Source: Brevinematales bacterium
GTDB taxonomy: Bacteria > Spirochaetota > Brevinematia > Brevinematales > JAOACQ01
Assembly (NCBI GenBank): GCA_020052515.1
Contig: JAGVOW010000064.1
Location: 3,862 to 67,861, forward strand
Length of the DNA: 64,000 nucleotides
Direction: 5' to 3'
Shown here: one piece after another, positions 1 to 64,000 of the stretch
How positions within the stretch are numbered: position 1 is the stretch's first letter
Layout: every line of letters begins with the position of its first letter
Notes under the pieces: model-generated
Databases searched by the model: none
What the model was told of the DNA's origin: nothing
The model's input: only the letters and a program-made list of their open reading frames with translations
Translations under genes and position numbers: made by a program

Positions 1-341
1 AAGATAAAATGCCCTATTTCAAAGCGGTAGTAGGCTTTTTTATCAGGGTAAAAAGCTAAAACCTGCGTCTGATTCGAAAACAGTGAAATTTTTACAAAGT
101 TTGTGTCTTCGTTGATTTCATTAAGATCGGTGTAATGATCCGGATTCCAATTGAATGGCAGGCGGCTTTGTTCATTGGTTTCTTTTTCCGGCAGGGCAAT
201 GATTTGATCTCTCTGGGAATGCAGCGCTTTTTTATCTAAAGAAGCTTTGCCGACATTGCTGTCTAAGAAAATAAAGGCAATAAAAGCGGTCGTAATAATA
301 ACTGTATTGAGAACAATGGATTGAAAATAGCGCTGTTTCAT
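1..341 (-). CDS. Membrane-anchored protein, N-terminal part only (gene runs off the left edge). Last visible gene of the ABC cluster.
   Basis: My own minus-strand translation starts at ATG 339-341, with AGGAG 7 nt upstream. It reads MKQRYFQSIVLNTVIITTAFIAFIFLDSNVGK... and stays open to position 1. One N-terminal TM helix is followed by a polar domain, the layout of MacB/FtsX-type permease N-termini. It is absent from the ORF track because it is truncated. Confidence 0.5.
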   Translation of the reverse strand, partial: MKQRYFQSIVLNTVIITTAFIAFIFLDSNVGKASLDKKALHSQRDQIIALPEKETNEQSRLPFNWNPDHYTDLNEINEDTNFVKISLFSNQTQVLAFYPDKKAYYRFEIGHFI

Positions 342-390
342 GTACCTGCTCCTGTGTTGTGTGTCCCTAATTATCGGATAGTTTGATTTT

Positions 391-1080
391 TTATTTAACG
401 TCTTTACAGGAGAATTGCTTGATGCACCCGTCTTCCATAAAGTAAGTATCTTTGCAATATAAAGAGAAGCGTTCATCATGGGTCGCTATAATAATAGTAA
501 GCCCCAGGCTATTGAGATTGCTGAAAATGTTGAATAATTCACGCGCCGAATTTTCATCCAGATTGGCCGTCGGTTCGTCGGCGATGAGTATTTCCGGACT
601 GTGGATCAGCGCCCTGGCAATAGAGGCTTTCTTTTTCTCTCCCCCGCTCAGTTCATAAGGCAGCCTTTTTTTTAGTTTTACGATATTCAATCTCTCCAGA
701 AGAGTTTCGTAATAATTTCTCTTTTCGCCTATGTCCTGATAATTAATAGCGAGAGGCAAAAGAATATTGTCTTCAATAGAAAGTTCTTGAATAAAATTCG
801 CTTCCTGAAAAACAATTCCAAATTTCTTCCTGCGGATTTCGCAAACCTTATTGTCTTTATTCTTTGACAGGGAAACTTTTCCCCAAAAAACGTCTCCGGT
901 GGTAGGCCTTAAATTTCCGGTAATGATTTTCAAGAGGGTTGTTTTTCCACTCCCAGATGGCCCGACAAAAGAAGTATAATTGCCATAGTTAATGTCCAGG
1001 TTTAAGCGGGCTAGAGATTGTATGTAATTGTCTTCCACGGTTTTATATTTTTTTGAAATATTGATCAATCTAATATCCAT
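391..1080 (-). CDS. ABC transporter ATP-binding protein (MacB/LolD/FtsE-like)
   Basis: Walker A GPSGSGKTT, Walker B ILIADEPT and H-loop ATHD are present. The signature motif is LSGGEKKKASIARAL, diverged from LSGGQ. An AAGGA RBS precedes the start. Confidence 0.9.
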   Translation of the reverse strand: MDIRLINISKKYKTVEDNYIQSLARLNLDINYGNYTSFVGPSGSGKTTLLKIITGNLRPTTGDVFWGKVSLSKNKDNKVCEIRRKKFGIVFQEANFIQELSIEDNILLPLAINYQDIGEKRNYYETLLERLNIVKLKKRLPYELSGGEKKKASIARALIHSPEILIADEPTANLDENSARELFNIFSNLNSLGLTIIIATHDERFSLYCKDTYFMEDGCIKQFSCKDVK

Positions 1081-1088
1081 AATATTCC

Positions 1089-1568
1089 TTAAGCGTTTAT
1101 TCTTTCTTTTTCAATCTGGAAAATCAGCCTCAGAGAAAACAGGGGAGAGAAAATAAATAAAATAATAGGCTGGCAAGCCGCAAACAGCAGATAAAAAACA
1201 TGGACTTTTCTAAGGGCAATAAAACCGGCAAACAAGAGGCCGGCGATCAGCATTTCTATCAGTATTTCAGCTATATGGTCAAAAATAATGTAGGCTTTTG
1301 AAGCGCCGATTGAGCGGAGAATAATCACAGTTTCTTTTTCAGAATAAACACGGATATAAATAAAAAGCGTGTTTGCCAGAGTAACTATAACAAATAAATA
1401 CAAGAAAACATTCCACTCAATACTGATAGTAGAAGCAAAAAAAAGCATAAAGTTAATCAAAACCAGGAGTATCCGCCAGAACACCTTCACTCTCATTTTC
1501 TTCAGGTTCAGCCAGATAATATTACCCAGAAAGCGTGATAAAAATAGATTAAGACTCATTCTTTCCAT
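1089..1568 (-). CDS. Small 4-TM FtsX-domain membrane protein (permease-like, without a periplasmic domain)
   Basis: Four hydrophobic helices. The motif ILRSIGASKAYII...AEILIEMLIAGLLF resembles the conserved FtsX/MacB TM region. The start is ATG 1568 or ATG 1559; the latter overlaps the upstream stop as ATGA. Confidence 0.6.
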   Translation of the reverse strand: MERMSLNLFLSRFLGNIIWLNLKKMRVKVFWRILLVLINFMLFFASTISIEWNVFLYLFVIVTLANTLFIYIRVYSEKETVIILRSIGASKAYIIFDHIAEILIEMLIAGLLFAGFIALRKVHVFYLLFAACQPIILFIFSPLFSLRLIFQIEKERINA

Positions 1569-2422
1569 AATTTTTGTCCATAAATAGTTTTGATCTTATT
1601 TAGAGTTTCCATTTTATTTTCGGATTTTATATTTTTAATCAGCATCATTCTGGCATATCGGTCATAAAATTTTAACTGGCTTAAACCGGTTTTATAGTCT
1701 TCGTTTAAATCCTCACCAATGATAACCAGAGATGCCCGTTTTTCATTATAAGTTTCCAGAAGCTTATTTCTTTCATTTACAGGAAAGACGTCAGTTTCCG
1801 GGTTAAAGTCAGGGGAAATGGAGACCCCGGATTTTTTACTTTCCCGAATGAGAACAAGAAGCTCGGTAAATTGACTCAGTTTTTCCAAATATTTTGAATC
1901 AGAATCCTCTAAGATAAAAAATAAGATGATGCCGCACTCATCATATTTATAATCGATACTCGCTCCTCTGGGAATGTTAAATTTTATCTCGTTCCATTTC
2001 TTATAGTTGATTTTTTCACCAAAATTCAGCACCGTTTCAAATACGCCATTCGTGTTTTTTTTGTAAATTTCTGACAAAGACACTACGTTCCTTTTCCTTT
2101 TTGACGCGGCATTTGAAGATTCCAGCTCGTCCATAATCCGATCAAGGTCAATCACGCTTTTTCTTCCTATAGGAAGCCGATAGTCAACCGGGAAATTAAT
2201 AGCCAGTTTGGCAAAAAGCCTTTCAGTGTAAATAACTTCTATTTCCAGGATGTCTGCGCTCTTTAAAATTTCATAGTTATCTTTGTTAAATTTCATTCCC
2301 TGCGTTAACTGTAGAACATTCATACCGGAACGGACATAAATATTGGATAGAAAAATGATGGGGATTTCTTCCGCTCCATATTTGCTTATAACTTTGAAAG
2401 CTTCTTCCAGTTTTATTTTCAT
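1556..2422 (-). CDS. Hypothetical cytoplasmic protein (288 aa), first gene of the ABC cluster
   Basis: Long ORF with no signal peptide or TM helix. Its stop overlaps the next gene's start. I recognise no family motif. Confidence 0.55.
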   Translation of the reverse strand: MKIKLEEAFKVISKYGAEEIPIIFLSNIYVRSGMNVLQLTQGMKFNKDNYEILKSADILEIEVIYTERLFAKLAINFPVDYRLPIGRKSVIDLDRIMDELESSNAASKRKRNVVSLSEIYKKNTNGVFETVLNFGEKINYKKWNEIKFNIPRGASIDYKYDECGIILFFILEDSDSKYLEKLSQFTELLVLIRESKKSGVSISPDFNPETDVFPVNERNKLLETYNEKRASLVIIGEDLNEDYKTGLSQLKFYDRYARMMLIKNIKSENKMETLNKIKTIYGQKLWKE

Positions 2423-2520
2423 CCAGGCCCCTAGTGTGGTAGTAAAATGTAAAATGATAAGGTATATAAAAATACGCTTTATTATATAATAATTTGCTTA
2501 AAAGTCAACTCTTTAATTCT

Positions 2521-2549
2521 TTGAAAAAATGCCCGCGCTTGTTTATACT
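2521..2549 (+). promoter_or_regulatory. Candidate sigma70-type promoter, TTGAAA-17 nt-TATACT
   Basis: TTGAAA at 2521-2526 and TATACT at 2544-2549 with a 17-nt spacer. It lies about 80 nt upstream of ATG 2628. Confidence 0.35.
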
Positions 2550-2627
2550 ATAGGAACCATACTTTCGTGGCTGCAAGACTTGAATTTAACGATAGCCTGT
2601 GTTATATTTATGAATTGGAGGAAAAAA

Positions 2628-3059
2628 ATGGATAAATTTAAATTCTGGCAAAGATGGTTGTTGGGTTTAAGCCTGTTTCTCCTGGCCTTTGGATTGCTGA
2701 TGGCATTCACGGGAGTGTTTGCTTCTAATCTATTGAATGACCAGACGATTAAGGTTTTCTGGGGAGGTGAAGCCCTTTCCGGCGGCACCAGGGGCTTTTA
2801 TACCTGGGCGTTTGGCGTGTGGGGAGCGAGTATCGCCGGCTGGGCAGTGACGCTGGCGTTTTTAGCGTGCTATCCATTTGGAAAGAAAGAAAAATGGGCT
2901 TGGGTGGCAATTGTATTGGCTATTCTGGCCTGGTACCCGATCGATACCGGCTTTTCCTATTATTTTAAATTTTATTTTAACGTTATTCTGAACAGCGTTC
3001 TACTGTTGTTGATAGCCTTGCCGCTTATCTTTACCCGGAAAGAGTTTTTTAAACTATAA
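2628..3059 (+). CDS. Small integral membrane protein (about 143 aa, 4 TM)
   Basis: An internal ATG at 2628 is preceded by GGAGG (2617-2621). The longer track ORF from 2529 has no RBS. The protein is rich in Trp, Phe and Leu helices. Confidence 0.6.
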   Translation: MDKFKFWQRWLLGLSLFLLAFGLLMAFTGVFASNLLNDQTIKVFWGGEALSGGTRGFYTWAFGVWGASIAGWAVTLAFLACYPFGKKEKWAWVAIVLAILAWYPIDTGFSYYFKFYFNVILNSVLLLLIALPLIFTRKEFFKL

Positions 3060-3120
3060 AACGTAACGAAATAGCTGATGAAGAATGTATGAAAGTGGAA
3101 TATAATATGTAGGAGGTGGT

Positions 3121-4596
3121 ATGACTACTCGGCAGCAAATAGTATTTTTTTTAGTTGTTTTCGGTTTTTTCTTTTTATTTTCCTGTGAAGGCGGCAGGGC
3201 CAGCACAAAGGCTGACAAAGTCAGTCAGGCACCCGCATGGGTAAACAGCCCTAAAAAGGACAGCTCTTATTATTATGTGGTGGGTTATTCAGAGGATGTC
3301 GGGCCAGCGGAAAGCGTCCAGCAAAAAGCCCTTCAAAACGCGAAAGGAAAAATCGCTAATGTCATTTTTGAAGAAGCGGAAGTGGAAAAGGTCCTGGAAT
3401 CCTCCGGCAATTTAAGCGGCAATGAGGAAATCAGCAAAAACTACCGTGAAAGTATCAAGAGTAAAAGTTCTGTCAATCTTCTGGGCGTGGAAACAGAGGA
3501 TGTCTACCAGGAGAAATCGAATGACGGCGGCCTGGATGTCTATAAAATATGGGTGCTGGCGAAGATCTCTACAAAAAACCTGGAGAAAGAACGTACCAGA
3601 ATTCTTTCCGAAATAAAACGCAAACTGGCATTGGTGGATGATAATTTAAATCAGGCAAAGGGTTTTGCCGCTGAGGGAAAGGCCATTGACGCGGTAAACG
3701 CCTACCTGAAGGCGGCTGTCAGCTCGACGAAAGTAAAAGAGCGCGCGGAAGAATTCCCCATTTATATCAGCGAGGCAGGTAAAATATTGGAGAAAATGCT
3801 AATAGAAGCGGGCGAAAACCCACCCTCAGCTGACATTGGAAAGGGGGCCAATTTTAATTTTCAGATTTTTTATTCGGGCGAAAAGGGGAAAGTTCCGGTA
3901 GGCGGCGCCGGTATCAATTTTTCTGTCAGAAACAACGAAGGGGATTACACGAAAGCGGCTGTTTCCGGTGAAAATGGTGTTGTTCTCTGTAAAATAAAAA
4001 AGTTGAAACAGGTCCGCAATGACAATACTCTTTACGCGAAATTGGCCCTGGACTTCCCGGAAATATTGAATATCGGGAAGGATTACCAGAAGTATTATTC
4101 CACGTTGAAAGATTATGTGATGAAGATAGCTGCTGCTTCTGATTTCAAGACGGCTTCCGCGGAGAACCGCTCGATTGTCAATTCAGTCATCGCAGTATTG
4201 AAGACGGAAGGCGAACAGAAACTTTTACCGGGATTAGCGTCTGAGGCATTGTCCGCGCTTATTAGCAAAGGCTATAAAGCGGTGCGGTTTTCTGATTCAC
4301 TTTCGCTGGATGATTTGACTGAGGGGAAGCAAAGCGCTCTCAATGTTCTTTTAACTAAAGGGATCAAGAGGGTTTTGGTGCTTTCTGTGAGTATTCAGGA
4401 AAAACCAAAGTACAATGAAACGCTGGGCCGCTATATGGGAGTTTATTCTATTTCGGCGCAATGGCTGGATACAGAGAACGGGGAAATTTTATCCGCGAAA
4501 AATATTAAACAAAACGCTACCGCTTCAGAGGAAAGCGGTGTTTTTGACGCTTTTATCAAGGCGGCTTCTTCCCAGATAGCAAAGATGATCGAATAA
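3121..4596 (+). CDS. Lipoprotein with an LPP20-like N-terminal region and an LpoB/CsgG-like C-terminal module
   Basis: AGGAGG RBS. Signal peptide with lipobox LFS-C. The N-terminal stretch APAWVNSP...YYYVVGYS resembles LPP20-type lipoproteins. The C-terminal pattern is VLVLSVSIQEK...SAQWLDTENGEILS. Confidence 0.7.
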   Translation: MTTRQQIVFFLVVFGFFFLFSCEGGRASTKADKVSQAPAWVNSPKKDSSYYYVVGYSEDVGPAESVQQKALQNAKGKIANVIFEEAEVEKVLESSGNLSGNEEISKNYRESIKSKSSVNLLGVETEDVYQEKSNDGGLDVYKIWVLAKISTKNLEKERTRILSEIKRKLALVDDNLNQAKGFAAEGKAIDAVNAYLKAAVSSTKVKERAEEFPIYISEAGKILEKMLIEAGENPPSADIGKGANFNFQIFYSGEKGKVPVGGAGINFSVRNNEGDYTKAAVSGENGVVLCKIKKLKQVRNDNTLYAKLALDFPEILNIGKDYQKYYSTLKDYVMKIAAASDFKTASAENRSIVNSVIAVLKTEGEQKLLPGLASEALSALISKGYKAVRFSDSLSLDDLTEGKQSALNVLLTKGIKRVLVLSVSIQEKPKYNETLGRYMGVYSISAQWLDTENGEILSAKNIKQNATASEESGVFDAFIKAASSQIAKMIE

Positions 4597-4602
4597 ATCC
4601 TG

Positions 4603-7600
4603 ATGGGTTTGATTAATTTTCACAATCACAGCGAGTATTCTTTTTTATCTTCGCTTCTGAGGGTGGATGAACTGGTTGGCTTTTCAGCTTTCCATCGTTT
4701 TGAAGGCTGTGCCCTTACAGACACATTGTCTACATTCGGCTATTTTTCCCTGGCGAAGTACTGTGAAAGGGAAAATTTAAAGCCGGTTTTCGGCATTGAG
4801 ATTTTTGTGAAGGGCGTGGATGGAAGAGGCCATTATCCTATTATTTTAATCGCGCTGGATAATGCAGGTCTGGAAAACATTTTTTCTTTAAATACATTAG
4901 CGCAGAAACATTATTACCGGGAGAAAGCATACACATTGGAATTTGAGACTCTGGCAGAATATTCAAAAGGCCTGGCTGTCCTGGTGGAAAAAGAGCTTTA
5001 CGCGCATATAAATAGCCCTGCGTCAATGGAACGGATTATTGAGTGTTACGAGGAAGCCTTTCCGGGAAGTTTTTACATTGAAGTAAATTATACTGGAGAA
5101 ATCAAAGTACCGATTCTCAAAGAAATAGTCAACAGAATTGAAAATTATTCCATGAGAGGGATCGCTTCCTGTGAGAGCCGGTATTTCCTGGAAGACCGCT
5201 TTGCGTTTGATTTTTTAAATGATTACCGAAAGAAAAGCCTGGACAATGAAAAAGGACAGAATATACCTGTGGATTGGAACTATTCTGTCCGAAAGGAAGA
5301 GGATTTCTACCGGATATTCAAAAACCATCCTCTTTATATTGAAAACGCTCAAAATCTTTTCTCCCGGATTGACGCAAACTTAGAGATCAAAAGTTTTAAG
5401 CTGCCTGTTTTGTTTGACAGCTCTTTTTCCCGGTTGAAAGAGCTCTGCCGGAAGAAACTGCTGAATTTGAAGACAGGCGATTCTCTTGCTCTTTACGAGA
5501 AAAGATTGGAGTACGAACTCGGAGTGATTCAAAATCTGGGGTTAAGCGATTATTTCCTTCTGACTTTTGACATTGCCCGTTTTATGCGGTTAAAAAAGAT
5601 ACCTTATGGTTTTGGAAGAGGCTCTTCGGTCGCTTCCCTCATTCTTTTCCTGCTGGGCGTGACAAAAGTCGATCCAGTGGAAAACCGCTTAATTTTCGAA
5701 CGCTTTCTGAATCCCGGCAGGAAGCAAATGCCGGACATTGACCTGGATGTCTGCTGGAAAAAAAGGAAATTCGTTTTTTCTTATATTGCCTCAAAATATG
5801 GGGAAAAGAATATTGCCCACCTGTCTAATATCAATCGTTTTATGGCGCGTTCAGTCATTCGGGAAATAGCAAAAAGTTACCGTCTGAATAAAGCCAAATT
5901 GGCCAAAATTTTATCCTCTATTCCTATGTACAGGGCCGTTTCTATAGAAAAATTCTTCAGGAGCGATCCAAAATTGAACATACTGTACGCTGAAGACCCG
6001 GAAATTAAAGAATTTTTAGATATTGTTATGAAAATAGAAGGGCAGGCATCGCACAGTTCTCTGCATGCCGGCGGAATTATCGTGGTCCCGGACGGCATCC
6101 GGAAATACGCGTCGCTGGAATATTCCAATAAAGGCGAGCTTGCCGCTCAATTAACGAAGGATGACCTGGAAAATACGGGCTTTATTAAGATGGATATTCT
6201 CGGCCTTCGTTTTACGACCATTATTGATGAAACCATGCGGTTAGCGGGTATTAAAGAGATTGATTTCAATAATCAAGAAGCTTTTCAGCTATTGGGTAGT
6301 AGCGATACCATAGGAGTGTTTCAACTGGAAAGCCCAGGCATGAGGGGACTGCTCAAGAACATTAAGCCTCTTTCTATCAGGTCTTTATCCGATGTAATAG
6401 CTCTCTATCGCCCGGGGCCCATGAAATCCGGCATGATGGAACAATACATTAAGCGGCATAATTCTCCGGCAGATCGGGCCATCTCGAAAGAAGCGGCTGA
6501 AATCACAAAAGAAACTTATGGGCTTTTCATCTATCAGGAGCAGATTTTGAGGCTTGCCGTCGAGGTCGCAGGCATGGACTGGGGAGAAGCCGATAGCCTC
6601 AGAAAAGCCCTTTCTTCGAAGAGCAACTCCCTCATACTTTCTCTAAAGAACCGTTTTTTGGAAGGATGTATAAAGAATAATGTAGATGAAGAATACGCGC
6701 AAAGGCTTTTCGGCATTCTGGTTGATTTTGGGGCTTACAGCTTTAATCAGGCGCATTCGCTGGCTTATGCTTATACGGCCTATACAGGCGCTTACTTAAA
6801 GGCAAATTTTCCGCTGGAGTTTTATCTTTCTTCGCTCAATAACAATATTGGTTTCGTATCTCGTTTAAATCGGTATATTATGGATATGCGCTACCATTCG
6901 CTTGGCATTCTACCGATTTCTATTAATCACAGTAAAACGCTCTTTTTTAGACAAAGCGAGAATGCTTTAAGGGCCGGTTTTGCTTTAGTGAAATATGTAG
7001 GGGCGAATCTGGCCAAAAAGATTGTGAAAGAAAGGGAGCAAAACGGCGAGTATCAAAACCTGCTTGATTTTTATTTTCGAATGAAGGACAAAGGCCTCCA
7101 CAACAAGGCCGCGGAATGTTTGATCAAAGCCGGCGCTTTTGATGATCTATGCTTTTCACGCCGCGCTTTATTGTCAGCGCTTCCGGAAATAGCAAAATTT
7201 GTTTCTAAACATTACAAAGAGGAAGAAAATGCCTTGTTTTCTATGAGGGAACAATCGCCTGATTTCACTCATTTTATTCATCCAGAGGAAAATGCGCCGC
7301 AGGAAGATAAAATGATTTTGGAATTTGAGGCTACTGACATTTTTCTTTCTCATCACCCTCTGGACCAGGTAAAGGAAAAGCTCATAGATCACAATTCGGA
7401 CAAGATTGAGGAAATAGGCCAGATAAAACAGGGCATTTTTATTGGTTATTTTTACCGGATGCGGGTCATAAAAACCAAAAACGGCTCTTTGATGGCTTTT
7501 GGCCAGTTAAGCGATGATACCGGTACAGCCGAAGTAGTTTTCTTTCCGAAAGTTTACCAGCAGTTTGCTTCCTTATTGAAGGGAGGTAAGATTCTTTTGA

Positions 7601-7656
7601 TTCGGGGAAAAACTCAGGAAGGAAAAATTATAGTAGAACAGGCTTTTTTGTTTTAA
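4603..7656 (+). CDS. dnaE: DNA polymerase III alpha subunit
   Basis: PHP domain start FHNHSEYSFLSS. Polymerase core motifs are PDIDLDV and GVFQLES. A C-terminal OB fold is present. At 1017 aa it ends right after the OB domain. Confidence 0.95.
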   Translation: MGLINFHNHSEYSFLSSLLRVDELVGFSAFHRFEGCALTDTLSTFGYFSLAKYCERENLKPVFGIEIFVKGVDGRGHYPIILIALDNAGLENIFSLNTLAQKHYYREKAYTLEFETLAEYSKGLAVLVEKELYAHINSPASMERIIECYEEAFPGSFYIEVNYTGEIKVPILKEIVNRIENYSMRGIASCESRYFLEDRFAFDFLNDYRKKSLDNEKGQNIPVDWNYSVRKEEDFYRIFKNHPLYIENAQNLFSRIDANLEIKSFKLPVLFDSSFSRLKELCRKKLLNLKTGDSLALYEKRLEYELGVIQNLGLSDYFLLTFDIARFMRLKKIPYGFGRGSSVASLILFLLGVTKVDPVENRLIFERFLNPGRKQMPDIDLDVCWKKRKFVFSYIASKYGEKNIAHLSNINRFMARSVIREIAKSYRLNKAKLAKILSSIPMYRAVSIEKFFRSDPKLNILYAEDPEIKEFLDIVMKIEGQASHSSLHAGGIIVVPDGIRKYASLEYSNKGELAAQLTKDDLENTGFIKMDILGLRFTTIIDETMRLAGIKEIDFNNQEAFQLLGSSDTIGVFQLESPGMRGLLKNIKPLSIRSLSDVIALYRPGPMKSGMMEQYIKRHNSPADRAISKEAAEITKETYGLFIYQEQILRLAVEVAGMDWGEADSLRKALSSKSNSLILSLKNRFLEGCIKNNVDEEYAQRLFGILVDFGAYSFNQAHSLAYAYTAYTGAYLKANFPLEFYLSSLNNNIGFVSRLNRYIMDMRYHSLGILPISINHSKTLFFRQSENALRAGFALVKYVGANLAKKIVKEREQNGEYQNLLDFYFRMKDKGLHNKAAECLIKAGAFDDLCFSRRALLSALPEIAKFVSKHYKEEENALFSMREQSPDFTHFIHPEENAPQEDKMILEFEATDIFLSHHPLDQVKEKLIDHNSDKIEEIGQIKQGIFIGYFYRMRVIKTKNGSLMAFGQLSDDTGTAEVVFFPKVYQQFASLLKGGKILLIRGKTQEGKIIVEQAFLF

Positions 7657-7661
7657 TTTTT

Positions 7662-7707
7662 CGCCTCAACCCCCCGGCCCCCTTCTCCAAGTCTGGAGAA
7701 GGGGGAG
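7662..7707. repeat. Family A palindromic element, left-arm copy (A1)
   Basis: Sequence CGCCTCAACCCCCCGGCCCCCTTCTCCAAGTCTGGAGAAGGGGGAG. It contains a perfect 12-bp stem (7678-7689 with 7694-7705) and loop AGTC. It begins 5 nt after the dnaE stop. Confidence 0.85.
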
Positions 7708-7781
7708 ATAAACGGGGATCGTTTCTGCTAATAGCGCCGATACCGGCCCTTTGAGAGGCAATCTGCTCATTCTCTGCCTTA

Positions 7782-7807
7782 TAGGCGCGGTTAATTAACC
7801 GCGCCTA
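7782..7807. repeat. Family B palindrome TAGGCGCGGTTAATTAACCGCGCCTA (B1)
   Basis: 26-bp perfect palindrome. The same core occurs at 39291-39326 and 44722-44759. Confidence 0.85.
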
Positions 7808-7852
7808 ACTATTCTGCATAATCGGTCAGTGAACTCCGATTTGATATAACTT

Positions 7853-7895
7853 CGCCCCCTCTCCAGACTTGGAGAGGGGGATGGGGGGTGAGGCG
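7853..7895. repeat. Family A palindromic element, inverted (right-arm) copy (A2)
   Basis: Its reverse complement, CGCCTCACCCCCCATCCCCCTCTCCAAGTCTGGAGAGGGGGCG, matches A1. It has an 11-bp stem (7855-7865 with 7870-7880). It directly abuts the stop codon of the minus-strand chemoreceptor gene. Confidence 0.85.
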
Positions 7896-9806
7896 CTAAG
7901 AAAACTTGAACTGGTTGAATTTTTCAACCAGCTTGTCGTCCATATCTTTGGTTTTCTGCAGGCAGATCATAGATGCCTGGATTTCCTTTACTAAAGTGTC
8001 TAAGTTTTCCACCATTTTCTTCACAAAGACGTTTACTTCATCAGAAGCCTTCCCAATTTCTTTCATATTCTCTGACGTAGTAACAACAAAGTTTTTCTGT
8101 TCGTCTACCAGACGGATGAGCTGATTTACCCTGGGCATAATATCCGATATATCTTTTTTTAAAGTATAAGCTGCTGAACCCTGTTCTTCAAAAAAAGTAT
8201 TGAGGATATCATAAAATTCTTTTATTTTTTGGAATATATCTAAGTTTGATTTAATTTCTTTAACGGCTGAGTTTGAAACAGAGGAGCCTTTCTCGATACC
8301 GGCAATTAAATTCTTAATTTGAAGCCCGGTCTTGGCGGCGCTGTCTCTGGATTGATTGGCCAATTTCTTTATTTCTTTTGCTACTACAGAAAAACCCTTG
8401 CCGAATTGGCCGGCATGGCTGGCTTCTATGGAAGCGTTCATAGACAGCACATTTGTCTGATCCGAGATGTCTTCAATAAATACAATAATTTGATGAATCT
8501 CTCCCACAGTGGTTTTGACCATCTTAGTGGCTTCAGAAACCAAATTGAGGTCGTTTTCAATCGAATTAACGCTTTTTATTCCTTGTTCAATAGTCAATAA
8601 AGAGTTTTTCGAATTTTCTTTCATCGTCAGAAGCTGCTCAGCCATTTGTTCAATATTGCTTAAAAGTACAGTCAAATAATTGCTAAAGCTGATCACAAAA
8701 GCTTTTAGGTCCTCTATATTTTTGGTCATGCTCCCTGCTTTTTTCAAGCTTTCCTGGGACAAATTTTTCTGATTTTGCGCTTTTTCTATAATTTTCTCAG
8801 AATTTCTATAGTTAGTTACAGCGGAATTGACCGTTTCATAAAGGGGGTCATATACTTCTGAAAGCCGCTGGGAAACTTCCTCTGAGGTTTTTTTAACTTC
8901 TTTGATTAATCCAGATATATTTGCCGACATCAGATTATACAGGTAAGAAGAATAAGAAATCTCGTCCTCCAATGGTGTTTTGATCTGGAGAGACAAATTG
9001 CCTTTTTGAGAGAGAAAATTGGTCATTGATTCCTGTATTTTTTTCAAGGAAGTTTTCATATGAAAATGTTGCAGGAGAACCAGCGTCAATATGATCGCGA
9101 AGTTTATCAAAACCATTTCAATTAAGTTAGCCATTAACTCCGAGGAGTTGTAATTTTTATAAATAATCAAAGCGAATAATACAATAAGCGATAAACTTTC
9201 TAAAAGAATAGGGGAAATAATAAAATAAACTGTTTTTTCTAATATTGGCAGGCCAAAAGTTTTCTTTTCTAAAACAAATTCGGAAGGCAGGATATTTCTG
9301 GATACAATATCAATTACAATAGGCTGGATCAGCTTTTCTACAAATATATAAGCGGTTACACTGGCTAAAAAAGCGCCCTGGCATCCAAAGAGAGCAATGG
9401 TCAATGTGGAATACCAGTCTATGTTCAATTCTGCTTTTAAAAGCAGGCAAACTATAACCGCGCCAACAAATATCCTTGTAAATAAAAGCATCGCATGGAG
9501 AAAAGGCAATCGGTGTATTTTTGAGAAATAGAACGTGACTTTTTCCTGCGGAATTTCCTCATTTTGATACTGGTCAATAAAGTGGGAAATCGCGGAAGAC
9601 AAGAAAAAATTGGTGGGTAAAGCTCCAAAAACCACGACAAAAAATCCGACTAAAAGAGCATTTTGTGTTAAAATCTGCATAAAATTGCTGTAGGTGCTGA
9701 AGATAGGAGATAGGACAAAACCGTAAAGCAGAGCAACGGGTATGCCGATTCCAAACCCTATTATTTCGCTGGAAAAGAATTGAGTCATAAATTTTTTCCC
9801 GGTCAT
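7896..9806 (-). CDS. Methyl-accepting chemotaxis protein with a polytopic (about 6 TM) N-terminal domain
   Basis: The C-terminal signalling domain has the highly conserved core NVLSMNASIEASHAGQFGKGFSVVAKEIKKLA. The N-terminal 240 aa are almost entirely TM helices. AGGAG RBS 5 nt before the ATG. Confidence 0.9.
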   Translation of the reverse strand: MTGKKFMTQFFSSEIIGFGIGIPVALLYGFVLSPIFSTYSNFMQILTQNALLVGFFVVVFGALPTNFFLSSAISHFIDQYQNEEIPQEKVTFYFSKIHRLPFLHAMLLFTRIFVGAVIVCLLLKAELNIDWYSTLTIALFGCQGAFLASVTAYIFVEKLIQPIVIDIVSRNILPSEFVLEKKTFGLPILEKTVYFIISPILLESLSLIVLFALIIYKNYNSSELMANLIEMVLINFAIILTLVLLQHFHMKTSLKKIQESMTNFLSQKGNLSLQIKTPLEDEISYSSYLYNLMSANISGLIKEVKKTSEEVSQRLSEVYDPLYETVNSAVTNYRNSEKIIEKAQNQKNLSQESLKKAGSMTKNIEDLKAFVISFSNYLTVLLSNIEQMAEQLLTMKENSKNSLLTIEQGIKSVNSIENDLNLVSEATKMVKTTVGEIHQIIVFIEDISDQTNVLSMNASIEASHAGQFGKGFSVVAKEIKKLANQSRDSAAKTGLQIKNLIAGIEKGSSVSNSAVKEIKSNLDIFQKIKEFYDILNTFFEEQGSAAYTLKKDISDIMPRVNQLIRLVDEQKNFVVTTSENMKEIGKASDEVNVFVKKMVENLDTLVKEIQASMICLQKTKDMDDKLVEKFNQFKFS

Positions 9807-9926
9807 TTTATCTCCTAACTTACTTTATCGAGAAATTGCGATTAAAACTGAAAAAAATGCAATAAAGTCGAGGAAAATGAGTCTTATTAAATAAATGTAA
9901 AAAATGTAAAAATTTTCCAAATAAAC

Positions 9927-9955
9927 TTGAAAATTAGGCAATTTATTGTTATATT
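9927..9955 (+). promoter_or_regulatory. Candidate sigma70-type promoter, TTGAAA-17 nt-TATATT, for the ABC/LolA-like operon
   Basis: TTGAAA at 9927-9932 and TATATT at 9950-9955 with a 17-nt spacer. It lies about 50 nt upstream of ATG 10008. Confidence 0.4.
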
Positions 9956-10007
9956 TATACAGTGTTGTCCTCAGTTTATGATTGAGGTTTTAGGGAGGAG
10001 TTTTTAA

Positions 10008-10694
10008 ATGAATATTATTGAAATGAAGGGCGTCAAAAAAGATTATCCATTGGGGAAAACAATAGTCCATGCAGTCAGGGGAGTGGATTTAAGTGTGGAA
10101 GAAGGTGATTTCTTTTCCATAGTGGGGCCTTCCGGCAGCGGCAAAACCACTCTGCTCAATATCATCGGCTGTATTGATAACGCGACCGATGGAAGCGTTA
10201 AGATCCATAATGAAGAAATTACGGCTATGGAAGATAAAGAGTTAACGGATCTTCGGCTTTATAAAATTGGTTTTATTTTTCAAACTTTTAATTTGATTCC
10301 GGTTTTAGATGTCCGTGAAAATGTCGAATTCCCGCTTCTTTTAATGAAGAAGTTCACCAAACAACAGATAACAGAAAGGACAGAAAAATTGATAGAAGAG
10401 GTCGGGCTGACGGAATTCATTAAGCACAAGCCCGCGGAATTGTCGGGCGGGCAGAGGCAAAGAGTCGCTATCGCAAGAGCTTTAGTTACAGCGCCGGATA
10501 TTATTCTGGCGGATGAACCGACGGCCAATCTTGATTCCGAAACAGGCGACACCATTCTGCAGATTATGAGGAAGATGAATGAATTGGAGAAAACTACTTT
10601 TATCTTTTCTACCCATAACCCCGATGTGCTCAAATACGCGAAGCATATTGTTAAAATTCGAGATGGATTGATTTGCGAACAGCAATGCGATTAG
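10008..10694 (+). CDS. ABC transporter ATP-binding protein (LolD/MacB family)
   Basis: Walker A GPSGSGKTT, signature LSGGQRQRVAIARAL, Walker B IILADEPTANLD. GGGAGGAG RBS. Confidence 0.92.
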   Translation: MNIIEMKGVKKDYPLGKTIVHAVRGVDLSVEEGDFFSIVGPSGSGKTTLLNIIGCIDNATDGSVKIHNEEITAMEDKELTDLRLYKIGFIFQTFNLIPVLDVRENVEFPLLLMKKFTKQQITERTEKLIEEVGLTEFIKHKPAELSGGQRQRVAIARALVTAPDIILADEPTANLDSETGDTILQIMRKMNELEKTTFIFSTHNPDVLKYAKHIVKIRDGLICEQQCD

Positions 10695-10718
10695 TCAGGT
10701 CTAAATGAGGAGTATCAT

Positions 10719-12251
10719 ATGGGGCTAATTTTAAAGATAGCATGGAGAAATCTCCTGCGCCATAAAGGGAAGAGTTTTATTATTGGGGCGATTTTGTTTC
10801 TGGGATCTATTATTATGACTACCGGAAACGCTGTTATTTCCGGAATGGATAAAGGGCTTCAGGAAAATATAGTAGAGCGTTTTACGGGCGATATCGTGCT
10901 CATCGCGACCAATCAAAAAGATGAAGCCGTCATCGCCGGTTTTATGTTAAAAGGAACTGAGATCATAAGCGCATACACGAACGTGAAGAAAGTTTTACAG
11001 AGTCAGGATTATGTGCGGGATTTTCTGCCCGTTTGCCGCGGCTCTGCGATGGTTTTGAATGAATACGGCGACATGGGTTTTACTTTTCTTCTGGGAGTTG
11101 ATATCGAGGCTTATCAAAAAATGTTTCGAAGCAATATCGTTTTGGTAGAAGGCCAGCTCTTAAAAGGCCAGGACAGAGGAACTCTGGTTACTTCCGGCGC
11201 AAGAAAACAGATGTATGATTCTATGTATGTCTGGTTGACCCCGGAAGGATATCCCTTCATTGAGACTAATCTTTCTCCGGAAGCAAAATCCAATCGAACG
11301 GAACTAAATATTCAGTCAAATGTGGTTTTGATGGGAATGAGCGCCGACAGTTCTCAAAAAGATATTCGCAGCCCGGTAAGAGGAATTATCAAGTACAAGT
11401 ATTTAAATAATTTTTGGGAATCCTACAGCATTGTCGACCTGGAATCGTTTCGTGAGTGTTTTGGTTACCAGACTTCTTCTGACTCTGAGGTGAAATTGAC
11501 AAAGGAGAAGGAACAGATTTTAAAGGCAGATGAAAATCTGGATGACTTGTTCAGCAGTGAGAGCTTGGTTCAAAGCTCCGAAGCAAAATTAGGCAGTTAT
11601 AAAATCGGATCTTTGAAGCGAAAAGTAGCTACTATTAATACGAATACCATAGATAAGGATTTTGGTGTTTACAATATTGTTTTTGTAAAATTGAAAAAAA
11701 ACACCAACCCAAAACAGGATTTGAAAAAATTAAATACGGCGCTGAGCAACGCTCAGGTTAGCGCAAGGGCGGTCAGCTGGAAAAAAGCCGCTGGTACTAT
11801 TGGAGATATGGCAACTATTATGAAAGGCGCGCTGAACGGGTTTGTCATTTTTATTTTCTTTGTGGCTATTATTATTATTGCGAACACTCTTTCTATGGCG
11901 GCTCTGGAAAGGACGACCGAAATAGGAATGATGCGCGCTGTAGGCGCTAGCAAGGGCTTTATTGGAAGAATGTTTTTCAGCGAAACACTGCTGCTTTCTT
12001 TTGTCTTTGGCGGCCTGGGGATGATCGCGGGAGCGTTTGTGGTATCTGTTTTGACTTTATTGAATATTGCCCCTGGCAGTAATGACGCTCTTCAGTTGTT
12101 CTTTGGCGGTGATACCTTCCGGCCGATCTTGACATTGCCGGATATTCTTCTAGGAATAGTGCAATTAACCATTGTAACTGTGATCGCGGCGCTTTATCCG
12201 CTTGTAGTAGCTCAGAAAATAACGCCGCTGGAAGCGATTGCCAGAGAATAA
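10719..12251 (+). CDS. FtsX/MacB-type ABC permease with a large periplasmic domain (510 aa)
   Basis: N-terminal AWRNLLRHKGKS plus TM1, then a periplasmic region of about 340 aa. The C-terminal FtsX domain reads TEIGMMRAVGASKGFI. Confidence 0.85.
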   Translation: MGLILKIAWRNLLRHKGKSFIIGAILFLGSIIMTTGNAVISGMDKGLQENIVERFTGDIVLIATNQKDEAVIAGFMLKGTEIISAYTNVKKVLQSQDYVRDFLPVCRGSAMVLNEYGDMGFTFLLGVDIEAYQKMFRSNIVLVEGQLLKGQDRGTLVTSGARKQMYDSMYVWLTPEGYPFIETNLSPEAKSNRTELNIQSNVVLMGMSADSSQKDIRSPVRGIIKYKYLNNFWESYSIVDLESFRECFGYQTSSDSEVKLTKEKEQILKADENLDDLFSSESLVQSSEAKLGSYKIGSLKRKVATINTNTIDKDFGVYNIVFVKLKKNTNPKQDLKKLNTALSNAQVSARAVSWKKAAGTIGDMATIMKGALNGFVIFIFFVAIIIIANTLSMAALERTTEIGMMRAVGASKGFIGRMFFSETLLLSFVFGGLGMIAGAFVVSVLTLLNIAPGSNDALQLFFGGDTFRPILTLPDILLGIVQLTIVTVIAALYPLVVAQKITPLEAIARE

Positions 12252-12261
12252 GGAGAATTTT

Positions 12262-14157
12262 ATGGGATTGATTATAAAGATTAGTTTAAGAAATTTATGG
12301 CGGCAAAGGAGAAGAACAATTCTCCTGGGGACAGCTATCGCTTTCGGAATGATGATACTGGTTCTGGCAAACTCTTTCTCCCGAGGCTTGGGGGATATTA
12401 TATTCAATCAGATGCTGGTTCATTCAAATGGGCATATTCAGGTTTCCGCTATTGAAAATGGTAAGATTCGCGGCGGAGTGATCCGGGACAAAGACAGAAT
12501 CATCAAAATTATAAGAGACAATATTCCAAATGTAAAAGAAGTGAATCAACAGATTGCCTCTTTTACCCGTGTGATCGGCAACGGGAAATCCGACATGTTG
12601 GCGATTGTAGGCTTACCGGCAAATGAAGACATTTTAAGTTGGTTTGACAAAGAGTTATCAGCGGGTAATGTTTCCGATTATACCAATCCTAATATTGAAA
12701 ATCCATTGGTCATCGCGGAAGATAAGGCCAAGGACCTCAATGTGAAAATAGGGGACTCGGTAAATATCCGCATAAATACGCTTCAAGGGCAGGTCCAGAC
12801 GGCTAAATTGACAGTTGTAGCTACGATTAAAACAGCCAATTCTTTTCAAGGTATGGCTGCGTATATTCCATCCGAGAAACAGAAAGCGATTATGGGTTAT
12901 CGTGTTCAGGAATCCGGGCCTTTACAGATTGTTTTTAACAAAATGGAAGACCCTAAAATAGCTTTGACCTACGCTAACAAACTCCATCAGCTTTTACAGC
13001 CGGACTTAGCCATTATTTATGGAGAAGCCAGGTACAACGGCGAGAATGTTTCTGTTCCGACCTTTGCTTTTTTCAGCAATACAAATGCTTTGAGAATCTT
13101 AAAAGAAAATGTTAAAGTAATAGATGGAAAGTTAGAAAGGGCTTTGAATTCAAATGTGATTATGGCAAGCTCCTCCTTGGCGCGCGATCTGAATCTAAGG
13201 GTAGGTTCAAAAATACAGAATATTTACCAGCATAAGTTTGACAGCGAATCGACCACAAATGTTTACACCATTTCCGGAATTTTTGAGTCCAGCTCTCTCA
13301 TAAACAAAAAGTTTTTGATGGTGAGCGAAAATAATTTTTACAAAGGTTACTATCAAAATCTCCCCAAAGACCCGGTAGAGAGTAATTCCATTATTTCTTT
13401 AGCGACAAACAATCCCCTGTATCCCGCTTTAGCCACTGAATGGAAGCTTTTGGAAAGAACATCTGCCCATGATGATTATCAAAAAAAGCTTTTAAAGGTT
13501 CAGAAGGAAAAATGGGAAGGGGCCTATCTGGATATTGGAACAATGTACGAAATGGCCAGTTTTATTATCCAGCTTGAAGGAGCTTTGAATACTATTAGTT
13601 TGATCGCTGTATTGATTTTGTTCTTTATTATTTTAGTAGGAGTGATCAATACTCTCAGGATGACCGTTCGTGAAAGGACAAGGGAAATAGGAACCATCCG
13701 GGCGATCGGTATGCAGAGAGTGGATGTGAAAAACACCTTTATAGTAGAGACTTTCTTTTTAGCATTCTTTGCCAGTATCGCCGGGGCAATAGCCGCGTTT
13801 CTGGTTATGGTGCTTCTTTCCTTCTGGAAAATCAATACAGACAGTATTTTTTCGATTTTTCTTTTAGATAAACATTTGAATTTTGTTCCAAAAGCGGGCG
13901 GCCTTATTCTCAATCTGATACTTTTACTTCTATTTGGGTTAGAAGCCTTTGTGATTTCAAGGGAAGATAAAATCCCGCAATTAGTTATCCGGCTGGTGCT
14001 TATTTTTAGCATCCTGATTGGTTTTGTCTTATCGGCTTCAGGCGGAATCTTAACTTATTTAATATTGATTTTAATGATGTTGATAGCCATTGCTTATTTC
14101 CCGTCGCGGAAGGCATCCCTGATGTCAGCGGCAGACGCTCTCAGACATTATGAATGA
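12262..14157 (+). CDS. Second FtsX/MacB-type ABC permease (about 631 aa)
   Basis: Start moved to ATG 12262, which has an AAGGAG RBS and lies 10 nt after the upstream stop. The N-terminus is SLRNLWRQRRRT plus a TM helix. FtsX motif REIGTIRAIGMQRVDV. Confidence 0.85.
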   Translation: MGLIIKISLRNLWRQRRRTILLGTAIAFGMMILVLANSFSRGLGDIIFNQMLVHSNGHIQVSAIENGKIRGGVIRDKDRIIKIIRDNIPNVKEVNQQIASFTRVIGNGKSDMLAIVGLPANEDILSWFDKELSAGNVSDYTNPNIENPLVIAEDKAKDLNVKIGDSVNIRINTLQGQVQTAKLTVVATIKTANSFQGMAAYIPSEKQKAIMGYRVQESGPLQIVFNKMEDPKIALTYANKLHQLLQPDLAIIYGEARYNGENVSVPTFAFFSNTNALRILKENVKVIDGKLERALNSNVIMASSSLARDLNLRVGSKIQNIYQHKFDSESTTNVYTISGIFESSSLINKKFLMVSENNFYKGYYQNLPKDPVESNSIISLATNNPLYPALATEWKLLERTSAHDDYQKKLLKVQKEKWEGAYLDIGTMYEMASFIIQLEGALNTISLIAVLILFFIILVGVINTLRMTVRERTREIGTIRAIGMQRVDVKNTFIVETFFLAFFASIAGAIAAFLVMVLLSFWKINTDSIFSIFLLDKHLNFVPKAGGLILNLILLLLFGLEAFVISREDKIPQLVIRLVLIFSILIGFVLSASGGILTYLILILMMLIAIAYFPSRKASLMSAADALRHYE

Positions 14158-14159
14158 GG

Positions 14160-14212
14160 CGCCTCATCCCCCCGTCCCCCCTCTCCAAGCCTGGAGAAGG
14201 GCGGGGTGAGGC
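14160..14212. repeat. Family A element, compact self-closing copy (A3)
   Basis: Sequence CGCCTCATCCCCCCGTCCCCCCTCTCCAAGCCTGGAGAAGGGCGGGGTGAGGC. An inner stem (CTCTCCA with TGGAGA) and an outer stem (GCCTCA..CCCC with GGGGTGAGGC) can form. It starts 3 nt after the permease stop, inside the operon. Confidence 0.8.
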
Positions 14213-14257
14213 AGAGAAAGATTGTATTACATTTAGTTAAATTGGAGGAAATAAAAT

Positions 14258-15028
14258 ATGAAGATTTTTAAGAAAACATTGTTACTGGTAAGCATCTTGT
14301 TAGCTTTTTCATCGTTGTTCGCCATGCCGTCTGCTACCGAGATAATGAATAAGATAGACTCGCTTCAGAAATTGGGTATAGATATAACAACAAAGGCTTC
14401 TATTGTCCAGCAGAAAGTTGGGCAGGGCGTAAAAACTTTTGATTCTGTTTATTACAGAAGGGATAGGGATGACGCTTTTTTGATTGTGATGATCGCGCCG
14501 GATTCAGAAAAGGGTAATGGATATTTAAGAGTAGGGGATAATTTCTGGATGTACCGCCAGAATACGCGTACTTTTCAGCATATAAATCGGGATGAAAGTA
14601 TCAGCGGTACTGACGCGAAAGCTGGAGATTTTGAAAACAGGAAATTGGCCGAGCTTTATAAACCGTTGGCCGATGAGAAGGGCAAAGAAATAGTGGAAGA
14701 GGAAATGCTTGGTAAAAAACCTGTATATAAAATTACCCTTATAGCTAAAGTCAACGATGTAACTTATCCAAAGCAGATTTATTGGGTGGAAAAAGCAACG
14801 TTTTTACCTTTAAAAGAGCAGTCTTTTTCGCTTTCCGGAACTTTGATGCAGACGGCTTATTACCCAAAGTACACGACTATTCAGGGTAAGTACGTTTTTC
14901 TTCAGGCTATTTTTGTGGATGAGTTTGAGAAGGGCAATAAATCCATTATGGAGCTTTCTGGGATTTCTCTTGCGCCCTTGGATGATAATATTTTTACGAA
15001 AGCTTATCTCGAAAATTTGAGTAAGTAA
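14258..15028 (+). CDS. LolA-like outer-membrane lipoprotein-sorting family protein
   Basis: Signal peptide. Size and sequence pattern (RDRDDAFLIVMIAPDSEKGNGYLRVGDNFWMYRQNTRTFQHI...SGTD) are typical of the LolA-like periplasmic family that accompanies MacB-type ABC systems. Confidence 0.7.
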   Translation: MKIFKKTLLLVSILLAFSSLFAMPSATEIMNKIDSLQKLGIDITTKASIVQQKVGQGVKTFDSVYYRRDRDDAFLIVMIAPDSEKGNGYLRVGDNFWMYRQNTRTFQHINRDESISGTDAKAGDFENRKLAELYKPLADEKGKEIVEEEMLGKKPVYKITLIAKVNDVTYPKQIYWVEKATFLPLKEQSFSLSGTLMQTAYYPKYTTIQGKYVFLQAIFVDEFEKGNKSIMELSGISLAPLDDNIFTKAYLENLSK

Positions 15029-15051
15029 GGCGAAGATAATTATCTTCGCCT
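15028..15051. terminator. Palindrome AGGCGAAGATAATTATCTTCGCCT (B/D family, D1)
   Basis: 24-bp perfect palindrome that overlaps the last base of the TAA stop. It shares the outer AGGCG/CGCCT and central TAATTA with family B. Confidence 0.6.
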
Positions 15052-15083
15052 AAATTGTTTCTATTAATATTCGGAGGAATAAA

Positions 15084-16445
15084 ATGTTCAAAAGAATAAT
15101 TATATTTATTTGTTTTATGCTGACGATGGTATTTCTCTACGCACAAGACAATATCAATGAAGAAAGTTTGTTTTCTGATCCGCAGACTGTAGAATCCAGT
15201 AGCAATATTATGAACAATACCATTAATTCCAATGTCGAAAAGCAGTCTGTTACACTTTCCGGGCAGATTTCAGCTTATTCCGCTTATACTCTGGGGCGAG
15301 ATTTTGTTTCTGGAAAGACAAATGGTGATAAAAACTCTTTTCAAAATTATATTCGTGGCAATCTATTCCTGGATATCCGCTTAACAAAAGGTATTAAGAC
15401 CTTCGCGAATTTAGAAGCTGATTATTCTCCATTGGGCCAGCTGCAAGTTCATAGGTTTATCGGTATTCCGCCAATCAGTTCTGATACGACTCTATTGGAA
15501 ACCAATAATACCGCCTTGATTCTAAAAGAGTTCTTCCTGGACGCGAATGTGAATAGAATGGTTTACTTTCGTGTTGGAAAACAGGTTTTGCAGTGGGGAA
15601 CAGCCTATTTCTGGAATCCCAGCGATTTAATTAATGTACAGAAGAAGGATTTTAATAATCTTTCTTTTTTCCGGGAGGGAGGTTACGGGCTTAAAACACA
15701 CATCCCTTTTGGAACAGTTCTCAATCTTTATAATTATCTCGATTTGAATAATGTATCCAGAATCGAAAATGTGGCCGCGGCGAGCAAAATAGAGGCCCTG
15801 ATTGGAGGAACGGAGCTTTCTCTTTCGATATGGGCGAAGAAAGATTTTCATCCGGTTTACGCGCTTGATTTTACTTCCCGCGTATTTGGTATTGATATTC
15901 GAGGAGAGGCAAGCCTGGCAGACTGGGATAGCCATTTGAAAGTGAAAACTGAAACTATTACTGTTGGCCCTCTAACGGTTACTAATATAGTAACTTCTCC
16001 TGTTACCAATCAGTGGACCCCCAAAATCAGCCTTGGGTTTACCAAGAGTTTTGATTTTCTGGAAGTAAGTGATAGGATTTCCGTGACAGGTGAGTTTTTT
16101 TATAACGGTGCCGGTTATTCGGAAAATATATTCGCTAATGATACGATCAGAAACGCCCTGTTAATTGGCGCGGCTTCTTACTCTCCGAATTACAACTCGC
16201 AGTTTTACGCGGCCATTTTCACCAGCATTGTCAAGTTTTTCTCGCCTGATTTAACTTTTAACTTCAACGCGATAGGAAACTTGAATGATTACTCCTTTAC
16301 ATTGGCTCCTGCTCTGATGTACAATCCAGCGGATAATTTTAATCTTACGTTTACTATGATTGGATATGTAGGGAATGAGAATTGCGAATACACTTTTTTT
16401 GGAAGCGCCTTAACTTTTAGCCTGCAGGCGGATCTAAGATTTTAG
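15084..16445 (+). CDS. Outer-membrane beta-barrel protein (453 aa), last gene of the ABC/LolA-like cluster
   Basis: Signal peptide ending ...FLYAQD. Alternating-hydrophobicity strands run throughout. The C-terminus ends ...QADLRF, a terminal aromatic beta-signal. Confidence 0.65.
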   Translation: MFKRIIIFICFMLTMVFLYAQDNINEESLFSDPQTVESSSNIMNNTINSNVEKQSVTLSGQISAYSAYTLGRDFVSGKTNGDKNSFQNYIRGNLFLDIRLTKGIKTFANLEADYSPLGQLQVHRFIGIPPISSDTTLLETNNTALILKEFFLDANVNRMVYFRVGKQVLQWGTAYFWNPSDLINVQKKDFNNLSFFREGGYGLKTHIPFGTVLNLYNYLDLNNVSRIENVAAASKIEALIGGTELSLSIWAKKDFHPVYALDFTSRVFGIDIRGEASLADWDSHLKVKTETITVGPLTVTNIVTSPVTNQWTPKISLGFTKSFDFLEVSDRISVTGEFFYNGAGYSENIFANDTIRNALLIGAASYSPNYNSQFYAAIFTSIVKFFSPDLTFNFNAIGNLNDYSFTLAPALMYNPADNFNLTFTMIGYVGNENCEYTFFGSALTFSLQADLRF

Positions 16446-16448
16446 CGA

Positions 16449-16886
16449 TTAATCTTCTATTTTCAGGATGCTTTTAACGCTGTATTCCGCCTTGCCTTTA
16501 TATTTTTTGAATTTTTCAATCGTTTCGCTGTTTCTGTTTTCTATTAAGGAAATGAAAGCGTAGGCCTCTGAGATAAGCACTTCGTAAGACGCGATCATAT
16601 TTTTCCCCAGAACCAGGTCTTCTCCCTGAAGCACATTCTGATCCAAAAGCTTTTGCAGTGTATCCCTTGACTTTTTAGAAGAAGAGGCCATTTCTTTTGC
16701 AAGCGCTATGTAATAAAGAGAATTGTTCATCTGCGCCTCGTAAAAGTCTGAGGCAATATTGAGTGAAGTGTAAGTGAGGTAAAGGTTTTGGCCGCTAAGA
16801 ATGCCGATGGCCTCAAGCTTTAAATCCGAGGAATAAACATTCGTTCCTAAAAAGAAGAAAAAAAACAGTAATAACACTCGTTTCAT
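16449..16886 (-). CDS. Secreted helical protein of unknown function (145 aa)
   Basis: Clear signal peptide MKRVLLLFFFFFLGTNVYS. Convergent with the beta-barrel gene, 3 nt apart. Confidence 0.55.
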   Translation of the reverse strand: MKRVLLLFFFFFLGTNVYSSDLKLEAIGILSGQNLYLTYTSLNIASDFYEAQMNNSLYYIALAKEMASSSKKSRDTLQKLLDQNVLQGEDLVLGKNMIASYEVLISEAYAFISLIENRNSETIEKFKKYKGKAEYSVKSILKIED

Positions 16887-16928
16887 AAACTTGCTCCTGA
16901 AATTAGTTGCTTCAGAATATGTAACCGC

Positions 16929-16960
16929 GGGCTTTAGCCCGGTTAAATTATCACATTATC
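16929..16960. repeat. Family C hairpin element (C1)
   Basis: Sequence ATGTAACCGCGGGCTTTAGCCCGGTTAAATTA. The first 23 nt are identical to 40371-40393. Confidence 0.8.
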
Positions 16961-17089
16961 ATAATAAAAACAATGAAAACTATCAAATTTCTTGTCTGAA
17001 TTTTATTGTAAACTTTATTTGTTCAATTAATTTACAAAAATGTGTTTCCTCATTAAAATTAAAAGGTAATGTTATGGGGGACTTTAGTT

Positions 17090-17854
17090 ATGAAGCGCTT
17101 TACAAGCATTCTTTTGATTGTTATAACGGCTACTTTTCTCTACGCACAGGAAGAACCGAAAGCAGAACCTAAGCAGGAAAATCCGAAAGAAACTGTTTCT
17201 TCTTCCTCTGTTGAAAGCACATCCAAGGTAGAAATTACAGAACCAGAACCGCAAACAGCGAGTTCTGCTACCGTAAAGAAAGAATTGGTTCCGAAGGTTT
17301 CTGTACCTACGGTAATGGATGAAAACAGGCTTTTAAGCGCCATAGAGAACAATCCTAAAGAGCCGGATTATTATTACAAGCTTTTCAGGCTTTATTCTTC
17401 GCAGAATAAGCATAAAGAAAAATTGAAAATTGCTTTGAAAGCCATCCAAAACTTGGGTGGGAACGCCGAGCTTTACATAATAGTTGGGGATGAAAATAAA
17501 TTTCTAGGGGATTTCCAGAAAGCGATTATTGCCTATCAGTTTGCTTTGAGAATGAGGCCTTCTGATCCAAATATATACAATCGGGTAGGGCTTTCTTTGT
17601 TAAAAATTTCTAATTTCAATCAAGCGGAAGCTGCGTTTAAAGCAGCTCTTTTTTTCGGTTCAGAAGAAAGCAATCCGACTAAAGGCGTTTTTTATAACAA
17701 TTTAGCCGTTGCTTATGAAGCGATGCGGGATTTGAAAAATGCTTACAAGTATTTTCAGGTAGCTCTTAAATATTATCCTTCTTACACGACAGCTCAGGAT
17801 AATATAGCCAGAGTGCAAAAAAATCTTAAAGAAACGGGCATTAGTCTGGATTAA
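17090..17854 (+). CDS. TPR-repeat secreted protein
   Basis: Start moved to ATG 17090 (MKRFTSILLIVITATFLYAQEE, a signal peptide). The C-terminal half has TPR-like repeats (AIIAYQFALRMRPSDPNIYNRVG, AYKYFQVALKYYPSY). Confidence 0.75.
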   Translation: MKRFTSILLIVITATFLYAQEEPKAEPKQENPKETVSSSSVESTSKVEITEPEPQTASSATVKKELVPKVSVPTVMDENRLLSAIENNPKEPDYYYKLFRLYSSQNKHKEKLKIALKAIQNLGGNAELYIIVGDENKFLGDFQKAIIAYQFALRMRPSDPNIYNRVGLSLLKISNFNQAEAAFKAALFFGSEESNPTKGVFYNNLAVAYEAMRDLKNAYKYFQVALKYYPSYTTAQDNIARVQKNLKETGISLD

Positions 17855-18341
17855 AGCATAAAAATTGGCCAAAATGCCGAATGAATTGAAGAATAATATT
17901 AGTATAAATGCCTGCCATCAAATCATCTAAGACGATTCCCCAGCCGCCTTTTAGTTTTTGTAGATTCCAGATAGGGTAGGGTTTCCATATATCAAAAAAT
18001 CGGAATAAAATAAATCCAATCACCAAATATTTGAGGCTTTCCAGAGTGCCATTAAATTGAAAGGAAATCATCGCTATCAAAAATCCAGCAACTTCATCAA
18101 TGACTACCGCTTTGGGGTCTTTTGTTTCGAAAATGTGTTTTTCCGCGTACCCAGAAACCCAAACGCTACAAGCCGCGATAGCGATCAAAAGGCCGTAATA
18201 AACAAAGAAAGATTTACTCAAGAACACAAAAATAATCACACCCGCTATGGTTCCAAAAGTGCCGGGCATAAATGGAATGTAGCCTATGTAAAAGAAGGTT
18301 GCCAGCAATTCGGCTATTCTCCCATTAATTTTTTTATCCAT
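17841..18341 (-). CDS. pgpA: Phosphatidylglycerophosphatase A
   Basis: Motifs GTFGTIAGV, VIDEVAG and FRFFDIWKPYPI. About 166 aa with the typical membrane layout. Confidence 0.85.
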   Translation of the reverse strand: MDKKINGRIAELLATFFYIGYIPFMPGTFGTIAGVIIFVFLSKSFFVYYGLLIAIAACSVWVSGYAEKHIFETKDPKAVVIDEVAGFLIAMISFQFNGTLESLKYLVIGFILFRFFDIWKPYPIWNLQKLKGGWGIVLDDLMAGIYTNIILQFIRHFGQFLCFNPD

Positions 18342-18969
18342 TATTTATTTCCTTCTTTTTAAAATTAAAATAGTATTCGAAAGCAGTATAAATAGTAAAA
18401 ACAACAGTGACAATGGTTAAAACCAGCGGCAGATAAATGATCCAGAAAAAGCGTTCTGGAGCCACAGTTTTCCAGATATCTGAGTAAGAAACGCTTTTAA
18501 TGTGAGAAATGTTTCCGATCAAATTGGTAACAAACATATAAATTAGAATAAACGCGGCGGCTGACATTTGAAAAGTTGTTTTTGCTTTTGCCGCGAAAGA
18601 AGTCTTAAAGTTTTTTTTCTTTTTTCTGGAATAGGCCCTCAGCAAAGTTATAAACAGATCTCTTAAATAGATAAAAACAATCAGCCACAAAGGTATAAAA
18701 AGGTCGTTTTGAAAGCTGAAAGCCGTAAAAACACTCCAGATTAAAAATTTATCGGCCAAAGGATCCAGAAACGCGCCGAATTCTGAAACCTGATTTAATT
18801 TTCTGGCTAACATGCCGTCAAAAGCGTCCGTTATTGAAGAAATCGCAAATAAGATCAAAGCAATGGAAATATTGATCAGAGAATTCTGCACAATGAAATA
18901 GATAACAAAAGGTATAAAACACACCCGGATAATGGATAATAAGTTTGGAATCGTAAACGTAAATTTCAT
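18334..18969 (-). CDS. pgsA: CDP-diacylglycerol--glycerol-3-phosphate 3-phosphatidyltransferase (CDP-alcohol phosphatidyltransferase family)
   Basis: CDP-alcohol phosphatidyltransferase motif DAFDGMLARKLNQVSEFGAFLDPLADK. The gene overlaps both neighbours by a few nt. Confidence 0.85.
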   Translation of the reverse strand: MKFTFTIPNLLSIIRVCFIPFVIYFIVQNSLINISIALILFAISSITDAFDGMLARKLNQVSEFGAFLDPLADKFLIWSVFTAFSFQNDLFIPLWLIVFIYLRDLFITLLRAYSRKKKKNFKTSFAAKAKTTFQMSAAAFILIYMFVTNLIGNISHIKSVSYSDIWKTVAPERFFWIIYLPLVLTIVTVVFTIYTAFEYYFNFKKKEINNG

Positions 18970-20300
18970 AAAACCTCTACACCGCCTAAATTGTGATGAT
19001 CGATCACTTCTGTTATCTTTATCTTAACAAAATCTATATTGTCTGGATCCAGATTGTCCGGCTTTTTTACCATAACCACACCATCTACTTCCGGTGCATC
19101 GTACTCACTTCTGAAAACCAGGTATTCTTTCGATTTTTTTTCTTCTATGATGCCTTCATAAATGCAGATTATTTCTTTACCTATCATTTTTTTTAAGTTA
19201 TTTTCAGAAATGGTTTCCTGAATGGCCGACAATTCTTTTATTCTTTTACGCAAAACCCTTTTACCAATGTTTTTTGTTAATGAGTAAGATTCTGTGCCTT
19301 CCTCTCTTGAGTATTCGAAGAAACCGACGCGGTCCAATCTGGCTTTTTTGAGGAAAGTTTTTAAATCTTGCTGTTCATCTTCTGTTTCTCCCGAAAATCC
19401 AATTATAAAGGAACTTCGTATTTTAATTTCAGGAATTTCTTTACGGATTCTTTCAATGAGAGAAAGATAATATTCCGGATCTCCCGGCCTCTTCATTGAT
19501 TTTAGGAGAGAAGCGCTGACGTGTTGAAGAGGCATATCTAAATAACGGCAGATAGAAGGATTTTCTTTTATAAAATATACCAGATTCAACAACTCTTCAT
19601 CTGGAAAAAGGTAGAGAATTCGAATCCAGTCAAATTTTAGTTTAAGCAGCTCTTTTAACAAAGGAATCAGGCTTTTCTTTTGATAAAGATCCAGCCCATA
19701 AGAAATAGTGTCTTCCGAGATAATAATTAATTCTTTTACTCCCTGGTCCTTTAAAAAGGCGGCTTCTTTAGCTATAGATTCTATAGGGCGGCTTCTCTGT
19801 TTTCCACGGATTAAAGGTATAGCGCAAAACGTGCAGTTTCTATTGCAGCCTTCAGCTATTTTTAGATAAGCGAAATGATAACCAGAAAAAACAAGGCTTC
19901 TTTCATCGGTAAAGTGAGCGTCTTTAAATTCGCCACCGTCTAAAAGATTTTTGGAAGGATGGTCAAAAGCATCAATAATTTTTGTTAAATCACGTGCACC
20001 AATCGCGCTGTCTATCTCCGGAAAATTCGCTAAGAGCTCTTTGCGGTAACGCTCTGTCAGACATCCTGAAAGGATAATCTTTAAAGACGGCTTTTCTTTT
20101 TTTAATCCTATATAATTAAGGATAACGTCAATGCTTTCTTTCTTAGCCGCTTCTATAAAGCCGCAAGTATTAATAACAATAGCTTCCGCTTCTTCAGGGA
20201 GAGATACAAAAGAATGGGACTCTTTCTGCAGAAAATAATGCATTCTCTCTGCGTCTACCAATGCTTTTGGGCATCCCAGCGCATCAAAAAAAATCTTCAT
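18966..20300 (-). CDS. rimO: Radical-SAM methylthiotransferase, RimO-like (MiaB family)
   Basis: N-terminal LGCPKALVDAE and NTCGFI cysteines. Radical SAM motif CNRNCTFC. A C-terminal TRAM-like domain is present. Confidence 0.8.
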   Translation of the reverse strand: MKIFFDALGCPKALVDAERMHYFLQKESHSFVSLPEEAEAIVINTCGFIEAAKKESIDVILNYIGLKKEKPSLKIILSGCLTERYRKELLANFPEIDSAIGARDLTKIIDAFDHPSKNLLDGGEFKDAHFTDERSLVFSGYHFAYLKIAEGCNRNCTFCAIPLIRGKQRSRPIESIAKEAAFLKDQGVKELIIISEDTISYGLDLYQKKSLIPLLKELLKLKFDWIRILYLFPDEELLNLVYFIKENPSICRYLDMPLQHVSASLLKSMKRPGDPEYYLSLIERIRKEIPEIKIRSSFIIGFSGETEDEQQDLKTFLKKARLDRVGFFEYSREEGTESYSLTKNIGKRVLRKRIKELSAIQETISENNLKKMIGKEIICIYEGIIEEKKSKEYLVFRSEYDAPEVDGVVMVKKPDNLDPDNIDFVKIKITEVIDHHNLGGVEVL

Positions 20301-20315
20301 TATAAAATATTTACC

Positions 20316-21404
20316 TCATTTCAATATCGCCCTGACCAGCGCAAATTGATTGTTTTTGCTTTTCCAGTAGAAAATAGATTTGCTGATTTCCCCCCATCCG
20401 CCGCCGGCTTCCTCTTTATTGCCTACGGCAATTTTTGCCGCGCCGCTGTTACCAAGGTATAAAACCAAAGAGTTGTTAAAAGAAATATTGAATGTAGAGG
20501 CATTATTGATAACCATGCTTTTTTCTTCTTTATTATCCGGCTGAAAAGAGAGCCAGCCATAACCTAATCCTGTAATTTTCATTTCTACTAAAGATTTTGT
20601 AGGAGCATTTAACAATTCTGTCTCGGAAAGAATGTATTCTTTGTATTTGTTATAAATATCATCTGTTGAATAAGAATTTGTAGATGAGGCTTCTGGATTT
20701 TCTCTCAAAATGGTAATAGATATCCGAATATCTTTTTCTTTCGCATTAAAAAGCTCGACACTTAAGTCATTTGTTCCATTATTGTCAACATCCATTGCGG
20801 CTAGTTCATTGTTTTTTAATACATAATCGGCTGAATTTATTTTTGCGTTCACAGATTTTCCTTCGCCCATTGAGATAAGCTTTATAGTTGTAAGGTAGTT
20901 TGAATTGGATATATTAATTGTATCGCCGATCTTGAATTTTTGAACAGAGACCTTTCCAGCGTCTTCACCAGTATAATTATAAACTTTTGGGGCGGCATTT
21001 TCTTTGTCGCTTTTTTCCGATACGCTTCGCATAATAATAGAAACAATCAGTATGATAAAAACAGCCGAAGCAACAACACCAATCATAAAAATGGAATTTG
21101 TATTTAAAGAAACATGATTGGTTTTTCCGACCAGCTGTTCAATAGGAGCATCCTGTTCAATTTTAATCTGCCTTTTATAGAGGGATAGGGCGAATTCTTT
21201 ATCTAACTCCAATGCTTCAGCATAATTAGATATGAACCCAATCGCGTAAGTATCGCCAGGAAAAACATCAAATTGATCCGTTTCTATAGCTTCCAGGTAC
21301 CTTTTTGGAATATTTGTATCTCTCACAATTTCATCCATTGAAATCTCTTTTTCTTTTCTGGATTCCCGAAAAAATTCTCCCACGGTTTGTTTTTCCATTT
21401 TCAT
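20316..21404 (-). CDS. rodZ: RodZ-like cytoskeleton protein (HTH, TM helix, C-terminal beta domain)
   Basis: N-terminal HTH region GEFFRESRKEKEISMDEIVRDTNIPKRYLEAIE, a single TM helix near residue 105-125, and a RodZ-type C-terminal domain. Confidence 0.72.
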   Translation of the reverse strand: MKMEKQTVGEFFRESRKEKEISMDEIVRDTNIPKRYLEAIETDQFDVFPGDTYAIGFISNYAEALELDKEFALSLYKRQIKIEQDAPIEQLVGKTNHVSLNTNSIFMIGVVASAVFIILIVSIIMRSVSEKSDKENAAPKVYNYTGEDAGKVSVQKFKIGDTINISNSNYLTTIKLISMGEGKSVNAKINSADYVLKNNELAAMDVDNNGTNDLSVELFNAKEKDIRISITILRENPEASSTNSYSTDDIYNKYKEYILSETELLNAPTKSLVEMKITGLGYGWLSFQPDNKEEKSMVINNASTFNISFNNSLVLYLGNSGAAKIAVGNKEEAGGGWGEISKSIFYWKSKNNQFALVRAILK

Positions 21405-21505
21405 AAATCCATTGCTCCTTCTGGTAAAAATTACAGAGTATATTATAAAGAGATAGTGTAACTTTTTTCAAATTTAGAGCGGATAAATTTTTCTTTATTT
21501 AACGC

Positions 21506-21534
21506 TTGATTTTTTTTCTATTTATTTTTACAAT
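21506..21534 (+). promoter_or_regulatory. Candidate sigma70-type promoter, TTGATT-17 nt-TACAAT
   Basis: TTGATT at 21506-21511 and TACAAT at 21529-21534. An AGGAG RBS and ATG 21569 lie downstream. Confidence 0.4.
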
Positions 21535-21568
21535 ATAAGCTCTTAAAATAGTTTGGCAGGAGTATAAG

Positions 21569-22009
21569 ATGGCGGTTTTACGTAGCTTCTTTGTTTTCTT
21601 TGTGCTTCTTTTCGTCTTGATGGTTGCGGCATGCTCTGGAAAAAAGGAGAATGTGTCATCTTCAAGCAGTTCTCTCTCCGGCCCCGGTTATTCAAAACCA
21701 GGTATCGTTAAAATGAATAAAGGAGAAAAGGTAATTTTGAATAGCCCGGATAAATTTATCCAGATTTTTGTATGGTTAAATTATGAACAAAAAGTTTGGA
21801 CTGATGAAATAGGGGCTAACACGAACGAGTCAACTTCTGAAGAAACTTTTTCAAAGGAAATGGATAAAAGAAGGGCTTCTTTTTTTAAGAGTTTGTCTTT
21901 GGGTGAAAATGAGTTTATAGAATACAGTATTAACCATAACAAAGAAATAGAATCTTTCCTGGAGAAGAATTCCGAATATAAAAAGGCTTATGAAGATTCA
22001 TTGAAATAA
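21569..22009 (+). CDS. Small lipoprotein of unknown function
   Basis: Signal peptide with lipobox VAA-C followed by a Ser-rich linker. Confidence 0.6.
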   Translation: MAVLRSFFVFFVLLFVLMVAACSGKKENVSSSSSSLSGPGYSKPGIVKMNKGEKVILNSPDKFIQIFVWLNYEQKVWTDEIGANTNESTSEETFSKEMDKRRASFFKSLSLGENEFIEYSINHNKEIESFLEKNSEYKKAYEDSLK

Positions 22010-22012
22010 CTT

Positions 22013-22960
22013 ATGAAAAAATTATTTTTTTCATTGCTGTTTTTGTTCTTTTCTGTTTCTCTTAATTATGGAATCCATTTCTCTTCTTATGAAATTGTTT
22101 CTTTAAAGGTAGAAAATATCACCGATTCTAATATGATCGTCGCTGTGTTTACAAATTCTTTCCTTTCTTCTTTAAAAAAAAAGAATTTCATCTTATTTGA
22201 AAGAGACACCGATCTTCTGGAATCTCAAAATCCAGATTATCTTATTGCTTTAAACATTGTTTTTTCTGAAGAAAAATTTATTACCGTTGCAGAGGTTTCA
22301 AAATCTTTAGATAACACTAAAGTGTGGAAAGATCAGGTCTACACGTATGACCTTTTAGGAAGGGAGGGGCTGCGTGATTGTTCCGCCGTGCTGGCTGATC
22401 GTATTGCTAGAAAAATTTTAGGCAAACCGGTTATGGATTATTCTGAAAGAATGGATTATAAAAAAAAACGCAGTAAAGAAACAAAAAATTCGCCTCAATC
22501 TATTGAAATTATGAATTTTATTAATATTCTGATGAGGTATCCAGATGGATTTTGGTTTGATTTTCCATTGGCTTTCGGTATTGAGGTTATGGAATTTCAA
22601 TATTATTGGCTGATTCCTAATTCGCCCTTTGGCGCTGGATTGGGAACCAAAGTGGTTTCGATCAAGGACGCGGCCGCTTTGTCTATTCTTCCACTTTGTG
22701 TTTCTTTTCCTCTTTTTATCTATCCGGATGAATATTTGTATAATCGGAAAGATCTGTATGCCTTTTTTGAAGCAGGTTTTTTAATTCCCCAATTCAGTTA
22801 TATAGACCTTGGCTTGAAACTACGCCTCAATGGAATATCCATTACATTTGGATGGCTTCATAAGCCTCTTTTTCAGAGCGATTCTTTTCTACGAAGCGAA
22901 GATTCCACATTCTATGGTGAATTGGCGATCAGTTTTGGAAACTATAAAGTAAGTTGGTAA
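22013..22960 (+). CDS. Envelope protein with an N-terminal LpoB/CsgG-like module and a C-terminal hydrophobic or beta-barrel part
   Basis: Signal peptide. The N-domain pattern is EIVSLKVENITDSNMIVAVFTNSFLSSL...DYLIALNIVF. The C-terminus ends ...GNYKVSW (terminal aromatic). Confidence 0.55.
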   Translation: MKKLFFSLLFLFFSVSLNYGIHFSSYEIVSLKVENITDSNMIVAVFTNSFLSSLKKKNFILFERDTDLLESQNPDYLIALNIVFSEEKFITVAEVSKSLDNTKVWKDQVYTYDLLGREGLRDCSAVLADRIARKILGKPVMDYSERMDYKKKRSKETKNSPQSIEIMNFINILMRYPDGFWFDFPLAFGIEVMEFQYYWLIPNSPFGAGLGTKVVSIKDAAALSILPLCVSFPLFIYPDEYLYNRKDLYAFFEAGFLIPQFSYIDLGLKLRLNGISITFGWLHKPLFQSDSFLRSEDSTFYGELAISFGNYKVSW

Positions 22961-23048
22961 TACTTAAAACAATGTAAGTTCTAACTTTAGCTTGTGCTTT
23001 TTTAAGTTTTTCCGATAAAATTAATAAGGGAAGGTTTGATATACCCCC

Positions 23049-23069
23049 TAACCCCCTTTAAGGGGGTTA
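23049..23069. repeat. GC-clamp hairpin TAACCCCCTTTAAGGGGGTTA (family A-related variant)
   Basis: Stem TAACCCCC with GGGGGTTA and an A/T loop, preceded by a second CCCCC run as in family A. It lies 14 nt upstream of ATG 23083 and about 90 nt after the upstream stop. Confidence 0.6.
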
Positions 23070-23082
23070 ATAGGAGAAGGCT

Positions 23083-24564
23083 ATGTGGAAATATGGGTTT
23101 ATTCTATTCGGAATGTTTTTATTTTGCGGTTTATCTTACTCTCAAGAAGTCGCGGGGCTTCTAAAATGGGCTTTCTCTGCAAAAGGCATTGTGGCTTCCA
23201 GCGCCTGTGCAGGATACGGCAGGGTTTATTTTGGAAGCGGCGAGGATATCTTTTATTGCTTAGACGCTACAAATGGAAAATTGTTGTGGTCTTTTCAGAC
23301 AGGAAATCCAAGCAATAATTTTCTCAGTAATCCATTGTTAAAAGACGGAAAAATCTATTTTGGAAGTTATTCGGACAAAAAATTCTATTGTTTAGATGCC
23401 TTTTCCGGCGAAAGTATCTGGGAATTTCAATGCAAAGGGGAAATTGAAAGCAGTGCCAGAATAAACGATGGCAAAATTTATTTTGGAAGCTGGGATAATA
23501 AAATTTATTGCTTAAATGTTTCAAACGGAGAAAAAATTTGGGATTTTAAGGCAGACGCAGCTGTCCGTTCCAGCCCATTTATTATCAATGGAAAGGTTTG
23601 TTTTGGAAGTTTTGGCCGCAAATTTTATTGCCTGGATGCTCTGAGTGGAGATAAAATCTGGGAGTTTCAAACAGAGGGGCAGAATTACGCAAGTCCTATC
23701 GGAGATGGAGAAAGAATTTATTTTGGAAGCAAAGATAAGCAATTTTATTGCCTGGACGCTATTGCGGGAAAGAAATTATGGTCTTATAAAAGCGGGGATA
23801 TCATTGTTTCGAGCGCTTTTTTGCTGGACGGCAGGGTTTATTTCGGCGCTTATGATGATAAGATGACTTGCTTAGACGCGTTGAGCGGCTCAAACATCTG
23901 GGAATTTCAAACAGGGGGCGATATTGATTCTTCACCTTCTGTTGTGGATGGCAAAATTTATTTTGGAAGTTATGATAAAAAATTTTATGCGATAGACGCT
24001 GTAAGCGGAGAGAAAATCTGGGATTTTGAAATGGAAAATATTGTTGAATCCAGTCCTTGTGTAGTGAATGGGCTGGTTTATTTCGGGGGAGATGATGAAC
24101 AATTCTATTGTATAGATTCTGGAAATCCGGATGCGACTGCTGGAAATTCTTTAAGCGGGCAGGATTATTCTCTGTTGAAATTGGAAGAGGCGGCAAAAAA
24201 CTCTATTGCTTTAGAAACAGAAAATACGGTTTCTGTTACAAATCATATGACTAATTTTATTACGATTACAAATGTTGTCAAAGTGAAGCGGCAGGACAGA
24301 ATTCTTTTGACTCATAAAAGGCATTCTGTGTCACAATTAAGGCCTCATTATTCTATTCAAGTGGGAGCATTTTTAAAGGCGCGTAACGCAGTTCAGCTAT
24401 ATAGCAAGTTAAAAAGGATGGGTTACCCGGCCTATAAAAACAAGATGCATGGAAAGTCTTATATACGGGTGAGAGTTGGCAATTTTGTCTCTTATACGGA
24501 TGCATGGAAAAAGTGGAAAACTTTGGAGAGAAAAGGCATCACGGGCATTATTATTGAATTATAA
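23083..24564 (+). CDS. PQQ-like 8-bladed beta-propeller fused to a C-terminal SPOR domain
   Basis: Signal peptide. Eight repeats of about 40 aa follow the form G(K/R)(I/V)YFGS.D..FYCLDA.(S/T)G..(I/L)W.F. The period is also visible at the DNA level as recurring ATTTATTTTGGAAG. The C-terminus YSIQVGAFLKARNAVQLYSKLKRMGYPAY...RVRVGNF matches the SPOR pattern. Confidence 0.8.
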   Translation: MWKYGFILFGMFLFCGLSYSQEVAGLLKWAFSAKGIVASSACAGYGRVYFGSGEDIFYCLDATNGKLLWSFQTGNPSNNFLSNPLLKDGKIYFGSYSDKKFYCLDAFSGESIWEFQCKGEIESSARINDGKIYFGSWDNKIYCLNVSNGEKIWDFKADAAVRSSPFIINGKVCFGSFGRKFYCLDALSGDKIWEFQTEGQNYASPIGDGERIYFGSKDKQFYCLDAIAGKKLWSYKSGDIIVSSAFLLDGRVYFGAYDDKMTCLDALSGSNIWEFQTGGDIDSSPSVVDGKIYFGSYDKKFYAIDAVSGEKIWDFEMENIVESSPCVVNGLVYFGGDDEQFYCIDSGNPDATAGNSLSGQDYSLLKLEEAAKNSIALETENTVSVTNHMTNFITITNVVKVKRQDRILLTHKRHSVSQLRPHYSIQVGAFLKARNAVQLYSKLKRMGYPAYKNKMHGKSYIRVRVGNFVSYTDAWKKWKTLERKGITGIIIEL

Positions 24565-24642
24565 TGAAGTAGTTTGCGTTTTTTGGGGCATGAGTTTAAA
24601 ATAATGGCGGTTTAAAAAGGATATTTCGAGGTTGATGAAGAG

Positions 24643-26259
24643 ATGAATTATCAAGTAACCGCCCGGAAATGGAGGCCCCAAACTTTTAGCAGCATTATTG
24701 GACAGGAAAATTTAGTCCGCGCTATTCAAAACGCCCTTTCTTCGGGCAAAATTCCCCATGCTTTTTTGTTTTCAGGAGTGAGAGGAGTAGGGAAAACCAC
24801 TACTGCCCGCGTTATTGCCAAAGCCTTAAATTGTAAAACCCCTAAGGGCCTTGAACCCTGTAATGAATGTTCTTCCTGCACCGCTATCACGGGCGGGAAT
24901 TCTCTGGATGTCATTGAAATTGACGGCGCGTCTAATCGCGGCATCGATAATATCCGTGAAATCAAAGATAATGTTTCATTTATGCCACTTTCCGGTAAAT
25001 ACAAGGTTTATATTATTGATGAAGTGCACATGCTCACCACAGAAGCCTCAAACGCGCTTTTAAAGACCCTGGAAGAACCTCCAGAGCACGTTGTGTTTAT
25101 TCTGGCTACCACGGAAGCGTATAAAGTTCTATCGACTATAAAATCCAGATGCCAGCATTATCTTTTTAAGAAGATTCCGATTAAAACAATTGTGACCCAG
25201 TTGAAAAACATCTGTGACAGCGATCACATCAGCTATACAGAGGAAGGTTTGTACTTGATAGCCAATGCCGCTGACGGTTCGCTCCGGGACGCGGAAAGCC
25301 TTTTTGACCAGGTATTTCTTTATTCAGACGGTAATATTAATGAGGAAAGCGCTTCGGAGTTGATTGGAATCCCGGATAAGAGTTATTTTATAAGGATGAT
25401 AGATTCTATTTTAAAAAAGGACGCGGTTCTTCTTTTAAGGACACTAAATGAATATTTGGACCAGATCGGCGATATTAAAATTTTTGTAAAGACATTTATC
25501 CATTTTTTGAAAGAAGGCCTGCTGGTAAAGAGTCTGGAACCGGAGAGCGATTTGCTCGATTTTTCGACAGCGCAGTACCATCAGATGAAGTCTTTGTTTG
25601 AACCATTCAGCCCGGAAGAGTTAGTAAAACTGATGAGTTTGTTTATTGATCTGTTTAAAGATTTGAAAGGGGAAAGCCAGGAGAGATTTTTATTGGAGAT
25701 TACGCTTTTCAAGGCTTTAGACTATCAGAATATCATACCTTTAAGCGAATTAAGAAACGAAATGCTGTCTTTTCTTAAGAAGAATGAGAAGCCTTCTCCT
25801 CAGGTAGCGCCGACGGAAAAACCTATTTCTGTCTATAAGATTCCAGTGGAAGAAAAAAAAGAACAAGCCGGTCCGGTAGAGGCGGTCAATCAAAATCTTT
25901 CGCCAGTATCGGAATCTGAAGCGAAAAACACTTTAATCAGTGTATTGTCTGAAAGCATGCTGATGAAGCCGATGATTTCTTCTATTAAAGAAATGCGGTT
26001 TTCAGAGAATCGGCTTACAGTTGAGATAGATTCTTCTCATACTTTTGAGTATTTGAATCAACATAAATCAGAGCTGCAGAACAAGGTATCAAATTACCTC
26101 AAAAGGAATATTTCGATTCATTTTGATTTAGGCGCTGAAAAACAAGAGCTTCAGAAATCTGTTTTTACTGAAAAAATAGCTTTGCAGCCTGAAAAGCCAA
26201 AGGCGGTGCCCGAAATGGCAGACGCGGTTATCAATTTGTTTGATGGAAAAATAGAATAA
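24643..26259 (+). CDS. dnaX: DNA polymerase III subunit gamma/tau
   Basis: Motifs ARKWRPQTF, Walker A GVRGVGKTTTARVIAKALNC, a Zn module CNECSSC, DEVHML and SRCQ. Confidence 0.95.
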   Translation: MNYQVTARKWRPQTFSSIIGQENLVRAIQNALSSGKIPHAFLFSGVRGVGKTTTARVIAKALNCKTPKGLEPCNECSSCTAITGGNSLDVIEIDGASNRGIDNIREIKDNVSFMPLSGKYKVYIIDEVHMLTTEASNALLKTLEEPPEHVVFILATTEAYKVLSTIKSRCQHYLFKKIPIKTIVTQLKNICDSDHISYTEEGLYLIANAADGSLRDAESLFDQVFLYSDGNINEESASELIGIPDKSYFIRMIDSILKKDAVLLLRTLNEYLDQIGDIKIFVKTFIHFLKEGLLVKSLEPESDLLDFSTAQYHQMKSLFEPFSPEELVKLMSLFIDLFKDLKGESQERFLLEITLFKALDYQNIIPLSELRNEMLSFLKKNEKPSPQVAPTEKPISVYKIPVEEKKEQAGPVEAVNQNLSPVSESEAKNTLISVLSESMLMKPMISSIKEMRFSENRLTVEIDSSHTFEYLNQHKSELQNKVSNYLKRNISIHFDLGAEKQELQKSVFTEKIALQPEKPKAVPEMADAVINLFDGKIE

Positions 26260-26274
26260 AGGGAGGGCCATTTT

Positions 26275-26574
26275 ATGGCGGTAAACAGTTTCAAAGACAT
26301 GTCTAAATTAAAAAAAATGGCGGATGACGCTAAAAAATTTATGGATGTATCCAGAACGGTAGGGGTTTCAAAAAGAGGCTATGTAAAGATATCTTTAGAT
26401 GGTGAGAAGCATTTAAAGAGCGTTGATTTTTCCGCGGAGGCTATGAAACTTTCTCCGGAAGAACTGGCAAAGTGCGTCAAAGAAGCGCATAAAGCCGCCG
26501 CTAAAGAGATGGATAAAATTGTTAAAAAGCAGATGAAGACTTCTGGCCTTGGAAATATGTTGATGGGCCAATAG
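26275..26574 (+). CDS. ybaB: YbaB/EbfC-family nucleoid-associated protein
   Basis: About 99 aa. It occupies the conserved dnaX-ybaB-recR position. The sequence is divergent but has a compatible helix-strand layout. Confidence 0.7.
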   Translation: MAVNSFKDMSKLKKMADDAKKFMDVSRTVGVSKRGYVKISLDGEKHLKSVDFSAEAMKLSPEELAKCVKEAHKAAAKEMDKIVKKQMKTSGLGNMLMGQ

Positions 26575-26577
26575 TTC

Positions 26578-27171
26578 ATGTTTCCCAAAAATCTGGGCCA
26601 GTTTATCCGTTTGTTTTCAAGGCTGCCGGGTATAGGGGTAAAAACTTCAGAAAGATTAGGCTTTTATATCCTTTCTCAGCCGAAGGAGTTTGCGGATAGC
26701 CTCTCGGACGCGATTCATTTTTTAAAAGAAAAAGCGAAATTATGCTCTTTATGTGGGAATATTTCTGAGGATGACCCCTGTGTACTTTGTACGGATACCC
26801 ATAGGGATCAATCTGTGATCTGCGTTGTGGAAAACGCTATGGATATTTATTCAATTGAAGCGACCCATATTTATCAAGGGCTTTACCATGTTCTGGGGGG
26901 AGTCATTTCCCCTTTAGACGGAATTATGCCCAAAGATTTAAAAATTGAGTCTCTTCTGAAGAGAATTCAAGGCTCAAGTATAAAAGAAATAATTTTCGCG
27001 ACCAGCCCGACCACCGAAGGTGATACAACAGCTCTTTACATTAAAGAAATGTTAAAGGGAAAAAACATTAGAATGACCCATCTCGCCCGCGGTATCCCAG
27101 TGGGGACCGCTCTGCAGTACGCCGGGAACACAAGCCTTTTGCAGGCTATTCGAAGCAGGGAAGAAATATAA
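26578..27171 (+). CDS. recR: Recombination protein RecR
   Basis: HhH region LPGIGVKTSERL, Cys4 zinc finger CSLCGN...CVLC, and a Toprim domain VICVVE. Confidence 0.95.
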   Translation: MFPKNLGQFIRLFSRLPGIGVKTSERLGFYILSQPKEFADSLSDAIHFLKEKAKLCSLCGNISEDDPCVLCTDTHRDQSVICVVENAMDIYSIEATHIYQGLYHVLGGVISPLDGIMPKDLKIESLLKRIQGSSIKEIIFATSPTTEGDTTALYIKEMLKGKNIRMTHLARGIPVGTALQYAGNTSLLQAIRSREEI

Positions 27172-27238
27172 TATTTTTCTTGATTTTTCTAAAAACTGTT
27201 CTATACTAAACTAGCTTTTTTAAACGCAAGGAGGATTT

Positions 27239-28225
27239 ATGCGTAAGATTTTAATGGCGGTTTTTCTCAGTTTAGGATTATCTGGAGCTTTGTTTGCCGA
27301 TGATTTTTCGGATATGACAAATCAACTATCACAAGTTATGGGCACTGCTGTTAGTCCTATTTCTATTGAAATGGCAAAGCATATGGGTTTTTACACCGGC
27401 TCGGGTAACATCACACCGGTGAATACCGCTGGCTGGTTTAGTCTAAAGTTGGGGGCAGGAATAGGCCTTAATCTGTCTTCTCCTTTTCTTAATTACTGGA
27501 ATACGAAAACAAATCCTTTTACCAACACCAGTACCAATCCTATGTCCAGCCTTTTCAACGATGCGGGGACTGCCATAGCAATGGTACCTTTTCCATATGA
27601 CCTGGTCTATGCAAAGTTAGGAATACCGGTCCTGCCCATGGATATAGGGTTTCGCTTTGGAATTATTCCGCCATGGACCTTTAGTGATCCTTCAGGAAGC
27701 TCTGTTTCTTTCTTTGGCCTGCATCTGGGCGCGGAGGGAAGATATGTCCTCTGGGAAATACTGGGCGGCTTATTGAAAGTGGATGCACGGCTTTCCATGG
27801 ACTATAACAATGGTTATGTAAAAGGAAGCTATACTAAAATTGACACTGCTTATGTAAACAGCGTGGTTGTAGGAACCAATACATTAACAATAGGTGTGGA
27901 CTATGAATGGGGCGGCTTGTCTGTCGGTACAAAGCTTATGGGAGGGCTGAATATTCCGTTTATAGGAGGAATCTATGGGGGATTGGGATTGAATGTGAAT
28001 TTTGGCGCTGTCACGACAACCCTGACCGGTACTGGTAGGTTTTCTCCTGTTATTGGATCGGAACAAAGTTTCTCATTATCAGGCCCCGCTTCCCAGGGTT
28101 ATAACTTCCTGGATTTACGGCTAATCGGTGGATTCCAGCTTCTCTTTATCAACGCAGCTGTGGAATATGGCTTATTGAACGGAGACCTGGCAGTGACTAT
28201 TGTACCGATTTCTCTGGCGTTCTAA
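27239..28225 (+). CDS. Outer-membrane beta-barrel protein (328 aa)
   Basis: Signal peptide. The protein is Gly-rich with amphipathic strands. The C-terminus is ...IVPISLAF. Confidence 0.6.
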   Translation: MRKILMAVFLSLGLSGALFADDFSDMTNQLSQVMGTAVSPISIEMAKHMGFYTGSGNITPVNTAGWFSLKLGAGIGLNLSSPFLNYWNTKTNPFTNTSTNPMSSLFNDAGTAIAMVPFPYDLVYAKLGIPVLPMDIGFRFGIIPPWTFSDPSGSSVSFFGLHLGAEGRYVLWEILGGLLKVDARLSMDYNNGYVKGSYTKIDTAYVNSVVVGTNTLTIGVDYEWGGLSVGTKLMGGLNIPFIGGIYGGLGLNVNFGAVTTTLTGTGRFSPVIGSEQSFSLSGPASQGYNFLDLRLIGGFQLLFINAAVEYGLLNGDLAVTIVPISLAF

Positions 28226-28247
28226 AGAAAACATTACTTTTATAAAC

Positions 28248-28279
28248 AAATAGGCGACGATAATTATCGTCGCCTATTT
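28248..28279. terminator. Bidirectional intrinsic terminator, palindrome AAATAGGCGACGATAATTATCGTCGCCTATTT (B/D family, D2)
   Basis: 32-bp perfect palindrome with a GC-rich stem. An A-tract and a T-tract flank it, and further Ts follow. It lies between convergent genes. Confidence 0.75.
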
Positions 28280-28337
28280 TTCTTTCCTTTCACTCTCTAT
28301 TTCGCAAAAGAGGGGTACCCAGCAGTTCGCGGGCTAA

Positions 28338-28362
28338 AGCCCTCGGCTACATTTAAAATTAT
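28338..28362. repeat. Family C hairpin element, inverted copy (C3)
   Basis: The reverse complement, ATGTAGCCGAGGGCTTTAGCCCGCG, matches the family C consensus. Confidence 0.75.
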
Positions 28363-28388
28363 TAAAACATCTAATTTATCGACATCCG

Positions 28389-30050
28389 CTAAAACGAAAA
28401 AGACATGGCAATTCCAGAATACCCTTGAAAAGGATCGATTTTAAAGCCAAGATAAATCTCTTCATTGTAAAGAGCCCATGCGGTGAGGGGAAAGGCAATC
28501 AAGAAAGCGCTGATTTGTCCCCAGGAACGGGAAACACTGAACATCTGATTGTAATATTGATATTGAGTAAGATATTCAGTATTTGTATTGCCGGTAGCTA
28601 TATACCAATCCATGTAATGAGACGCCTGGTAATGAGAATAAATGTTTACTCCGATCCAGAACACGGTAAGCCCCCATCCCGCGTAAGCCGCCCACCAGTA
28701 AATTTTCTTGTTCCATTGAGGAGTACCTTCGTATTCCAGGAGTGAAGTGTCTAATCTATAAACTTGATTGGTATCTTGTAAAGTAAAAGTATGGTAATAG
28801 GGAAAATAATTGGTAGAGGAATCTTGAATTTTTAAACGATGTTCTATTTCTAATGTCAAATTAGTTACAGTAAGCGGTGTAGCTCCTAAAAAAATCGAAT
28901 CGATAAAAACATTGGCATTGGTAGGCGTCGAGTTTACTTCGATTGTCCCTCCATCCAGAAGTTTGCTGATTTTCTTTCTGATAAAATTGGTTTTATTCTC
29001 TAAAATAATGCCCTCCGCCGCTAACTGATGGTAGCCCTGCTTGTAGAAAGAGACCTGATGTTTTCCGGCAGTTACTGCCGGGTAATAAAGCGGGCTTTTG
29101 CCGATAAACATCCCATCCAGATAAATATTGGCCTCAGCTGGTTCTGTGGCAATAATAATATCCCCATTTGGTTTTTCAAGCGAAAAAATCCTTATCGTTT
29201 TCAATGTCCTGAATAAGCCATCCGGGGTTTTATCTTCACGGGCAATAATAGTTAAATTTGTTTCCACTTCATTAGTAACGAACCTCTTTAGATGAATTTT
29301 TATTTCCAAATCATTGGGGCCTTTATTTTTTTGCGAAATCTTATATTCCCCGGAGAGATAAATTGAAAATCTTTCTGTATTCGTAAGGGTAGAGATATTT
29401 GTCTTTTCATTTGTGACAATAAAAGGCATAAAAGCGATTGAATTGGTTAATTCCGGAAATTCCTGGGTAATTAAATTCAAAAGAAGTTCTTTGGTGAGTT
29501 TCTTTTCGTTTGTAATATATGTGTTTGAAAAAACATCGTTTGTTTGAATCTGGACGATAGTGTTTGGAACAAAGGTGAGATTCCACACATTTTTTTTCTT
29601 GCCGCTTTTTGGATCGCTTGCCTCAATAAGATTTGAATTTGTTGTCTGGGTTTCCAGGTAGTTTGTGGCTATTAATTTTGTATACTGGGTAATAGTTGTT
29701 GCCATATTAGTCGTATAATTTGAAAAAATCGAATTGGAAGCAGTGATCAGATTTGATAGTGATTCTGGAATTACAATATCAAAGGCCTCCAATGAAGCTG
29801 AAATACTTTCATTTTCAAGAGGCTTTAAATAGCTCATGATCACTTCCGGAATAGCCTGCGAAAGATAATCCACATCCGCGTTTTGAGAAACGTTCTCAAA
29901 TTTATAAATGTGGAAAGTAATATTATTTTTAAACAAACCCAGAATTGAACTTTTTACATTGTCGCGCAACTTCATATCTTCTTCTTTTACGATCTTGTTT
30001 GAACAGGAAATAAAAGATAAAAAACACAATAGGACAATTACTCTTTTCAA
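28389..30050 (-). CDS. PEGA-domain lipoprotein with a C-terminal hydrophobic region
   Basis: Two PEGA-like domains: EANIYLDGMFIGKSPLYYPAVTAGKHQVSFYKQGY and NANVFIDSIFLGATPLTVTNL. The probable start is TTG 30050, with GGAGG 5 nt upstream, giving LKRVIVLLCFLSFIS-C (lipobox). The track ORF extends to ATG 30125, which abuts the upstream stop. Confidence 0.72.
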   Translation of the reverse strand: MKRVIVLLCFLSFISCSNKIVKEEDMKLRDNVKSSILGLFKNNITFHIYKFENVSQNADVDYLSQAIPEVIMSYLKPLENESISASLEAFDIVIPESLSNLITASNSIFSNYTTNMATTITQYTKLIATNYLETQTTNSNLIEASDPKSGKKKNVWNLTFVPNTIVQIQTNDVFSNTYITNEKKLTKELLLNLITQEFPELTNSIAFMPFIVTNEKTNISTLTNTERFSIYLSGEYKISQKNKGPNDLEIKIHLKRFVTNEVETNLTIIAREDKTPDGLFRTLKTIRIFSLEKPNGDIIIATEPAEANIYLDGMFIGKSPLYYPAVTAGKHQVSFYKQGYHQLAAEGIILENKTNFIRKKISKLLDGGTIEVNSTPTNANVFIDSIFLGATPLTVTNLTLEIEHRLKIQDSSTNYFPYYHTFTLQDTNQVYRLDTSLLEYEGTPQWNKKIYWWAAYAGWGLTVFWIGVNIYSHYQASHYMDWYIATGNTNTEYLTQYQYYNQMFSVSRSWGQISAFLIAFPLTAWALYNEEIYLGFKIDPFQGYSGIAMSFSF

Positions 30051-30125
30051 AAAAGCCTCCAGGGGCAATCTGATTTTAAGGTGTTTTATTATAAAGCAGG
30101 AGGCTTTTTCTGTCAAAAGGAACAA

Positions 30126-32171
30126 TTACCCGATAATGTCCAATAGCTCGTATATTTTAATTGGCGAAGAATACCCTTTTACCCTAATAGAATCAAGTTC
30201 CCTGACTATAACAGAATCTTTTGCTTTTTCATAAGTAAACTCGCTGATAATGATGTTTGTTTTATAAGTTTTATTTTCATCCTGAAGATCCTCCGCTAAT
30301 GTTGATGTTTCTCCAATTGCGGTGTAATTTTTCTTTTTTTCCGAGCCGATATTTCCAACCGTGATACAGCCGCTGTTTAAACCAATACCGATGTTGATAG
30401 GTTTGCGGCCTTGCTGTGCCTGCTCTTCGTTGAATTTCTTCAAAGCTTCCATCATTTTTACAGCGGCCCTGCAGCCGTTCAAGGCATGGTTGGGAAGCTC
30501 TATTGGAGTTCCCCAGAAAGCCACAACCGCGTCGCCGATGTATTTATCCAGAGTGCCTTTCGTTTCCATAACAATATCGGTCATTCGCGAAAGATAAATG
30601 TTGAGAAAGCTAATCAGTTCCTTCGGCGACATTCCTTCCGAAAGCGTTGTGAAACTACGAATATCCGAAAAGAGAATAGTGGCGTCTTTGTCCAGTCCAC
30701 CTAATTGCAGCATATCCGGATTTTGAATGAGAATATTAACTAAATCCGGGTTTACGTATTTGGAAAAAGTGCTTTTGATAAAGCGCTTTTCCTTTTCTTC
30801 CGTCAGAATAATGTATATTTCTCCCACGACAAGAACGAGAATCGAAATAATCATAGGTATAAGCGTAATGATTTGAATATTAAACTGAAAAAGCCCAAAA
30901 CCCAGCGCGAGAGGAATCGCGATAGAAAAAGCAAAGGCTGCAATTGTCGTCCGGATGCCTTTAAACAATAAAAAGGCAATCAAAAGGGTAAATAAAAGAA
31001 TATAAAGGGCATTCAGCCACACCGGCAGCGAAATAATAAAATCCCGGTTCACAATAGTTCCGATCGCATAGGCCAGATGCTCAGTACTGTTCATCTGGCC
31101 CAGGGGTGATGGCCAGCTATTGACAGTACTGCCTTGAATATTGTAGCCAACCAGAACAACAGCGTTTCTGGGGAGGCCGGTTTTATCAATATTGTCTTTT
31201 GAAAAATACTTCGCGGAAATACCCCTTAAATAACCTGAGTTTGCTTCCCCTTTATAGTTTATAGACAGCCTATAGAATTCATCTGTAGGAATAGTAAAAT
31301 CATTTTTAACCAAAATTCCATCCTTTTGTAGTTGGATGTCCTTAAAATCCGCTTTCAGCAGTTTCAGAGCTATGGCCAGAGCGGCAGAAGGGTAATAAAC
31401 TTCTTTAATCTTAATCGAATCGCCTGTTTTGACTTTATAATAAGTCTTCATCACCATCGGGCATTTTCTATAAATATCGTCTTCTTCATCCACATTAATG
31501 GTTCCCATAATTTTTGCGGATTCCGCCAATTCAGGAATAGGAGAAACAATTTTCGCGTATGCCTTGACCGGCAAGTTTTTGTCTATCTTTAATTCAAACT
31601 TTTTTAATGACTTTGCTTGCGGAGAGTCGTAATCCTGCGTTTCTTTGCTGTTGTTAATGGAGCTTTTATCGTAAAAATCCTCCAGCATCATGTTTTCACC
31701 GGCATTGCCTTTGTAGTTTTTTAAGGCCTCTTGAAAAGCTTTGTCGCTTTCAGGTTTCGCGGAAGGCTCATTGAAAAAGATGTCAAAAAACACCATCCGG
31801 GGAATGGATTCTTCGTCCTGCGTATTGTAATACTGAAGCATATCCGCCCATACCGCCCGGTCAATAACAAGATTGCCATAATACTGCACCGCGGCGTCAT
31901 CTACTGAAGCAACGACAATCTTTTTATAGATACCGCTTACCGCTTTTGTTTTAATAGTACCAATGACAGCTTCGGCTTTTGTAGCCGCTTTTGATAAGAA
32001 ACGCCAATTCAAAGATATATTTTCCACATTCCGGAGAAGTGATCGGAGCCCGATTACATCAAACCGCGGAGGGATATTGTAAAAACCCAGGACAATCACT
32101 ATGAAAAACAAAGAAATAAATAAAATAAAAAGAGATTTGTTATATTTTTTCTTCTGCTTTACCTGCGACAT
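30126..32171 (-). CDS. CHASE2-domain class III adenylate/guanylate cyclase, 'C1-like' paralog
   Basis: Layout is an N-terminal TM helix, a periplasmic CHASE2-type domain of about 330 aa, 3 TM helices, then the cyclase domain. Both metal Asp residues are present (ILFSDIRSFT, KYIGDAV). The transition-state motif reads ETSTLAEDL instead of D.VN.ASRL. Confidence 0.9.
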   Translation of the reverse strand: MSQVKQKKKYNKSLFILFISLFFIVIVLGFYNIPPRFDVIGLRSLLRNVENISLNWRFLSKAATKAEAVIGTIKTKAVSGIYKKIVVASVDDAAVQYYGNLVIDRAVWADMLQYYNTQDEESIPRMVFFDIFFNEPSAKPESDKAFQEALKNYKGNAGENMMLEDFYDKSSINNSKETQDYDSPQAKSLKKFELKIDKNLPVKAYAKIVSPIPELAESAKIMGTINVDEEDDIYRKCPMVMKTYYKVKTGDSIKIKEVYYPSAALAIALKLLKADFKDIQLQKDGILVKNDFTIPTDEFYRLSINYKGEANSGYLRGISAKYFSKDNIDKTGLPRNAVVLVGYNIQGSTVNSWPSPLGQMNSTEHLAYAIGTIVNRDFIISLPVWLNALYILLFTLLIAFLLFKGIRTTIAAFAFSIAIPLALGFGLFQFNIQIITLIPMIISILVLVVGEIYIILTEEKEKRFIKSTFSKYVNPDLVNILIQNPDMLQLGGLDKDATILFSDIRSFTTLSEGMSPKELISFLNIYLSRMTDIVMETKGTLDKYIGDAVVAFWGTPIELPNHALNGCRAAVKMMEALKKFNEEQAQQGRKPINIGIGLNSGCITVGNIGSEKKKNYTAIGETSTLAEDLQDENKTYKTNIIISEFTYEKAKDSVIVRELDSIRVKGYSSPIKIYELLDIIG

Positions 32172-32185
32172 AAATTCCCCTCCTC

Positions 32186-34276
32186 TTATTTAATGTCCAA
32201 TAGTTCGTATATTCGCACCGGCTTGTTTTTCCCTTTTACTTTAGTTAAATCAAGCTCTCTGGCGATCACATTGTTTTTGACTAACTCATATGTAAATTCG
32301 CTTAAAACAATATTGGTATGAAAAAACTTGTTCAGGCCTTTCAAACGGGATGCCAGATTGACCGCGTCGCCGATAGCCGTATAGTTTTTTTGCTGCTCTG
32401 ATCCGACATTCCCCACAATAATATTTCCGGTATTGATGCCAATGTTTATTTTAATTGGTTTATAACCCTTTTTTGCCTGTTCGGCATTAAATTCCTGCAG
32501 CGCTTCTATCGTTTTTACGCTGGCCTGGCAGGCTTTTAAAGCATGGTCCGGAAGATCGACCGGCGCGCCCCAGAAGGCCATCACACAATCACCGATGTAT
32601 TTGTCCAGGGTTCCGCTTGTGTTGATGACAATATCCGCCATCTTTGAAAAATAACTGTTTAGATAGCTGATCAGTTCCTTTGCGTCGACATTATCTTTGA
32701 TGCTTTCCAGGCCCTTTGTCGCCGAAAAGAAGACCGTTACTTCTTTATCTTCACCGCCTAATTGAATGCGTTCCGGGTTTTGAATCAAGATATCGACTAA
32801 TTTTGGATTGAGGTAGCTGGAAAAGGTAGAATGGATAAATTTCTTCTCTTTTTGTTCTGTCAACAAGACATATATTTGCACGGCTACCAGTATGAGAACA
32901 CCGGAAAGTAAAGGCAGAAAGGTAACAATCTGGATGTTAAATAGAAACAAAGAGATTCCCAGCGCTAAAGGAATAATGAAAAACAGCGCCGTTGCCACAA
33001 TCGTCGAACGGGTTCCACGGGACACCATCCAGCCGATCAGCATAGAAATCAAAAATAAATAAAGGATATCAATCCACTCTGGTACTTCCGTAATGAAATT
33101 TCTTTTCAGCAGGGTGCCTAATACGTACGCGTTATGCTCGATCCCAAACATTTCCCCCAGTGGAGAAGCCCATTTATCTAAAGCCATTGACTTTGAGTAC
33201 ATTCCGACAAAAACAAAAGCGTTCTTCACTAATTCCGTATGAGCAATATCTTTCAATGGCACAATGCGGACATAGCCGCTCTGGGGGCTTGATTCGTAGT
33301 TTATCGAAAGTCTCCATCGATCGTCAACGGGTATAATAAAGTCAGTTTTTTGTCCGTTATAAACCGCGTTTTTAATGGTCACCTGATTTTTCTCAAAAAC
33401 CAGATTGCTAATATCGGAGTGAAACAGCTTTACAGCCATTGCCAGAACAACTGAAGGATAATAGACATTGGTTATAGTAAAATTGTTGTTATTGGTGAGA
33501 AAATAGCTGGCTCTCACAACCATCGGTTTCTTCAAGACCACACCCTGTCCATGGTCAATATTTGCTGATCCAAGAAAGCCCAGAGATTTAGAAATATCGG
33601 CCATAACAGGGGCTACGCGCGGAAAATTCATAGTTTTTTTCAGCTTTTGATTTAAATTCAATTCAAAGCGCTTCATTGCTTGTACTCTTTGTGAATCGTA
33701 ATTCAAAGACTCATTTTCATAGAGAGTTTTTCGGATCTTGCTGTCTTCTGTAATATTTATCTTTGTGCTGAAGACATCCAATATGATATCTTCGCCTACT
33801 AAGCTGGAGTAATTACTAAAGGCTTCAATCAATGCTTTGTCACTTTCCGGTCTCTGGCTTGGTTCTGCGAATATGATATCAAAAAAGACCAGAGAGGGCA
33901 TAGATTCTTTGGGAAGTGAGTTAAAATGATTCAGGAGATCGGCGTAGACTTTTCTGTCCAAAGGATAGCTTACTCCGAAAGAGCGGATAGAAGCATCGTC
34001 AACGGCGGCAATCACAAACTGATTATACACGTCTTTTTTGCCGTAATTTGTCAACGCGAGTGGAACGCTGGAGTTTTTTCCCTCTAAAATAGATTTTACT
34101 TTAAAGCGAAGATTGATGGAAGAAGTCTCAAATGCCTGAAACTTTTCCTTTATTTTAAAGACAGCGCCTTCATCCATATAATAATAAAAACCAGCGACAA
34201 ACAGAAATACTAAAAATGAAATAATAAAGACAACAGAGTATTTGCCAAATTTTTTCCAGAATCTGTTTGTTGCCAT
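32186..34276 (-). CDS. CHASE2-domain class III adenylate/guanylate cyclase, 'C2-like' paralog
   Basis: Same architecture as the downstream paralog. The first metal-site motif reads VFFSATKGLE (Asp replaced by Ala). KYIGDCV and DAVNLASRL are intact. An AGGAGG RBS lies 12 nt after the glgB stop. Confidence 0.9.
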   Translation of the reverse strand: MATNRFWKKFGKYSVVFIISFLVFLFVAGFYYYMDEGAVFKIKEKFQAFETSSINLRFKVKSILEGKNSSVPLALTNYGKKDVYNQFVIAAVDDASIRSFGVSYPLDRKVYADLLNHFNSLPKESMPSLVFFDIIFAEPSQRPESDKALIEAFSNYSSLVGEDIILDVFSTKINITEDSKIRKTLYENESLNYDSQRVQAMKRFELNLNQKLKKTMNFPRVAPVMADISKSLGFLGSANIDHGQGVVLKKPMVVRASYFLTNNNNFTITNVYYPSVVLAMAVKLFHSDISNLVFEKNQVTIKNAVYNGQKTDFIIPVDDRWRLSINYESSPQSGYVRIVPLKDIAHTELVKNAFVFVGMYSKSMALDKWASPLGEMFGIEHNAYVLGTLLKRNFITEVPEWIDILYLFLISMLIGWMVSRGTRSTIVATALFFIIPLALGISLFLFNIQIVTFLPLLSGVLILVAVQIYVLLTEQKEKKFIHSTFSSYLNPKLVDILIQNPERIQLGGEDKEVTVFFSATKGLESIKDNVDAKELISYLNSYFSKMADIVINTSGTLDKYIGDCVMAFWGAPVDLPDHALKACQASVKTIEALQEFNAEQAKKGYKPIKINIGINTGNIIVGNVGSEQQKNYTAIGDAVNLASRLKGLNKFFHTNIVLSEFTYELVKNNVIARELDLTKVKGKNKPVRIYELLDIK

Positions 34277-34288
34277 AGATTCCTCCTG

Positions 34289-36502
34289 CTATTTTTTTAG
34301 CGGCTTAAAGATTAAGCCGGCCAAAGGCGGCAAAGTAATATTGATAGAATAAGGTTTTCCCTGCCAATTTATCTCTTCCGCTTCCACGCCTCCGGTATTG
34401 CCGATATTTCCGCCCCCATATTCACTGGAATCTGAGTTCAATATTTCCTGATAAAAACCAAGCTGATTTACTCCCAGCCTGTAATCGCTTCTTGGAACAG
34501 GCGTAAAATTGAAGGCGGCAACAATAAAATCCCCGTTTTTAGCTTTTCTCATAAAAGAAAGGACACTGTTGTCCGAATCATAAAAATCGACCCACTCAAA
34601 ACCATAAGGCTCAAAATCCACTTCATAGAGGGCCGGTTCATTCTTGTAAATCTCATTCAGGCCTTTTACCAGTTTTGAGAGTTTGGCATGCGGTTCATAT
34701 TGGCAAAGGTGCCAGTCAAGGCTTTTATTTTCACTCCATTCATCCCATTGCCCAAAATCCTGGCCCATAAAAAGAAGCTTTTTTCCTGGATGTGCCCACA
34801 TATAAGTGTATAAAAGCCGCAAATTTGCAAATTTTTGCCAGTTGTCACCGGGCATTTTGTTAATCATGGAGCCTTTTCCGTGCACCACTTCGTCATGAGA
34901 AAAAACCAGAATAAAATTTTCGCTGAAAGCGTATATCATCGAAAACGTAATTGTTCCCTGATGGTATTTCCGGTGAATAGGCTCCTTTTGAAAGTATACC
35001 AGCGTGTCGTGCATCCAGCCCATATTCCATTTAAATTCAAAGCCCAAACCACCAACGTAAGTAGGGCGGGAAACACCCCCAAAAGCTGTGGATTCTTCAG
35101 CGATAGTCGTAATTCCAGGGTACTTTGAATAGACAATCTGATTCATCTTCTGCATAAAATCAATCGCTTCAAGATTTTCCCTACCGCCATATTGATTCGG
35201 GAGCCACTCGCCTTCTTTTCGGCTATAATCGAGATAGAGCATAGAAGCTACGGCGTCTACCCGCAGGCCATCAATATGGTACTGGCCCAGCCAGAAAAGG
35301 GCATTGGAAATCAAAAAATTACGGACTTCATTCCTTCCATAATTAAATATTTTTGTTCCCCAGTCCATATGTTCGCCCTTTCGCGGGTCATAATGTTCAT
35401 AAAGGGAAGTCCCATCAAAGTTTGCCAATCCATGCACGTCTTTTGGAAAATGTCCTGGCACCCAATCCATCAGCACTCCAATGTTATTTTGGTGCATAAC
35501 ATCCACAAAATGCATAAAATCTTCGGGAGTACCAAAACGGCTGCTTGGGGCAAAATACCCGGTAATCTGATAACCCCATGAGCCGTCAAAAGGATGCTCT
35601 GATACAGGCATTAGTTGAATGTGAGTGTAGCCCATCTGAATAACGTATTCAGAAAGCTTTGTTGCCAATTCCTGATAGGTTAAAAAACGATTGTTTTCTT
35701 CTAAAACCCGCATCCATGAGCCCAGATGAACTTCATAAATGGACATTGGCTTCGCCAGATTTTGACTTTCAGCCCGTTTTTTCATCCATTTTTTATCTTT
35801 CCATTTATATTTATTGATATTCCATACAATAGAGCCGGTTTTAGGGCGTAATTCCGCGAAATGAGCATAAGGGTCTGCTTTTTCCAGAATGGTGTTATTT
35901 TGGTCCTTAATCGCAAATTTATAAACATCTCCCTCGGAAAGGCCTGGTATAAATATTTCCCAGATACCGGAGCTTCCCAGTACCCGCATTTGATGCCTTC
36001 TACTGTCCCAGCCGTTAAAATCACCGAAGACACTGGCGGCTTTCGCGTTCGGAGCCCAGACCGCAAAATGGACTCCTTTTATTCCGTCTATTTCCGTTAA
36101 ATGCGCACCTAATTTTTCATAGATTTCCTGATGGCTGCCTTCGTTAAAAAGATGCCGGTCAAATTCAGAAATAACCGGAAGAAAAGAATAGGGGTCTTTG
36201 TAAATCTGAATAGCTCCATTGTAATATTCCGCTTTTAAACTATAATGAAAACAAGTGTTTTTTTGAGGATGGGTAAATTCAAAAAAGCCATTGTCAAAAA
36301 TACGGGGCATTTCGTATTGTTCTTTTTTCTCGGTATCTTCATCTAAAATCCACATTTTTTTAGCGGCAGGATTAAAAGCACGAATGACGCCTAATTTTTT
36401 CTGATTAGTTTGGACTTCATGAAAGCCCAAAACCTGAAATGGGTCATGGTACTCAAAATCGAATACTTTATTTAAAATGCCTACAGGAGCAGTATGATTC
36501 AT
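34289..36502 (-). CDS. glgB: 1,4-alpha-glucan branching enzyme
   Basis: 737 aa. GH13 motifs are [25 protein letters not shown] and FVFSHDEV. An N-terminal CBM48-like region is present. Confidence 0.95.
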
Positions 36503-36667
36503 AATAGTAGTCCCCTCTAACTTTGCTCTTATTTAAATGATAAAAGAAAACTAAAAATTTGCAATAGTAAATTGGTTAAATGAGGATAAATTGAGAGAGA
36601 GTTTTTGTATAAAAATTGCTATTTAAGTTTTTTACCGTAAAATATATTTGCTGAATTTTTTGAAAAT

Positions 36668-36696
36668 CCCCCCGGCCTCCTTTTAAAAGGGGGAGG
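36668..36696. repeat. Family A-related hairpin CCCCCCGGCCTCCTTTTAAAAGGGGGAGG followed by a T-run
   Basis: It shares CCCCCCGGCC with A1. The stem is CCTCC with GGAGG, with an A/T centre, followed by TTTTT. It lies about 20 nt upstream of the oppC ATG, in a divergent promoter region. Confidence 0.55.
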
Positions 36697-36716
36697 TTTT
36701 TCTGTGAGGAATTTTT

Positions 36717-37556
36717 ATGGGAAAAGACGCGCTCCGCAGGCTTTTAAAAAATAAAATGGCGGTTTTTGGTATTGTCGTTATTTTGTTTTTCATTCTCATA
36801 GCGCTTTTTGCGGACAGGATTGCTCCTTATGCTTATGAAACCATCGATATGCCCAATCAGAATTTATCGCCTTCCTGGCAGCACCTCTTCGGCACGGATT
36901 CGCTGGGCAGAGATGTTTTCTCCAGAGTGATTTATGGGAGCCGGGTTTCTCTTTCAGTTGGTTTTGTGACTGCTTTTGTGGCTCTTTTTATAGGAGTCAC
37001 TTATGGTTCGATAGCCGGCTTTCTGGGTGGAAAAGTGGACGCGCTGATGATGCGTTTTGTGGACGTGCTTTATGGATTACCTTATATGTTTTTTGTCATT
37101 CTGCTGATGGTGATATTCGGAAGAAAATTCTATATGCTTTTTATCGGGATAGGAGCTGTTTCCTGGATGACGCTCGCCAGGATTTCCCGCGGTTTAATCC
37201 TATCCTTAAAAAACAATGAGTACATAGAAGCGGCCAGGTCAATTGGTGCTTCAAACTTTCGTTTGATTTTTCGCCACCTTCTGCCAAATGCTTTGGGGCC
37301 TATTGTTGTCTACGTAACCCTGACCATCCCTAATATAATGCTGGAAGAGGCTTTTTTATCCTTTATCGGCCTGGGTGTCCAGGCTCCAATGACTTCATGG
37401 GGGCTTCTGGCTTCGGAAGGTAAAAACGCCATTACGACTTACCCATGGCTCATTCTTTTTCCCGCTTTAGTTTTGGCCCTTGTGCTGCTCTCTTTGAATT
37501 TTCTGGGAGAGGGTTTAAGAGACGCACTGGATCCGTCCATGAAAAATAAAGTATAA
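36717..37556 (+). CDS. oppC: Oligopeptide/dipeptide ABC transporter permease (OppC/DppC type)
   Basis: N-terminal pattern APY...LFGTDSLGRDVFSRVIYGSR. The EAA-loop region reads EYIEAARSIGASNFRLIFRHLLPN. Confidence 0.9.
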   Translation: MGKDALRRLLKNKMAVFGIVVILFFILIALFADRIAPYAYETIDMPNQNLSPSWQHLFGTDSLGRDVFSRVIYGSRVSLSVGFVTAFVALFIGVTYGSIAGFLGGKVDALMMRFVDVLYGLPYMFFVILLMVIFGRKFYMLFIGIGAVSWMTLARISRGLILSLKNNEYIEAARSIGASNFRLIFRHLLPNALGPIVVYVTLTIPNIMLEEAFLSFIGLGVQAPMTSWGLLASEGKNAITTYPWLILFPALVLALVLLSLNFLGEGLRDALDPSMKNKV

Positions 37557-37571
37557 TATTTGGATGAATGA

Positions 37572-38276
37572 ATGAAAAGTTCTATGAGTGTTCTGCAATC
37601 CAGAGGATTTGTGGAAGAATCTCGGATTGTGATAGATGAGTCTATCGACAAGAATTTATTAAAAAAGAAACTCATTTCCGATATACCAACGGATAGAACA
37701 AAAGCCGCGATGATGATAAAAAAGTTGAATAGGAAAGAACTAATTCCAGATTTATTAGAAGCCTTAGTAACCGAAAAAAAGCTTTACTCTAAAATCGCGA
37801 TAGCGGAAGCTTTGATCCATTTTGGTGATGAGGCAGTAGAAAGAATAATTCCCTATTTAGGGCGGATTGGGAATAATCAGCACCATCAATTGCCTTCTCA
37901 GCCTTTTGGGAAAGACAACTATCCTTGCCCGAGAGATATTGTTGCAAGGATTCTAGTTCATATGAATGTTATTGTTATTTCCAAGCTTCTGAAACAGTGG
38001 GAAAAATTCTCACGGTTTCAGAAGCTTGAGGCTATAGATATTCTGGGTCATGTCTCTTTTTACCATAAGAACAAGGAGGCATTGCCGTTGCTTTTAGAGC
38101 TATATGAAAATAACAGAAATGACTCCGTTATGATCTGGAAACTCATTAGAGCCTTTTCAGCCTTTGAAGATGAAAGAGTGATTGTTATTTTAAATAACAC
38201 CATTACCAGAAAAGAAATAGAACAGCATGTATGTGAAGCAAAAAGAAGTTTGCGTTTAATAAAAAAGAGAAACTAA
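37572..38276 (+). CDS. HEAT-repeat protein inserted between oppC and oppD
   Basis: Repeats of the form L(I/L)P.LLEAL....(L/V)..(A/I)A.AL...GDE.A, for example IPDLLEALVTEKKLYSKIAIAEALIHFGDEAVERIIPYL. No signal peptide. Confidence 0.6.
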   Translation: MKSSMSVLQSRGFVEESRIVIDESIDKNLLKKKLISDIPTDRTKAAMMIKKLNRKELIPDLLEALVTEKKLYSKIAIAEALIHFGDEAVERIIPYLGRIGNNQHHQLPSQPFGKDNYPCPRDIVARILVHMNVIVISKLLKQWEKFSRFQKLEAIDILGHVSFYHKNKEALPLLLELYENNRNDSVMIWKLIRAFSAFEDERVIVILNNTITRKEIEQHVCEAKRSLRLIKKRN

Positions 38277-38306
38277 TGTCTGTATCCAAGAAAAGAGAGG
38301 GGCTTT

Positions 38307-39284
38307 ATGTCCGATGATAAATTGCTGGAAGTCAAAAACCTTACTACTATCTTTAGACTGGATGAAGGAATTCTCACAGCCGTGAACGGGGTTTCCTTTT
38401 CTGTTGGTAAAGAAGAAACCGTCGGTATTGTAGGGGAATCGGGAAGCGGGAAATCGGTTGCAAATTTGAGCGTCCTCGGCCTTATACCAACACCTCCCGG
38501 AAAAATCATTGCCGGAGAGATTTTTTTTGAAGGCAAAGAAATATTAAATATCCCTGAAAGTGAGAAGAGAAAAATCCGGGGTAAAAAAATTTCTTTTATT
38601 TTTCAAGACCCTATGACGTCTTTGAACCCTTATTTGAGGATTTCCACCCAGCTTACAGAAGGATTGATATACCACAATCGAATTTCTAAAAAAGAAGCCC
38701 TTTCAAAGGCAGTGGAAATGCTGAAATGGGTGGGGATATCCGAAGCTGAAAAAAAAGTTTTTTATTATCCTCATCAGTTTTCCGGCGGAATGCGCCAAAG
38801 GGTAATGATCGCTATGGCATTATTAAACCGTCCGAAATTGTTGATTGCCGATGAACCGACCACCGCGCTGGACGTTACTATTCAGGCGCAGATTTTGGAG
38901 CTTCTAAAGGACCTGAAAAGCAAGATTGGCCTTTCATTGATCCTGATTACACATAACCTGGGCGTGGTAGCCGGGATGGCGGATAGAATATTGGTCATGT
39001 ACGCCGGGTTTCTTGTAGAAGAAAATATTACAGAAGAGCTTTTCTTAAGGCCCAAACATCCCTATACAAAAGCTTTGCTGAAAGCCATCCCCCGTCTGGA
39101 TAAAAAAGAGGGGGAAGATTATTATACCATACCAGGATCACCGCCAAATTTGGTGGATCTTCCGGATGCTTGTCCTTTTCATCCGAGATGTGATAGGGCA
39201 ATGGATGATTGTAGAAAGAAAATGCCTTTGTTAGAAAAAATTGGAGAAACAGGAAGATTTGCATGTTATCATCCAATTGTGTGA
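38307..39284 (+). CDS. oppD: Oligopeptide ABC transporter ATP-binding protein OppD
   Basis: Walker A GESGSGKS, signature [15 protein letters not shown], Walker [13 protein letters not shown]. The C-terminal oligopeptide-type extension has Cys residues. Confidence 0.9.
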
Positions 39285-39290
39285 CCGCAG

Positions 39291-39326
39291 GCATATAGGC
39301 GCGGTTAATTAACCGCGCCTATATGC
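39291..39326. repeat. Family B palindrome, 36-bp perfect copy (B2)
   Basis: Sequence GCATATAGGCGCGGTTAATTAACCGCGCCTATATGC. It begins 7 nt after the oppD stop. Confidence 0.85.
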
Positions 39327-39356
39327 TAATTTGATAATAAGTTGAGGGAAAGAATA

Positions 39357-40334
39357 ATGCCAAAGTTGTTGGAATGTGTTCATCTAAAAAAATTTTTTCA
39401 GTTAGGAAACCATCTTGTTGTGAAGGCATTAGATGGCGTTTCACTTGATTTAAATCAGGGTGAAACCCTTGGTGTTGTAGGGGAATCTGGCTGCGGAAAA
39501 TCTACTTTAGCCAGAACTTTGATTCGGCTTTATCAGCCGGATGAGGGACAGATTTTCTTTGAGGGAAAAGATATCGCGAAGCTGCAGGAAAGAGATTTAA
39601 CCGGGGTAAGGCGGAATTTTCAAATGATTTTTCAGGACCCTTATGCTTCTTTAAACCCCAGGATGCCGATTGGAGAAATCATCGCGGAACCCCTGGATGT
39701 TTTTAGAGAAAAAAAACTGATCCAAATTTCCAAGAAGGAAATTCAAAAAAGGGCAAAAGAACTTTTGGAATTGGTTGGCCTTTCCTCGCATTTTAGTAGC
39801 CGCTATCCGCACGAGTTTTCAGGCGGTCAGAGACAGCGAATTGGTATAGCCAGAAGCCTGGCTTTATCCCCAAAATTATTGATTTGTGATGAACCGGTGT
39901 CAGCTCTGGATGTTTCCATTCAATCCCAGATACTAAATCTCCTGGAAAAACTTCAAAAAGAGTTGAATTTAACTTACCTTTTTATTTCCCATGACCTATC
40001 TGTGGTCAGGCATATTGCTGACCGAACGGCGGTAATGTATCTGGGAAAAGTAGTAGAAATTGCTCCTTCTAAAATGATTTATGAAAAACCGCTTCATCCT
40101 TACTCAAAGGCTCTTTTGTCCGATGTTCCCATTCCTGATCCGCAAAAAGAAAAAAAACGCCAGAGGATTATTTTAAAAGGGGAAGTATCTTCTACTCATA
40201 AAAGAGATAAAGGCTGTTGTTTTCAAGACCGCTGCTTTCTGAAAACGGAAATTTGTGAAAGAATTGAGCCTCCTTTAGAAGAGAAAGAGAATGGGCATCT
40301 TTCCGCCTGCCATCATTATGAAAAACTTTTGTAA
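39357..40334 (+). CDS. oppF: Oligopeptide ABC transporter ATP-binding protein OppF
   Basis: Start taken at ATG 39357 (GAGGGA upstream). Walker A GESGCGKST, signature FSGGQRQRIGIARSL, Walker B LLICDEPVSALD. Confidence 0.9.
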   Translation: MPKLLECVHLKKFFQLGNHLVVKALDGVSLDLNQGETLGVVGESGCGKSTLARTLIRLYQPDEGQIFFEGKDIAKLQERDLTGVRRNFQMIFQDPYASLNPRMPIGEIIAEPLDVFREKKLIQISKKEIQKRAKELLELVGLSSHFSSRYPHEFSGGQRQRIGIARSLALSPKLLICDEPVSALDVSIQSQILNLLEKLQKELNLTYLFISHDLSVVRHIADRTAVMYLGKVVEIAPSKMIYEKPLHPYSKALLSDVPIPDPQKEKKRQRIILKGEVSSTHKRDKGCCFQDRCFLKTEICERIEPPLEEKENGHLSACHHYEKLL

Positions 40335-40370
40335 AACGATCTTTTTTCCGATAAATTAGGGAGATGTATT

Positions 40371-40429
40371 ATGTAACCGCGGGCTTTAGCCCGCGTAAAT
40401 TAATCGCAAGCTAAAGCTTGCGGCTACAT
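40371..40429. repeat. Two family C hairpins in inverted orientation (C2a and C2b)
   Basis: C2a is ATGTAACCGCGGGCTTTAGCCCGCG, the spacer is TAAATTAAT, and C2b is CGCAAGCTAAAGCTTGCGGCTACAT. Each half has a 7-bp stem with a 4-nt loop. The stems differ by paired (compensatory) changes. Confidence 0.85.
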
Positions 40430-40473
40430 AGGAGAGTAAGTTAAAGGCAGTTCTAAGTTGTAAAGGAGTTTCT

Positions 40474-41409
40474 ATGAAGAAATCGATAGTATCGGTTGTT
40501 TTCTTATTTCTTATTTTTTCTTCTATTTATTCTACGGATTCTAGTGTCAGCAATTTCCAGGTTGAGCTTCAATTTTTTAAGCAGGTCTACCGGATAAGTG
40601 ATCCAGTGCCGGTTTTGATCAATATCGTCAATCGTTCCGGTGAGAAAACCTCGTTCAGAGTATCTCCATTGATTCATGAAAGTTTTTTCTTCGAATTGAA
40701 GACGCCGAAGAATGAGGATGTTCCAATTGCTGATAATTTTCAGGTTGAGATGAAAGATAATGCTTCTGCGGGAAGTGACTTCAGGGAAATTACATTGGCC
40801 GAAAATGAATCTTTCTCCCGGTTTATTGACATTGCCAAATGGTTTGACTTAAAAGAGCCCGGATATTATTATATTAAGGGTATATTTTTTCCCAATCCGG
40901 ACAACAAGAATGAACAAGCGGAATCTTTTTATTATAAAATTTTGTTAAAACCGCCTTCGTCTGTGGAAAAACAGTTGAATAAAGAGGAAAGCAATAGACA
41001 GGTAGAATTGGAAAATGTACAAAAATTCCCTCCTTATGAAGTAATAGGGGATTTTTTTGACGCGAAGATGAAAAAAGATTGGGAAAGGTTTCTTCTTCAT
41101 ATTGATGCGGAGAAGCTCATTTCTTCTTTTGATGAATACAAAGCGGCATATGAAAACGCAAGAAGCGGTAAATACAGACTGGAAGTTTTAGAAGATTTTA
41201 AAAGGTATCTGACGGTGCACTGGCAGGACAGGATCATGGCTTATAAAATCACTAAAACCCAGATTGAGGAAAATAAAGCAACGGTGGGCTGTGATGTGGA
41301 TTACAAAATAGAGACTTTGTCTTATTCTATGAGGTATTTGTTTTATTTATCTCAAAACCACCTCGGCCAGTGGTTGATTTATGATTATACCGCATTAAAA
41401 ATAAAATAA
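40474..41409 (+). CDS. Secreted protein of unknown function (311 aa)
   Basis: Signal peptide. The N-terminal half is beta-rich and the C-terminal half is helical plus beta. The stop lies 1-13 nt before the folP start. Confidence 0.55.
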   Translation: MKKSIVSVVFLFLIFSSIYSTDSSVSNFQVELQFFKQVYRISDPVPVLINIVNRSGEKTSFRVSPLIHESFFFELKTPKNEDVPIADNFQVEMKDNASAGSDFREITLAENESFSRFIDIAKWFDLKEPGYYYIKGIFFPNPDNKNEQAESFYYKILLKPPSSVEKQLNKEESNRQVELENVQKFPPYEVIGDFFDAKMKKDWERFLLHIDAEKLISSFDEYKAAYENARSGKYRLEVLEDFKRYLTVHWQDRIMAYKITKTQIEENKATVGCDVDYKIETLSYSMRYLFYLSQNHLGQWLIYDYTALKIK

Positions 41410-41422
41410 TTTGGATTACTAT

Positions 41423-42640
41423 ATGACAATCTATCCGCTCACGGTCTGTTCAAATAATTTGCTGGACGAGTGTTACAAGATCGGGTGCACGGAAAAGGCT
41501 TTCTCTTTTTTTCAGAAAAAATTCGATGTTCTTCCTATTAAGATTCATTCCGTAAAATCACCGATGGCTAATATTATTAAACAGGAAATGATTTCCAGCA
41601 AGGGGGATGCGGTAGTCCATGCCAGAACGATTTCCTGCAAAATTGATTCTACTGATGTACTGCTTCTGGGAACGCAATCTGTTTATCAGGATTTTTTCAG
41701 GAAAATGGAGTACCAGAATTATCCGTCTTTAGTGGTTCTTTCTAAGGATCTCAAAAAATTAATAGAAAATTTCCACAATAAAACCCCTATTCAAACCACC
41801 CGGAATAATAGGAAAATTGACTATTCTAAGCCGGTATTGATGGGTATTTTGAATGTAACAGAGAATTCTTTTTATGACGGCGGTAAATACCTCAATTTAG
41901 ATAATGCTCTGGCTCATTGTGAAAAAATGATTTCGGATGGCGCGAATATTATCGATGTAGGTGGTGAATCTTCAAAGCCGGGCAGTGACCCAATCAGCGT
42001 TGAGCAGGAAATGGAGAGAGTGATTCCTTTAATAAAAAGAATTTCTCAGAATTTTGACGTTGTTATTTCTGTAGATACCGTTAAAGCGGAAGTAGCGGAA
42101 GAAGCAATGAAAGCAGGCGCTGATGTCATTAACGATATTAGCGCTCTTCAGCATGACCCTAAAGTGAAAGAGATTGCAAAGAATTATCAAGCAATATTAA
42201 TACTAATGCATAGCAAGGGAACCCCTAAGAACATGCAGGAAAATCCATTCTACGAAGACGTTATCCGGGAATTAATTGAATTTTTTGATGAAAGGGTGAA
42301 TATGGCGTTGAAAGAAGGTTTATCCATCGAGCAATTAATTATTGATCCGGGGATAGGTTTTGGCAAAAGGCTAGTGGACAATCAAGTGATTTTAAAAAAT
42401 TTGGCTGCTTTCAAGAAATACGGCATCCCCATTATGGTGGGGGCTTCTAGAAAGTCGATGGTGGGTATGATGCTGGGGAATTCCGATGCTGTGAATGCCG
42501 GTATTAAACCGCCGGAAGAGAGATTGTACGGCACACTTGGAGCGCATGCGGCTGCTTTTATGAGGGGAGCGGACATACTCAGAGTCCATGATGTAAAAGA
42601 GCATTTTGAATTATTAAAAGCACTTAATTTTATTAAGTAA
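41423..42640 (+). CDS. folP: Dihydropteroate synthase with an N-terminal extension of about 130 aa
   Basis: DHPS core motifs GILNVTENSFYDGG, DVGGESSKPG, SVDT, INDISA and DPGIGFGK begin at about residue 140. The start is ATG 41423 or TTG 41411; neither has a strong RBS. Confidence 0.88.
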   Translation: MTIYPLTVCSNNLLDECYKIGCTEKAFSFFQKKFDVLPIKIHSVKSPMANIIKQEMISSKGDAVVHARTISCKIDSTDVLLLGTQSVYQDFFRKMEYQNYPSLVVLSKDLKKLIENFHNKTPIQTTRNNRKIDYSKPVLMGILNVTENSFYDGGKYLNLDNALAHCEKMISDGANIIDVGGESSKPGSDPISVEQEMERVIPLIKRISQNFDVVISVDTVKAEVAEEAMKAGADVINDISALQHDPKVKEIAKNYQAILILMHSKGTPKNMQENPFYEDVIRELIEFFDERVNMALKEGLSIEQLIIDPGIGFGKRLVDNQVILKNLAAFKKYGIPIMVGASRKSMVGMMLGNSDAVNAGIKPPEERLYGTLGAHAAAFMRGADILRVHDVKEHFELLKALNFIK

Positions 42641-42681
42641 AATCAAGATTTGTTCGAAAATAGAGTAGGAGTTTAAAGCCA

Positions 42682-43764
42682 ATGCAGGATTATAAAAAAC
42701 AATTCCAGAGACGTTTTAAAGACCTGGAAAAAGATATCCGCAAGAGTTTAAAATCTCTTCAGAAAATAGATGCGCCTCATTCTGTCGTTTTTTCAAAAAA
42801 ACAATTATTATTCGGTGGAGCTGTTCTGGGAGCTGTTATCATTATTTTTTCAACCATTTTGATTCTCCATGCTTTCAAGCAAAAAATTTATGATGTGTCT
42901 TTTTTGGGTAAAGTAAAAATAGAGGAAGAGTTTAATTCCATGTCAAATATGGACGCGACGGGCGGCAATGAGATAAAGTCTTTTGAGACAAATAGCGCTG
43001 AGCTGAAATTTTTCTTTTATAAAATCAAACAGGGAGAATCTGTTTATACCCTTGCGAAAAAACTGGGTGTCAGTATGGATACCTTGATCAGTTTGAATAG
43101 TATGGAAAATGCCCACAGTTTAGAGGAAGGGAAAAGAATTATTGTTCCAAATCTTCAAGGAATCTTGTACAACGTTAAAAAAGGCGATAACTTAGAAAGT
43201 ATCGCTAAAAAGTATAAAATCAATTTAGAAGATGTGCTGGACGCGAATGATTTGCAGGAGAGCGAAATCTCTAAAGCGGAAGTGAATGAAGGAGATATTA
43301 TTTTTCTTCCGGGAGCGCAATTATCTGATGCTGAAAGAGCGAAAATATTAGGCTATTTGTTTGTAAAGCCTTTGAGAGGCAGATTTACCTCTGGATTTGG
43401 TGTAAGAATGGATCCTTTTTACGGAAGCGCTGGTTACCATCCTGGTGTTGATATATCAGCTCCCATAGGTACTACTGTAAAAGCGGCCAAAGAAGGCAGA
43501 GTCGTTTATGCTGGATGGTATGGCGGATACGGAAAATGCATTATTATTAAGCATAAATTTGGCTATGAAACAATCTATGGCCACCTTTCAAGTATTGGAG
43601 TCAAAAAAGATTATTGGATTTCAGTAGGGCAGTATATCGGCAGAGTAGGAAGCACCGGCCGTTCAACGGGAGCGCATTTGCACTTTGAGGTAAGAAAATT
43701 TGGCCGTCCTATCAACCCCCTGCGGTTGGCTGGCCTTGCTAAGGCGCAAAGACGATGGTATTAA
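42682..43764 (+). CDS. M23 family metallopeptidase with two LysM domains
   Basis: An N-terminal TM anchor. LysM repeats YKIKQGESVYTLAKKLGVSMDTLISLN and YNVKKGDNLESIAKKYKINLEDVLDAN. M23 motifs HPGVDI and GAHLHFEV. Confidence 0.9.
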   Translation: MQDYKKQFQRRFKDLEKDIRKSLKSLQKIDAPHSVVFSKKQLLFGGAVLGAVIIIFSTILILHAFKQKIYDVSFLGKVKIEEEFNSMSNMDATGGNEIKSFETNSAELKFFFYKIKQGESVYTLAKKLGVSMDTLISLNSMENAHSLEEGKRIIVPNLQGILYNVKKGDNLESIAKKYKINLEDVLDANDLQESEISKAEVNEGDIIFLPGAQLSDAERAKILGYLFVKPLRGRFTSGFGVRMDPFYGSAGYHPGVDISAPIGTTVKAAKEGRVVYAGWYGGYGKCIIIKHKFGYETIYGHLSSIGVKKDYWISVGQYIGRVGSTGRSTGAHLHFEVRKFGRPINPLRLAGLAKAQRRWY

Positions 43765-43770
43765 CTTCCT

Positions 43771-44730
43771 ATGAATCAAATTATTTCGCTTCTTCTGAAT
43801 CAAGAAAATTACCTATCCGGCCAGGAATTAGCGCGTAAACTCAATTTATCGCGGACCGCGGTCTGGAAGCAAATTCATAAGGCTAAGGAAGCCGGGTGGA
43901 AAATTGAATCCTGCCGGAAAAAAGGATATAAGATTATCTCTTCTCCAAAAAATAGAATCATTCACGAAATAGTAGAGTTTTATTTTAAAAACAAACTTCC
44001 CTTTGAATTAATTCTACTGGAATCTGCAGATTCTACCAATGAAGCCGCAAAGAGAATGCTTTTAAGCAATAAGGAAGGAAGTTTCCTCGTCACCGCGGAA
44101 GAGCAAACCGCGGGTAAAGGAAGATTTCATAGAAAATGGGAAAGCCAGAAGGGAAAAGATTTAACCTTCTCTCTTTGCTTATCTTTAGACAAAAATATTT
44201 CTGAATTATATTCATTTACTATGATAGCGGCTTTATCCGTCTATGAGGTTATTGCCTCTTATTTGAACGATCAGTCAGCCCTGTTAAAAATAAAATGGCC
44301 CAATGATATTTATTACGACGGGAAAAAATTTTGCGGCATCCTGGCAGAAACTTTTGCCGAAGACAATATTATTCATCATATTATTATCGGGATCGGTATC
44401 AATATCAATTCCTCTCCAACTATGGAAACAGCCATTTCTCTCAAATCTATTTTGGGGAAAGAAGCTGACCGAAATCAAATTTTGTCCGAAATTATGAGGA
44501 AATTACAGGAAAATCTTTTATCTTATCAGCAGGGCAAGTTTGAGGCTGTCTATAAAAAATGGAAGGCAGCTGTTTTATGGATAGGTAAACCCGTAAAGCT
44601 TCTTGTCGGGCAAGAAGCACATTACGGAATTTTAACTGATATTCAGCCTAATGGGGCACTGCTTATTTCTGATTCCGGAAAGGAAAGTGTTTTTTATTCA
44701 GGGGATTTGTCGGCAGACTTCCTTTTATAG
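43771..44730 (+). CDS. birA: Bifunctional biotin--[acetyl-CoA-carboxylase] ligase and biotin operon repressor
   Basis: N-terminal wHTH YLSGQELARKLNLSRTAVWKQI, ligase motif QTAGKGRFHRKWES, and KWPNDI. Confidence 0.9.
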   Translation: MNQIISLLLNQENYLSGQELARKLNLSRTAVWKQIHKAKEAGWKIESCRKKGYKIISSPKNRIIHEIVEFYFKNKLPFELILLESADSTNEAAKRMLLSNKEGSFLVTAEEQTAGKGRFHRKWESQKGKDLTFSLCLSLDKNISELYSFTMIAALSVYEVIASYLNDQSALLKIKWPNDIYYDGKKFCGILAETFAEDNIIHHIIIGIGININSSPTMETAISLKSILGKEADRNQILSEIMRKLQENLLSYQQGKFEAVYKKWKAAVLWIGKPVKLLVGQEAHYGILTDIQPNGALLISDSGKESVFYSGDLSADFLL

Positions 44731-44759
44731 GCGCGGTTAATTAACCGCGCCTATAAAAG
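44722..44759. repeat. Family B palindrome, 38-bp perfect copy (B3), with the birA stop codon inside it
   Basis: Sequence CTTTTATAGGCGCGGTTAATTAACCGCGCCTATAAAAG. The TAG stop at 44728-44730 is part of the left arm. Confidence 0.85.
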
Positions 44760-44840
44760 CATTCGAAAATTTTCTAATACTTTATTTTTGTAAAGAATTG
44801 ATATATAATAAGGGCAGTTTTATAAAACAGAGGAGCCGCA

Positions 44841-45449
44841 ATGAGTCGTATTGAGCGAAGCGATTCTAAAGGTCGAAGCTTGAGAAAGAAAGAAAAATTG
44901 CCAAAGAAGCAAAAAATAAAAAGAAAAATTAGATGGACGTATTTTGACAAAAACATGGTGCATTTCTTTTCCAAAAGGCGAAGAAGGGCTTTAACGGCTT
45001 TTATGCGTTTTATGACCCAGGTAGGCGATGGCTTGGTCTGGTTTCTTTTATGTGTTGTTTTCATAGCTATTAATTTAAACGCGGGGATGGCGCTTACTTT
45101 TGCTTCACTGATCCAGATTCTTTTCCAGAAAATTATTAAACATATTTTTGTTCGTCAAAGGCCTTATGTCCGTTTTGAAGAAATTTCGCACGAAATGTCT
45201 CCGCCGGACCGGTTTTCCTTCCCTTCCGGGCACACAGCAGGCGCTTTTGTTATCGCTTTTGTTTTTTACTATTTTTATCCGTTTTTATTTATTCCCATGC
45301 TGATTATAGCCAGTGTGATCGGTTTTTCCAGGATTTATCTTGGTCTGCATTACCCTACCGATGTCCTGGCAGGCGTCATTCTTGGTTTTCTCAGCGCTCG
45401 TTTGGGGATTTATCTAGCTCTATTGCTAGATTATGCCTTTAAGTTTTAG
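44841..45449 (+). CDS. PAP2-family phosphatase (undecaprenyl-diphosphatase/PgpB-like) with a Lys/Arg-rich N-terminal tail
   Basis: PAP2 motifs KHIFVRQRP, PSGHTAG and SRIYLGLHYPTDVLAG. A GAGGAG RBS precedes ATG 44841. Confidence 0.8.
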   Translation: MSRIERSDSKGRSLRKKEKLPKKQKIKRKIRWTYFDKNMVHFFSKRRRRALTAFMRFMTQVGDGLVWFLLCVVFIAINLNAGMALTFASLIQILFQKIIKHIFVRQRPYVRFEEISHEMSPPDRFSFPSGHTAGAFVIAFVFYYFYPFLFIPMLIIASVIGFSRIYLGLHYPTDVLAGVILGFLSARLGIYLALLLDYAFKF

Positions 45450-45463
45450 GTAAAAGGTTTCTT

Positions 45464-47149
45464 ATGATTGACTATGGGGCCTTGAAGAAAATTTCTCAGC
45501 AAAGTTCTGATTTTACAGAAACTCGTGACGGCCTTTATACTATAAAAATAAAGGGGCAATATCTCCATAGTTTTTATTCTCCCTCTAGCGAAGCAAAGAG
45601 GCTGTTAGAAGGCATCTTAGGCTTAGACAAAGAAAATACTCTGGTCATCCTCCTGGGGATTGGGCTGGGGTATCATCTGGAAATCCTGGAAAAAGCAGGC
45701 TTTCAAAATATTATTATTATTGAACGAAACCCTTATGTTTTTAAGCTTTTTCAGCAGGTTTATCAAATATCTCCAGGCCATTTCTTGATTTCCTTGGATG
45801 AAAATCCAGAAAAATTAGACAGTATTTTTTCGCTTCTGGAAATACAGAAAATAAGCCGCATCAAGACAGTTGTTTTCAGAGGAAGCTATCAAAAAGAAAT
45901 TTATCAACCCTTTGAAGAAAGAGTTGAACGGCTTCTGAAGGTAAAATTAGGGGATTTTACGACACGGTTGAAGTTTGAAGAATTGTGGTTTATCAATATT
46001 ATTAAAAATATCTCCAATTTAAAGAAAAGTTTTTTGATTCATGAGCTTTTTAATAAAAAAATGAATGCGCCAATGTTGATCGTCTCTGCCGGCCCTTCTT
46101 TAAAAAATTCACTGAATGAACTGAAAAAATTCCAGGAAAATTTTATTATTGTGGCGGTTGACACTGCTCTATTGGCCCTTTATGAGGCCGGTATAAAACC
46201 TGATTTTGTGTATTCGCTTGACTCTCAAGTGCACAATCTCCAGGATTTATCTATGATTGATAAAAAATATCTTTCTGATATCAGTTTGATTTATGATATG
46301 GTGGTGCATCCCAGTTTACCCTCTTACTTTGGTGAAAAAAACTTTGCGGCCAATACCGCTCACCTCGATTTTGATTATTATGGCAATCCTTTTTTAATAA
46401 AAAACGAGCTCGTAAATTGGATTGAAAATAGAGGCGGTTTTAGAATTGGCGATATTGAGACAGGAGGGTCTGTTTCTACATCCGCTTTTCATTTTGCTTA
46501 TCTCGCGGGGGCTAAAGCCATTATTCTTCTGGGCCAGGACCTGGCTTACTCGTTTAAAACCTCTCATTCTTCTTCAACTTCCCACTTTTACCGCTTATTA
46601 GCGAAAAACAACCGGCTTTGTCCGCTGGAATCTACTTTTATGAATATTTTGCTTGCCCGCAAGCATTTTCCAACCAAAAATATTGGAGACAATGGCGAAG
46701 TGATCACAGATTTTATTCTCAATAACTTTAGAGGATGGTTTGAAGAGTCAGCAAAAAGCATAAAAAGAATGCAGCCGGATTTTTCTTTGCTGAACGCTAC
46801 CCAGTCTGGCGCTAAAATCAAATTTTTTGAGGAAAAACCGCTTGAAGAAATTGCCTGGCAATTCCCAGAAAAACTAAATAAGAAAAAACTATTTGACTTA
46901 CATTTGATAGATTTTAATAAAATCGATAAAATTATGCATCAGGTTTCCGGATTGCAGGAATTTATTAAAAGCATTGAGATAAAGCCGGATTTGTTTCAGA
47001 AGATCGCTTCTTCTGAATGGGCTTTTTTAAACCGTTATTTTATGCGGGAAAGTGTTTTGTTTGATAAATACGAAAACTTTGAAAAAGCCGCGGTAGAAAG
47101 GAAAATATTCCGGCTTCTAAAAAACCTGGAAGGAATTGTTTATGGCTGA
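45464..47149 (+). CDS. DUF115/MptE-like (motility-accessory-factor-like) protein
   Basis: The central region LIVSAGPSLKNSLNELKKFQENFIIVAVDTALLALYEAGIKPDFVYSLDSQ is the pattern I associate with the DUF115 (Maf/MptE-like) family. 561 aa. Confidence 0.65.
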   Translation: MIDYGALKKISQQSSDFTETRDGLYTIKIKGQYLHSFYSPSSEAKRLLEGILGLDKENTLVILLGIGLGYHLEILEKAGFQNIIIIERNPYVFKLFQQVYQISPGHFLISLDENPEKLDSIFSLLEIQKISRIKTVVFRGSYQKEIYQPFEERVERLLKVKLGDFTTRLKFEELWFINIIKNISNLKKSFLIHELFNKKMNAPMLIVSAGPSLKNSLNELKKFQENFIIVAVDTALLALYEAGIKPDFVYSLDSQVHNLQDLSMIDKKYLSDISLIYDMVVHPSLPSYFGEKNFAANTAHLDFDYYGNPFLIKNELVNWIENRGGFRIGDIETGGSVSTSAFHFAYLAGAKAIILLGQDLAYSFKTSHSSSTSHFYRLLAKNNRLCPLESTFMNILLARKHFPTKNIGDNGEVITDFILNNFRGWFEESAKSIKRMQPDFSLLNATQSGAKIKFFEEKPLEEIAWQFPEKLNKKKLFDLHLIDFNKIDKIMHQVSGLQEFIKSIEIKPDLFQKIASSEWAFLNRYFMRESVLFDKYENFEKAAVERKIFRLLKNLEGIVYG

Positions 47150-47855
47150 AGAAAGAATAATGGATGAGATTGAAGAGAATATTTTTATTATTTACGGCCA
47201 AAAGCCGAACTCCCATTCTTATTTGATCAAGGGGCTCTATAAAAATGTTTTGATCGATCCTGGCACAAAAGCAAATTTTACCCGGCTAGTCCAGGCTGTA
47301 GGAAGCGTAGGTCTGAAAGTAAGCGACATTCAGATGGTGATCTGCACTCACGAGCATTATGACCACATTGGTGGGATTGGTTTTTTTTATGAGACAGCCA
47401 TCATTGCCGCGGACCGTTTCGCGGCTACTAAGATCGAACTGGAAGATGAATATGTGATTCATGCGGCAGTGCATGGAGAAGAAAGTATCAAAACAAAAAT
47501 AAATATATGGCTGGAAAATCGAATGCTTTTTGATTTTGGGAATTACAAACTCAAAGTCCTTCATACACCAGGGCACACTTCCGGCTGTATTTGTCTATAT
47601 GAACCATTTAAGAGATTTATGTTTACCGGAGACACCCTTTTTGCCAACGGCGTTATTTCAAAAATTTCGGATTCCGGAAGCTTTGGGGATTATATCAATT
47701 CATTAGAAAGGCTGGCGACCTACCGTACGAGAAGAATGTTTCCCGGACATGGTGTTATCTGTGAAAACCCGGAAGAATCATTGATAGTGTCTATAAAAAA
47801 CGCGAAAGAAAAACTAAAATCTTACACCGAAGGGCTGAGAAAAAATAAGGGGTAG
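47142..47855 (+). CDS. MBL-fold metallo-hydrolase
   Basis: HxHxDH motif THEHYDHIGG, and a later HTPGHT. ATG 47142 overlaps the upstream stop region; TTG 47136 is also possible. Confidence 0.8.
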   Translation: MAEERIMDEIEENIFIIYGQKPNSHSYLIKGLYKNVLIDPGTKANFTRLVQAVGSVGLKVSDIQMVICTHEHYDHIGGIGFFYETAIIAADRFAATKIELEDEYVIHAAVHGEESIKTKINIWLENRMLFDFGNYKLKVLHTPGHTSGCICLYEPFKRFMFTGDTLFANGVISKISDSGSFGDYINSLERLATYRTRRMFPGHGVICENPEESLIVSIKNAKEKLKSYTEGLRKNKG

Positions 47856-47864
47856 CTGTTCAGC

Positions 47865-47912
47865 CGCCTCATCCCCCCGACCCCCTTCTCCATTGTGACG
47901 GAGAAGGGGGAG
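47865..47912. repeat. Family A palindromic element, left-arm copy (A4)
   Basis: Sequence CGCCTCATCCCCCCGACCCCCTTCTCCATTGTGACGGAGAAGGGGGAG. It has an 11-bp stem (47881-47891 with 47900-47910) and begins 10 nt after the MBL stop. The flank AGAAATGTAAACGG resembles AGATAAACGG after A1. Confidence 0.85.
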
Positions 47913-47932
47913 AAATGTAAACGGAGTGGAAA

Positions 47933-48673
47933 ATGGAGAAAATAAAACCGCTTATTTGTTTCTGTATTTTTGTTTTTTTGGTAAAGGCAGCCCTTTTTTC
48001 TTCTGCATTAGACATTCCGGAACTTGAGAAATTAGCGGTTCAATATCAAGACTCAAGGATGTTTTATAATCTAGGAGTAAGCTACGCTAATACTAACAAT
48101 GTGGGCAGGGCTGTTTTAAATTTGAAGAGGGCTTATCTGTTAAATAATAACGACAAAACCGCTTTCAATATTTTAAATGATCTTCGAAGTTCTATCGGCG
48201 TTCCTCCTTATTGGTTTGAGGTTTCCCCGCTGGAAAAAGCGGCTTTGCTGCCGTTTACTTTTTTCAGTTTAAATGGAGGATTTTTACTCGGATTTCTTTT
48301 CCTCCTCTGGGGAAGTTTTGGTCTTTCTGTGGTTTTATCGAGGATTTTACCTGTTAATTTCCAAAAACACAAAGATATTATACTAAAAACTTCGATATTT
48401 TTGTTTATTTTTGGTATTTTGTATTTATTTTTTTCCATTCTTCGATATCAGAGCACTTTTGATAAAAAGAACGCAGTTGTCATAAAAAACGAGGCCCTTT
48501 TTGAAACGCCGGGTGGAAAGGCTAGAAAACTGAAAGATCTGCCGGCTGGAATGGAATGTGCCATTCGCGAAGAAAGTAGCGGGTTTTACTTAATTCGAAC
48601 CATTCAGGGACAGGAAGGATGGGTGGAAAAAAATGGGGTGGAAAAATTGTGGAATGGATTCGAGGGAGATTAA
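47933..48673 (+). CDS. Membrane protein with an N-terminal TPR region and a C-terminal SH3b-like domain (BatE-like layout)
   Basis: Signal or anchor sequence. A TPR-like stretch YNLGVSYANTNNVGRAVLNLKRAYLLNNND. Two or three TM helices. The C-terminus AVVIKNEALFETPGG...GFYLIRTIQGQEGWVEKNGV resembles bacterial SH3. Confidence 0.55.
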   Translation: MEKIKPLICFCIFVFLVKAALFSSALDIPELEKLAVQYQDSRMFYNLGVSYANTNNVGRAVLNLKRAYLLNNNDKTAFNILNDLRSSIGVPPYWFEVSPLEKAALLPFTFFSLNGGFLLGFLFLLWGSFGLSVVLSRILPVNFQKHKDIILKTSIFLFIFGILYLFFSILRYQSTFDKKNAVVIKNEALFETPGGKARKLKDLPAGMECAIREESSGFYLIRTIQGQEGWVEKNGVEKLWNGFEGD

Positions 48674-50107
48674 ATGCAGGCTAATTTATTAGAATTCCTG
48701 AAATCAATGAAGATGGAAGACAATTTACTGATTCCTTTTCTGGGTCTGATTTTATTGTTCTTATCGACTTTTATTTTTTTTATTGTCCGTTCTTTGTTTT
48801 TCCAGGAATCTTTAGAACGGAAAATTTACAAGAAGGCACATCATAAAGAATATTCCGAAGTGATCCGGCTGGCAAATGATTTTCTGGAGAACAATCAAAA
48901 GCAGAAAAAATCCAATAGCCTTTTGATTTTGTATTATCTGGGAATGGCGTATGAAGCTACCAGTTCATTTTCCAATGCCCTCAAATGCTATCTGGACGCG
49001 GGAATGCTGGCGGTAAAAAGCAAAAAGCTTTATCACTCGATACTGCTTCATACGGCAAAATCATATAACGAAATCGGCAAATCAAAAGAAGCACTGGCTT
49101 ATTATTTGATGCTTTTGGAGCAGGATAGTTCTAATATTGAGGCCCTTTACGATCTGGCGAAATTCCATTATCAAAATAAAAACGGTAAGAAAGCCCGGGG
49201 TTATCTGGAAAAGCTTTTAAAAAAGCGTCCGGGGCTATTGGACGCGAGGTTGATTTACGGTAAGATATTTCTAGAAAGCGGGGCCTATTCCTCTGCCTTA
49301 AAGCAATTTGAGCTCTTGAAGAAGTATGACAGGGATAATTTTGAGGTTCATTACTATCGGGCAAAAACATTGGAAAATTTGAAGCGGTACTCAGACGCGG
49401 TAAAGAATTATCAATGGATTTTATCGCAGGATTGGGCTCCGTCTGATCAAATCGATATTCAAAAAGCACAGGAAGAATGTAAAATTTCGGTCATTAATCT
49501 TTACATTAAGGTCAAAGATTATCAAAACGGCATTCGTTTTGTTTCCGAGTACCTGGGAAAACCCGGCAATGATGAGACAAAAATAGAGCTGATTTATCTT
49601 TACGCGAATCTTCTCTGGAATAGCGGCGAGGAATATCAGGCTTTGAAGAATTTTGAGCGGATTTACAAGATAAAATCGGATTACAAAGATGTTTCCATTA
49701 TCTATGAGCGCTATAAGAAAATATTGCCCCAAAATTACTTAGCGCGCTATTTTACAAGCGATGAGGAAAGTGAGAGGAACAATTTTGACGGCGTCTGCAG
49801 GAGAATCCTGGGAAAACATCAATTCAATCTCTTATACAAACATTCTGACTTTTATATCTACTCAAAAGGGGTTTTTTATATCATTTTTTATCGCCACATA
49901 GAACCGATCGCGTTCAGCAAGCTCACTGATATAGAAGTGATTTTGAATAGCTATAAAGTAAAGTCGCAAAACGCTGAAATTTATTCACTTTCCGGTGTGC
50001 GGGAAGACGCTGTAACCCATTTTCTCCTGAAAAACGCCCGCTTGATAGAAGGGGAAGAATTTATTATGACTTTGAAAAAGCTTTATCTTAGGGAAGGGCA
50101 GGTGTGA
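48674..50107 (+). CDS. TM-anchored TPR protein with a C-terminal restriction-endonuclease-like (Mrr_cat-like) region
   Basis: An N-terminal TM helix, then multiple TPR-like repeats (residues 80-350). See the finding covering 48674-50107 for the C-terminal region. Confidence 0.6.
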   Translation: MQANLLEFLKSMKMEDNLLIPFLGLILLFLSTFIFFIVRSLFFQESLERKIYKKAHHKEYSEVIRLANDFLENNQKQKKSNSLLILYYLGMAYEATSSFSNALKCYLDAGMLAVKSKKLYHSILLHTAKSYNEIGKSKEALAYYLMLLEQDSSNIEALYDLAKFHYQNKNGKKARGYLEKLLKKRPGLLDARLIYGKIFLESGAYSSALKQFELLKKYDRDNFEVHYYRAKTLENLKRYSDAVKNYQWILSQDWAPSDQIDIQKAQEECKISVINLYIKVKDYQNGIRFVSEYLGKPGNDETKIELIYLYANLLWNSGEEYQALKNFERIYKIKSDYKDVSIIYERYKKILPQNYLARYFTSDEESERNNFDGVCRRILGKHQFNLLYKHSDFYIYSKGVFYIIFYRHIEPIAFSKLTDIEVILNSYKVKSQNAEIYSLSGVREDAVTHFLLKNARLIEGEEFIMTLKKLYLREGQV

Positions 50108-50110
50108 ACT

Positions 50111-51916
50111 ATGGTTGAAATAGCTCAGCTCGGAATAATTGGAAACTGCCGAAGCGCGGCACTAATTTCAAAAGAAGGGTCAATAGTCTGGGCCTGTATG
50201 CCTGACTTTGACTCACCATCAATATTTGCTAGAATATTAGACGAAGAAGCGGGAGGGGAATTTTGCTTTGTGCCGGATGAAGGAACGGCTGTTTCTCAGT
50301 CTTATGTTGACCGGACAAATATCCTTCGCACGCTTTTCGAAGGGCATTCCGGCAGTTTTGAAGTGCTGGACTTTATGCCGCTTTACCATATCGATGAACA
50401 ATCCTACTACAACGCGCCGGAAATCTACAGGCTGATTCATATCCTTCACGGCAATCCAGTGATTAAAGTCCGGTACCAGCCGAAGCTCAATTATAATCAA
50501 AACCCCACCCAATCTTTTATCTATAATGAAACCATAAAAAGCAATACTGTAAAAGGTGAATACCATTCCGTTTATCTTTATTCCAGCTTGCCTTTAGAAG
50601 ACATTATGAACGAGCGCCCGATAACATTGACTCAAAACGTCTTTTTCTTGGTTAGTTATCACCAAAAACTCATTTCAATCGATCTCGAGAGGGTAGAGCT
50701 GGAATTTGAGAGAACAAAGGTTTACTGGATGAATTGGGTAAACCGCACGGCGGTTTACCCGCTTTATCAGAAAGAAATAATTCGAAGCGCGCTGGCATTA
50801 AAGCTTCTGACTTATCAGAAAACCGGAGCGGTAATAGCCGCGGTTACCACTTCTTTACCCGAAAGCATTGGGGAAAACCGGAACTGGGATTACCGTTATT
50901 GCTGGCTGCGGGACGCTTCTATGATCATCCAGACCCTCACTAAAATTCATCACCGGAATACGGCGCGGGATTTTCTCCGCTTTCTACTGAATACCCTCAT
51001 TGACAAAGCTGAAACTCTCCAAATTCTCTACAGCGTCCGGGGAGAGAAAGAATTGACGGAAAGAAAATTGCCCCATTTAAAGGGCTATAAAAATTCTCAT
51101 CCGGTGCGTGTCGGTAATGCCGCTTATGTCCAGAAGCAGAATGATATTTACGGGGTATTGATGGACCTGATTTACCTCTGTTTTTGCCAATTTCCAGGCC
51201 ACCTGAATGAAGCGGAAGAACTCTGGACTACCGTCCGGTTTATTATGAAAACAGTTGAGGACAACTGGTATAAGCCGGATAGAAGTATCTGGGAAATCCG
51301 CAAAGAGCATAAACATTTTGTTTTCTCAAAGGTTTTGTCCTGGATGGCCGCCGATCGTGGTGTAATGATCGCCGAAATGTTCAACCGCGAAGATTATATT
51401 ACACCATGGTCAGAGCTGAGGGACAGCATTCGGAGGGACATTGAGTTAAAAGGATGGAATCCCGAAAAGCAGGCCTTCACGCAAACTTACGACAGCGCCG
51501 AGCTGGATGCTTCCGTACTTTTGATGGAGAAAGTCGGCTTTTGCAATGCCAGCGATCCCCGATACATCAGCACGGTACGAACTATTTACCAAGAATTATC
51601 TAGAAATGGTTTGATGTACCGCTATAAAAATAGAGATGATTTTGGGAAGCCACAGTCGGCTTTTATTATCTGCACATTTTGGATGATTGAGAGCCTTTAT
51701 AAAATTGGGGAGAAAGGAACCGCGGTGAAATTGTTTGATGATCTGCTTAAATCGGCAAACCATCTGGGTCTTTTTAGCGAAGATATGGATTTCGAGACCC
51801 ATGAACTGCTGGGAAACTTTCCTCAGGGGTATTCACATCTTGAATTAATCAATACGGCAATTCTCCTGAACGGGGACGGGGAAGAAAAAAGTCCATTCCG
51901 TCCTATCCAGCCCTGA
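50111..51916 (+). CDS. Glycoside hydrolase family 15 (glucoamylase/trehalase-type)
   Basis: N-terminal GIIGNCRSAALISKEGSIVWACMPDFDSPSIFARIL. The catalytic-domain motif is GENRNWDYRYCWLRDAS. About 600 aa, typical of bacterial GH15. Confidence 0.88.
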   Translation: MVEIAQLGIIGNCRSAALISKEGSIVWACMPDFDSPSIFARILDEEAGGEFCFVPDEGTAVSQSYVDRTNILRTLFEGHSGSFEVLDFMPLYHIDEQSYYNAPEIYRLIHILHGNPVIKVRYQPKLNYNQNPTQSFIYNETIKSNTVKGEYHSVYLYSSLPLEDIMNERPITLTQNVFFLVSYHQKLISIDLERVELEFERTKVYWMNWVNRTAVYPLYQKEIIRSALALKLLTYQKTGAVIAAVTTSLPESIGENRNWDYRYCWLRDASMIIQTLTKIHHRNTARDFLRFLLNTLIDKAETLQILYSVRGEKELTERKLPHLKGYKNSHPVRVGNAAYVQKQNDIYGVLMDLIYLCFCQFPGHLNEAEELWTTVRFIMKTVEDNWYKPDRSIWEIRKEHKHFVFSKVLSWMAADRGVMIAEMFNREDYITPWSELRDSIRRDIELKGWNPEKQAFTQTYDSAELDASVLLMEKVGFCNASDPRYISTVRTIYQELSRNGLMYRYKNRDDFGKPQSAFIICTFWMIESLYKIGEKGTAVKLFDDLLKSANHLGLFSEDMDFETHELLGNFPQGYSHLELINTAILLNGDGEEKSPFRPIQP

Positions 51917-51925
51917 CAAATTGCT

Positions 51926-54157
51926 TTAGCTTCTCTTAAAATATTCGAATATTTTCTGAAATAAACCTTTTCTGTAGCCGGACATTTTTTCTATAATTTC
52001 TAGAAACTCATCGGTTGATTCCAGATAATAATGGGCAAATGACTTCTGCCTGCCTATTTTGATAGTATAGGCTTCCTCTGGAAGCGCTTGAAACAGGAGT
52101 TCGTCGGTGTGATCATCCCCGGCGGCCAGTATGAATCCGTAATCCTGTCCGGACAGGAGCTGCCTGGCCGCTTCGCCTTTATTGACTCCGGAGCATTTTA
52201 TTTCTACCACCTTATTTCCCATCAAAACTTCAATATCGTTGCGGGCTGTAAATTGTACCATGTCATCGACAAATTCCTTAACCCGCAGGCCGGCAAGGGA
52301 ATAATCCGAATTCCGAAAATGCCAGACAACACTGTATTCCTTTTCTTCAATGGTCGAGTAGGGCAGTCTGTCTTTGTAGTTTTCTAATATCTGAATAATT
52401 CTGGGTTTCCAATCGTTTTTGAGTTCCCGGCTGAGTTTCCATTCTTTTTTTGGTTTCTTGATCCAGACTCCATGTTCCGCTACTAAAGTAATCGGGTACC
52501 TGTCGTACCAATTTTCCAGTTCTTTTTTATTTCTCCCGCTGATAATAACAATGTCGACTCCTGACTGTTCTGACAGTAGCCGAATAATCTCAAGCAATTT
52601 CTTCCCTGGAACCGCGCCCGATGGTTTATCAGCAAAAGGCACAAGCGTACCGTCATAATCCAGAAATAAAATTTTTCTATCGGTCTTATTGTATTGGTCA
52701 AAAAGTTTTTCCAATTCGTTCTCTTCCAAACGCAAAGTTCCATACTTCTTTTGTTCTTCCTTCGTTTTTGCCAGTTCCTCGAAAAAATCAGAAGCCCATT
52801 TTTTAACATCATGCTTTTTCAACCGCTCCTGCATAGCCGTAACGCGCCTGGCCTGTTCTTCAAGCGGCATTTCCAGAGCGATTTTGATCGCTTCCGTTAT
52901 TTCTTCCCGGTTGTTTGGATTAATAATCAAAGCTTCTCCAAGTTCCATGGCGGCTCCAGCCATCTCGCTTAGAATTAGAACTCCTTTTTTTTCTTTCTGC
53001 GCCGCGACATACTCTTTTGCTACCAGATTCATCCCATCCCTCAGGGGGGTTACCAGTCCGGCGTCGCTGATGTTATAAAGGGCCACCAGCTGCTCAAAAG
53101 GAATGGCCCTGTATTGATAAATAACAGGTGTCCAGTGAATATTCCCATAATCCCCGTTGATTTTTCCGATAAGTTGATTAATAATGTCCTTTTCCTTTTG
53201 ATAGTGTTCCACTCCAATTCTCGAAGGCACCACAATCATAATCAAAGAAACTTTCTGATGCCAGGCCGGATTGTTTTTTAAAAACAGCTCATAACCTTCC
53301 AGCCGCTTTAATATTCCCTTGGTATAGTCCTGGCGGTCAACGGAAAAAATGATTTTCAGATTTTGAAGCCCTTTTTTTAACAAAGCCTTTTCCCGGTTTA
53401 CTGAAGCAAGATTGGCGGCTTTGTAATACTTATCAAAGTCAATTCCCATTGGAAAAGTGTCGGCTTTTGTCAATTTGTGCTCTAAAGCGAGCATTCCCAT
53501 GTTATGATTAAACCCTAATATACGGAGGACACAACGTAGAAAATACTGCGTATAATCGTAGGTGTGAAAACCAATCAGATCGGCGTCTAAAAGTCCCTGC
53601 AGAATCTCCTTCCCCCATTTTCTTGGAAGCAGTCGGAACATTTCATGGGAAGGAAAGGGTATGTGCAAAAAAAAGCCGATAGAAACATCCGGCTGTTTTT
53701 CCCGGATCAATTGAGGGACTAGCATGAGATGATAATCCTGTATCCAGAGAACATCATCCGGCTGGATTATCTTTAAAACAGCTTCCGCGAAAATGGCATT
53801 GACCTCTTTGTAATTTTCCCACATTTTCTCATCATAGACCGTCAAATAAGGAAAATAATGAAATAGCGGCCAGATTGTTTTATTGCAGAAGCCATTGTAA
53901 AACAGGTCCATGGTTTTTTCTTCGACAAAAACAGGCAGAGAATGATAATTTTTACACAATTCTTCTTCCACCGCTTGCCGGTCGTTGTAGTTTGACCCTC
54001 CCGGCCAGCCAATCCAGAGATAATTTTTGTCTTTTAAAGTGGCCAGATAAGCGCTTATACCGGTAACCAGGCCTCCGCTGCTGGATTTGACAATTACCGA
54101 GTTGTTTTCTTCTGTAACAGTTGCCTGAAGGCGGTTGGATAATATCAGCAAACGCAA
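51926..54157 (-). CDS. otsA: Fused trehalose-6-phosphate synthase / trehalose-6-phosphate phosphatase (GT20 + HAD)
   Basis: GT20 motifs SGGLVTG, IWIQDYHLMLVP, GFFLHIPFPS and LRDGMNLVAKEY. The C-terminal HAD motif is LFLDYDGTLVPF...GDDHTDE. The start is reassigned to TTG 54157 with an AAGGAG RBS that overlaps the nhaD stop. The track ATG 54256 would overlap nhaD by 89 nt. Confidence 0.9.
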   Translation of the reverse strand: MRLLILSNRLQATVTEENNSVIVKSSSGGLVTGISAYLATLKDKNYLWIGWPGGSNYNDRQAVEEELCKNYHSLPVFVEEKTMDLFYNGFCNKTIWPLFHYFPYLTVYDEKMWENYKEVNAIFAEAVLKIIQPDDVLWIQDYHLMLVPQLIREKQPDVSIGFFLHIPFPSHEMFRLLPRKWGKEILQGLLDADLIGFHTYDYTQYFLRCVLRILGFNHNMGMLALEHKLTKADTFPMGIDFDKYYKAANLASVNREKALLKKGLQNLKIIFSVDRQDYTKGILKRLEGYELFLKNNPAWHQKVSLIMIVVPSRIGVEHYQKEKDIINQLIGKINGDYGNIHWTPVIYQYRAIPFEQLVALYNISDAGLVTPLRDGMNLVAKEYVAAQKEKKGVLILSEMAGAAMELGEALIINPNNREEITEAIKIALEMPLEEQARRVTAMQERLKKHDVKKWASDFFEELAKTKEEQKKYGTLRLEENELEKLFDQYNKTDRKILFLDYDGTLVPFADKPSGAVPGKKLLEIIRLLSEQSGVDIVIISGRNKKELENWYDRYPITLVAEHGVWIKKPKKEWKLSRELKNDWKPRIIQILENYKDRLPYSTIEEKEYSVVWHFRNSDYSLAGLRVKEFVDDMVQFTARNDIEVLMGNKVVEIKCSGVNKGEAARQLLSGQDYGFILAAGDDHTDELLFQALPEEAYTIKIGRQKSFAHYYLESTDEFLEIIEKMSGYRKGLFQKIFEYFKRS

Positions 54158-54167
54158 GATTTTCTCC

Positions 54168-55457
54168 TTACTTAAGCAACATTTGTAATAAATAAGTCCC
54201 CGCACCGGCAAAATAACCAATAAGGGCCAGCCAGCCGATCTTTTTAAAATACTCAAAAAAACCTATTTTTTCCAGGCCCATCGCCGCTACGCCCGCCGCC
54301 GAACCAATGATCAAAATACTGCCGCCCGTTCCAGCGCTGTAGGCCAGAAGTTCCCAGAAAGAATGGTCTGTCGGCAATACGCTGAGAGGGTACATTCCTA
54401 TTGCCGCGGCGACTAATGGAACGTTATCCACTATGGCGGACAAGATTCCAATAGCTATAGCCGTAACATTTATGTTTCCGATCAAGCGGTTCATAGAATC
54501 GGCTAAACTGCCCAATATTCCAGCAGTCTGAAGGGAAGAAACCGCCAGCAATATGCCGAGAAAAAACAATATGGTTGTCATATCCATTTTTCTGAGCGCT
54601 GATAATACGGAAAGCTTGTATCTATCCTCCGCGGCTTTCTTTTTGTGCATCAATTCGGTTATGACCCACAAAACACCTAGCGCTAAAAGCATTCCCATAA
54701 AAGGCGGTAAATGAGTAACCGATTTAAAAACAGGTATGGAGATCAATAAAAACACCCCGGAAAATAAGATCGCTTTGTTCTCAAACATTAAAGGAGCCAA
54801 TTCTTTTTTTTCCTTTTCCTTTGATGGTTTGTCTTCGTTTTTTCCAATCATAAATGTAAAAAAAACAAGAGGCACTAGCAAATTCATGAGACTCGGCAAA
54901 ATTACGGATCGAATAATATTCCAGCTCGTAATTCGATGCGCGGTCCAGAGCATCGTGGTTGTCACATCCCCAATCGGCGACCAGGCTCCGCCGGCATTAG
55001 CGGCAATCACAACGACTCCAATAAACAAGAAACGTTCTTTAGATTCTGTTACCAGCTTTCTGACCAGCATTACCATAATGATGGCAGTCGTGAGATTATC
55101 TAAAATTGAGGATAAGAAAAAAGTAATAAATGACACAATCCATAAAAGTTTTTGCTGAGACTGTCTTGCATTTTTGCCCCCGATCAGGTTCGTGATGACG
55201 GCAAATCCGTTATGGGCTTCTATCAGTTCCACTATTGTCATCGCCCCCAGGAGAAAAAACAAAATAGCGGCTATATCTCCGGTATGCGCCATTAATTGTT
55301 CTAAGATTCCGCCTTTCTCAGCCGTGCCTGAAATCAAAATCGACCAGCACAAAACACCGGTAATTATAGCCGACGCGGCTTTGTCCAATTTCAAAAACCG
55401 GTCAAAAATAATACAGCAATATCCAATGACAAAAACTAGAATCATAAAAGCGCTCAT
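54168..55457 (-). CDS. nhaD: NhaD/ArsB-superfamily Na+/H+ antiporter
   Basis: 429 aa with about 11-12 TM helices. Sequence patterns (FFLLGAMTIVELI, LDNLTTAI, ANAGGAWSPIGDVTTTMLW, DNVPLVAA) are typical of NhaD-type transporters. Confidence 0.78.
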   Translation of the reverse strand: MSAFMILVFVIGYCCIIFDRFLKLDKAASAIITGVLCWSILISGTAEKGGILEQLMAHTGDIAAILFFLLGAMTIVELIEAHNGFAVITNLIGGKNARQSQQKLLWIVSFITFFLSSILDNLTTAIIMVMLVRKLVTESKERFLFIGVVVIAANAGGAWSPIGDVTTTMLWTAHRITSWNIIRSVILPSLMNLLVPLVFFTFMIGKNEDKPSKEKEKKELAPLMFENKAILFSGVFLLISIPVFKSVTHLPPFMGMLLALGVLWVITELMHKKKAAEDRYKLSVLSALRKMDMTTILFFLGILLAVSSLQTAGILGSLADSMNRLIGNINVTAIAIGILSAIVDNVPLVAAAIGMYPLSVLPTDHSFWELLAYSAGTGGSILIIGSAAGVAAMGLEKIGFFEYFKKIGWLALIGYFAGAGTYLLQMLLK

Positions 55458-55487
55458 ATTTCCCCCTAAAATTACTTATAACTTTTT

Positions 55488-56447
55488 TTATCTTGTAGCG
55501 ATTAAAAAAGTTATATATCCGATGTACATCAAGACCATAATTACGCCCTGCCATCTTTCAATTGTATGTTTTCTTCCTATAAACATCGCTATAAATAAAA
55601 TAACTGTCGCAAAAATCGTCATGAATACATCTGTATTTGAGCTGGAGTTGAACGGTAAAGGACGGATGAGCGCGCTGATACCAAGAACCCAGAATATATT
55701 GAAAACGTTTGAACCAACTACATTGCCGATAGCGATATCCGATTGTTTTTTATACGCGGCGACAGCCGAAGTCGCTAATTCCGGAAGAGAAGTACCGATT
55801 GCTACTACTGTTAAAGCGATTAAAGATTGGCTTATTTTAAAGCTTTCCGCTATTTTTATAGCACCATCAACTATCCAGTTTCCCCCGATAATTAAACCTA
55901 CGATACCAAAAATAACAAAACATATCGATTGAATCATTCCAAAAGATTTTGTTTTTTCTTCTTCAATATTTTCTTCGGAAGATTTTGATATACCAAAAGT
56001 GTAATAAAGGAAAACAATCAAAAACGACAGAAAAACTAAACCATCAATTCTGCCGATTCCGTTAAACAACGAGCCTTCAAATATTTTATCATTAGCCATA
56101 ATGCCCAGAAGCGCTATGGCTAAAAGGCTGAAAGGAATTTCCTTCATAACGGTGTTTTTTTTAGCGGTAATCGGGTAAATGATAGAGGCTACACCCAATA
56201 TTAATAGTATATTAGCGATATTGCTCCCCAGTATATTTCCAATCGCGATTTCCGTGTCGCCTTTCGCGCTGGCAAAAATATTAATAAAAAATTCCGGAGC
56301 GGATGTTCCAAAAGATACTATCGTTAAACCGATGACAATATTTGAAATCTTCAGCTTTTTCGCGATGGATACAGATCCGTCCACTAAGAAATCAGCGCCT
56401 TTTATGAGAACAATAAAGCCGGCGATAAACAGAATATAAGTCAGCAT
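55488..56447 (-). CDS. Ca2+/cation (Na+) antiporter, CaCA family (YrbG-like)
   Basis: Two alpha-repeats: GTSAPEFFINIFAS...GNILGSNIANILLILG and GTSLPELATSAVAA...GNVVGSNVFNIFWVLG. Confidence 0.9.
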   Translation of the reverse strand: MLTYILFIAGFIVLIKGADFLVDGSVSIAKKLKISNIVIGLTIVSFGTSAPEFFINIFASAKGDTEIAIGNILGSNIANILLILGVASIIYPITAKKNTVMKEIPFSLLAIALLGIMANDKIFEGSLFNGIGRIDGLVFLSFLIVFLYYTFGISKSSEENIEEEKTKSFGMIQSICFVIFGIVGLIIGGNWIVDGAIKIAESFKISQSLIALTVVAIGTSLPELATSAVAAYKKQSDIAIGNVVGSNVFNIFWVLGISALIRPLPFNSSSNTDVFMTIFATVILFIAMFIGRKHTIERWQGVIMVLMYIGYITFLIATR

Positions 56448-56466
56448 ATAAATAACCCCTCAAAAG

Positions 56467-57606
56467 CTAATAAAAATCCACCCTGTAATTTACGCCAACT
56501 AAAAGAAGGGTGTTGCCGCCTTTAAAATCGGCGACTCCGTTTATGGTTTGGAAAGACTCTGAAAAGGATGAGTAATAAAAATCCAATTTTATGCCCCAAT
56601 TTCCCTGAAAATAATAATCCAGTCCTAGATTAACAATCGGAATAGCGATCGATCTATGAGGCTCCGCGATATCATTACCTATAAGCATTTCGCTATTTAG
56701 AAAATTCATAGCGAAAGAGGCTTTAAGAGAAAACTCCGGGCTGAAGTCATATTTTACAAAGGCCATAGGCGCTAAAAACGCGGGCGTAATTTGATAGGCA
56801 ACGTAATTGTTTCCGGGATAAGACCTGATCGTAACCAGCGAAAATGTAGCTGCAAGCCCCGCGCCCGCTGTAATATTCCAGAGCCTGTATCCGGCAAAAA
56901 TAGCGCTCAAATTGTTTTTCCAGTTGTCCAGCGACAACTCATTATTCACGAGCAAGGGCATAAAACTGCTGAAACCAAAGTAAACGCTTCCCAGCCTTAT
57001 TTCCAGCCCCATGAAAGGAAGCCAGGTAAAGTGATCGTTAAAACTGCTGTTTATTCCCAGCGTAGTGACAAAAGAACGGTTTAGTTTGATGTCATCAGAA
57101 ACCAATTCCACTCTTTTTCTATATTTTACAAGAGTTTCTTCATCCATCGGTTTGACTGCCTTTGTCACATCCTGCCTCAAGTTTTCAATAATAACATCCA
57201 GAGTGTCAAATATGTCCTGGCCCGCGTTTCCGGAGTAGCTATTCTCAAACTTTAAGAGCCTCTGGAGGACATCGTAAACGCTTACATAAATGTAGATTTT
57301 ATCGCCGATCACAGCATAACTTCCATTGACAACAATATCGTAACCATTGGTGTAAGCGTCATTAAAAACACCGCGCATAGACGTTTTTTCCGCGTTTTTT
57401 ATATTTACATCCAGATAATCTACTTTTGACAGAAATGTTTTAATGGAATTCTGGATCACCAGTGTTAAATTGGCCTCTCTGCCTTTTTCTGTTTTATTCA
57501 CAAACGGATATACCGCCATTTTCCAATGATTGGTGGGTTGTGTGTTTCCATAACTAATTTGAACAAATAAAAATAATACAAATAGTGAAAGCATTATCTT
57601 TTTCAT
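56467..57606 (-). CDS. Envelope protein with an N-terminal LpoB/CsgG-like module and a C-terminal beta-barrel (379 aa)
   Basis: Signal peptide. N-domain pattern MAVYPFVNKTEKGREANLTLVIQNSIKTFLSK...YDIVVNGSYAVIGDKIYIYVSVYD. The C-terminus ends ...VGVNYRVDFY (OMP beta-signal). Confidence 0.6.
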   Translation of the reverse strand: MKKIMLSLFVLFLFVQISYGNTQPTNHWKMAVYPFVNKTEKGREANLTLVIQNSIKTFLSKVDYLDVNIKNAEKTSMRGVFNDAYTNGYDIVVNGSYAVIGDKIYIYVSVYDVLQRLLKFENSYSGNAGQDIFDTLDVIIENLRQDVTKAVKPMDEETLVKYRKRVELVSDDIKLNRSFVTTLGINSSFNDHFTWLPFMGLEIRLGSVYFGFSSFMPLLVNNELSLDNWKNNLSAIFAGYRLWNITAGAGLAATFSLVTIRSYPGNNYVAYQITPAFLAPMAFVKYDFSPEFSLKASFAMNFLNSEMLIGNDIAEPHRSIAIPIVNLGLDYYFQGNWGIKLDFYYSSFSESFQTINGVADFKGGNTLLLVGVNYRVDFY

Positions 57607-58727
57607 TATTTTCCTCCCAGAGTAAACTTATAAGAAATGCCGCCTGAGAGAGAACTGTTGACCACCAATGGAGGCATCCCGCCTGAATCAGGGATCAATA
57701 TCAGCCAGATGTTATATTGAAAACCAGCCCATAAGACAGGAGTTATTCCTATATTAAACCGGAGAAATCCGCCTGTCAGATTAAACTTTCCGCTATACTC
57801 ATAGGGCCAGTTTTGATTTTCCGCGACTGAAGGCGGCAGAGAATAATCAATGCGGTTTATTTCTGAAAGGGGAGTGAAATAACCCCCTAAGGCAAGCTGG
57901 TATCGGTCTGTTACATTTACCATCATAACCGGAGAAAAATAAAAACAGTGAAAACTCAAAATATTGTCTTCAGTATCCGCTGTCCGGTAACCGATACGGG
58001 CAGTCAGAGTCAAAAGCCCATTAAAAGCATTGATTTCCGGGCCGCCGTAAACAGCATATTCAGCGATTCCCAGAAAAGAAGCGCTTGCGCCAAAATTAAA
58101 ACCAAGCCACTTGTAGCGGAAAGCGGAGTCAAGATAAAGGCCTATTTCATTGGAATACATTTCTGCTATGGGAATCGAGTTGCCTGAGTAGAAAAAGCCC
58201 AGCTCTGTTATCACCGCCGGATTGACATACTCAAATCTTCCAACTCCTATTTTCTCCACTTCTTCTTTTACCAGAATATTTTTTGGTATCCTCGGAAAGT
58301 GATCTTCCAGCCACAACGGCAGGGACTTTCTTAATTTTGTGATACCTTCGTTTAAATCTGAAAAATCCAGCCGGGTGGAGAAGCTTTTACCGTCACGGTT
58401 GACCGCGTTTATATTCAATTCAAATTTACCCTGCGTTTGTTTCAATTCCCCTATGAGACAAACATTAATCTTATTGAGCAATAAGAATTTTGTTATGTCG
58501 CTGGTATCAAGATAATTAGTTGCCTGAAAATCCAGAACAAGCTGGGCATTGCTTATGCGGCTGATAATGCTTCTGGATTCCTCTTCAAACAAATATGCCT
58601 GCGCGGCGGAAGCGGAAACAGCGCTGAAATCTTTCACAAAAATTTTTGGAGGAACGGTTTCTTCCGCCGAAAACCCTATAGAGAAAGATAACAGCAAAAC
58701 CCCTGCCGCGAGATGAAATTTAGACAT
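57606..58727 (-). CDS. Paralogous-architecture envelope protein, N-domain plus beta-rich C-terminal domain (373 aa)
   Basis: Signal peptide. N-domain pattern IFVKDFSAVSASAAQAYLFEEESRSIISRI...NVCLIGELKQTQGKFELNINAVN. Its stop overlaps the next gene's start as TAATG. Confidence 0.6.
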   Translation of the reverse strand: MSKFHLAAGVLLLSFSIGFSAEETVPPKIFVKDFSAVSASAAQAYLFEEESRSIISRISNAQLVLDFQATNYLDTSDITKFLLLNKINVCLIGELKQTQGKFELNINAVNRDGKSFSTRLDFSDLNEGITKLRKSLPLWLEDHFPRIPKNILVKEEVEKIGVGRFEYVNPAVITELGFFYSGNSIPIAEMYSNEIGLYLDSAFRYKWLGFNFGASASFLGIAEYAVYGGPEINAFNGLLTLTARIGYRTADTEDNILSFHCFYFSPVMMVNVTDRYQLALGGYFTPLSEINRIDYSLPPSVAENQNWPYEYSGKFNLTGGFLRFNIGITPVLWAGFQYNIWLILIPDSGGMPPLVVNSSLSGGISYKFTLGGK

Positions 58728-58883
58728 AAATCCTCCAGTTGGATCAACTAGAAAGTGGAAATTTAACCTGATTTTATTCTACAACGAAACAATAGAAATT
58801 GCATGTTTAATGAATAATTTATTATCACTAAAAAGATAATTCATTCGTCAATTCACCGATTTTGCTCAAAGATAACTCAATGC

Positions 58884-58912
58884 TTGACAAAAAGCAAAAA
58901 TAAAGATAATCT
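58884..58912 (+). promoter_or_regulatory. Candidate promoter of the zinc operon, TTGACA-17 nt-TAATCT
   Basis: A perfect -35 TTGACA at 58884-58889 and a weak -10 TAATCT at 58907-58912. The palindrome starts at the end of the -10 element. Confidence 0.4.
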
Positions 58913-58934
58913 ATATGCAAATGATTTGCATATA
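58912..58934. promoter_or_regulatory. Candidate Zur (Fur-family) operator, 23-bp palindrome TATATGCAAATGATTTGCATATA
   Basis: Two perfect 11-bp arms around a central G at 58923. It sits between the -10 element and the AGGAGG RBS of the first gene of an operon that ends with a Fur-family regulator. The AT-rich 7-1-7-like architecture resembles known Fur/Zur boxes. Confidence 0.55.
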
Positions 58935-58944
58935 GGAGGGATAT

Positions 58945-59523
58945 ATGAAATTGCAAAAATTTTTACTTGCCGCTGTTTTGATAATGTCATGCAGTATGGC
59001 TATGGCGGAAGAAGAAAAGAAAGCCACCGGGCTTTCAGCGGGGATTGAAACAGGATACGGTGATGTGCTTACCTACGGTGAAGGGTTTGAATTCTGGGTT
59101 AAACCGAATATCGGCTGGGATATTTTCGACACCGGCTTCTCATTAGGCCTGGGCCTGGTTCTGCCAGTTTACCCGGCTGGAAACAGCATCTCTTTAGAAC
59201 TTTCGGAAAGTTATGGACTGGATATTGGAGACTCCGGTTTTGAAGCGGAATTCGGGAACTGGAATGGACTGTCTCTGGGAGAACAGCCTGGATTTGACGG
59301 TTTTATTTTCGCTGGTATCGGTTATTCAGGTTTTTCCCTGGCTCTACAGGCGCATTATTTAAGCGGTTCGGCCTTCGGATTTGGCGGCCTGACATTTGTT
59401 CCCGGTTATTCCTTTGAATTGGGAAATTTTGAGATAGGTATCTGCGCTGAGATCGGCATGCAGACCGGTGAACAGATCAGCTGGTCTATTGTACCGATAT
59501 TGGGCTGTTCCTATAGTTTCTAA
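58945..59523 (+). CDS. Small acidic Gly-rich outer-membrane beta-barrel protein (192 aa), first gene of the zinc operon
   Basis: Signal peptide ...SMAMA-EEE. Short amphipathic strands are rich in G, F, E and D. The C-terminus is ...GCSYSF (terminal Phe beta-signal). Confidence 0.6.
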   Translation: MKLQKFLLAAVLIMSCSMAMAEEEKKATGLSAGIETGYGDVLTYGEGFEFWVKPNIGWDIFDTGFSLGLGLVLPVYPAGNSISLELSESYGLDIGDSGFEAEFGNWNGLSLGEQPGFDGFIFAGIGYSGFSLALQAHYLSGSAFGFGGLTFVPGYSFELGNFEIGICAEIGMQTGEQISWSIVPILGCSYSF

Positions 59524-59548
59524 ACAATCTTAAACAGGAGTTTAAAAA

Positions 59549-60484
59549 ATGAAACAACTTATATTTCTTAAAGTAATAATGGGTTTATCCATTATTTTAA
59601 CAGCTTGCGCAGGGAAAAACAATGCTGGAAAAGGCGAGGTATTAACATCATTTTACCCGATACAGATATTTACTATGAATATCACGGAGGGCATTCCTGA
59701 ATTGGCTCCGAAGTTAATGATCCCATGCACGCTTGGCTGTCCGCATGAATATTCCATGACACCTGGCGATATGGAAAAAATCAGGAGCGCGAAAGTTTTG
59801 ATTATCAACGGCCTGATGGAATCTTCTTTTATATCGCCTGAAAAAATCAAGGCCTTAAATCCATCCGTCACCTTGATAGATTCGGGAAAAGAAGCGGTAT
59901 TAATTCCGCTGGAAGAGGAAGAAGGCCACCACCATGATGGAAACACGCACGAAGAGGAGCACCATCATGGAAAATACAATCCGCATCTCTGGGTTTCACC
60001 TTTTGTCGCGGCGGTGCAGGTGCGCGTGATCGGCAGAGAATTGTCGGCGCTTTATCCAAAACACTCTGAAAAACTTTTAAAAAACGCGGAAAACTACGCA
60101 ATGAAATTGGAAGCCATGGGTGAAACCATGAAAAAAGAAATCGCGAAATTTCCGAATAAAAAAATTATTGCCTTTCATGAAGCATTTGATTATTTTGCCC
60201 GCGACCTGGGGCTGGATGTGGTTGGGGTTCTGGAAATCGAACCTGGGGTAAATCCCGGCCCGAAGCACTTGAAGGAAATGGCTAACCTGGCTAAAAAGTA
60301 CAATTTAAAAGCTGTATTCGCGGAAGCTCAATACCCGGCGGATATTGCTGAAATGGTCGCAAAAGAAGCCGGAATAAGGCTGTTAATTTTAGATCCCGCG
60401 GCCAGCGCGGCTAAAATAGAACCGGGTATGTATGAGGAAATAATGGTAAAAAATATGTCAGCTCTGAAAGAGGCTTTACAGTAA
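59549..60484 (+). CDS. znuA: Zinc ABC transporter substrate-binding lipoprotein (ZnuA/TroA family)
   Basis: Lipobox LTA-C. An acidic His-rich loop, EEEEGHHHDGNTHEEEHHHGKYNPHLW, is characteristic of ZnuA. It has the cluster-9 SBP layout. Confidence 0.85.
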   Translation: MKQLIFLKVIMGLSIILTACAGKNNAGKGEVLTSFYPIQIFTMNITEGIPELAPKLMIPCTLGCPHEYSMTPGDMEKIRSAKVLIINGLMESSFISPEKIKALNPSVTLIDSGKEAVLIPLEEEEGHHHDGNTHEEEHHHGKYNPHLWVSPFVAAVQVRVIGRELSALYPKHSEKLLKNAENYAMKLEAMGETMKKEIAKFPNKKIIAFHEAFDYFARDLGLDVVGVLEIEPGVNPGPKHLKEMANLAKKYNLKAVFAEAQYPADIAEMVAKEAGIRLLILDPAASAAKIEPGMYEEIMVKNMSALKEALQ

Positions 60485-61203
60485 TGACAAACGACGCTAT
60501 TCAGGTAAAAGAACTATCGGTAAAGATCAATGAAACCGTTATTCTGGATAACCTGAGCTTCACTATACCAAAAGCCCAGGTTACATCTATCATCGGGCCG
60601 AACGGAGCGGGTAAAACTACTCTGCTGTCCGCCATATTAGGAATGATTGAGTATTCCGGGAGCGTTGAATTTTGCGATGGAAATAATGTAAAAATCGGTT
60701 ATGTGCCCCAGCGGCTGAGTCTCGCGAAAGACTCAGCCGTAACGGCGGCCGATTTATTTACGATGACCCATCAGAAAAAACCGGTCTATCTTGGCACAAC
60801 CAGAAGATGCGGCGTCATCGCCGAAGAATATTTGAATCTGGTCCAGATGGCTCATTATAAGAACAGAAAGCTCTCTGTGCTGTCCGGCGGCGAATTACAG
60901 CGTGTCCTGATAGGGCTTGCCTTATCCAGAAAACCATCCATTCTTATCATGGATGAAGCTTCCGCCGGTATTGATTTCCAGGGAAGTTCCGCACTGGACG
61001 ATTTAACCAGGAAGCTGAACCGTGAGAATTCATTGACCGTCATTATGGTATCACATGATTTAAGCGTTGTAAACCGCTCTTCTGACCACATTGTATGCAT
61101 TAACAAAACACTGGTCTGTCAGGGACCGCCTGAAAAAACGCTGACGCCGAAAAGTATAGCGAATGCGTTCGGAAATCCGGCGCTTCATTCTCATGCCCAT
61201 TAA
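60484..61203 (+). CDS. znuC: Zinc ABC transporter ATP-binding protein
   Basis: Walker A GPNGAGKTT, signature LSGGELQRVLIGLAL, Walker B ILIMDEASAGID. Confidence 0.85.
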   Translation: MTNDAIQVKELSVKINETVILDNLSFTIPKAQVTSIIGPNGAGKTTLLSAILGMIEYSGSVEFCDGNNVKIGYVPQRLSLAKDSAVTAADLFTMTHQKKPVYLGTTRRCGVIAEEYLNLVQMAHYKNRKLSVLSGGELQRVLIGLALSRKPSILIMDEASAGIDFQGSSALDDLTRKLNRENSLTVIMVSHDLSVVNRSSDHIVCINKTLVCQGPPEKTLTPKSIANAFGNPALHSHAH

Positions 61204-61211
61204 GAGGTTAT

Positions 61212-62075
61212 ATGTTAAATGAGATATTTTTAGTAATTTATCATTTTCTGGATATTGTTTTGCCCTTTGCCTGGGCAGAACCGGTCTTTATGAAAAACGC
61301 GCTGATAGCGCTGGTGTTGATCGCTCCGGCCGCGGCGCTGGTCGGCATTCACCTGACGGCTTTACATATGGCTTTTTTCGGCGACGCGATTTCCCATTCC
61401 GCTTTTACCGGGATTGCTCTGGGTTTTTTATTTTCGGTTAATCCTTCCCTATCTATGGCAATATTCGCGGTGGCGATATCCATTTTGATCTATTTTGTCG
61501 AAAAAAAATCCAATATCGCGATGGACAATATTATCAGCGTGATGATGAGCCTCGGTGTGGCTGCCGGCCTCTGTATTGTCAGTTTCCGCAAGAGTTTTAT
61601 GCGTGATTTCCAGTCTTATTTATTCGGTGATATTTTAACCGTCAGCCAGGGTGAGATCATTGTTATGTTTCTAGTCCTGGTATTCATAGTCATCTGGAGC
61701 TATATTAACTACAACCGCCTGGCCTTGATGTCGCTGTCTCCGCTTCTCATAATCGATAAAGCGAAATCAAGGGGTTTGAGCAAGCTTTTATTTTCATTAT
61801 TATGCGCGGTGCTGGTAGCAGTCAGCATAAAAGTTACGGGAATGCTCCTGATCACTTCGCTTCTGGTTATTCCCGCGGTGACAGCCAGGCTGATCGCGAA
61901 AAGCGAAGGACGGATATTCCGGATAGCGTATATGATAATCGCCGGTACGTCACTATTCGCGCTCATCGTGTCTTATTACCTCGACATGGCGACCGGAGGA
62001 GTTATCATTGTTTTTCTTTCAGTTTTGTTTTTTATCGCTTATTTATTGCGGGCTGTCTGGAAAATATCATTATAA
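61212..62075 (+). CDS. znuB: Zinc/manganese ABC transporter permease (ABC-3 family)
   Basis: About 8 TM helices. Motifs FFGDAISHSAFTGIALG and TSLLVIPAVTARL are typical of ZnuB/TroCD-type permeases. Confidence 0.85.
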   Translation: MLNEIFLVIYHFLDIVLPFAWAEPVFMKNALIALVLIAPAAALVGIHLTALHMAFFGDAISHSAFTGIALGFLFSVNPSLSMAIFAVAISILIYFVEKKSNIAMDNIISVMMSLGVAAGLCIVSFRKSFMRDFQSYLFGDILTVSQGEIIVMFLVLVFIVIWSYINYNRLALMSLSPLLIIDKAKSRGLSKLLFSLLCAVLVAVSIKVTGMLLITSLLVIPAVTARLIAKSEGRIFRIAYMIIAGTSLFALIVSYYLDMATGGVIIVFLSVLFFIAYLLRAVWKISL

Positions 62076-62152
62076 TTTTTATTCATAAAGTGGTTTTTAC
62101 TGTTTTACTGAATTATAATTATAGGATAAATATTTCGGCAGGATTTTAATTT

Positions 62153-62575
62153 ATGAAAGATAAGTGTCAGGCGCATAATCTGTTAAGTGAAAATCAGCTT
62201 AAAATAACTAAACAAAGAGAAGATGTTTTATCCAGGATAATAGAATTGGATAAGCCCTTCAATGTCAATGAGCTGCGTTCAGTCCTGGGCGGCAATTTTG
62301 ATATAGTCACGATTTACCGGATATTAGAAGCTTTCAGCCGGAAGGGAATTGTCCGCGAAGTATCCAGTCTAAACGGCGTGCGATATTTTGAATTGTCCTG
62401 CGTACACCACCCCATACATCCGCACTTTATCTGCGAGCATTGCCATAGTATTTACTGCCTGGGCGCGATTGACTATAAAGACAGCCTTAAACTGGGTAAG
62501 TATGCGGATACACACAGCATATCCGGCATATCGATTAATTTCACGGGAATTTGCGGCCAATGCGGGGTGAAGTAA
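62153..62575 (+). CDS. zur: Fur-family metalloregulator, probable Zur
   Basis: 140 aa. The wHTH region is TKQREDVLSRII...IYRILEAFSRKGIVREV. Metal sites are HHPIHPHFICEHCHSIYC and CGQCG. It lies immediately downstream of znuACB. Confidence 0.75.
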   Translation: MKDKCQAHNLLSENQLKITKQREDVLSRIIELDKPFNVNELRSVLGGNFDIVTIYRILEAFSRKGIVREVSSLNGVRYFELSCVHHPIHPHFICEHCHSIYCLGAIDYKDSLKLGKYADTHSISGISINFTGICGQCGVK

Positions 62576-62581
62576 ATAAAA

Positions 62582-63382
62582 TCATATTTCGATTTCATTG
62601 CCCGTACTGTAATAAAAAACATTGGTTTTAAAGGCGTTTTTCAGAACAGAGTAGGGGTCAATTCCGGTGCAGTGGCAGGCGCCTATCCGGCCGATTTTAT
62701 ATTCCAGGAGCTTGCCGGATAGTTTGCCGATAAAATCAGCGCTTGAGTCTTTAATATGAAATCCGCCCAGAACGAGGCCAACGGGCAAATCAAAATAGGC
62801 GATTGCGGAGTCAATCATATTCGAAATGCCTCTGTGAGAGCAGGCGCTGATAATATTGATCTTGTCGCCGCTTTTATAAGCTATGAATTGTTCGTCTGAA
62901 AAGGTGTCTTCCGAGAAACCGGCATCCGATTGAATAAAGAAATTTTGAAAATGGGTGTCCCAGGTGTTTTTAAGCGGAATAACGGAAATAAGGAAAAAAT
63001 CTTGAAAAAGTTCAATGTTTTCTTTTACAACCCGGATTCTGCTGTCAAACAGGCCGGGATTGTATGGTGTGCCGATGAATCGGGTTTTATTTTTATACTT
63101 TGGGGCAAAGAAGCCCTCTTTGACGTAAATATTTGCTTTATCGTTCATTCGGCAGAAAGCCTCAAGCCCTCCGGTGTGGTCATAATGCCCATGGCTTAAT
63201 ACAACCGTATCAACTGCTGATAAATCTATTCCAAGAACTTCCGCGTTTTCCATGAAGCGGCCGCTCTGACCGGTATCGAATAAAATCCTGCGCTGATCCA
63301 TTTCGATATACAAAGATAAACCATGCTCCGCTGTTAGTTTCTGTCCATAAACGACGTTGTCCATTAGACAAGTTATCCTCAT
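62582..63382 (-). CDS. MBL-fold metal-dependent hydrolase (COG1237-like)
   Basis: N-terminal CLMDN..., then LSLYIE....ILFDTGQSG, and the metal motif LSHGHYDHTGGL. Confidence 0.78.
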   Translation of the reverse strand: MRITCLMDNVVYGQKLTAEHGLSLYIEMDQRRILFDTGQSGRFMENAEVLGIDLSAVDTVVLSHGHYDHTGGLEAFCRMNDKANIYVKEGFFAPKYKNKTRFIGTPYNPGLFDSRIRVVKENIELFQDFFLISVIPLKNTWDTHFQNFFIQSDAGFSEDTFSDEQFIAYKSGDKINIISACSHRGISNMIDSAIAYFDLPVGLVLGGFHIKDSSADFIGKLSGKLLEYKIGRIGACHCTGIDPYSVLKNAFKTNVFYYSTGNEIEI

Positions 63383-63392
63383 TTAATTTACC

Positions 63393-63824
63393 TCACATAC
63401 TATTTGTTTTCCAGCTCATTACTGTTTTTGATAATTTGAGTTTTTCATACACACCTTCCGGAATCCGCACCGGCCTCTTCGCTTCCTTTGTCAAAAAGCA
63501 ATGTTCGGTATAGCCGTAGCACAGCAGATCATTTTCATTCCTGAAGATAAGATAATCCGCGCGGATTTTCGCGTATGAAATCCTGGAAAAAGCCGCGTGA
63601 ATCTCTATTTCATCATCGAAATAGGCCGGGGAAACATATTTTGTAACAACCTTGGTTACCGGCAGTATATATCCTTTTGTCTCCAGCTCCCGGTAATTTA
63701 TTCCGCACTCGCGGAAGAGGTTCATCCTCGCAAGTTCCATCCAGACAATGTGGTTTGAATGGTGGATAAATCCCATCTGGTCGCTTTCTTCATAGCGCGC
63801 GCGGATTTTTGTAATCTTTACCAT
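63393..63824 (-). CDS. Acyl-CoA thioesterase, YbgC/4HBT (hotdog) family
   Basis: N-terminal VRARYEESDQMGFIHHSNHIVWMELAR, which carries the catalytic Asp context of 4HBT-type thioesterases. 143 aa. Confidence 0.8.
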   Translation of the reverse strand: MVKITKIRARYEESDQMGFIHHSNHIVWMELARMNLFRECGINYRELETKGYILPVTKVVTKYVSPAYFDDEIEIHAAFSRISYAKIRADYLIFRNENDLLCYGYTEHCFLTKEAKRPVRIPEGVYEKLKLSKTVMSWKTNSM

Positions 63825-63848
63825 TTTATGCCTCTTACTGATATTATT

Positions 63849-64000
63849 TCAATTTTTTTTCTTTATTTCACCAGTTTCCGGTGTCGTTAACATGTCGTAA
63901 AATTTTACGAAATTATCTTTATCCGCAGTATCCCTGAACGCAATAGCTGCCCGGGGGTGTTCATTCAGCATACCGGATATCATGTGCGGAATAATATAAC
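63849..64000 (-). CDS. C-terminal fragment of an unidentified protein (gene enters from the right edge)
   Basis: My own minus-strand translation reads ...YIIPHMISGMLNEHPRAAIAFRDTADKDNFVKFYDMLTTPETGEIKKKN-stop (TGA, complement at 63849-63851). The stop lies 24 nt upstream of the thioesterase start. Only about 49 codons are visible. Confidence 0.35.
   Translation of the reverse strand, partial: YIIPHMISGMLNEHPRAAIAFRDTADKDNFVKFYDMLTTPETGEIKKKN

Follow-up and report, generated by a model that had tools for sequence, protein, structure and literature searches.

In proteobacteria, proteins with the PelC/TolB-N/LpoB/CsgG fold serve as organisers of trans-envelope machines. PelC, for one, is a lipoprotein that belongs to the Pel exopolysaccharide exporter and lies against the outer membrane on its periplasmic side; it is not known to contain a barrel itself, and it assembles into a dodecameric ring that encircles PelB, a separate barrel. 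Adjacent, co-transcribed genes for diverged paralogous barrels, presumably acting together, occur in Myxococcus (GltA/GltB) and Borrelia (BB0405/BB0406); to our knowledge neither pair carries a TolB-N-like domain, and we take them as a lead only, not as evidence of homology. Here we analyse a stretch of 64,000 nucleotides from a Brevinematales bacterium (the window), in which two genes, P1 and P2, lead a row of five and encode a previously undescribed pair of putative outer-membrane barrel proteins. What is new is this two-gene cassette: a small barrel with an N-terminal PelC/TolB-N-like domain, present as a diverged paralogue pair whose order is fixed in 15 of 17 other loci. No Pfam or NCBIfam model covers the pair, and a literature search for the cassette found no description.

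Results and Discussion

Gene Order and Junctions

The five genes and their surroundings are as follows.

50111-51916, plus strand: GH15 trehalase-like (TreH-like) gene, with Glyco_hydro_15 and TREH_N domains
51926-54157, minus strand: OtsAB gene, 743 aa, TTG start
54168-55457, minus strand: NhaD gene, 429 aa open reading frame
55488-56447, minus strand: CaCA gene, 319 aa open reading frame
56467-57606, minus strand: P2 gene, 379 aa open reading frame
57606-58727, minus strand: P1 gene, 373 aa open reading frame
58728-58944, no strand: divergent intergenic region, 217 nt
58809-58845, within the intergenic region: AT-rich imperfect inverted repeat, 15-7-15
58911-58935, within the intergenic region: perfect palindrome, 12-1-12

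A preliminary description of this DNA had placed five minus-strand genes at these coordinates with junctions of -1, 19, 30 and 10 nt, each gene with a Shine-Dalgarno sequence, and direct reading of the junctions agrees on every point. P1 and P2 overlap by 1 nt (ATAATG), gaps of 19 nt and 30 nt separate P2 from CaCA and CaCA from NhaD, and in the 10 nt between NhaD and OtsAB the nhaD TAA is contained in TAAGGAG; the sites before the five starts are of the GGAGG, GAGGGG, AGGGGGA or AAGGAG type. A mechanical list of open reading frames takes OtsAB out to 54256, yet 54157 is the right start, because the NF011071 alignment begins at residue 1 from that position. Terminator-like hairpins were sought in all four junction gaps and none was found. 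The layout is operon-like, in that the five genes share a strand, with short gaps and no internal terminator-like site, and from their spacing they most likely form one transcription unit; studies of operon prediction have established that spacings of up to 30 nt between genes on one strand strongly predict bacterial co-transcription. The promoter of such a unit must lie in the 217-nt intergenic region, where the palindrome, which occurs once in the whole window, adjoins a divergent zinc-uptake operon.

The three downstream genes have the identities proposed for them earlier, which both Pfam and NCBIfam profiles bear out. The CaCA protein matches PF01699 (Na_Ca_ex) in two repeats (E 6e-66) and reaches 253.8 bits against TIGR00367, above the cutoff of 179.65; it is a predicted YrbG-type Ca2+/Na+ (cation) antiporter of the CaCA family, its specificity likewise being predicted. 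The next product is by profile an NhaD-type Na+/H+ antiporter, at 176 bits for NF038006 (NhaD_1; cutoff 80), although it falls under the cutoff of the stricter TIGR00775 (384 against 577.1 bits); its Pfam match is CitMHS. OtsAB scores 971 bits with NF011071 (cutoff 634) across residues 1-726, with Glyco_transf_20 at residues 2-463 and Trehalose_PPase at 498-698, which identifies it as a putative bifunctional trehalose-6-phosphate synthase/phosphatase, an OtsA-OtsB fusion. These are ordinary, textbook salt and osmotic functions, with nothing new in them. The GH15 trehalase-like gene is convergent with otsAB, the stop codons lying 9 nt apart, and its product scores 393 bits with NF041084 (TreH1), under the cutoff of 820; it is the predicted trehalose-turnover partner of OtsAB, outside the operon.

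Architecture of P1 and P2

The leading genes, without assigned function in the preliminary description, had been credited with a signal peptide, an alpha/beta module resembling LpoB, CsgG and the TolB N-domain, and a beta-rich C-terminal half. Our analysis agrees: both combine a signal peptide and a TolB-N/LpoB/CsgG/PelC-like alpha/beta domain with a C-terminal beta-barrel of outer-membrane type, that of P1 being poorly modelled. Structure prediction run on both proteins left the outer-membrane reading unrefuted. In translation, the signal peptides are of the SPase-I type and span residues 1-21 of P1 (...FSA/EE; N-terminus MSKFHLAAGVLLLSFSIGFSA/EE) and residues 1-20 of P2 (...SYG/NT; N-terminus MKKIMLSLFVLFLFVQISYG/NT), and AF2 models both regions as an N-terminal helix. 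P1 has no lipobox Cys in or after its signal peptide, and P2 has no Cys anywhere and so no lipobox Cys.

P2 is the better modelled of the two (pLDDT 86.9). Its alpha/beta domain (28-150) is followed by a helix (156-170) and by a barrel (177-378) which the model shows with 10 strands, mostly at pLDDT >80, eight of the 10 with a clear single hydrophobic face. Long loops of 7, 16, 21 and 18 residues alternate with short turns of 2, 2, 4 and 2 residues, the latter on the termini side of the barrel. The C-terminal VDFY singled out earlier is indeed the end of a beta-signal, ...YRVDFY, with the aromatic residue last. Foldseek matches to TolB, PelC, OpcA, Pla and OmpW are consistent with this layout, as are the matches of the family profile to Opa60 (E 7e-3) and to the barrel of FadL (E 3e-5). 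The PelC match of P2 has a TM-score of 0.6 relative to PelC. In P1, the alpha/beta domain (approximately 25-145) and a helical linker precede a beta-rich half (approximately 171-369), and the model is confident over residues 1-150 (pLDDT >87) but not over the C-terminal half (38-70). The N-domain matches TolB, LpoB, GNA1162 and PelC; the C-terminal half, at that low pLDDT, matches NspA, OmpA and Ail. The amphipathic pattern of its strands, too, suggests a C-terminal beta-barrel in P1. Its C-terminus, SYKFTLGGK, has no terminal aromatic residue in this subclade, whereas P1-family proteins of the wider clade end in G(I/V)xYEF.

The two proteins had been called paralogous, a term that holds at the level of profiles and not of single sequences: BLASTP between P1 and P2 gives no significant match (best E 0.27), whereas hhalign aligns the family profiles collinearly across 347 columns (probability 97.6%, E 4e-12). 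Their conservation is markedly asymmetric. The P2 family, with 72 relatives found by phmmer, has approximately 30 columns at or above 75% identity, mostly in the N-domain, while the P1 family has six, none of them there. The P2 signature in the alpha/beta domain comprises Y97, D112, G126 and I-F-D-T-x-D (132-137), and five aspartates of this predicted periplasmic domain (D90, D112, D131, D134, and D137) are nearly invariant. P1 has no Pfam match, and neither protein matches the TolB_N, LpoB, CsgG or FlgO Pfam models at E ≤0.1. Some P2-family members weakly match FlgO, TolB_N, LpoB, CsgG, OMP_b-brl or OmpA_membrane (best, CsgG at E 5.8e-6), each model being matched by one to three of 59 members.

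The Pair in Other Loci

A P1-family gene stands directly upstream of the P2-family gene in 15 of the 17 other distinct loci carrying the latter, at G+C contents of 29 to 58%. Identity to the nearest pair found elsewhere is no higher than 51% for P2 and 38-39% for P1. The neighbours vary, and include Hsp70/DnaJ, a XerC/D-type recombinase, GroES, SerA, MetW, OEP-RND efflux genes, an SLT transglycosylase, a PPIase, and an MCP; the closest known relatives of the pair adjoin GroES or RND efflux genes. Since the pair persists among such different neighbours, P1-P2 is apparently an autonomous, translationally coupled cassette. Flanks of up to 10 kb per side were available, and with CaCA, NhaD, OtsAB, and GH15 as tblastn queries no pair locus gave a match within these ≤10 kb; this absence is weak evidence, because several pair loci lie on short contigs (L006, L007, L021, and L022 end within approximately 1 kb of the pair). 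NhaD relatives examined in Bacteroidales (38-46% identity) have neither CaCA nor OtsAB as neighbours, nor the pair. The position of the pair before a salt and osmotic gene set thus appears lineage specific, judging from these comparisons. A search for P2-type genes in genome and metagenome contigs with the close-subfamily alignment A2 found none, and because no close relatives were recovered, the order of the five genes may yet prove to be shared across the immediate genus.

Evolutionary and Functional Interpretation

Overall, we consider it probable that the locus is a single transcription unit in which two parts with independent evolutionary histories, P1-P2 and CaCA-NhaD-OtsAB, are incidentally joined. 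P1 and P2 would be translationally coupled, very distant paralogues, each exported by Sec and then inserted in the outer membrane by BAM, with the alpha/beta domain held against the periplasmic face and the barrel taking the place of the lipid anchor used by PelC, LpoB, and CsgG. This placement of the N-domains is suggested by the loop topology and by the periplasmic location of all their structural relatives. The two products probably form a stoichiometric heteromer, because their genes nearly always adjoin each other in one fixed order, the stop codon of the first overlapping or abutting the start codon of the second. P2 would contribute the invariant functional surface (Y97, D112, G126, and IFDTxD), and P1 would be a fast-evolving scaffold subunit. 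Given that the neighbours elsewhere are variable and often housekeeping genes, a general envelope role, as a docking or scaffold complex at the periplasmic face, seems more plausible for the pair than ion transport. CaCA-NhaD-OtsAB would be an ordinary set of genes against ionic and osmotic stress, providing Na+ extrusion, Ca2+/Na+ exchange and trehalose synthesis; its lineage-specific joining with P1-P2 would give co-expression without implying a shared mechanism.

The preliminary description saw in P1 and P2 the outer-membrane component, channel or sensor, of a salt or osmotic module. In its full form this proposal makes the pair a dedicated outer-membrane cation channel or sensor that would let through or sense Na+/Ca2+ on behalf of CaCA and NhaD in the inner membrane and would be co-induced with trehalose synthesis, which we regard as unlikely. 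The single strand, gaps that never exceed 30 nt and the lead position of P1/P2 are compatible with some functional link, the pair are putative outer-membrane barrel proteins, and the five nearly invariant aspartates of the P2 family could bind cations. Yet the pair is kept in 15 other distinct loci among unrelated neighbours, with no CaCA, NhaD or OtsAB within the flanks examined, some of them short; its closest relatives adjoin GroES or RND efflux genes, and the Bacteroidales NhaD relatives likewise do without it. A channel role is not indicated by the structures either: the nearest barrels (OpcA, Pla, OmpW, and OmpA) are not ion channels, and the solved 10-strand ones nearest the P2 model, OpcA and Pla, function as adhesin and protease, respectively, rather than as open pores. 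Moreover, small cations cross outer membranes via general porins and are not known to require a dedicated gate. A joint version appears still less likely to us, namely that P1/P2 are an undescribed, obligate heteromeric family with a PelC/TolB-N-like periplasmic domain and a small barrel of their own, that the acidic signature of P2 (D90, D112, D131, and IFDTxD) binds divalent cations, and that the pair was recruited here as a periplasmic cation sensor or gate with the co-transcribed antiporters and trehalose synthesis. If true, it would define an envelope-spanning salt-response module.

Two further alternatives concern transcription and topology. The locus might consist of separate, abutting units without co-regulation, P1-P2 being transcribed from the 217-nt region and CaCA-NhaD-OtsAB, or OtsAB alone, from internal promoters located in the coding sequence upstream. 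The autonomy of the pair everywhere else would fit, as would the 19- and 30-nt gaps, across which translation is not coupled as it is at the 1-nt overlap; promoter-like hexamers do occur in minus-strand coding sequence, e.g. at 55561-55534 and 55432-55405. Such sites are, however, no commoner than chance (20 in the promoter scan against 18.8 expected from shuffled sequence), the gaps hold no terminator-like hairpin, and same-strand spacing this tight is the strong predictor of co-transcription mentioned above; we therefore give this arrangement little likelihood. An autotransporter-like topology, with the N-terminal alpha/beta domain displayed as a passenger at the surface and helix 156-170 threaded through the C-terminal barrel, is highly improbable. 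Although the succession of globular domain, helix and C-terminal barrel is that of type V secretion, and the translocator domains of EspP and NalP are among the low-ranking Foldseek matches, 10 strands are modelled against 12 in type Va, no Pfam Autotransporter domain is matched, and every structural relative of the N-domain (TolB-N, PelC, LpoB, and GNA1162) is periplasmic. A 10-strand barrel is, in addition, not known to enclose a lumen that admits a helix. We thus retain the reading of a cassette with a general envelope role, incidentally joined to a stress gene set.

Comparison with Known Systems

The sole named families touched by P1 and P2 are the Treponema pallidum TP0183 family (NF049867) and DUF2715 (PF10895). 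The former aligns with residues 1-115 or 1-136 (E 2e-4 and 1e-3) and is matched by 9 of 59 family members; its scores of 17.8 bits for P1 and 20.6 bits for P2, confined to the N-terminal part, are far under the curated cutoff of 140, and membership was rejected. DUF2715 matches P2 residues 293-344 at 14.6 bits (E 0.03; cutoff 22). TP0183 owes its "DNA metabolism" label to yeast two-hybrid interactions (PMC2386257); for a secreted protein such a label is difficult to explain.

On the barrel side, the C-terminal halves resemble OpcA and the omptin Pla (10 strands) as well as OmpW, OmpA, NspA, and Ail (8 strands). P2 shares with these small monomeric barrels the amphipathic strands, the alternation of long loops and short turns and the terminal aromatic beta-signal, and by profile it also resembles the C-terminal strands of FadL. 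None of them, FadL included, is known to begin with a periplasmic domain of the TolB-N-like type or to be encoded in obligate paralogue pairs, and OmpA has its domains the other way round, the periplasmic domain following the barrel. On the N-domain side, P1 and P2 share their alpha/beta fold with the TolB N-terminal domain, LpoB, CsgG, and FlgO. TolB and LpoB are top Foldseek matches, both models reach a Foldseek probability of 1.0 against TolB, PelC, LpoB, and GNA1162, and JGI annotates P2 as a "TolB-like protein". Yet unlike TolB, P1 and P2 have no beta-propeller; unlike LpoB and CsgG, they have no lipid anchor; and they are not adjoined by genes for Tol-Pal, curli or the flagellar H-ring.

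The best compact structural match to both N-domains is PelC (PDB 5t0z, 5t11, and 9h80), with a TM-score of 0.52-0.61 relative to PelC and an rmsd of approximately 4 Å across 130-145 columns. P1 and P2 differ from PelC in having no lipobox Cys, in the fusion of the domain to a barrel of its own and in matching no Pfam model at the sequence level; no pel genes lie near them. If P1-P2 acts like the other proteins of this fold, such a barrel-anchored, heteromeric version could supply its carriers with an envelope element, structural or docking, that has so far been missing, and the conserved pair lends itself well to co-folding and pull-down work.

Results

Layout of the Five-Gene Unit

The preliminary description had placed five closely spaced genes on the minus strand, and the ORF list and a direct reading of the junctions reproduce its coordinates and spacing. 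Two proteins, P1 and P2 (the pair), lead the unit, which lies among its neighbors as follows:

57606-58727, minus strand: P1, 373 aa (ORF list)
56467-57606, minus strand: P2, 379 aa (ORF list)
55488-56447, minus strand: CaCA, YrbG-type Ca2+/Na+ antiporter, 319 aa (Na_Ca_ex, TIGR00367)
54168-55457, minus strand: NhaD-type Na+/H+ antiporter, 429 aa (NF038006)
51926-54157, minus strand: bifunctional OtsA-OtsB (OtsAB), 743 aa (NF011071; GT20 and trehalose-phosphatase domains)
50111-51916, plus strand: GH15 protein with a trehalase-like N-terminal domain, convergent with otsAB, 9 nt between the stop codons
58945-62575, plus strand: zinc-uptake operon (192-aa protein, znuA, znuC, znuB, Fur-family regulator at 62153-62575)
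58945-59523, plus strand: first gene of that operon, 192 aa, signal peptide, Gly- and aromatic-rich alternating sequence, C-terminal ...CSYSF

On the minus strand P1 and P2 share a single base (ATAATG), and gaps of 19, 30, and 10 nt follow at P2/CaCA, CaCA/NhaD, and NhaD/OtsAB. The otsAB frame is longer in the ORF list, its biologically sensible start being the TTG at 54157; six bases 5' of this codon stands a TAAGGAG whose first triplet is the nhaD stop, and Shine-Dalgarno sequences of the GGAGG type precede all five starts, both as previously described. None of the four junctions contains a terminator-like hairpin, and promoter-like hexamers occur at chance level (20 found, 18.8 expected), so that the scan placed no promoter. 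The three downstream assignments are conventional: CaCA contains the Na_Ca_ex repeat twice (E 6e-66) and reaches 253.8 bits with TIGR00367 (cutoff 179.65); NhaD reaches 176 bits with NF038006 (cutoff 80) and 384 with the stricter TIGR00775, under the cutoff of 577; OtsAB reaches 971 bits with NF011071 (cutoff 634), both of its domains being present. Sodium extrusion and trehalose synthesis make a plausible ionic or osmotic stress set. The operon as such is ordinary, and the interest sits in the uncharacterized pair. Rfam and tRNA scans of the 64-kb window gave no matches.

Given the 9 nt between their stop codons, the genes for trehalose synthesis and degradation face each other; no terminator hairpin was found between the GH15 gene and otsAB, and their transcripts may collide. 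Elsewhere in the window, four large genes in a row on the minus strand (28389-36502) end with GlgB (34289-36502), which together with OtsAB and GH15 suggests a stretch rich in alpha-glucan and trehalose metabolism. The 217-nt intergenic region (58728-58944) common to the five-gene unit and the zinc-uptake operon contains a perfect 12-1-12 palindrome, CTATATGCAAAT-G-ATTTGCATATAG (58911-58935), which occurs once in the window, 10 nt upstream of the divergent plus-strand operon start, and is probably the Zur operator. Closer to P1, 82-118 nt upstream of its start, an AT-rich imperfect inverted repeat (58809-58845; 15-7-15, 80% complementary) overlaps a minus-strand TTGACG...GATAAT promoter-like pair with a 19-nt spacer and could be an operator or promoter of the five-gene unit. 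The 192-aa protein of the zinc-uptake operon, without a match in Pfam and NCBIfam, is a candidate small outer-membrane barrel for zinc.

Sequence Families of P1 and P2

Neither P1 nor P2 reached the threshold of any Pfam or NCBIfam model. Their only matches, to TP0183_fam (NF049867; 17.8 bits for P1, 20.6 for P2, cutoff 140) and, for P2, to DUF2715 (14.6 bits, cutoff 22), lie far under the cutoffs, and membership in either family was rejected. A word-indexed homologue search returned four matches for P2 and only itself for P1, to which an alignment query added one, and an exhaustive phmmer search of 1.84 billion representatives with P2 gave 72 relatives, mostly of 400-440 aa and with residues 1-190 in common. 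When scanned singly, a few of these relatives match FlgO, TolB_N, LpoB, and CsgG weakly in the N-terminal part, and a few match OMP_b-brl, OmpA_membrane, DUF2715, and KdgM in the C-terminal part. The preliminary description had called P1 and P2 paralogous. BLASTP between the two finds no significant similarity (best E 0.27); the family profiles align collinearly over 347 columns (97.6% probability, E 4e-12), and by this profile comparison the two are very old paralogues. Their conservation differs: the P2 family has about 30 columns at ≥75% identity, mostly in the N-domain (S54, D90, G95, Y97, D112, G126, and D131-I-F-D-T-x-D137 among them), and the P1 family only six, all within the linker or barrel.

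The name of NF049867, "DNA metabolism protein," derives from yeast two-hybrid interactions (PMC2386257). In P1, P2, and nine relatives, the signal peptide and TolB-N-like domain align weakly to the N-terminal 110-135 positions of this profile, a sign that TP0183 may in fact be secreted and belong to the envelope. Weak matches in the window also include a Leptospira lipoprotein family beside the Treponema-specific TP0183_fam and DUF2715, which together hint at a spirochete, and the LolCE-like permeases and barrel proteins would fit a diderm.

Structure and Membrane Topology

The preliminary description of the fold, a signal peptide, a TolB-N/LpoB/CsgG-type module, and a beta-rich C-terminal half, agrees well with AlphaFold2 and Foldseek: the models show a TolB-N/PelC-like domain in both proteins and a 10-strand outer-membrane barrel in P2. 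Modeled on a 59-sequence alignment (pLDDT 86.9), P2 consists of a signal helix, an alpha/beta domain (28-150), a helix (156-170), and ten beta-strands (177-378). Against the PDB, its N-domain matches TolB and PelC (TM-score 0.6 relative to PelC, rmsd ~4 A) and its C-terminal half the 10-strand barrels OpcA and Pla, as well as OmpW, OmpA, and FadL; in sequence, too, the family profile aligns with C-terminal strands of Escherichia coli FadL (E 3e-5) and with Opa60. Eight of the ten strands have a clearly hydrophobic single face. On the side of the termini the strands are joined by short turns (2, 2, 4, and 2 residues), alternating with longer loops (7, 16, 21, and 18 residues), a topology classical for outer-membrane proteins, which would place the N-domain in the periplasm. 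The P1 model has a confident N-domain of the same fold (pLDDT 87-98) and a weak barrel (38-70), the latter probably due to the use of a mixed P1/P2 alignment instead of a pure P1-family one; its Foldseek matches are TolB, LpoB, GNA1162, and PelC, plus NspA, OmpA, and Ail. Neither signal peptide contains a lipobox cysteine, so that a lipoprotein reading was rejected and, unlike in PelC, LpoB, and CsgG, the domains would be anchored by the proteins' own barrels.

Conservation of the Pair

Contigs with P2 relatives were gathered, including loci from a metagenome-contig scan with A6, the alignment of the 400-aa clade of the relatives, and all their ORFs were searched with HMMs of the P1 and P2 families, identical contigs and the L019/L026 duplicate being counted once. 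A P1-family gene lies directly upstream of the P2-family gene in 15 of the 17 other distinct loci, on the same strand and with stop and start codons that overlap or nearly abut; of the other two, L027 lies at a contig edge and L029 is a weak, divergent match. The G+C content of pair loci ranges from 29 to 58%, and the neighbors vary:

L001: OEP and RND pump upstream of the pair
L003: GroES downstream
L006: unclassified convergent gene beside the pair
L008: CoA-enzyme activase beside the pair
L019/L026, L024, L030: Hsp70 upstream, divergent; in L030 also a DnaJ-domain gene
L020, L023, L024, L025, L030: XerC/D-type tyrosine recombinase downstream
Various loci: SerA, MetW, a PPIase, MCP

By tblastn, CaCA, NhaD, OtsAB, and GH15 were found in none of the pair-bearing loci, several of which are short contigs where absence weighs less. 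NhaD relatives in the GTDB scan are confined to Bacteroidales (38-46% identity), amid unrelated neighbors and with no CaCA, OtsAB, or pair nearby. P2-type genes sought with A2, the close-subfamily P2 alignment, appeared in neither GTDB genome contigs nor metagenome contigs. The closest pair compared has 51% (P2) and 38-39% (P1) identity to that of the window, and in gene order from this distance outward the conserved unit is the pair, not the five-gene operon, whose conservation the preliminary description had proposed to analyze.

Within the 400-aa clade, the recombinase gene lies on the strand of the P2-type gene, stop and start usually overlapping (L020 6718-7596, L023 5850-6764, L024 11339-12256, L025 11259-12167, L030 11275-12165), and P1-P2-recombinase looks like a conserved three-gene unit. 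Two OEP (TolC-like) and RND pump gene pairs occur in L001 (4386-8809 and 11760-16330), the P1/P2-type pair coming directly after the first; no membrane-fusion (adaptor) gene is recognizable beside either. The divergent Hsp70 proteins are short (583-601 aa), in L030 with the DnaJ-domain gene (210 aa) after Hsp70, and the arrangement is not the canonical dnaK-dnaJ-grpE one.

Discussion

Across many lineages the pair combines a fixed gene order and tight coupling with an asymmetric conservation of its two members. Overall, we favor, with somewhat better than even confidence, a barrel-anchored heteromeric envelope pair that here is probably co-transcribed, as a P1-P2 cassette, with the conventional CaCA-NhaD-OtsAB set. 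The preliminary description had seen in the pair a dedicated component of a salt or osmotic module, as its place at the head of such a set would suggest. The unrelated neighbors at other loci, the lack there of CaCA, NhaD, and OtsAB, and NhaD relatives without a pair argue that the ion-transport link is not a trait of the pair family, and we consider a dedicated role improbable. Given the short, hairpin-free junctions, we hold a division into separate transcription units to be equally improbable. Autotransporter-like surface display, which a C-terminal barrel might bring to mind, was considered and rejected as very improbable.

For the envelope pair, it is plausible to propose that P1 and P2 are BAM substrates of a diderm envelope that would assemble as a stoichiometric heteromer, with their N-domains directly beneath the outer membrane. 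P2 would bear the functional, strongly acidic, invariant surface and P1 would act as scaffold, the whole possibly having a general envelope role, as a docking or scaffolding platform at the inner surface of the outer membrane, rather than one in ion conduction.

What is new here is a two-gene family outside the Pfam and NCBIfam models; literature searches on TP0183, PelC/TolB/LpoB/CsgG, NhaD/otsA/salt stress, and spirochete TolB-like barrels turned up neither the family nor this gene combination. As modeled, the pair would function as the PelC/LpoB/CsgG class does at the periplasmic face of the outer membrane, with a barrel as its anchor, yet it is not a member of these families, given unmet sequence thresholds, no lipid anchor, and no partner genes nearby. 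As in OmpA, a small barrel is joined to a periplasmic domain, but the two stand in the opposite order and the periplasmic part is of another kind. The organization as an obligate pair of paralogues presumably recalls that of GltA/GltB or BB0405/BB0406.

Follow-up and report, generated by a model that had tools for sequence, protein, structure and literature searches.

Which signal controls the metal-import operon at 58945-62575 of the window (the whole 64-kb stretch of DNA analysed here), and what might the small secreted protein encoded by its first gene contribute? Five co-oriented genes on the plus strand lie 3' of a palindrome, and family searches confirmed the gene order given in an earlier note on this DNA: a 192-aa secreted protein with no family match, predicted to be a 10-stranded acidic outer-membrane barrel (58945..59523), a ZnuA-type zinc-binding lipoprotein with the lipobox LTAC (59549..60484; PF01297, E=1e-58), a ZnuC-like ABC transporter ATPase (60484..61203; ABC_tran) whose start overlaps the znuA stop, an ABC-3 family permease resembling ZnuB/AztB (61212..62075; ABC-3) and a Fur-family regulator of 140 aa (62153..62575; FUR, PF01475, E=5e-13). 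ZnuA has the three His ligands, as aligned with its PDB matches, and the His-rich loop EEEEGHHHDGNTHEEEHHHG. Its best PDB matches are all zinc-specific binding proteins (E ~1e-34 to 1e-28), headed by E. coli ZnuA (2ogw, E=9e-34), whereas manganese- and iron-binding proteins reach E values of 1e-18 or weaker in the PDB comparison. By sequence, this ZnuA clearly belongs to the zinc type. The reading that we favour, with a probability of about 0.6, is that 58945-62575 would form a single transcription unit driven by a sigma-70-type promoter whose -35 element is strong and whose -10 element is weak, a Fur-family-repressed metal-import operon in which the outer-membrane barrel serves for metal entry.

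Direct reading verified the proposed promoter elements and ribosome-binding site: the -35 hexamer TTGACA (58884..58889, plus strand), a 17-nt spacer, the weak -10 hexamer TAATCT (58907..58912, plus strand) and AGGAGG (58934..58939, plus strand), located 5 nt 5' of the ATG at 58945. TAATCT keeps A2 and T6 but matches the consensus at only 3/6 positions, and was omitted by a promoter scanner that applies a 4-of-6 rule. The palindrome is placed between this promoter and AGGAGG. It had been described as perfect over 23 bp, and TATATGCAAAT-G-ATTTGCATATA does span 58912-58934; a palindrome scan of the window added one pair, giving a perfect 25-bp palindrome of the form 12-1-12 (58911..58935) that contains the core 7-1-7 box TGCAAAT-G-ATTTGCA (58916-58930). 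From its conserved core and position, we propose it as the operator of the operon's Fur-family regulator. No other palindrome in the window has a 1-nt gap and arms of at least 11, but among 200 Markov-shuffled versions of the window, 5.5% contained one this long, so its length alone is only modestly unusual; it gains significance from where it lies and from turning up again in other loci. The exact sequence TGCAAATNATTTGCA occurs once in the window, and the second core match, at 43243 within the coding sequence of an M23 peptidase, fits chance (0.59 expected). Two weaker Fur-like repeats suggested earlier (58814-58825 and 62111-62120) exist but carry no signal, since they consist of A and T only and such palindromes are numerous across the window (7 of the 5-2-5 type and 14 of the 5-0-5 type).

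Six promoter regions were then aligned: those of the window, L006, L095, L002, L020 (a Eubacteriaceae MAG) and L103 (a 25%-GC contig). GCAA-T---T-GCA is invariant in all six, and the flanks diverge. The box starts 3 nt past the -10 hexamer in the window and 3-5 nt past it in five of the six loci (window, L006, L002, L020 and L103), and in L095 it lies directly 5' of the ribosome-binding site, without a clear promoter. TTGACA with a 17-nt spacer is also found in L006, L002 and L020, where TATTAT, TATAAT and TACAAT, respectively, take the place of the window's TAATCT. Every box-bearing locus that is long enough (window, L095, L002, L020 and L103) contains a Fur-family gene; in L020, the box sits between divergent Fur-family and znuA genes, and L103 combines the same box type with an ArsP_2 permease and a Fur-family gene. 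L001 has a symmetric variant of the box, TGCCAAT-G-AATGGCA, inside the promoter spacer of its barrel gene. Within the ~1.1 Mb of fetched loci, the core GCNAWTNAWTNGC is confined to L001, L002 and L095 (L001 carries two matches, one of them within coding sequence), and it is absent from 80 of 80 unrelated ZnuA loci. The genome sequence analysed for the regulon comprised 64 kb, and our literature search found no published description of a TGCAAAT box. Because the box and its position recur, Fur-family genes accompany it and the stability of a possible RNA hairpin is not conserved, it is very probable that the palindrome serves as an operator for a Fur-family protein. The earlier proposal of an operator that overlaps the transcription start, in an operon with its own regulator gene, is supported by a 7-1-7 box with the same core at that position in four independent metal-transport loci (L006, L002, L020 and L103).

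The regulator itself has an HxH motif and two CxxC motifs. Its best relatives in the PDB and NCBIfam are Fur and PerR, which match it as well as or better than Zur does. Of the earlier assignment as an operon-encoded Zur, membership of the Fur family therefore stands, but the Zur label is not justified from sequence, as Fur and PerR are equally close. The regulator is presumed to be the zinc-sensing repressor of the operon; we infer both the repression and the sensed metal, most likely Zn2+.

The 192-aa protein begins with a signal peptide (residues 1-21) that has an A-x-A signal-peptidase site, with cleavage between AMA and EE. The mature protein (171 aa, pI 4.05, 18.7% Gly) contains 21 Asp+Glu and 3 Lys but lacks Arg, and its C-terminus, ...CSYSF, places Phe as the terminal residue. 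It has no sequence relative in Pfam, NCBIfam or the PDB, and its family numbers 28 representatives among 1.84 billion; on the basis of these searches, it is a member of an undescribed family. The AF2 model (pLDDT 88.4, pTM 0.76) consists of the signal helix and 10 strands, and every Foldseek match in the PDB is an outer-membrane barrel (such as NspA, OmpU, FapF, Ail, OprF and Tsx), the best being NspA (1p4t, E=1.6e-4, TM 0.41-0.50). This modelling confidently predicts a 10-stranded outer-membrane beta-barrel, in line with the 8-10 strands suggested before. The polar strand faces of the barrel model bear 10 Asp/Glu, 1 Lys, 16 Gly and 13 Ser/Thr. With one His and no Cys/His cluster, the protein lacks an obvious high-affinity zinc site, and its strong acidity does not point to zinc in particular, being common to the whole family, including members without a metal link.

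The box or a variant of it is present at all five members that share at least 41% identity, and their neighbours are znuABC in three cases, a CbiM/PDGLE importer with the orthologous regulator in one and unknown membrane proteins in one. The layout around the L006 homologue (68% identity) is the same as in the window, and the L002 homologue (56%) lies 3' of znuA-znuC-znuB and adjoins a convergent Fur-family gene. The L001 homologue (62%) adjoins two unknown small membrane proteins and has the box variant in its promoter. In L095, the homologue (41%) is preceded by a box with one mismatch and followed by a CbiM+PDGLE importer, whose family is annotated for Co/Ni and whose protein has an MHIPD N-terminus, and by the orthologous regulator (43% identity). 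Relatives with 39% identity or less are found in a chemotaxis operon (L098), beside a radical-SAM gene (the radical SAM/two-component cluster of L007-L013) or on contigs too short for their context to be assessed, and among these more distant relatives we found no metal link. The family being very small, the linkage of the barrel to metal rests on five loci. Barrel homologues had been expected near zinc genes, and the close ones are indeed linked to znuABC in different gene orders; because of this linkage and the confident barrel prediction, the idea of an outer-membrane protein for zinc uptake survives the two tests set for it in advance, namely that the protein be a barrel and that its homologues accompany zinc genes. 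As to a dedicated zinc or cation role, the metal linkage holds but a dedication to zinc becomes less likely: in L095, the orthologous regulator, box and barrel drive CbiM/PDGLE, which makes a general divalent-metal partner more likely than a zinc-dedicated one. The metal sensed, or at least carried, may differ between loci.

In the mechanism that we propose, the last gene's Fur-family product, as a metal-loaded dimer (most likely with Zn2+), would bind TGCAAAT-N-ATTTGCA and, since the box covers the transcription start, would block RNA polymerase. Upon metal scarcity, the repressor would leave, and the cell would produce the barrel and ZnuABC along with further regulator, the regulator gene's position within the regulated unit implying autoregulation. 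The inner face of the barrel, predicted to combine Gly/Ser with ~10 uncompensated Asp/Glu, would most likely make it a small cation-selective channel or a cation-concentrating entry site, through which divalent metal ions would reach the ZnuA lipoprotein in the periplasm, their passage across the outer membrane needing no energy from TonB. According to the model, the barrel probably passes metal ions through the outer membrane; we infer its channel function and its zinc specificity.

How far zinc defines this system is the point on which the most plausible competing explanation turns. Box, regulator and barrel could be a portable metal-uptake module in which the Fur-family clade would sense, and the barrel admit, divalent transition metals generally or a different metal from host to host, with ZnuABC as one of several inner-membrane partners. 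This possibility, which we hold tentatively and as clearly second to the favoured reading, would accommodate the CbiM+PDGLE locus L095 with its one-mismatch box, 41% barrel and 43% regulator, the ArsP_2 permease and Fur-family gene behind the same box type in L103, the barrel, box variant and two unknown small membrane proteins of L001, a regulator equidistant from Fur, PerR and Zur, and a barrel without a zinc-selecting His/Cys site. Weighing against it are the clearly zinc-type binding protein of the window, the preponderance of znu loci (three of the five close barrel loci, plus the L020 box locus) and the fact that the CbiM-like protein of L095 could itself carry zinc.

It is less probable again, and in our view unlikely, that the operator is correctly assigned but that the barrel has a common structural or housekeeping role in the outer membrane and shares a transcript with metal importers for some purpose other than letting metal through, for example to stabilise the envelope under metal starvation or to dock the ZnuA lipoprotein. 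Small barrels (8-10 strands) do not usually form open pores, to our knowledge the solved 10-stranded ones (OmpT, OpcA) are not channels, acidity is family-wide, and distant members occur in the non-metal contexts of L098 and L007-L013. However, adjacency to an importer survives both a change in gene order (the barrel gene is first in the window, L006 and L095 but fourth in L002) and a change in importer type, and the modelled Gly/Ser lumen, with ~10 uncompensated acidic residues and one basic residue, is hard to square with a closed, salt-bridged core. We consider it very improbable that the palindrome works not as a DNA operator but as an RNA hairpin in the 5' untranslated region, with an effect on how stable the mRNA is or how it is translated. 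It would be transcribed if the -10 assignment is right, and it folds well in the window (-11.9 kcal/mol, z = -3.5) and in L095 (-9.6 kcal/mol, z = -2.6), but the L006 (z = +0.66) and L002 (z = -0.31) counterparts fold no better than shuffles, their substitutions are not compensatory while the GCAA/TTGC half-site letters are invariant, the L001 variant lies within an untranscribed promoter spacer, Rfam yields no match and the hairpin leaves AGGAGG free.

The favoured reading, a repressed metal-import operon with its own outer-membrane entry point, resembles Zur/Fur-znuABC systems in several respects: the Fur-family regulator carries HxH and two CxxC, its gene lies inside the unit that it would regulate, an AT-rich 7-1-7 inverted repeat spans the promoter and the start of transcription, and the target is a zinc-type ZnuABC importer. 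The half-site TGCAAAT differs from the half-sites of Bacillus Zur (TCGTAAT) and of Fur (TGATAAT), and enterobacterial Zur uses yet another box. Zur boxes of the 7-1-7 type and 23-bp palindromes have been reviewed (PMC6103462). The regulator here is no closer to characterised Zur proteins than to Fur or PerR, and unlike in Zur-znuABC systems, this box and this clade of regulators are also found with CbiM/PDGLE and ArsP_2 transporters.

The small barrels NspA, Ail/OmpX and the OmpA/OprF N-domains (8 strands) and OmpT and OpcA (10 strands) are the best structural counterparts and share with the window's protein its size class, an antiparallel all-next-neighbour barrel and a C-terminal aromatic residue, but have no sequence relationship to it and reach TM-scores of only 0.4-0.5. 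They are adhesins, anchors and proteases whose lumens are filled by charged networks, unlike the predicted Gly/Ser-rich lumen here, in which ~10 residues are acidic and 1 is basic. TonB-dependent receptors and oprD are among Zur regulon members (PMC6103462), and the proposed role corresponds to that of ZnuD and other Zur-regulated TonB-dependent receptors as outer-membrane zinc-acquisition components under Zur control (PMC2895646, PMC6103462); those receptors have 22 strands, ~700-800 aa, a plug and a need for TonB energy, compared with 192 aa, 10 strands and no plug here. MspD, a Zur-regulated porin of Mycobacterium smegmatis that is induced when zinc runs short and when zur is deleted (PMC13098993), is likewise a negatively charged outer-membrane pore upstream of ZnuABC, as predicted for our barrel. 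It is, however, an octameric Msp-type mycomembrane porin, a structure absent from the Foldseek PDB fold matches to our barrel, and its gene (msmeg_6057) is separate from znuABC (msmeg_6045-47) and znuABC2 (msmeg_6049-52) (PMC13098993).

The window's barrel can also be set beside MnoP of Bradyrhizobium japonicum, by description rather than by sequence comparison, as a much smaller protein (171 aa mature, 10 strands) of a family without a Pfam match that is encoded inside the importer operon. The Fur-family regulator Mur controls MnoP together with the inner-membrane importer. MnoP is described as importing manganese across the outer membrane with high affinity (Hohle et al. 2011, as cited in PMC6011978), and the concept is the one that we predict here: a TonB-independent outer-membrane barrel dedicated to the entry of divalent metal, repressed by a Fur-family protein and switched on when metal is scarce.

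Five co-oriented genes make up the operon: the barrel gene (58945-59523), znuA (59549-60484; PF01297, E=1e-58), an ABC ATPase gene whose start overlaps the znuA stop (60484-61203; PF00005), an ABC-3 permease gene (61212-62075; PF00950) and the gene for a Fur-family regulator (62153-62575; PF01475, E=5.5e-13). Intergenic gaps measure 25 nt between the barrel gene and znuA, 8 nt between the ATPase and permease genes and 77 nt ahead of the regulator gene, and no convincing terminator was found between the five genes. An MBL-fold gene (62582-63382) comes next, convergent to the operon, and neither a GC anomaly nor an island signalled horizontal transfer across 56-64 kb. From this layout, with the genes co-oriented behind one palindromic box, short gaps and a gene overlap, we infer that the barrel and the inner-membrane importer would be placed under one metalloregulator. 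Divergent from the operon lie two adjacent paralogues (56467-57606 and 57606-58727, both on the reverse strand) encoding proteins of 379 and 373 aa with signal peptides, no Pfam family, an N-terminus weakly similar to the TP0183 family and an OMP-like C-terminus (...YRVDFY).

The promoter, as read from the forward strand, comprises the -35 hexamer TTGACA (58884-58889), a 17-nt spacer and the -10 hexamer TAATCT (58907-58912), which matches the consensus at 3/6 positions and is missing from the consensus-scanner list because the scanner needs 4/6. An earlier note had described a 23-bp palindrome, TATATGCAAAT-G-ATTTGCATATA (58912-58934), between this promoter and the ribosome-binding site AGGAGG (58934-58939, forward strand), with the barrel ATG at 58945. 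The sequence and layout are as described, but the length was short by one pair: the palindrome scan returned a full perfect 12-1-12 repeat (58911-58935), the core of which, the 7-1-7 box TGCAAAT-G-ATTTGCA (58916-58930), begins 3 nt past the -10 hexamer. This is the sole palindrome with a 1-nt gap and arms of at least 11 nt in the window; when the window was shuffled 200 times under a Markov model, 5.5% of the shuffles gave an equally long one, so its length by itself carries only mild significance. Within the 64 kb the exact core TGCAAATNATTTGCA has a single occurrence, and no further promoter-located box was found. An extra core match at 43243-43255 was taken as a chance match, lying as it does within a LysM/M23 peptidase coding sequence, with 0.59 matches expected by chance. 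The weaker Fur-like inverted repeats listed in the earlier note turned out to be noise, AT-only palindromes of this kind occurring 7-14 times in the window, and an Rfam search of the whole window gave no match.

Long perfect palindromes of another type stand at gene 3' ends (7782-7807, 15028-15051, 28248-28279, 39291-39326 and 44722-44759); they share the core TAGGCG-NNN-TAATTA-NNN-CGCCTA, identical in three copies (ATAGGCGCGGTTAATTAACCGCGCCTAT), and look REP-like or terminator-like, most of them having no T-run. Also in the window (28389-34276, reverse strand) are two CHASE2-adenylate/guanylate cyclase genes, paralogous and in tandem (30126-32171; 32186-34276), beside which lies a third large ORF without an NCBIfam match.

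The strongest evidence for an operator is the comparative recurrence of the box. In L006, a locus whose barrel is 68% identical to that of the window, the order is TTGACA-17-TATTAT-aaa-TGCAAATgTTTTGCA-RBS, then the barrel gene, then znuA. In L002 (barrel 56% identical), TTGACA-17-TATAAT-caata-CGCAAATgAATCGCA precedes znuA and a second site, GCGAATgATTCGC, lies upstream of the -35 hexamer, while L001 (62%) carries the symmetric variant TGCCAATgAATGGCA within the promoter spacer and L095 (41%) has TGCAATTaATTTGCA, the box with one mismatch, immediately 5' of the ribosome-binding site. A like arrangement was met in two unrelated loci found by other searches. In a Eubacteriaceae MAG (L020 173-1697; CALCVR010000207.1), TTGACA-17-TACAAT-tat-TGCAATTAAGTTGCA separates a znuA with a His loop from a Fur-family gene that diverges from it. 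In L103 (5351-6589), an ArsP_2 (PF11449) permease gene stands behind TATAAT-ctaaa-TGCAACTATTTTGCA-AGGAGG and is overlapped downstream by a 124-aa Fur-family gene; as this contig has 25% GC, the box type reaches a very different genome background. The core is kept 5' of znuA in L002 and L020 and 5' of barrel-znuA in L006, each box-bearing locus of sufficient length also contains a Fur-family gene, and a six-way alignment of the promoter regions showed GCAA-T---T-GCA to be invariant while the flanks diverge. A control search found the core GCNAWTNAWTNGC in none of the other 99 loci (~1.1 Mb in total), which include 80 unrelated ZnuA loci.

We also considered that the palindrome works as an RNA hairpin rather than as a DNA operator. 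The predicted transcript would form a stable fold at the window (z = -3.5) and L095 (z = -2.6) loci, but those of L006 (z = +0.66) and L002 (z = -0.31) would fold no better than shuffled sequence, and the substitutions between loci are not compensatory; because fold stability is not conserved, we rejected this explanation. The operator over the transcription start that the earlier note had proposed is supported by a core at the matching position in other metal loci; the site is palindromic and AT-rich and lies over a zinc-uptake promoter, and we regard the palindrome as very probably a Fur-family operator. More broadly, one Fur-family clade, spread over very unlike genomes of 25-52% GC, seems to have TGCAAAT-N-ATTTGCA as its defining operator.

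The identity of the regulator and of the metal that it senses is a separate question. H89, H91, C94, C97, C134 and C137 are common to the five box-linked regulators, in which the C94xxC97 and C134xxC137 pairs of a structural Cys4 zinc site are invariant. As a single sequence against the PDB, the 140-aa regulator matched Fur (6d57, 8e-7), PerR (2fe3, 1.3e-6), FurB/Zur (2o03, 1.4e-6) and E. coli Zur (4mtd, 9e-3), and as a profile Fur (4e-14), PerR (2e-12) and Zur (7e-9 and 2e-5); against the NCBIfam Zur equivalog it scored 24 bits, with a cut-off of 167. From sequence the regulator therefore cannot be given the Zur designation of the earlier note, the protein being as near to Fur and PerR as to characterised Zur proteins. 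Searches for orthologous regulators in metagenomes returned only relatives of at most 35% identity, one of which, in L103, carried the box.

The case for zinc rests on ZnuA. All of its top PDB relatives are proteins specific for zinc: E. coli ZnuA (2ogw, 9e-34) leads, with YcdH, AdcA and Synechocystis ZnuA behind it, and matches to Mn/Fe binding proteins stand at 1e-18 or weaker. In an alignment with E. coli ZnuA, the three His ligands of the window protein (cpHeys, npHlw, afHeaf) coincide with those of its relative, and it has a lipobox (LTAC) and the His-rich loop EEEEGHHHDGNTHEEEHHHG. By these sequence features the binding protein is of the zinc type. With PF01297, PF00950 and PF00005 domains, three His ligands and a His-rich loop, the importer has the make-up of ZnuABC, of which it is a divergent member because its scores fall under the NCBIfam equivalog cut-offs; the best ZnuA relatives in species genomes, from Clostridia MAGs, are only 36% identical, and the window ZnuA is nearest, at 33-37% identity, to Clostridia proteins such as that of L020. 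The ZnuA of L002 (125-1474; 449 aa) has a ~140-aa insertion between two His-rich stretches (EAEHHGHEEGKH ... GEGHHHHHGG). Zinc is thus the probable signal in this window. This assignment is complicated by L095 (2484-4499), where the box and the barrel homologue are followed by a 300-aa CbiM+PDGLE fusion with no CbiQ or CbiO and then by a Fur-family orthologue (43% identity), 3' of which lie a TP_0789-like gene and three MacB/FtsX genes. The fusion begins with MHIPD, as is typical of Ni/Co-type S-components, and a literature search for PDGLE together with zinc found no papers. Either this CbiM/PDGLE importer carries zinc, or the module serves a metal that varies with the host.

The first gene of the operon encodes what is, with high probability, an outer-membrane barrel, and the host is indicated to be diderm by BamB-like and LolCE-like genes and OMPs. 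The signal peptide is cleaved between AMA and EE, an A-x-A site; a lipoprotein reading (LIMSC) was ruled out, since homologues do not keep the Cys and the A-x-A site follows it. The mature protein has 171 aa, a pI of 4.05, 21 Asp+Glu against 3 Lys, no Arg, 18.7% Gly and a single His. AlphaFold2, run with an 18-sequence alignment, modelled a signal helix and ten strands (pLDDT 88.4, pTM 0.76), and Foldseek against the PDB returned outer-membrane barrels exclusively (NspA, OmpU, FapF, Ail, OprF-N, Tsx, intimin) at probability 1.00, with TM values of 0.4-0.5 and no close match among the structures. Hydrophobic and polar residues alternate along the strands and the chain ends in ...SYSF, so that the small beta-barrel OMP suspected in the earlier note is well supported by the model.

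The barrel family itself is very small. The window protein had no match at all in Pfam or NCBIfam, 18 family members gave a single weak OMP_b-brl match (E=4e-4), and the family profile matched no PDB sequence at E up to 10. Among 5.8 billion proteins, word-indexed searching recovered four members; among 1.84 billion representatives, searched exhaustively with a profile, 28 were recovered at E up to 1e-3 and seven at E up to 1e-10. The close-subfamily alignment found no confirmed relative in GTDB species genomes, among whose representatives the host lineage is absent, or in JGI metagenome contigs. The promoter of each of the five members that are at least 41% identical contains the box or a variant of it: three adjoin znuABC, in two different gene orders, one adjoins CbiM/PDGLE and a Fur-family gene (L095), and one (L001 3054-4437) adjoins no known importer but two small unannotated membrane proteins of 148 and 101 aa, for which no family assignment was found. 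Members at or below 39% identity have no metal link (for one, the contigs are too short to judge context). A 33%-identical homologue (L098 6001-6582; GCA_017302015.1, JAFLEE010000028.1) belongs to a chemotaxis operon, where it is flanked by cheA, whose stop its start overlaps, and by an MCP gene; another distant member adjoins a C_GCAxxG_C_C protein; and 241-aa relatives (L007-L013) share the conserved order response regulator, histidine kinase, 176-aa unknown protein, radical SAM/SPASM protein, barrel and YjbQ. On the criterion of linkage raised in the earlier note, the metal link accordingly belongs to one subfamily and not to the whole family.

Standard barrel geometry gives, by our own estimate, a C-alpha radius of ~9-10 Å for ten strands. 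With strand faces assigned by hydrophobic alternation and the polar side presumed to face the lumen, the polar faces hold 10 Asp/Glu, 1 Lys, 16 Gly and 13 Ser/Thr, and the same positions in the four other metal-linked homologues hold 9-12 acidic and 1-2 basic residues. Such a Gly/Ser-lined predicted lumen could leave a narrow, water-filled and strongly cation-selective path. As caveats, extreme acidity is family-wide, members with no metal link included, and the solved 10-stranded barrels OmpT and OpcA are not known to be channels. A metal or cation channel function stands at a little under even odds. A more far-reaching reading, with a probability of 0.4, is that the barrel is the first member of a new family of cation-selective outer-membrane channels that are miniature (10 strands) and independent of TonB, and that one subfamily would be a portable outer-membrane adaptor for divalent-metal uptake, travelling with a distinct Fur-family clade and the TGCAAAT-N-ATTTGCA operator and fronting the importer of its host, be it ZnuABC, CbiM/PDGLE or an unknown two-protein system. 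If so, no component of this kind smaller than the 171-aa barrel, encoded within an importer operon, would be known, and diderms could complete a Firmicute-like znu/zur cassette with an outer-membrane gate of their own. As a candidate for outer-membrane metal passage the barrel is testable and unusually compact and would be easy to express and to study in bilayers, though it occurs only in a lineage that is rarely sampled, and the operator, if correctly defined, would aid regulon prediction in uncultured lineages.

The passage of free metal ions over the outer membrane without TonB-dependent receptors is poorly documented, and few metal-regulated porins are known (MnoP, MspD and OprD-type). TonB-dependent zinc receptors of the ZnuD type have a 22-stranded barrel, a plug domain and a TonB box, whereas the window barrel, with 192 aa, 10 strands and no TonB_dep_Rec or Plug match, is not of that class. 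Zur regulons include TonB-dependent receptors and oprD (PMC6103462), MspD is a Zur-regulated porin of M. smegmatis (PMC13098993), and MnoP is cited in PMC6011978 as a manganese outer-membrane importer of Bradyrhizobium (Hohle et al., 2011). The regulatory layout of the operon is like that of classical Fur/Zur systems, in which Zur boxes are 7-1-7, 9-1-9 or 23-bp palindromes and zur genes are autoregulated (PMC6103462), and this part is textbook. New are the barrel family, undescribed, with 10 strands and 171 aa and encoded inside an importer operon; the half-site TGCAAAT, no description of which was found in the Zur-box literature; and what appears to be one module of box, regulator and barrel, reused alongside differing importers.
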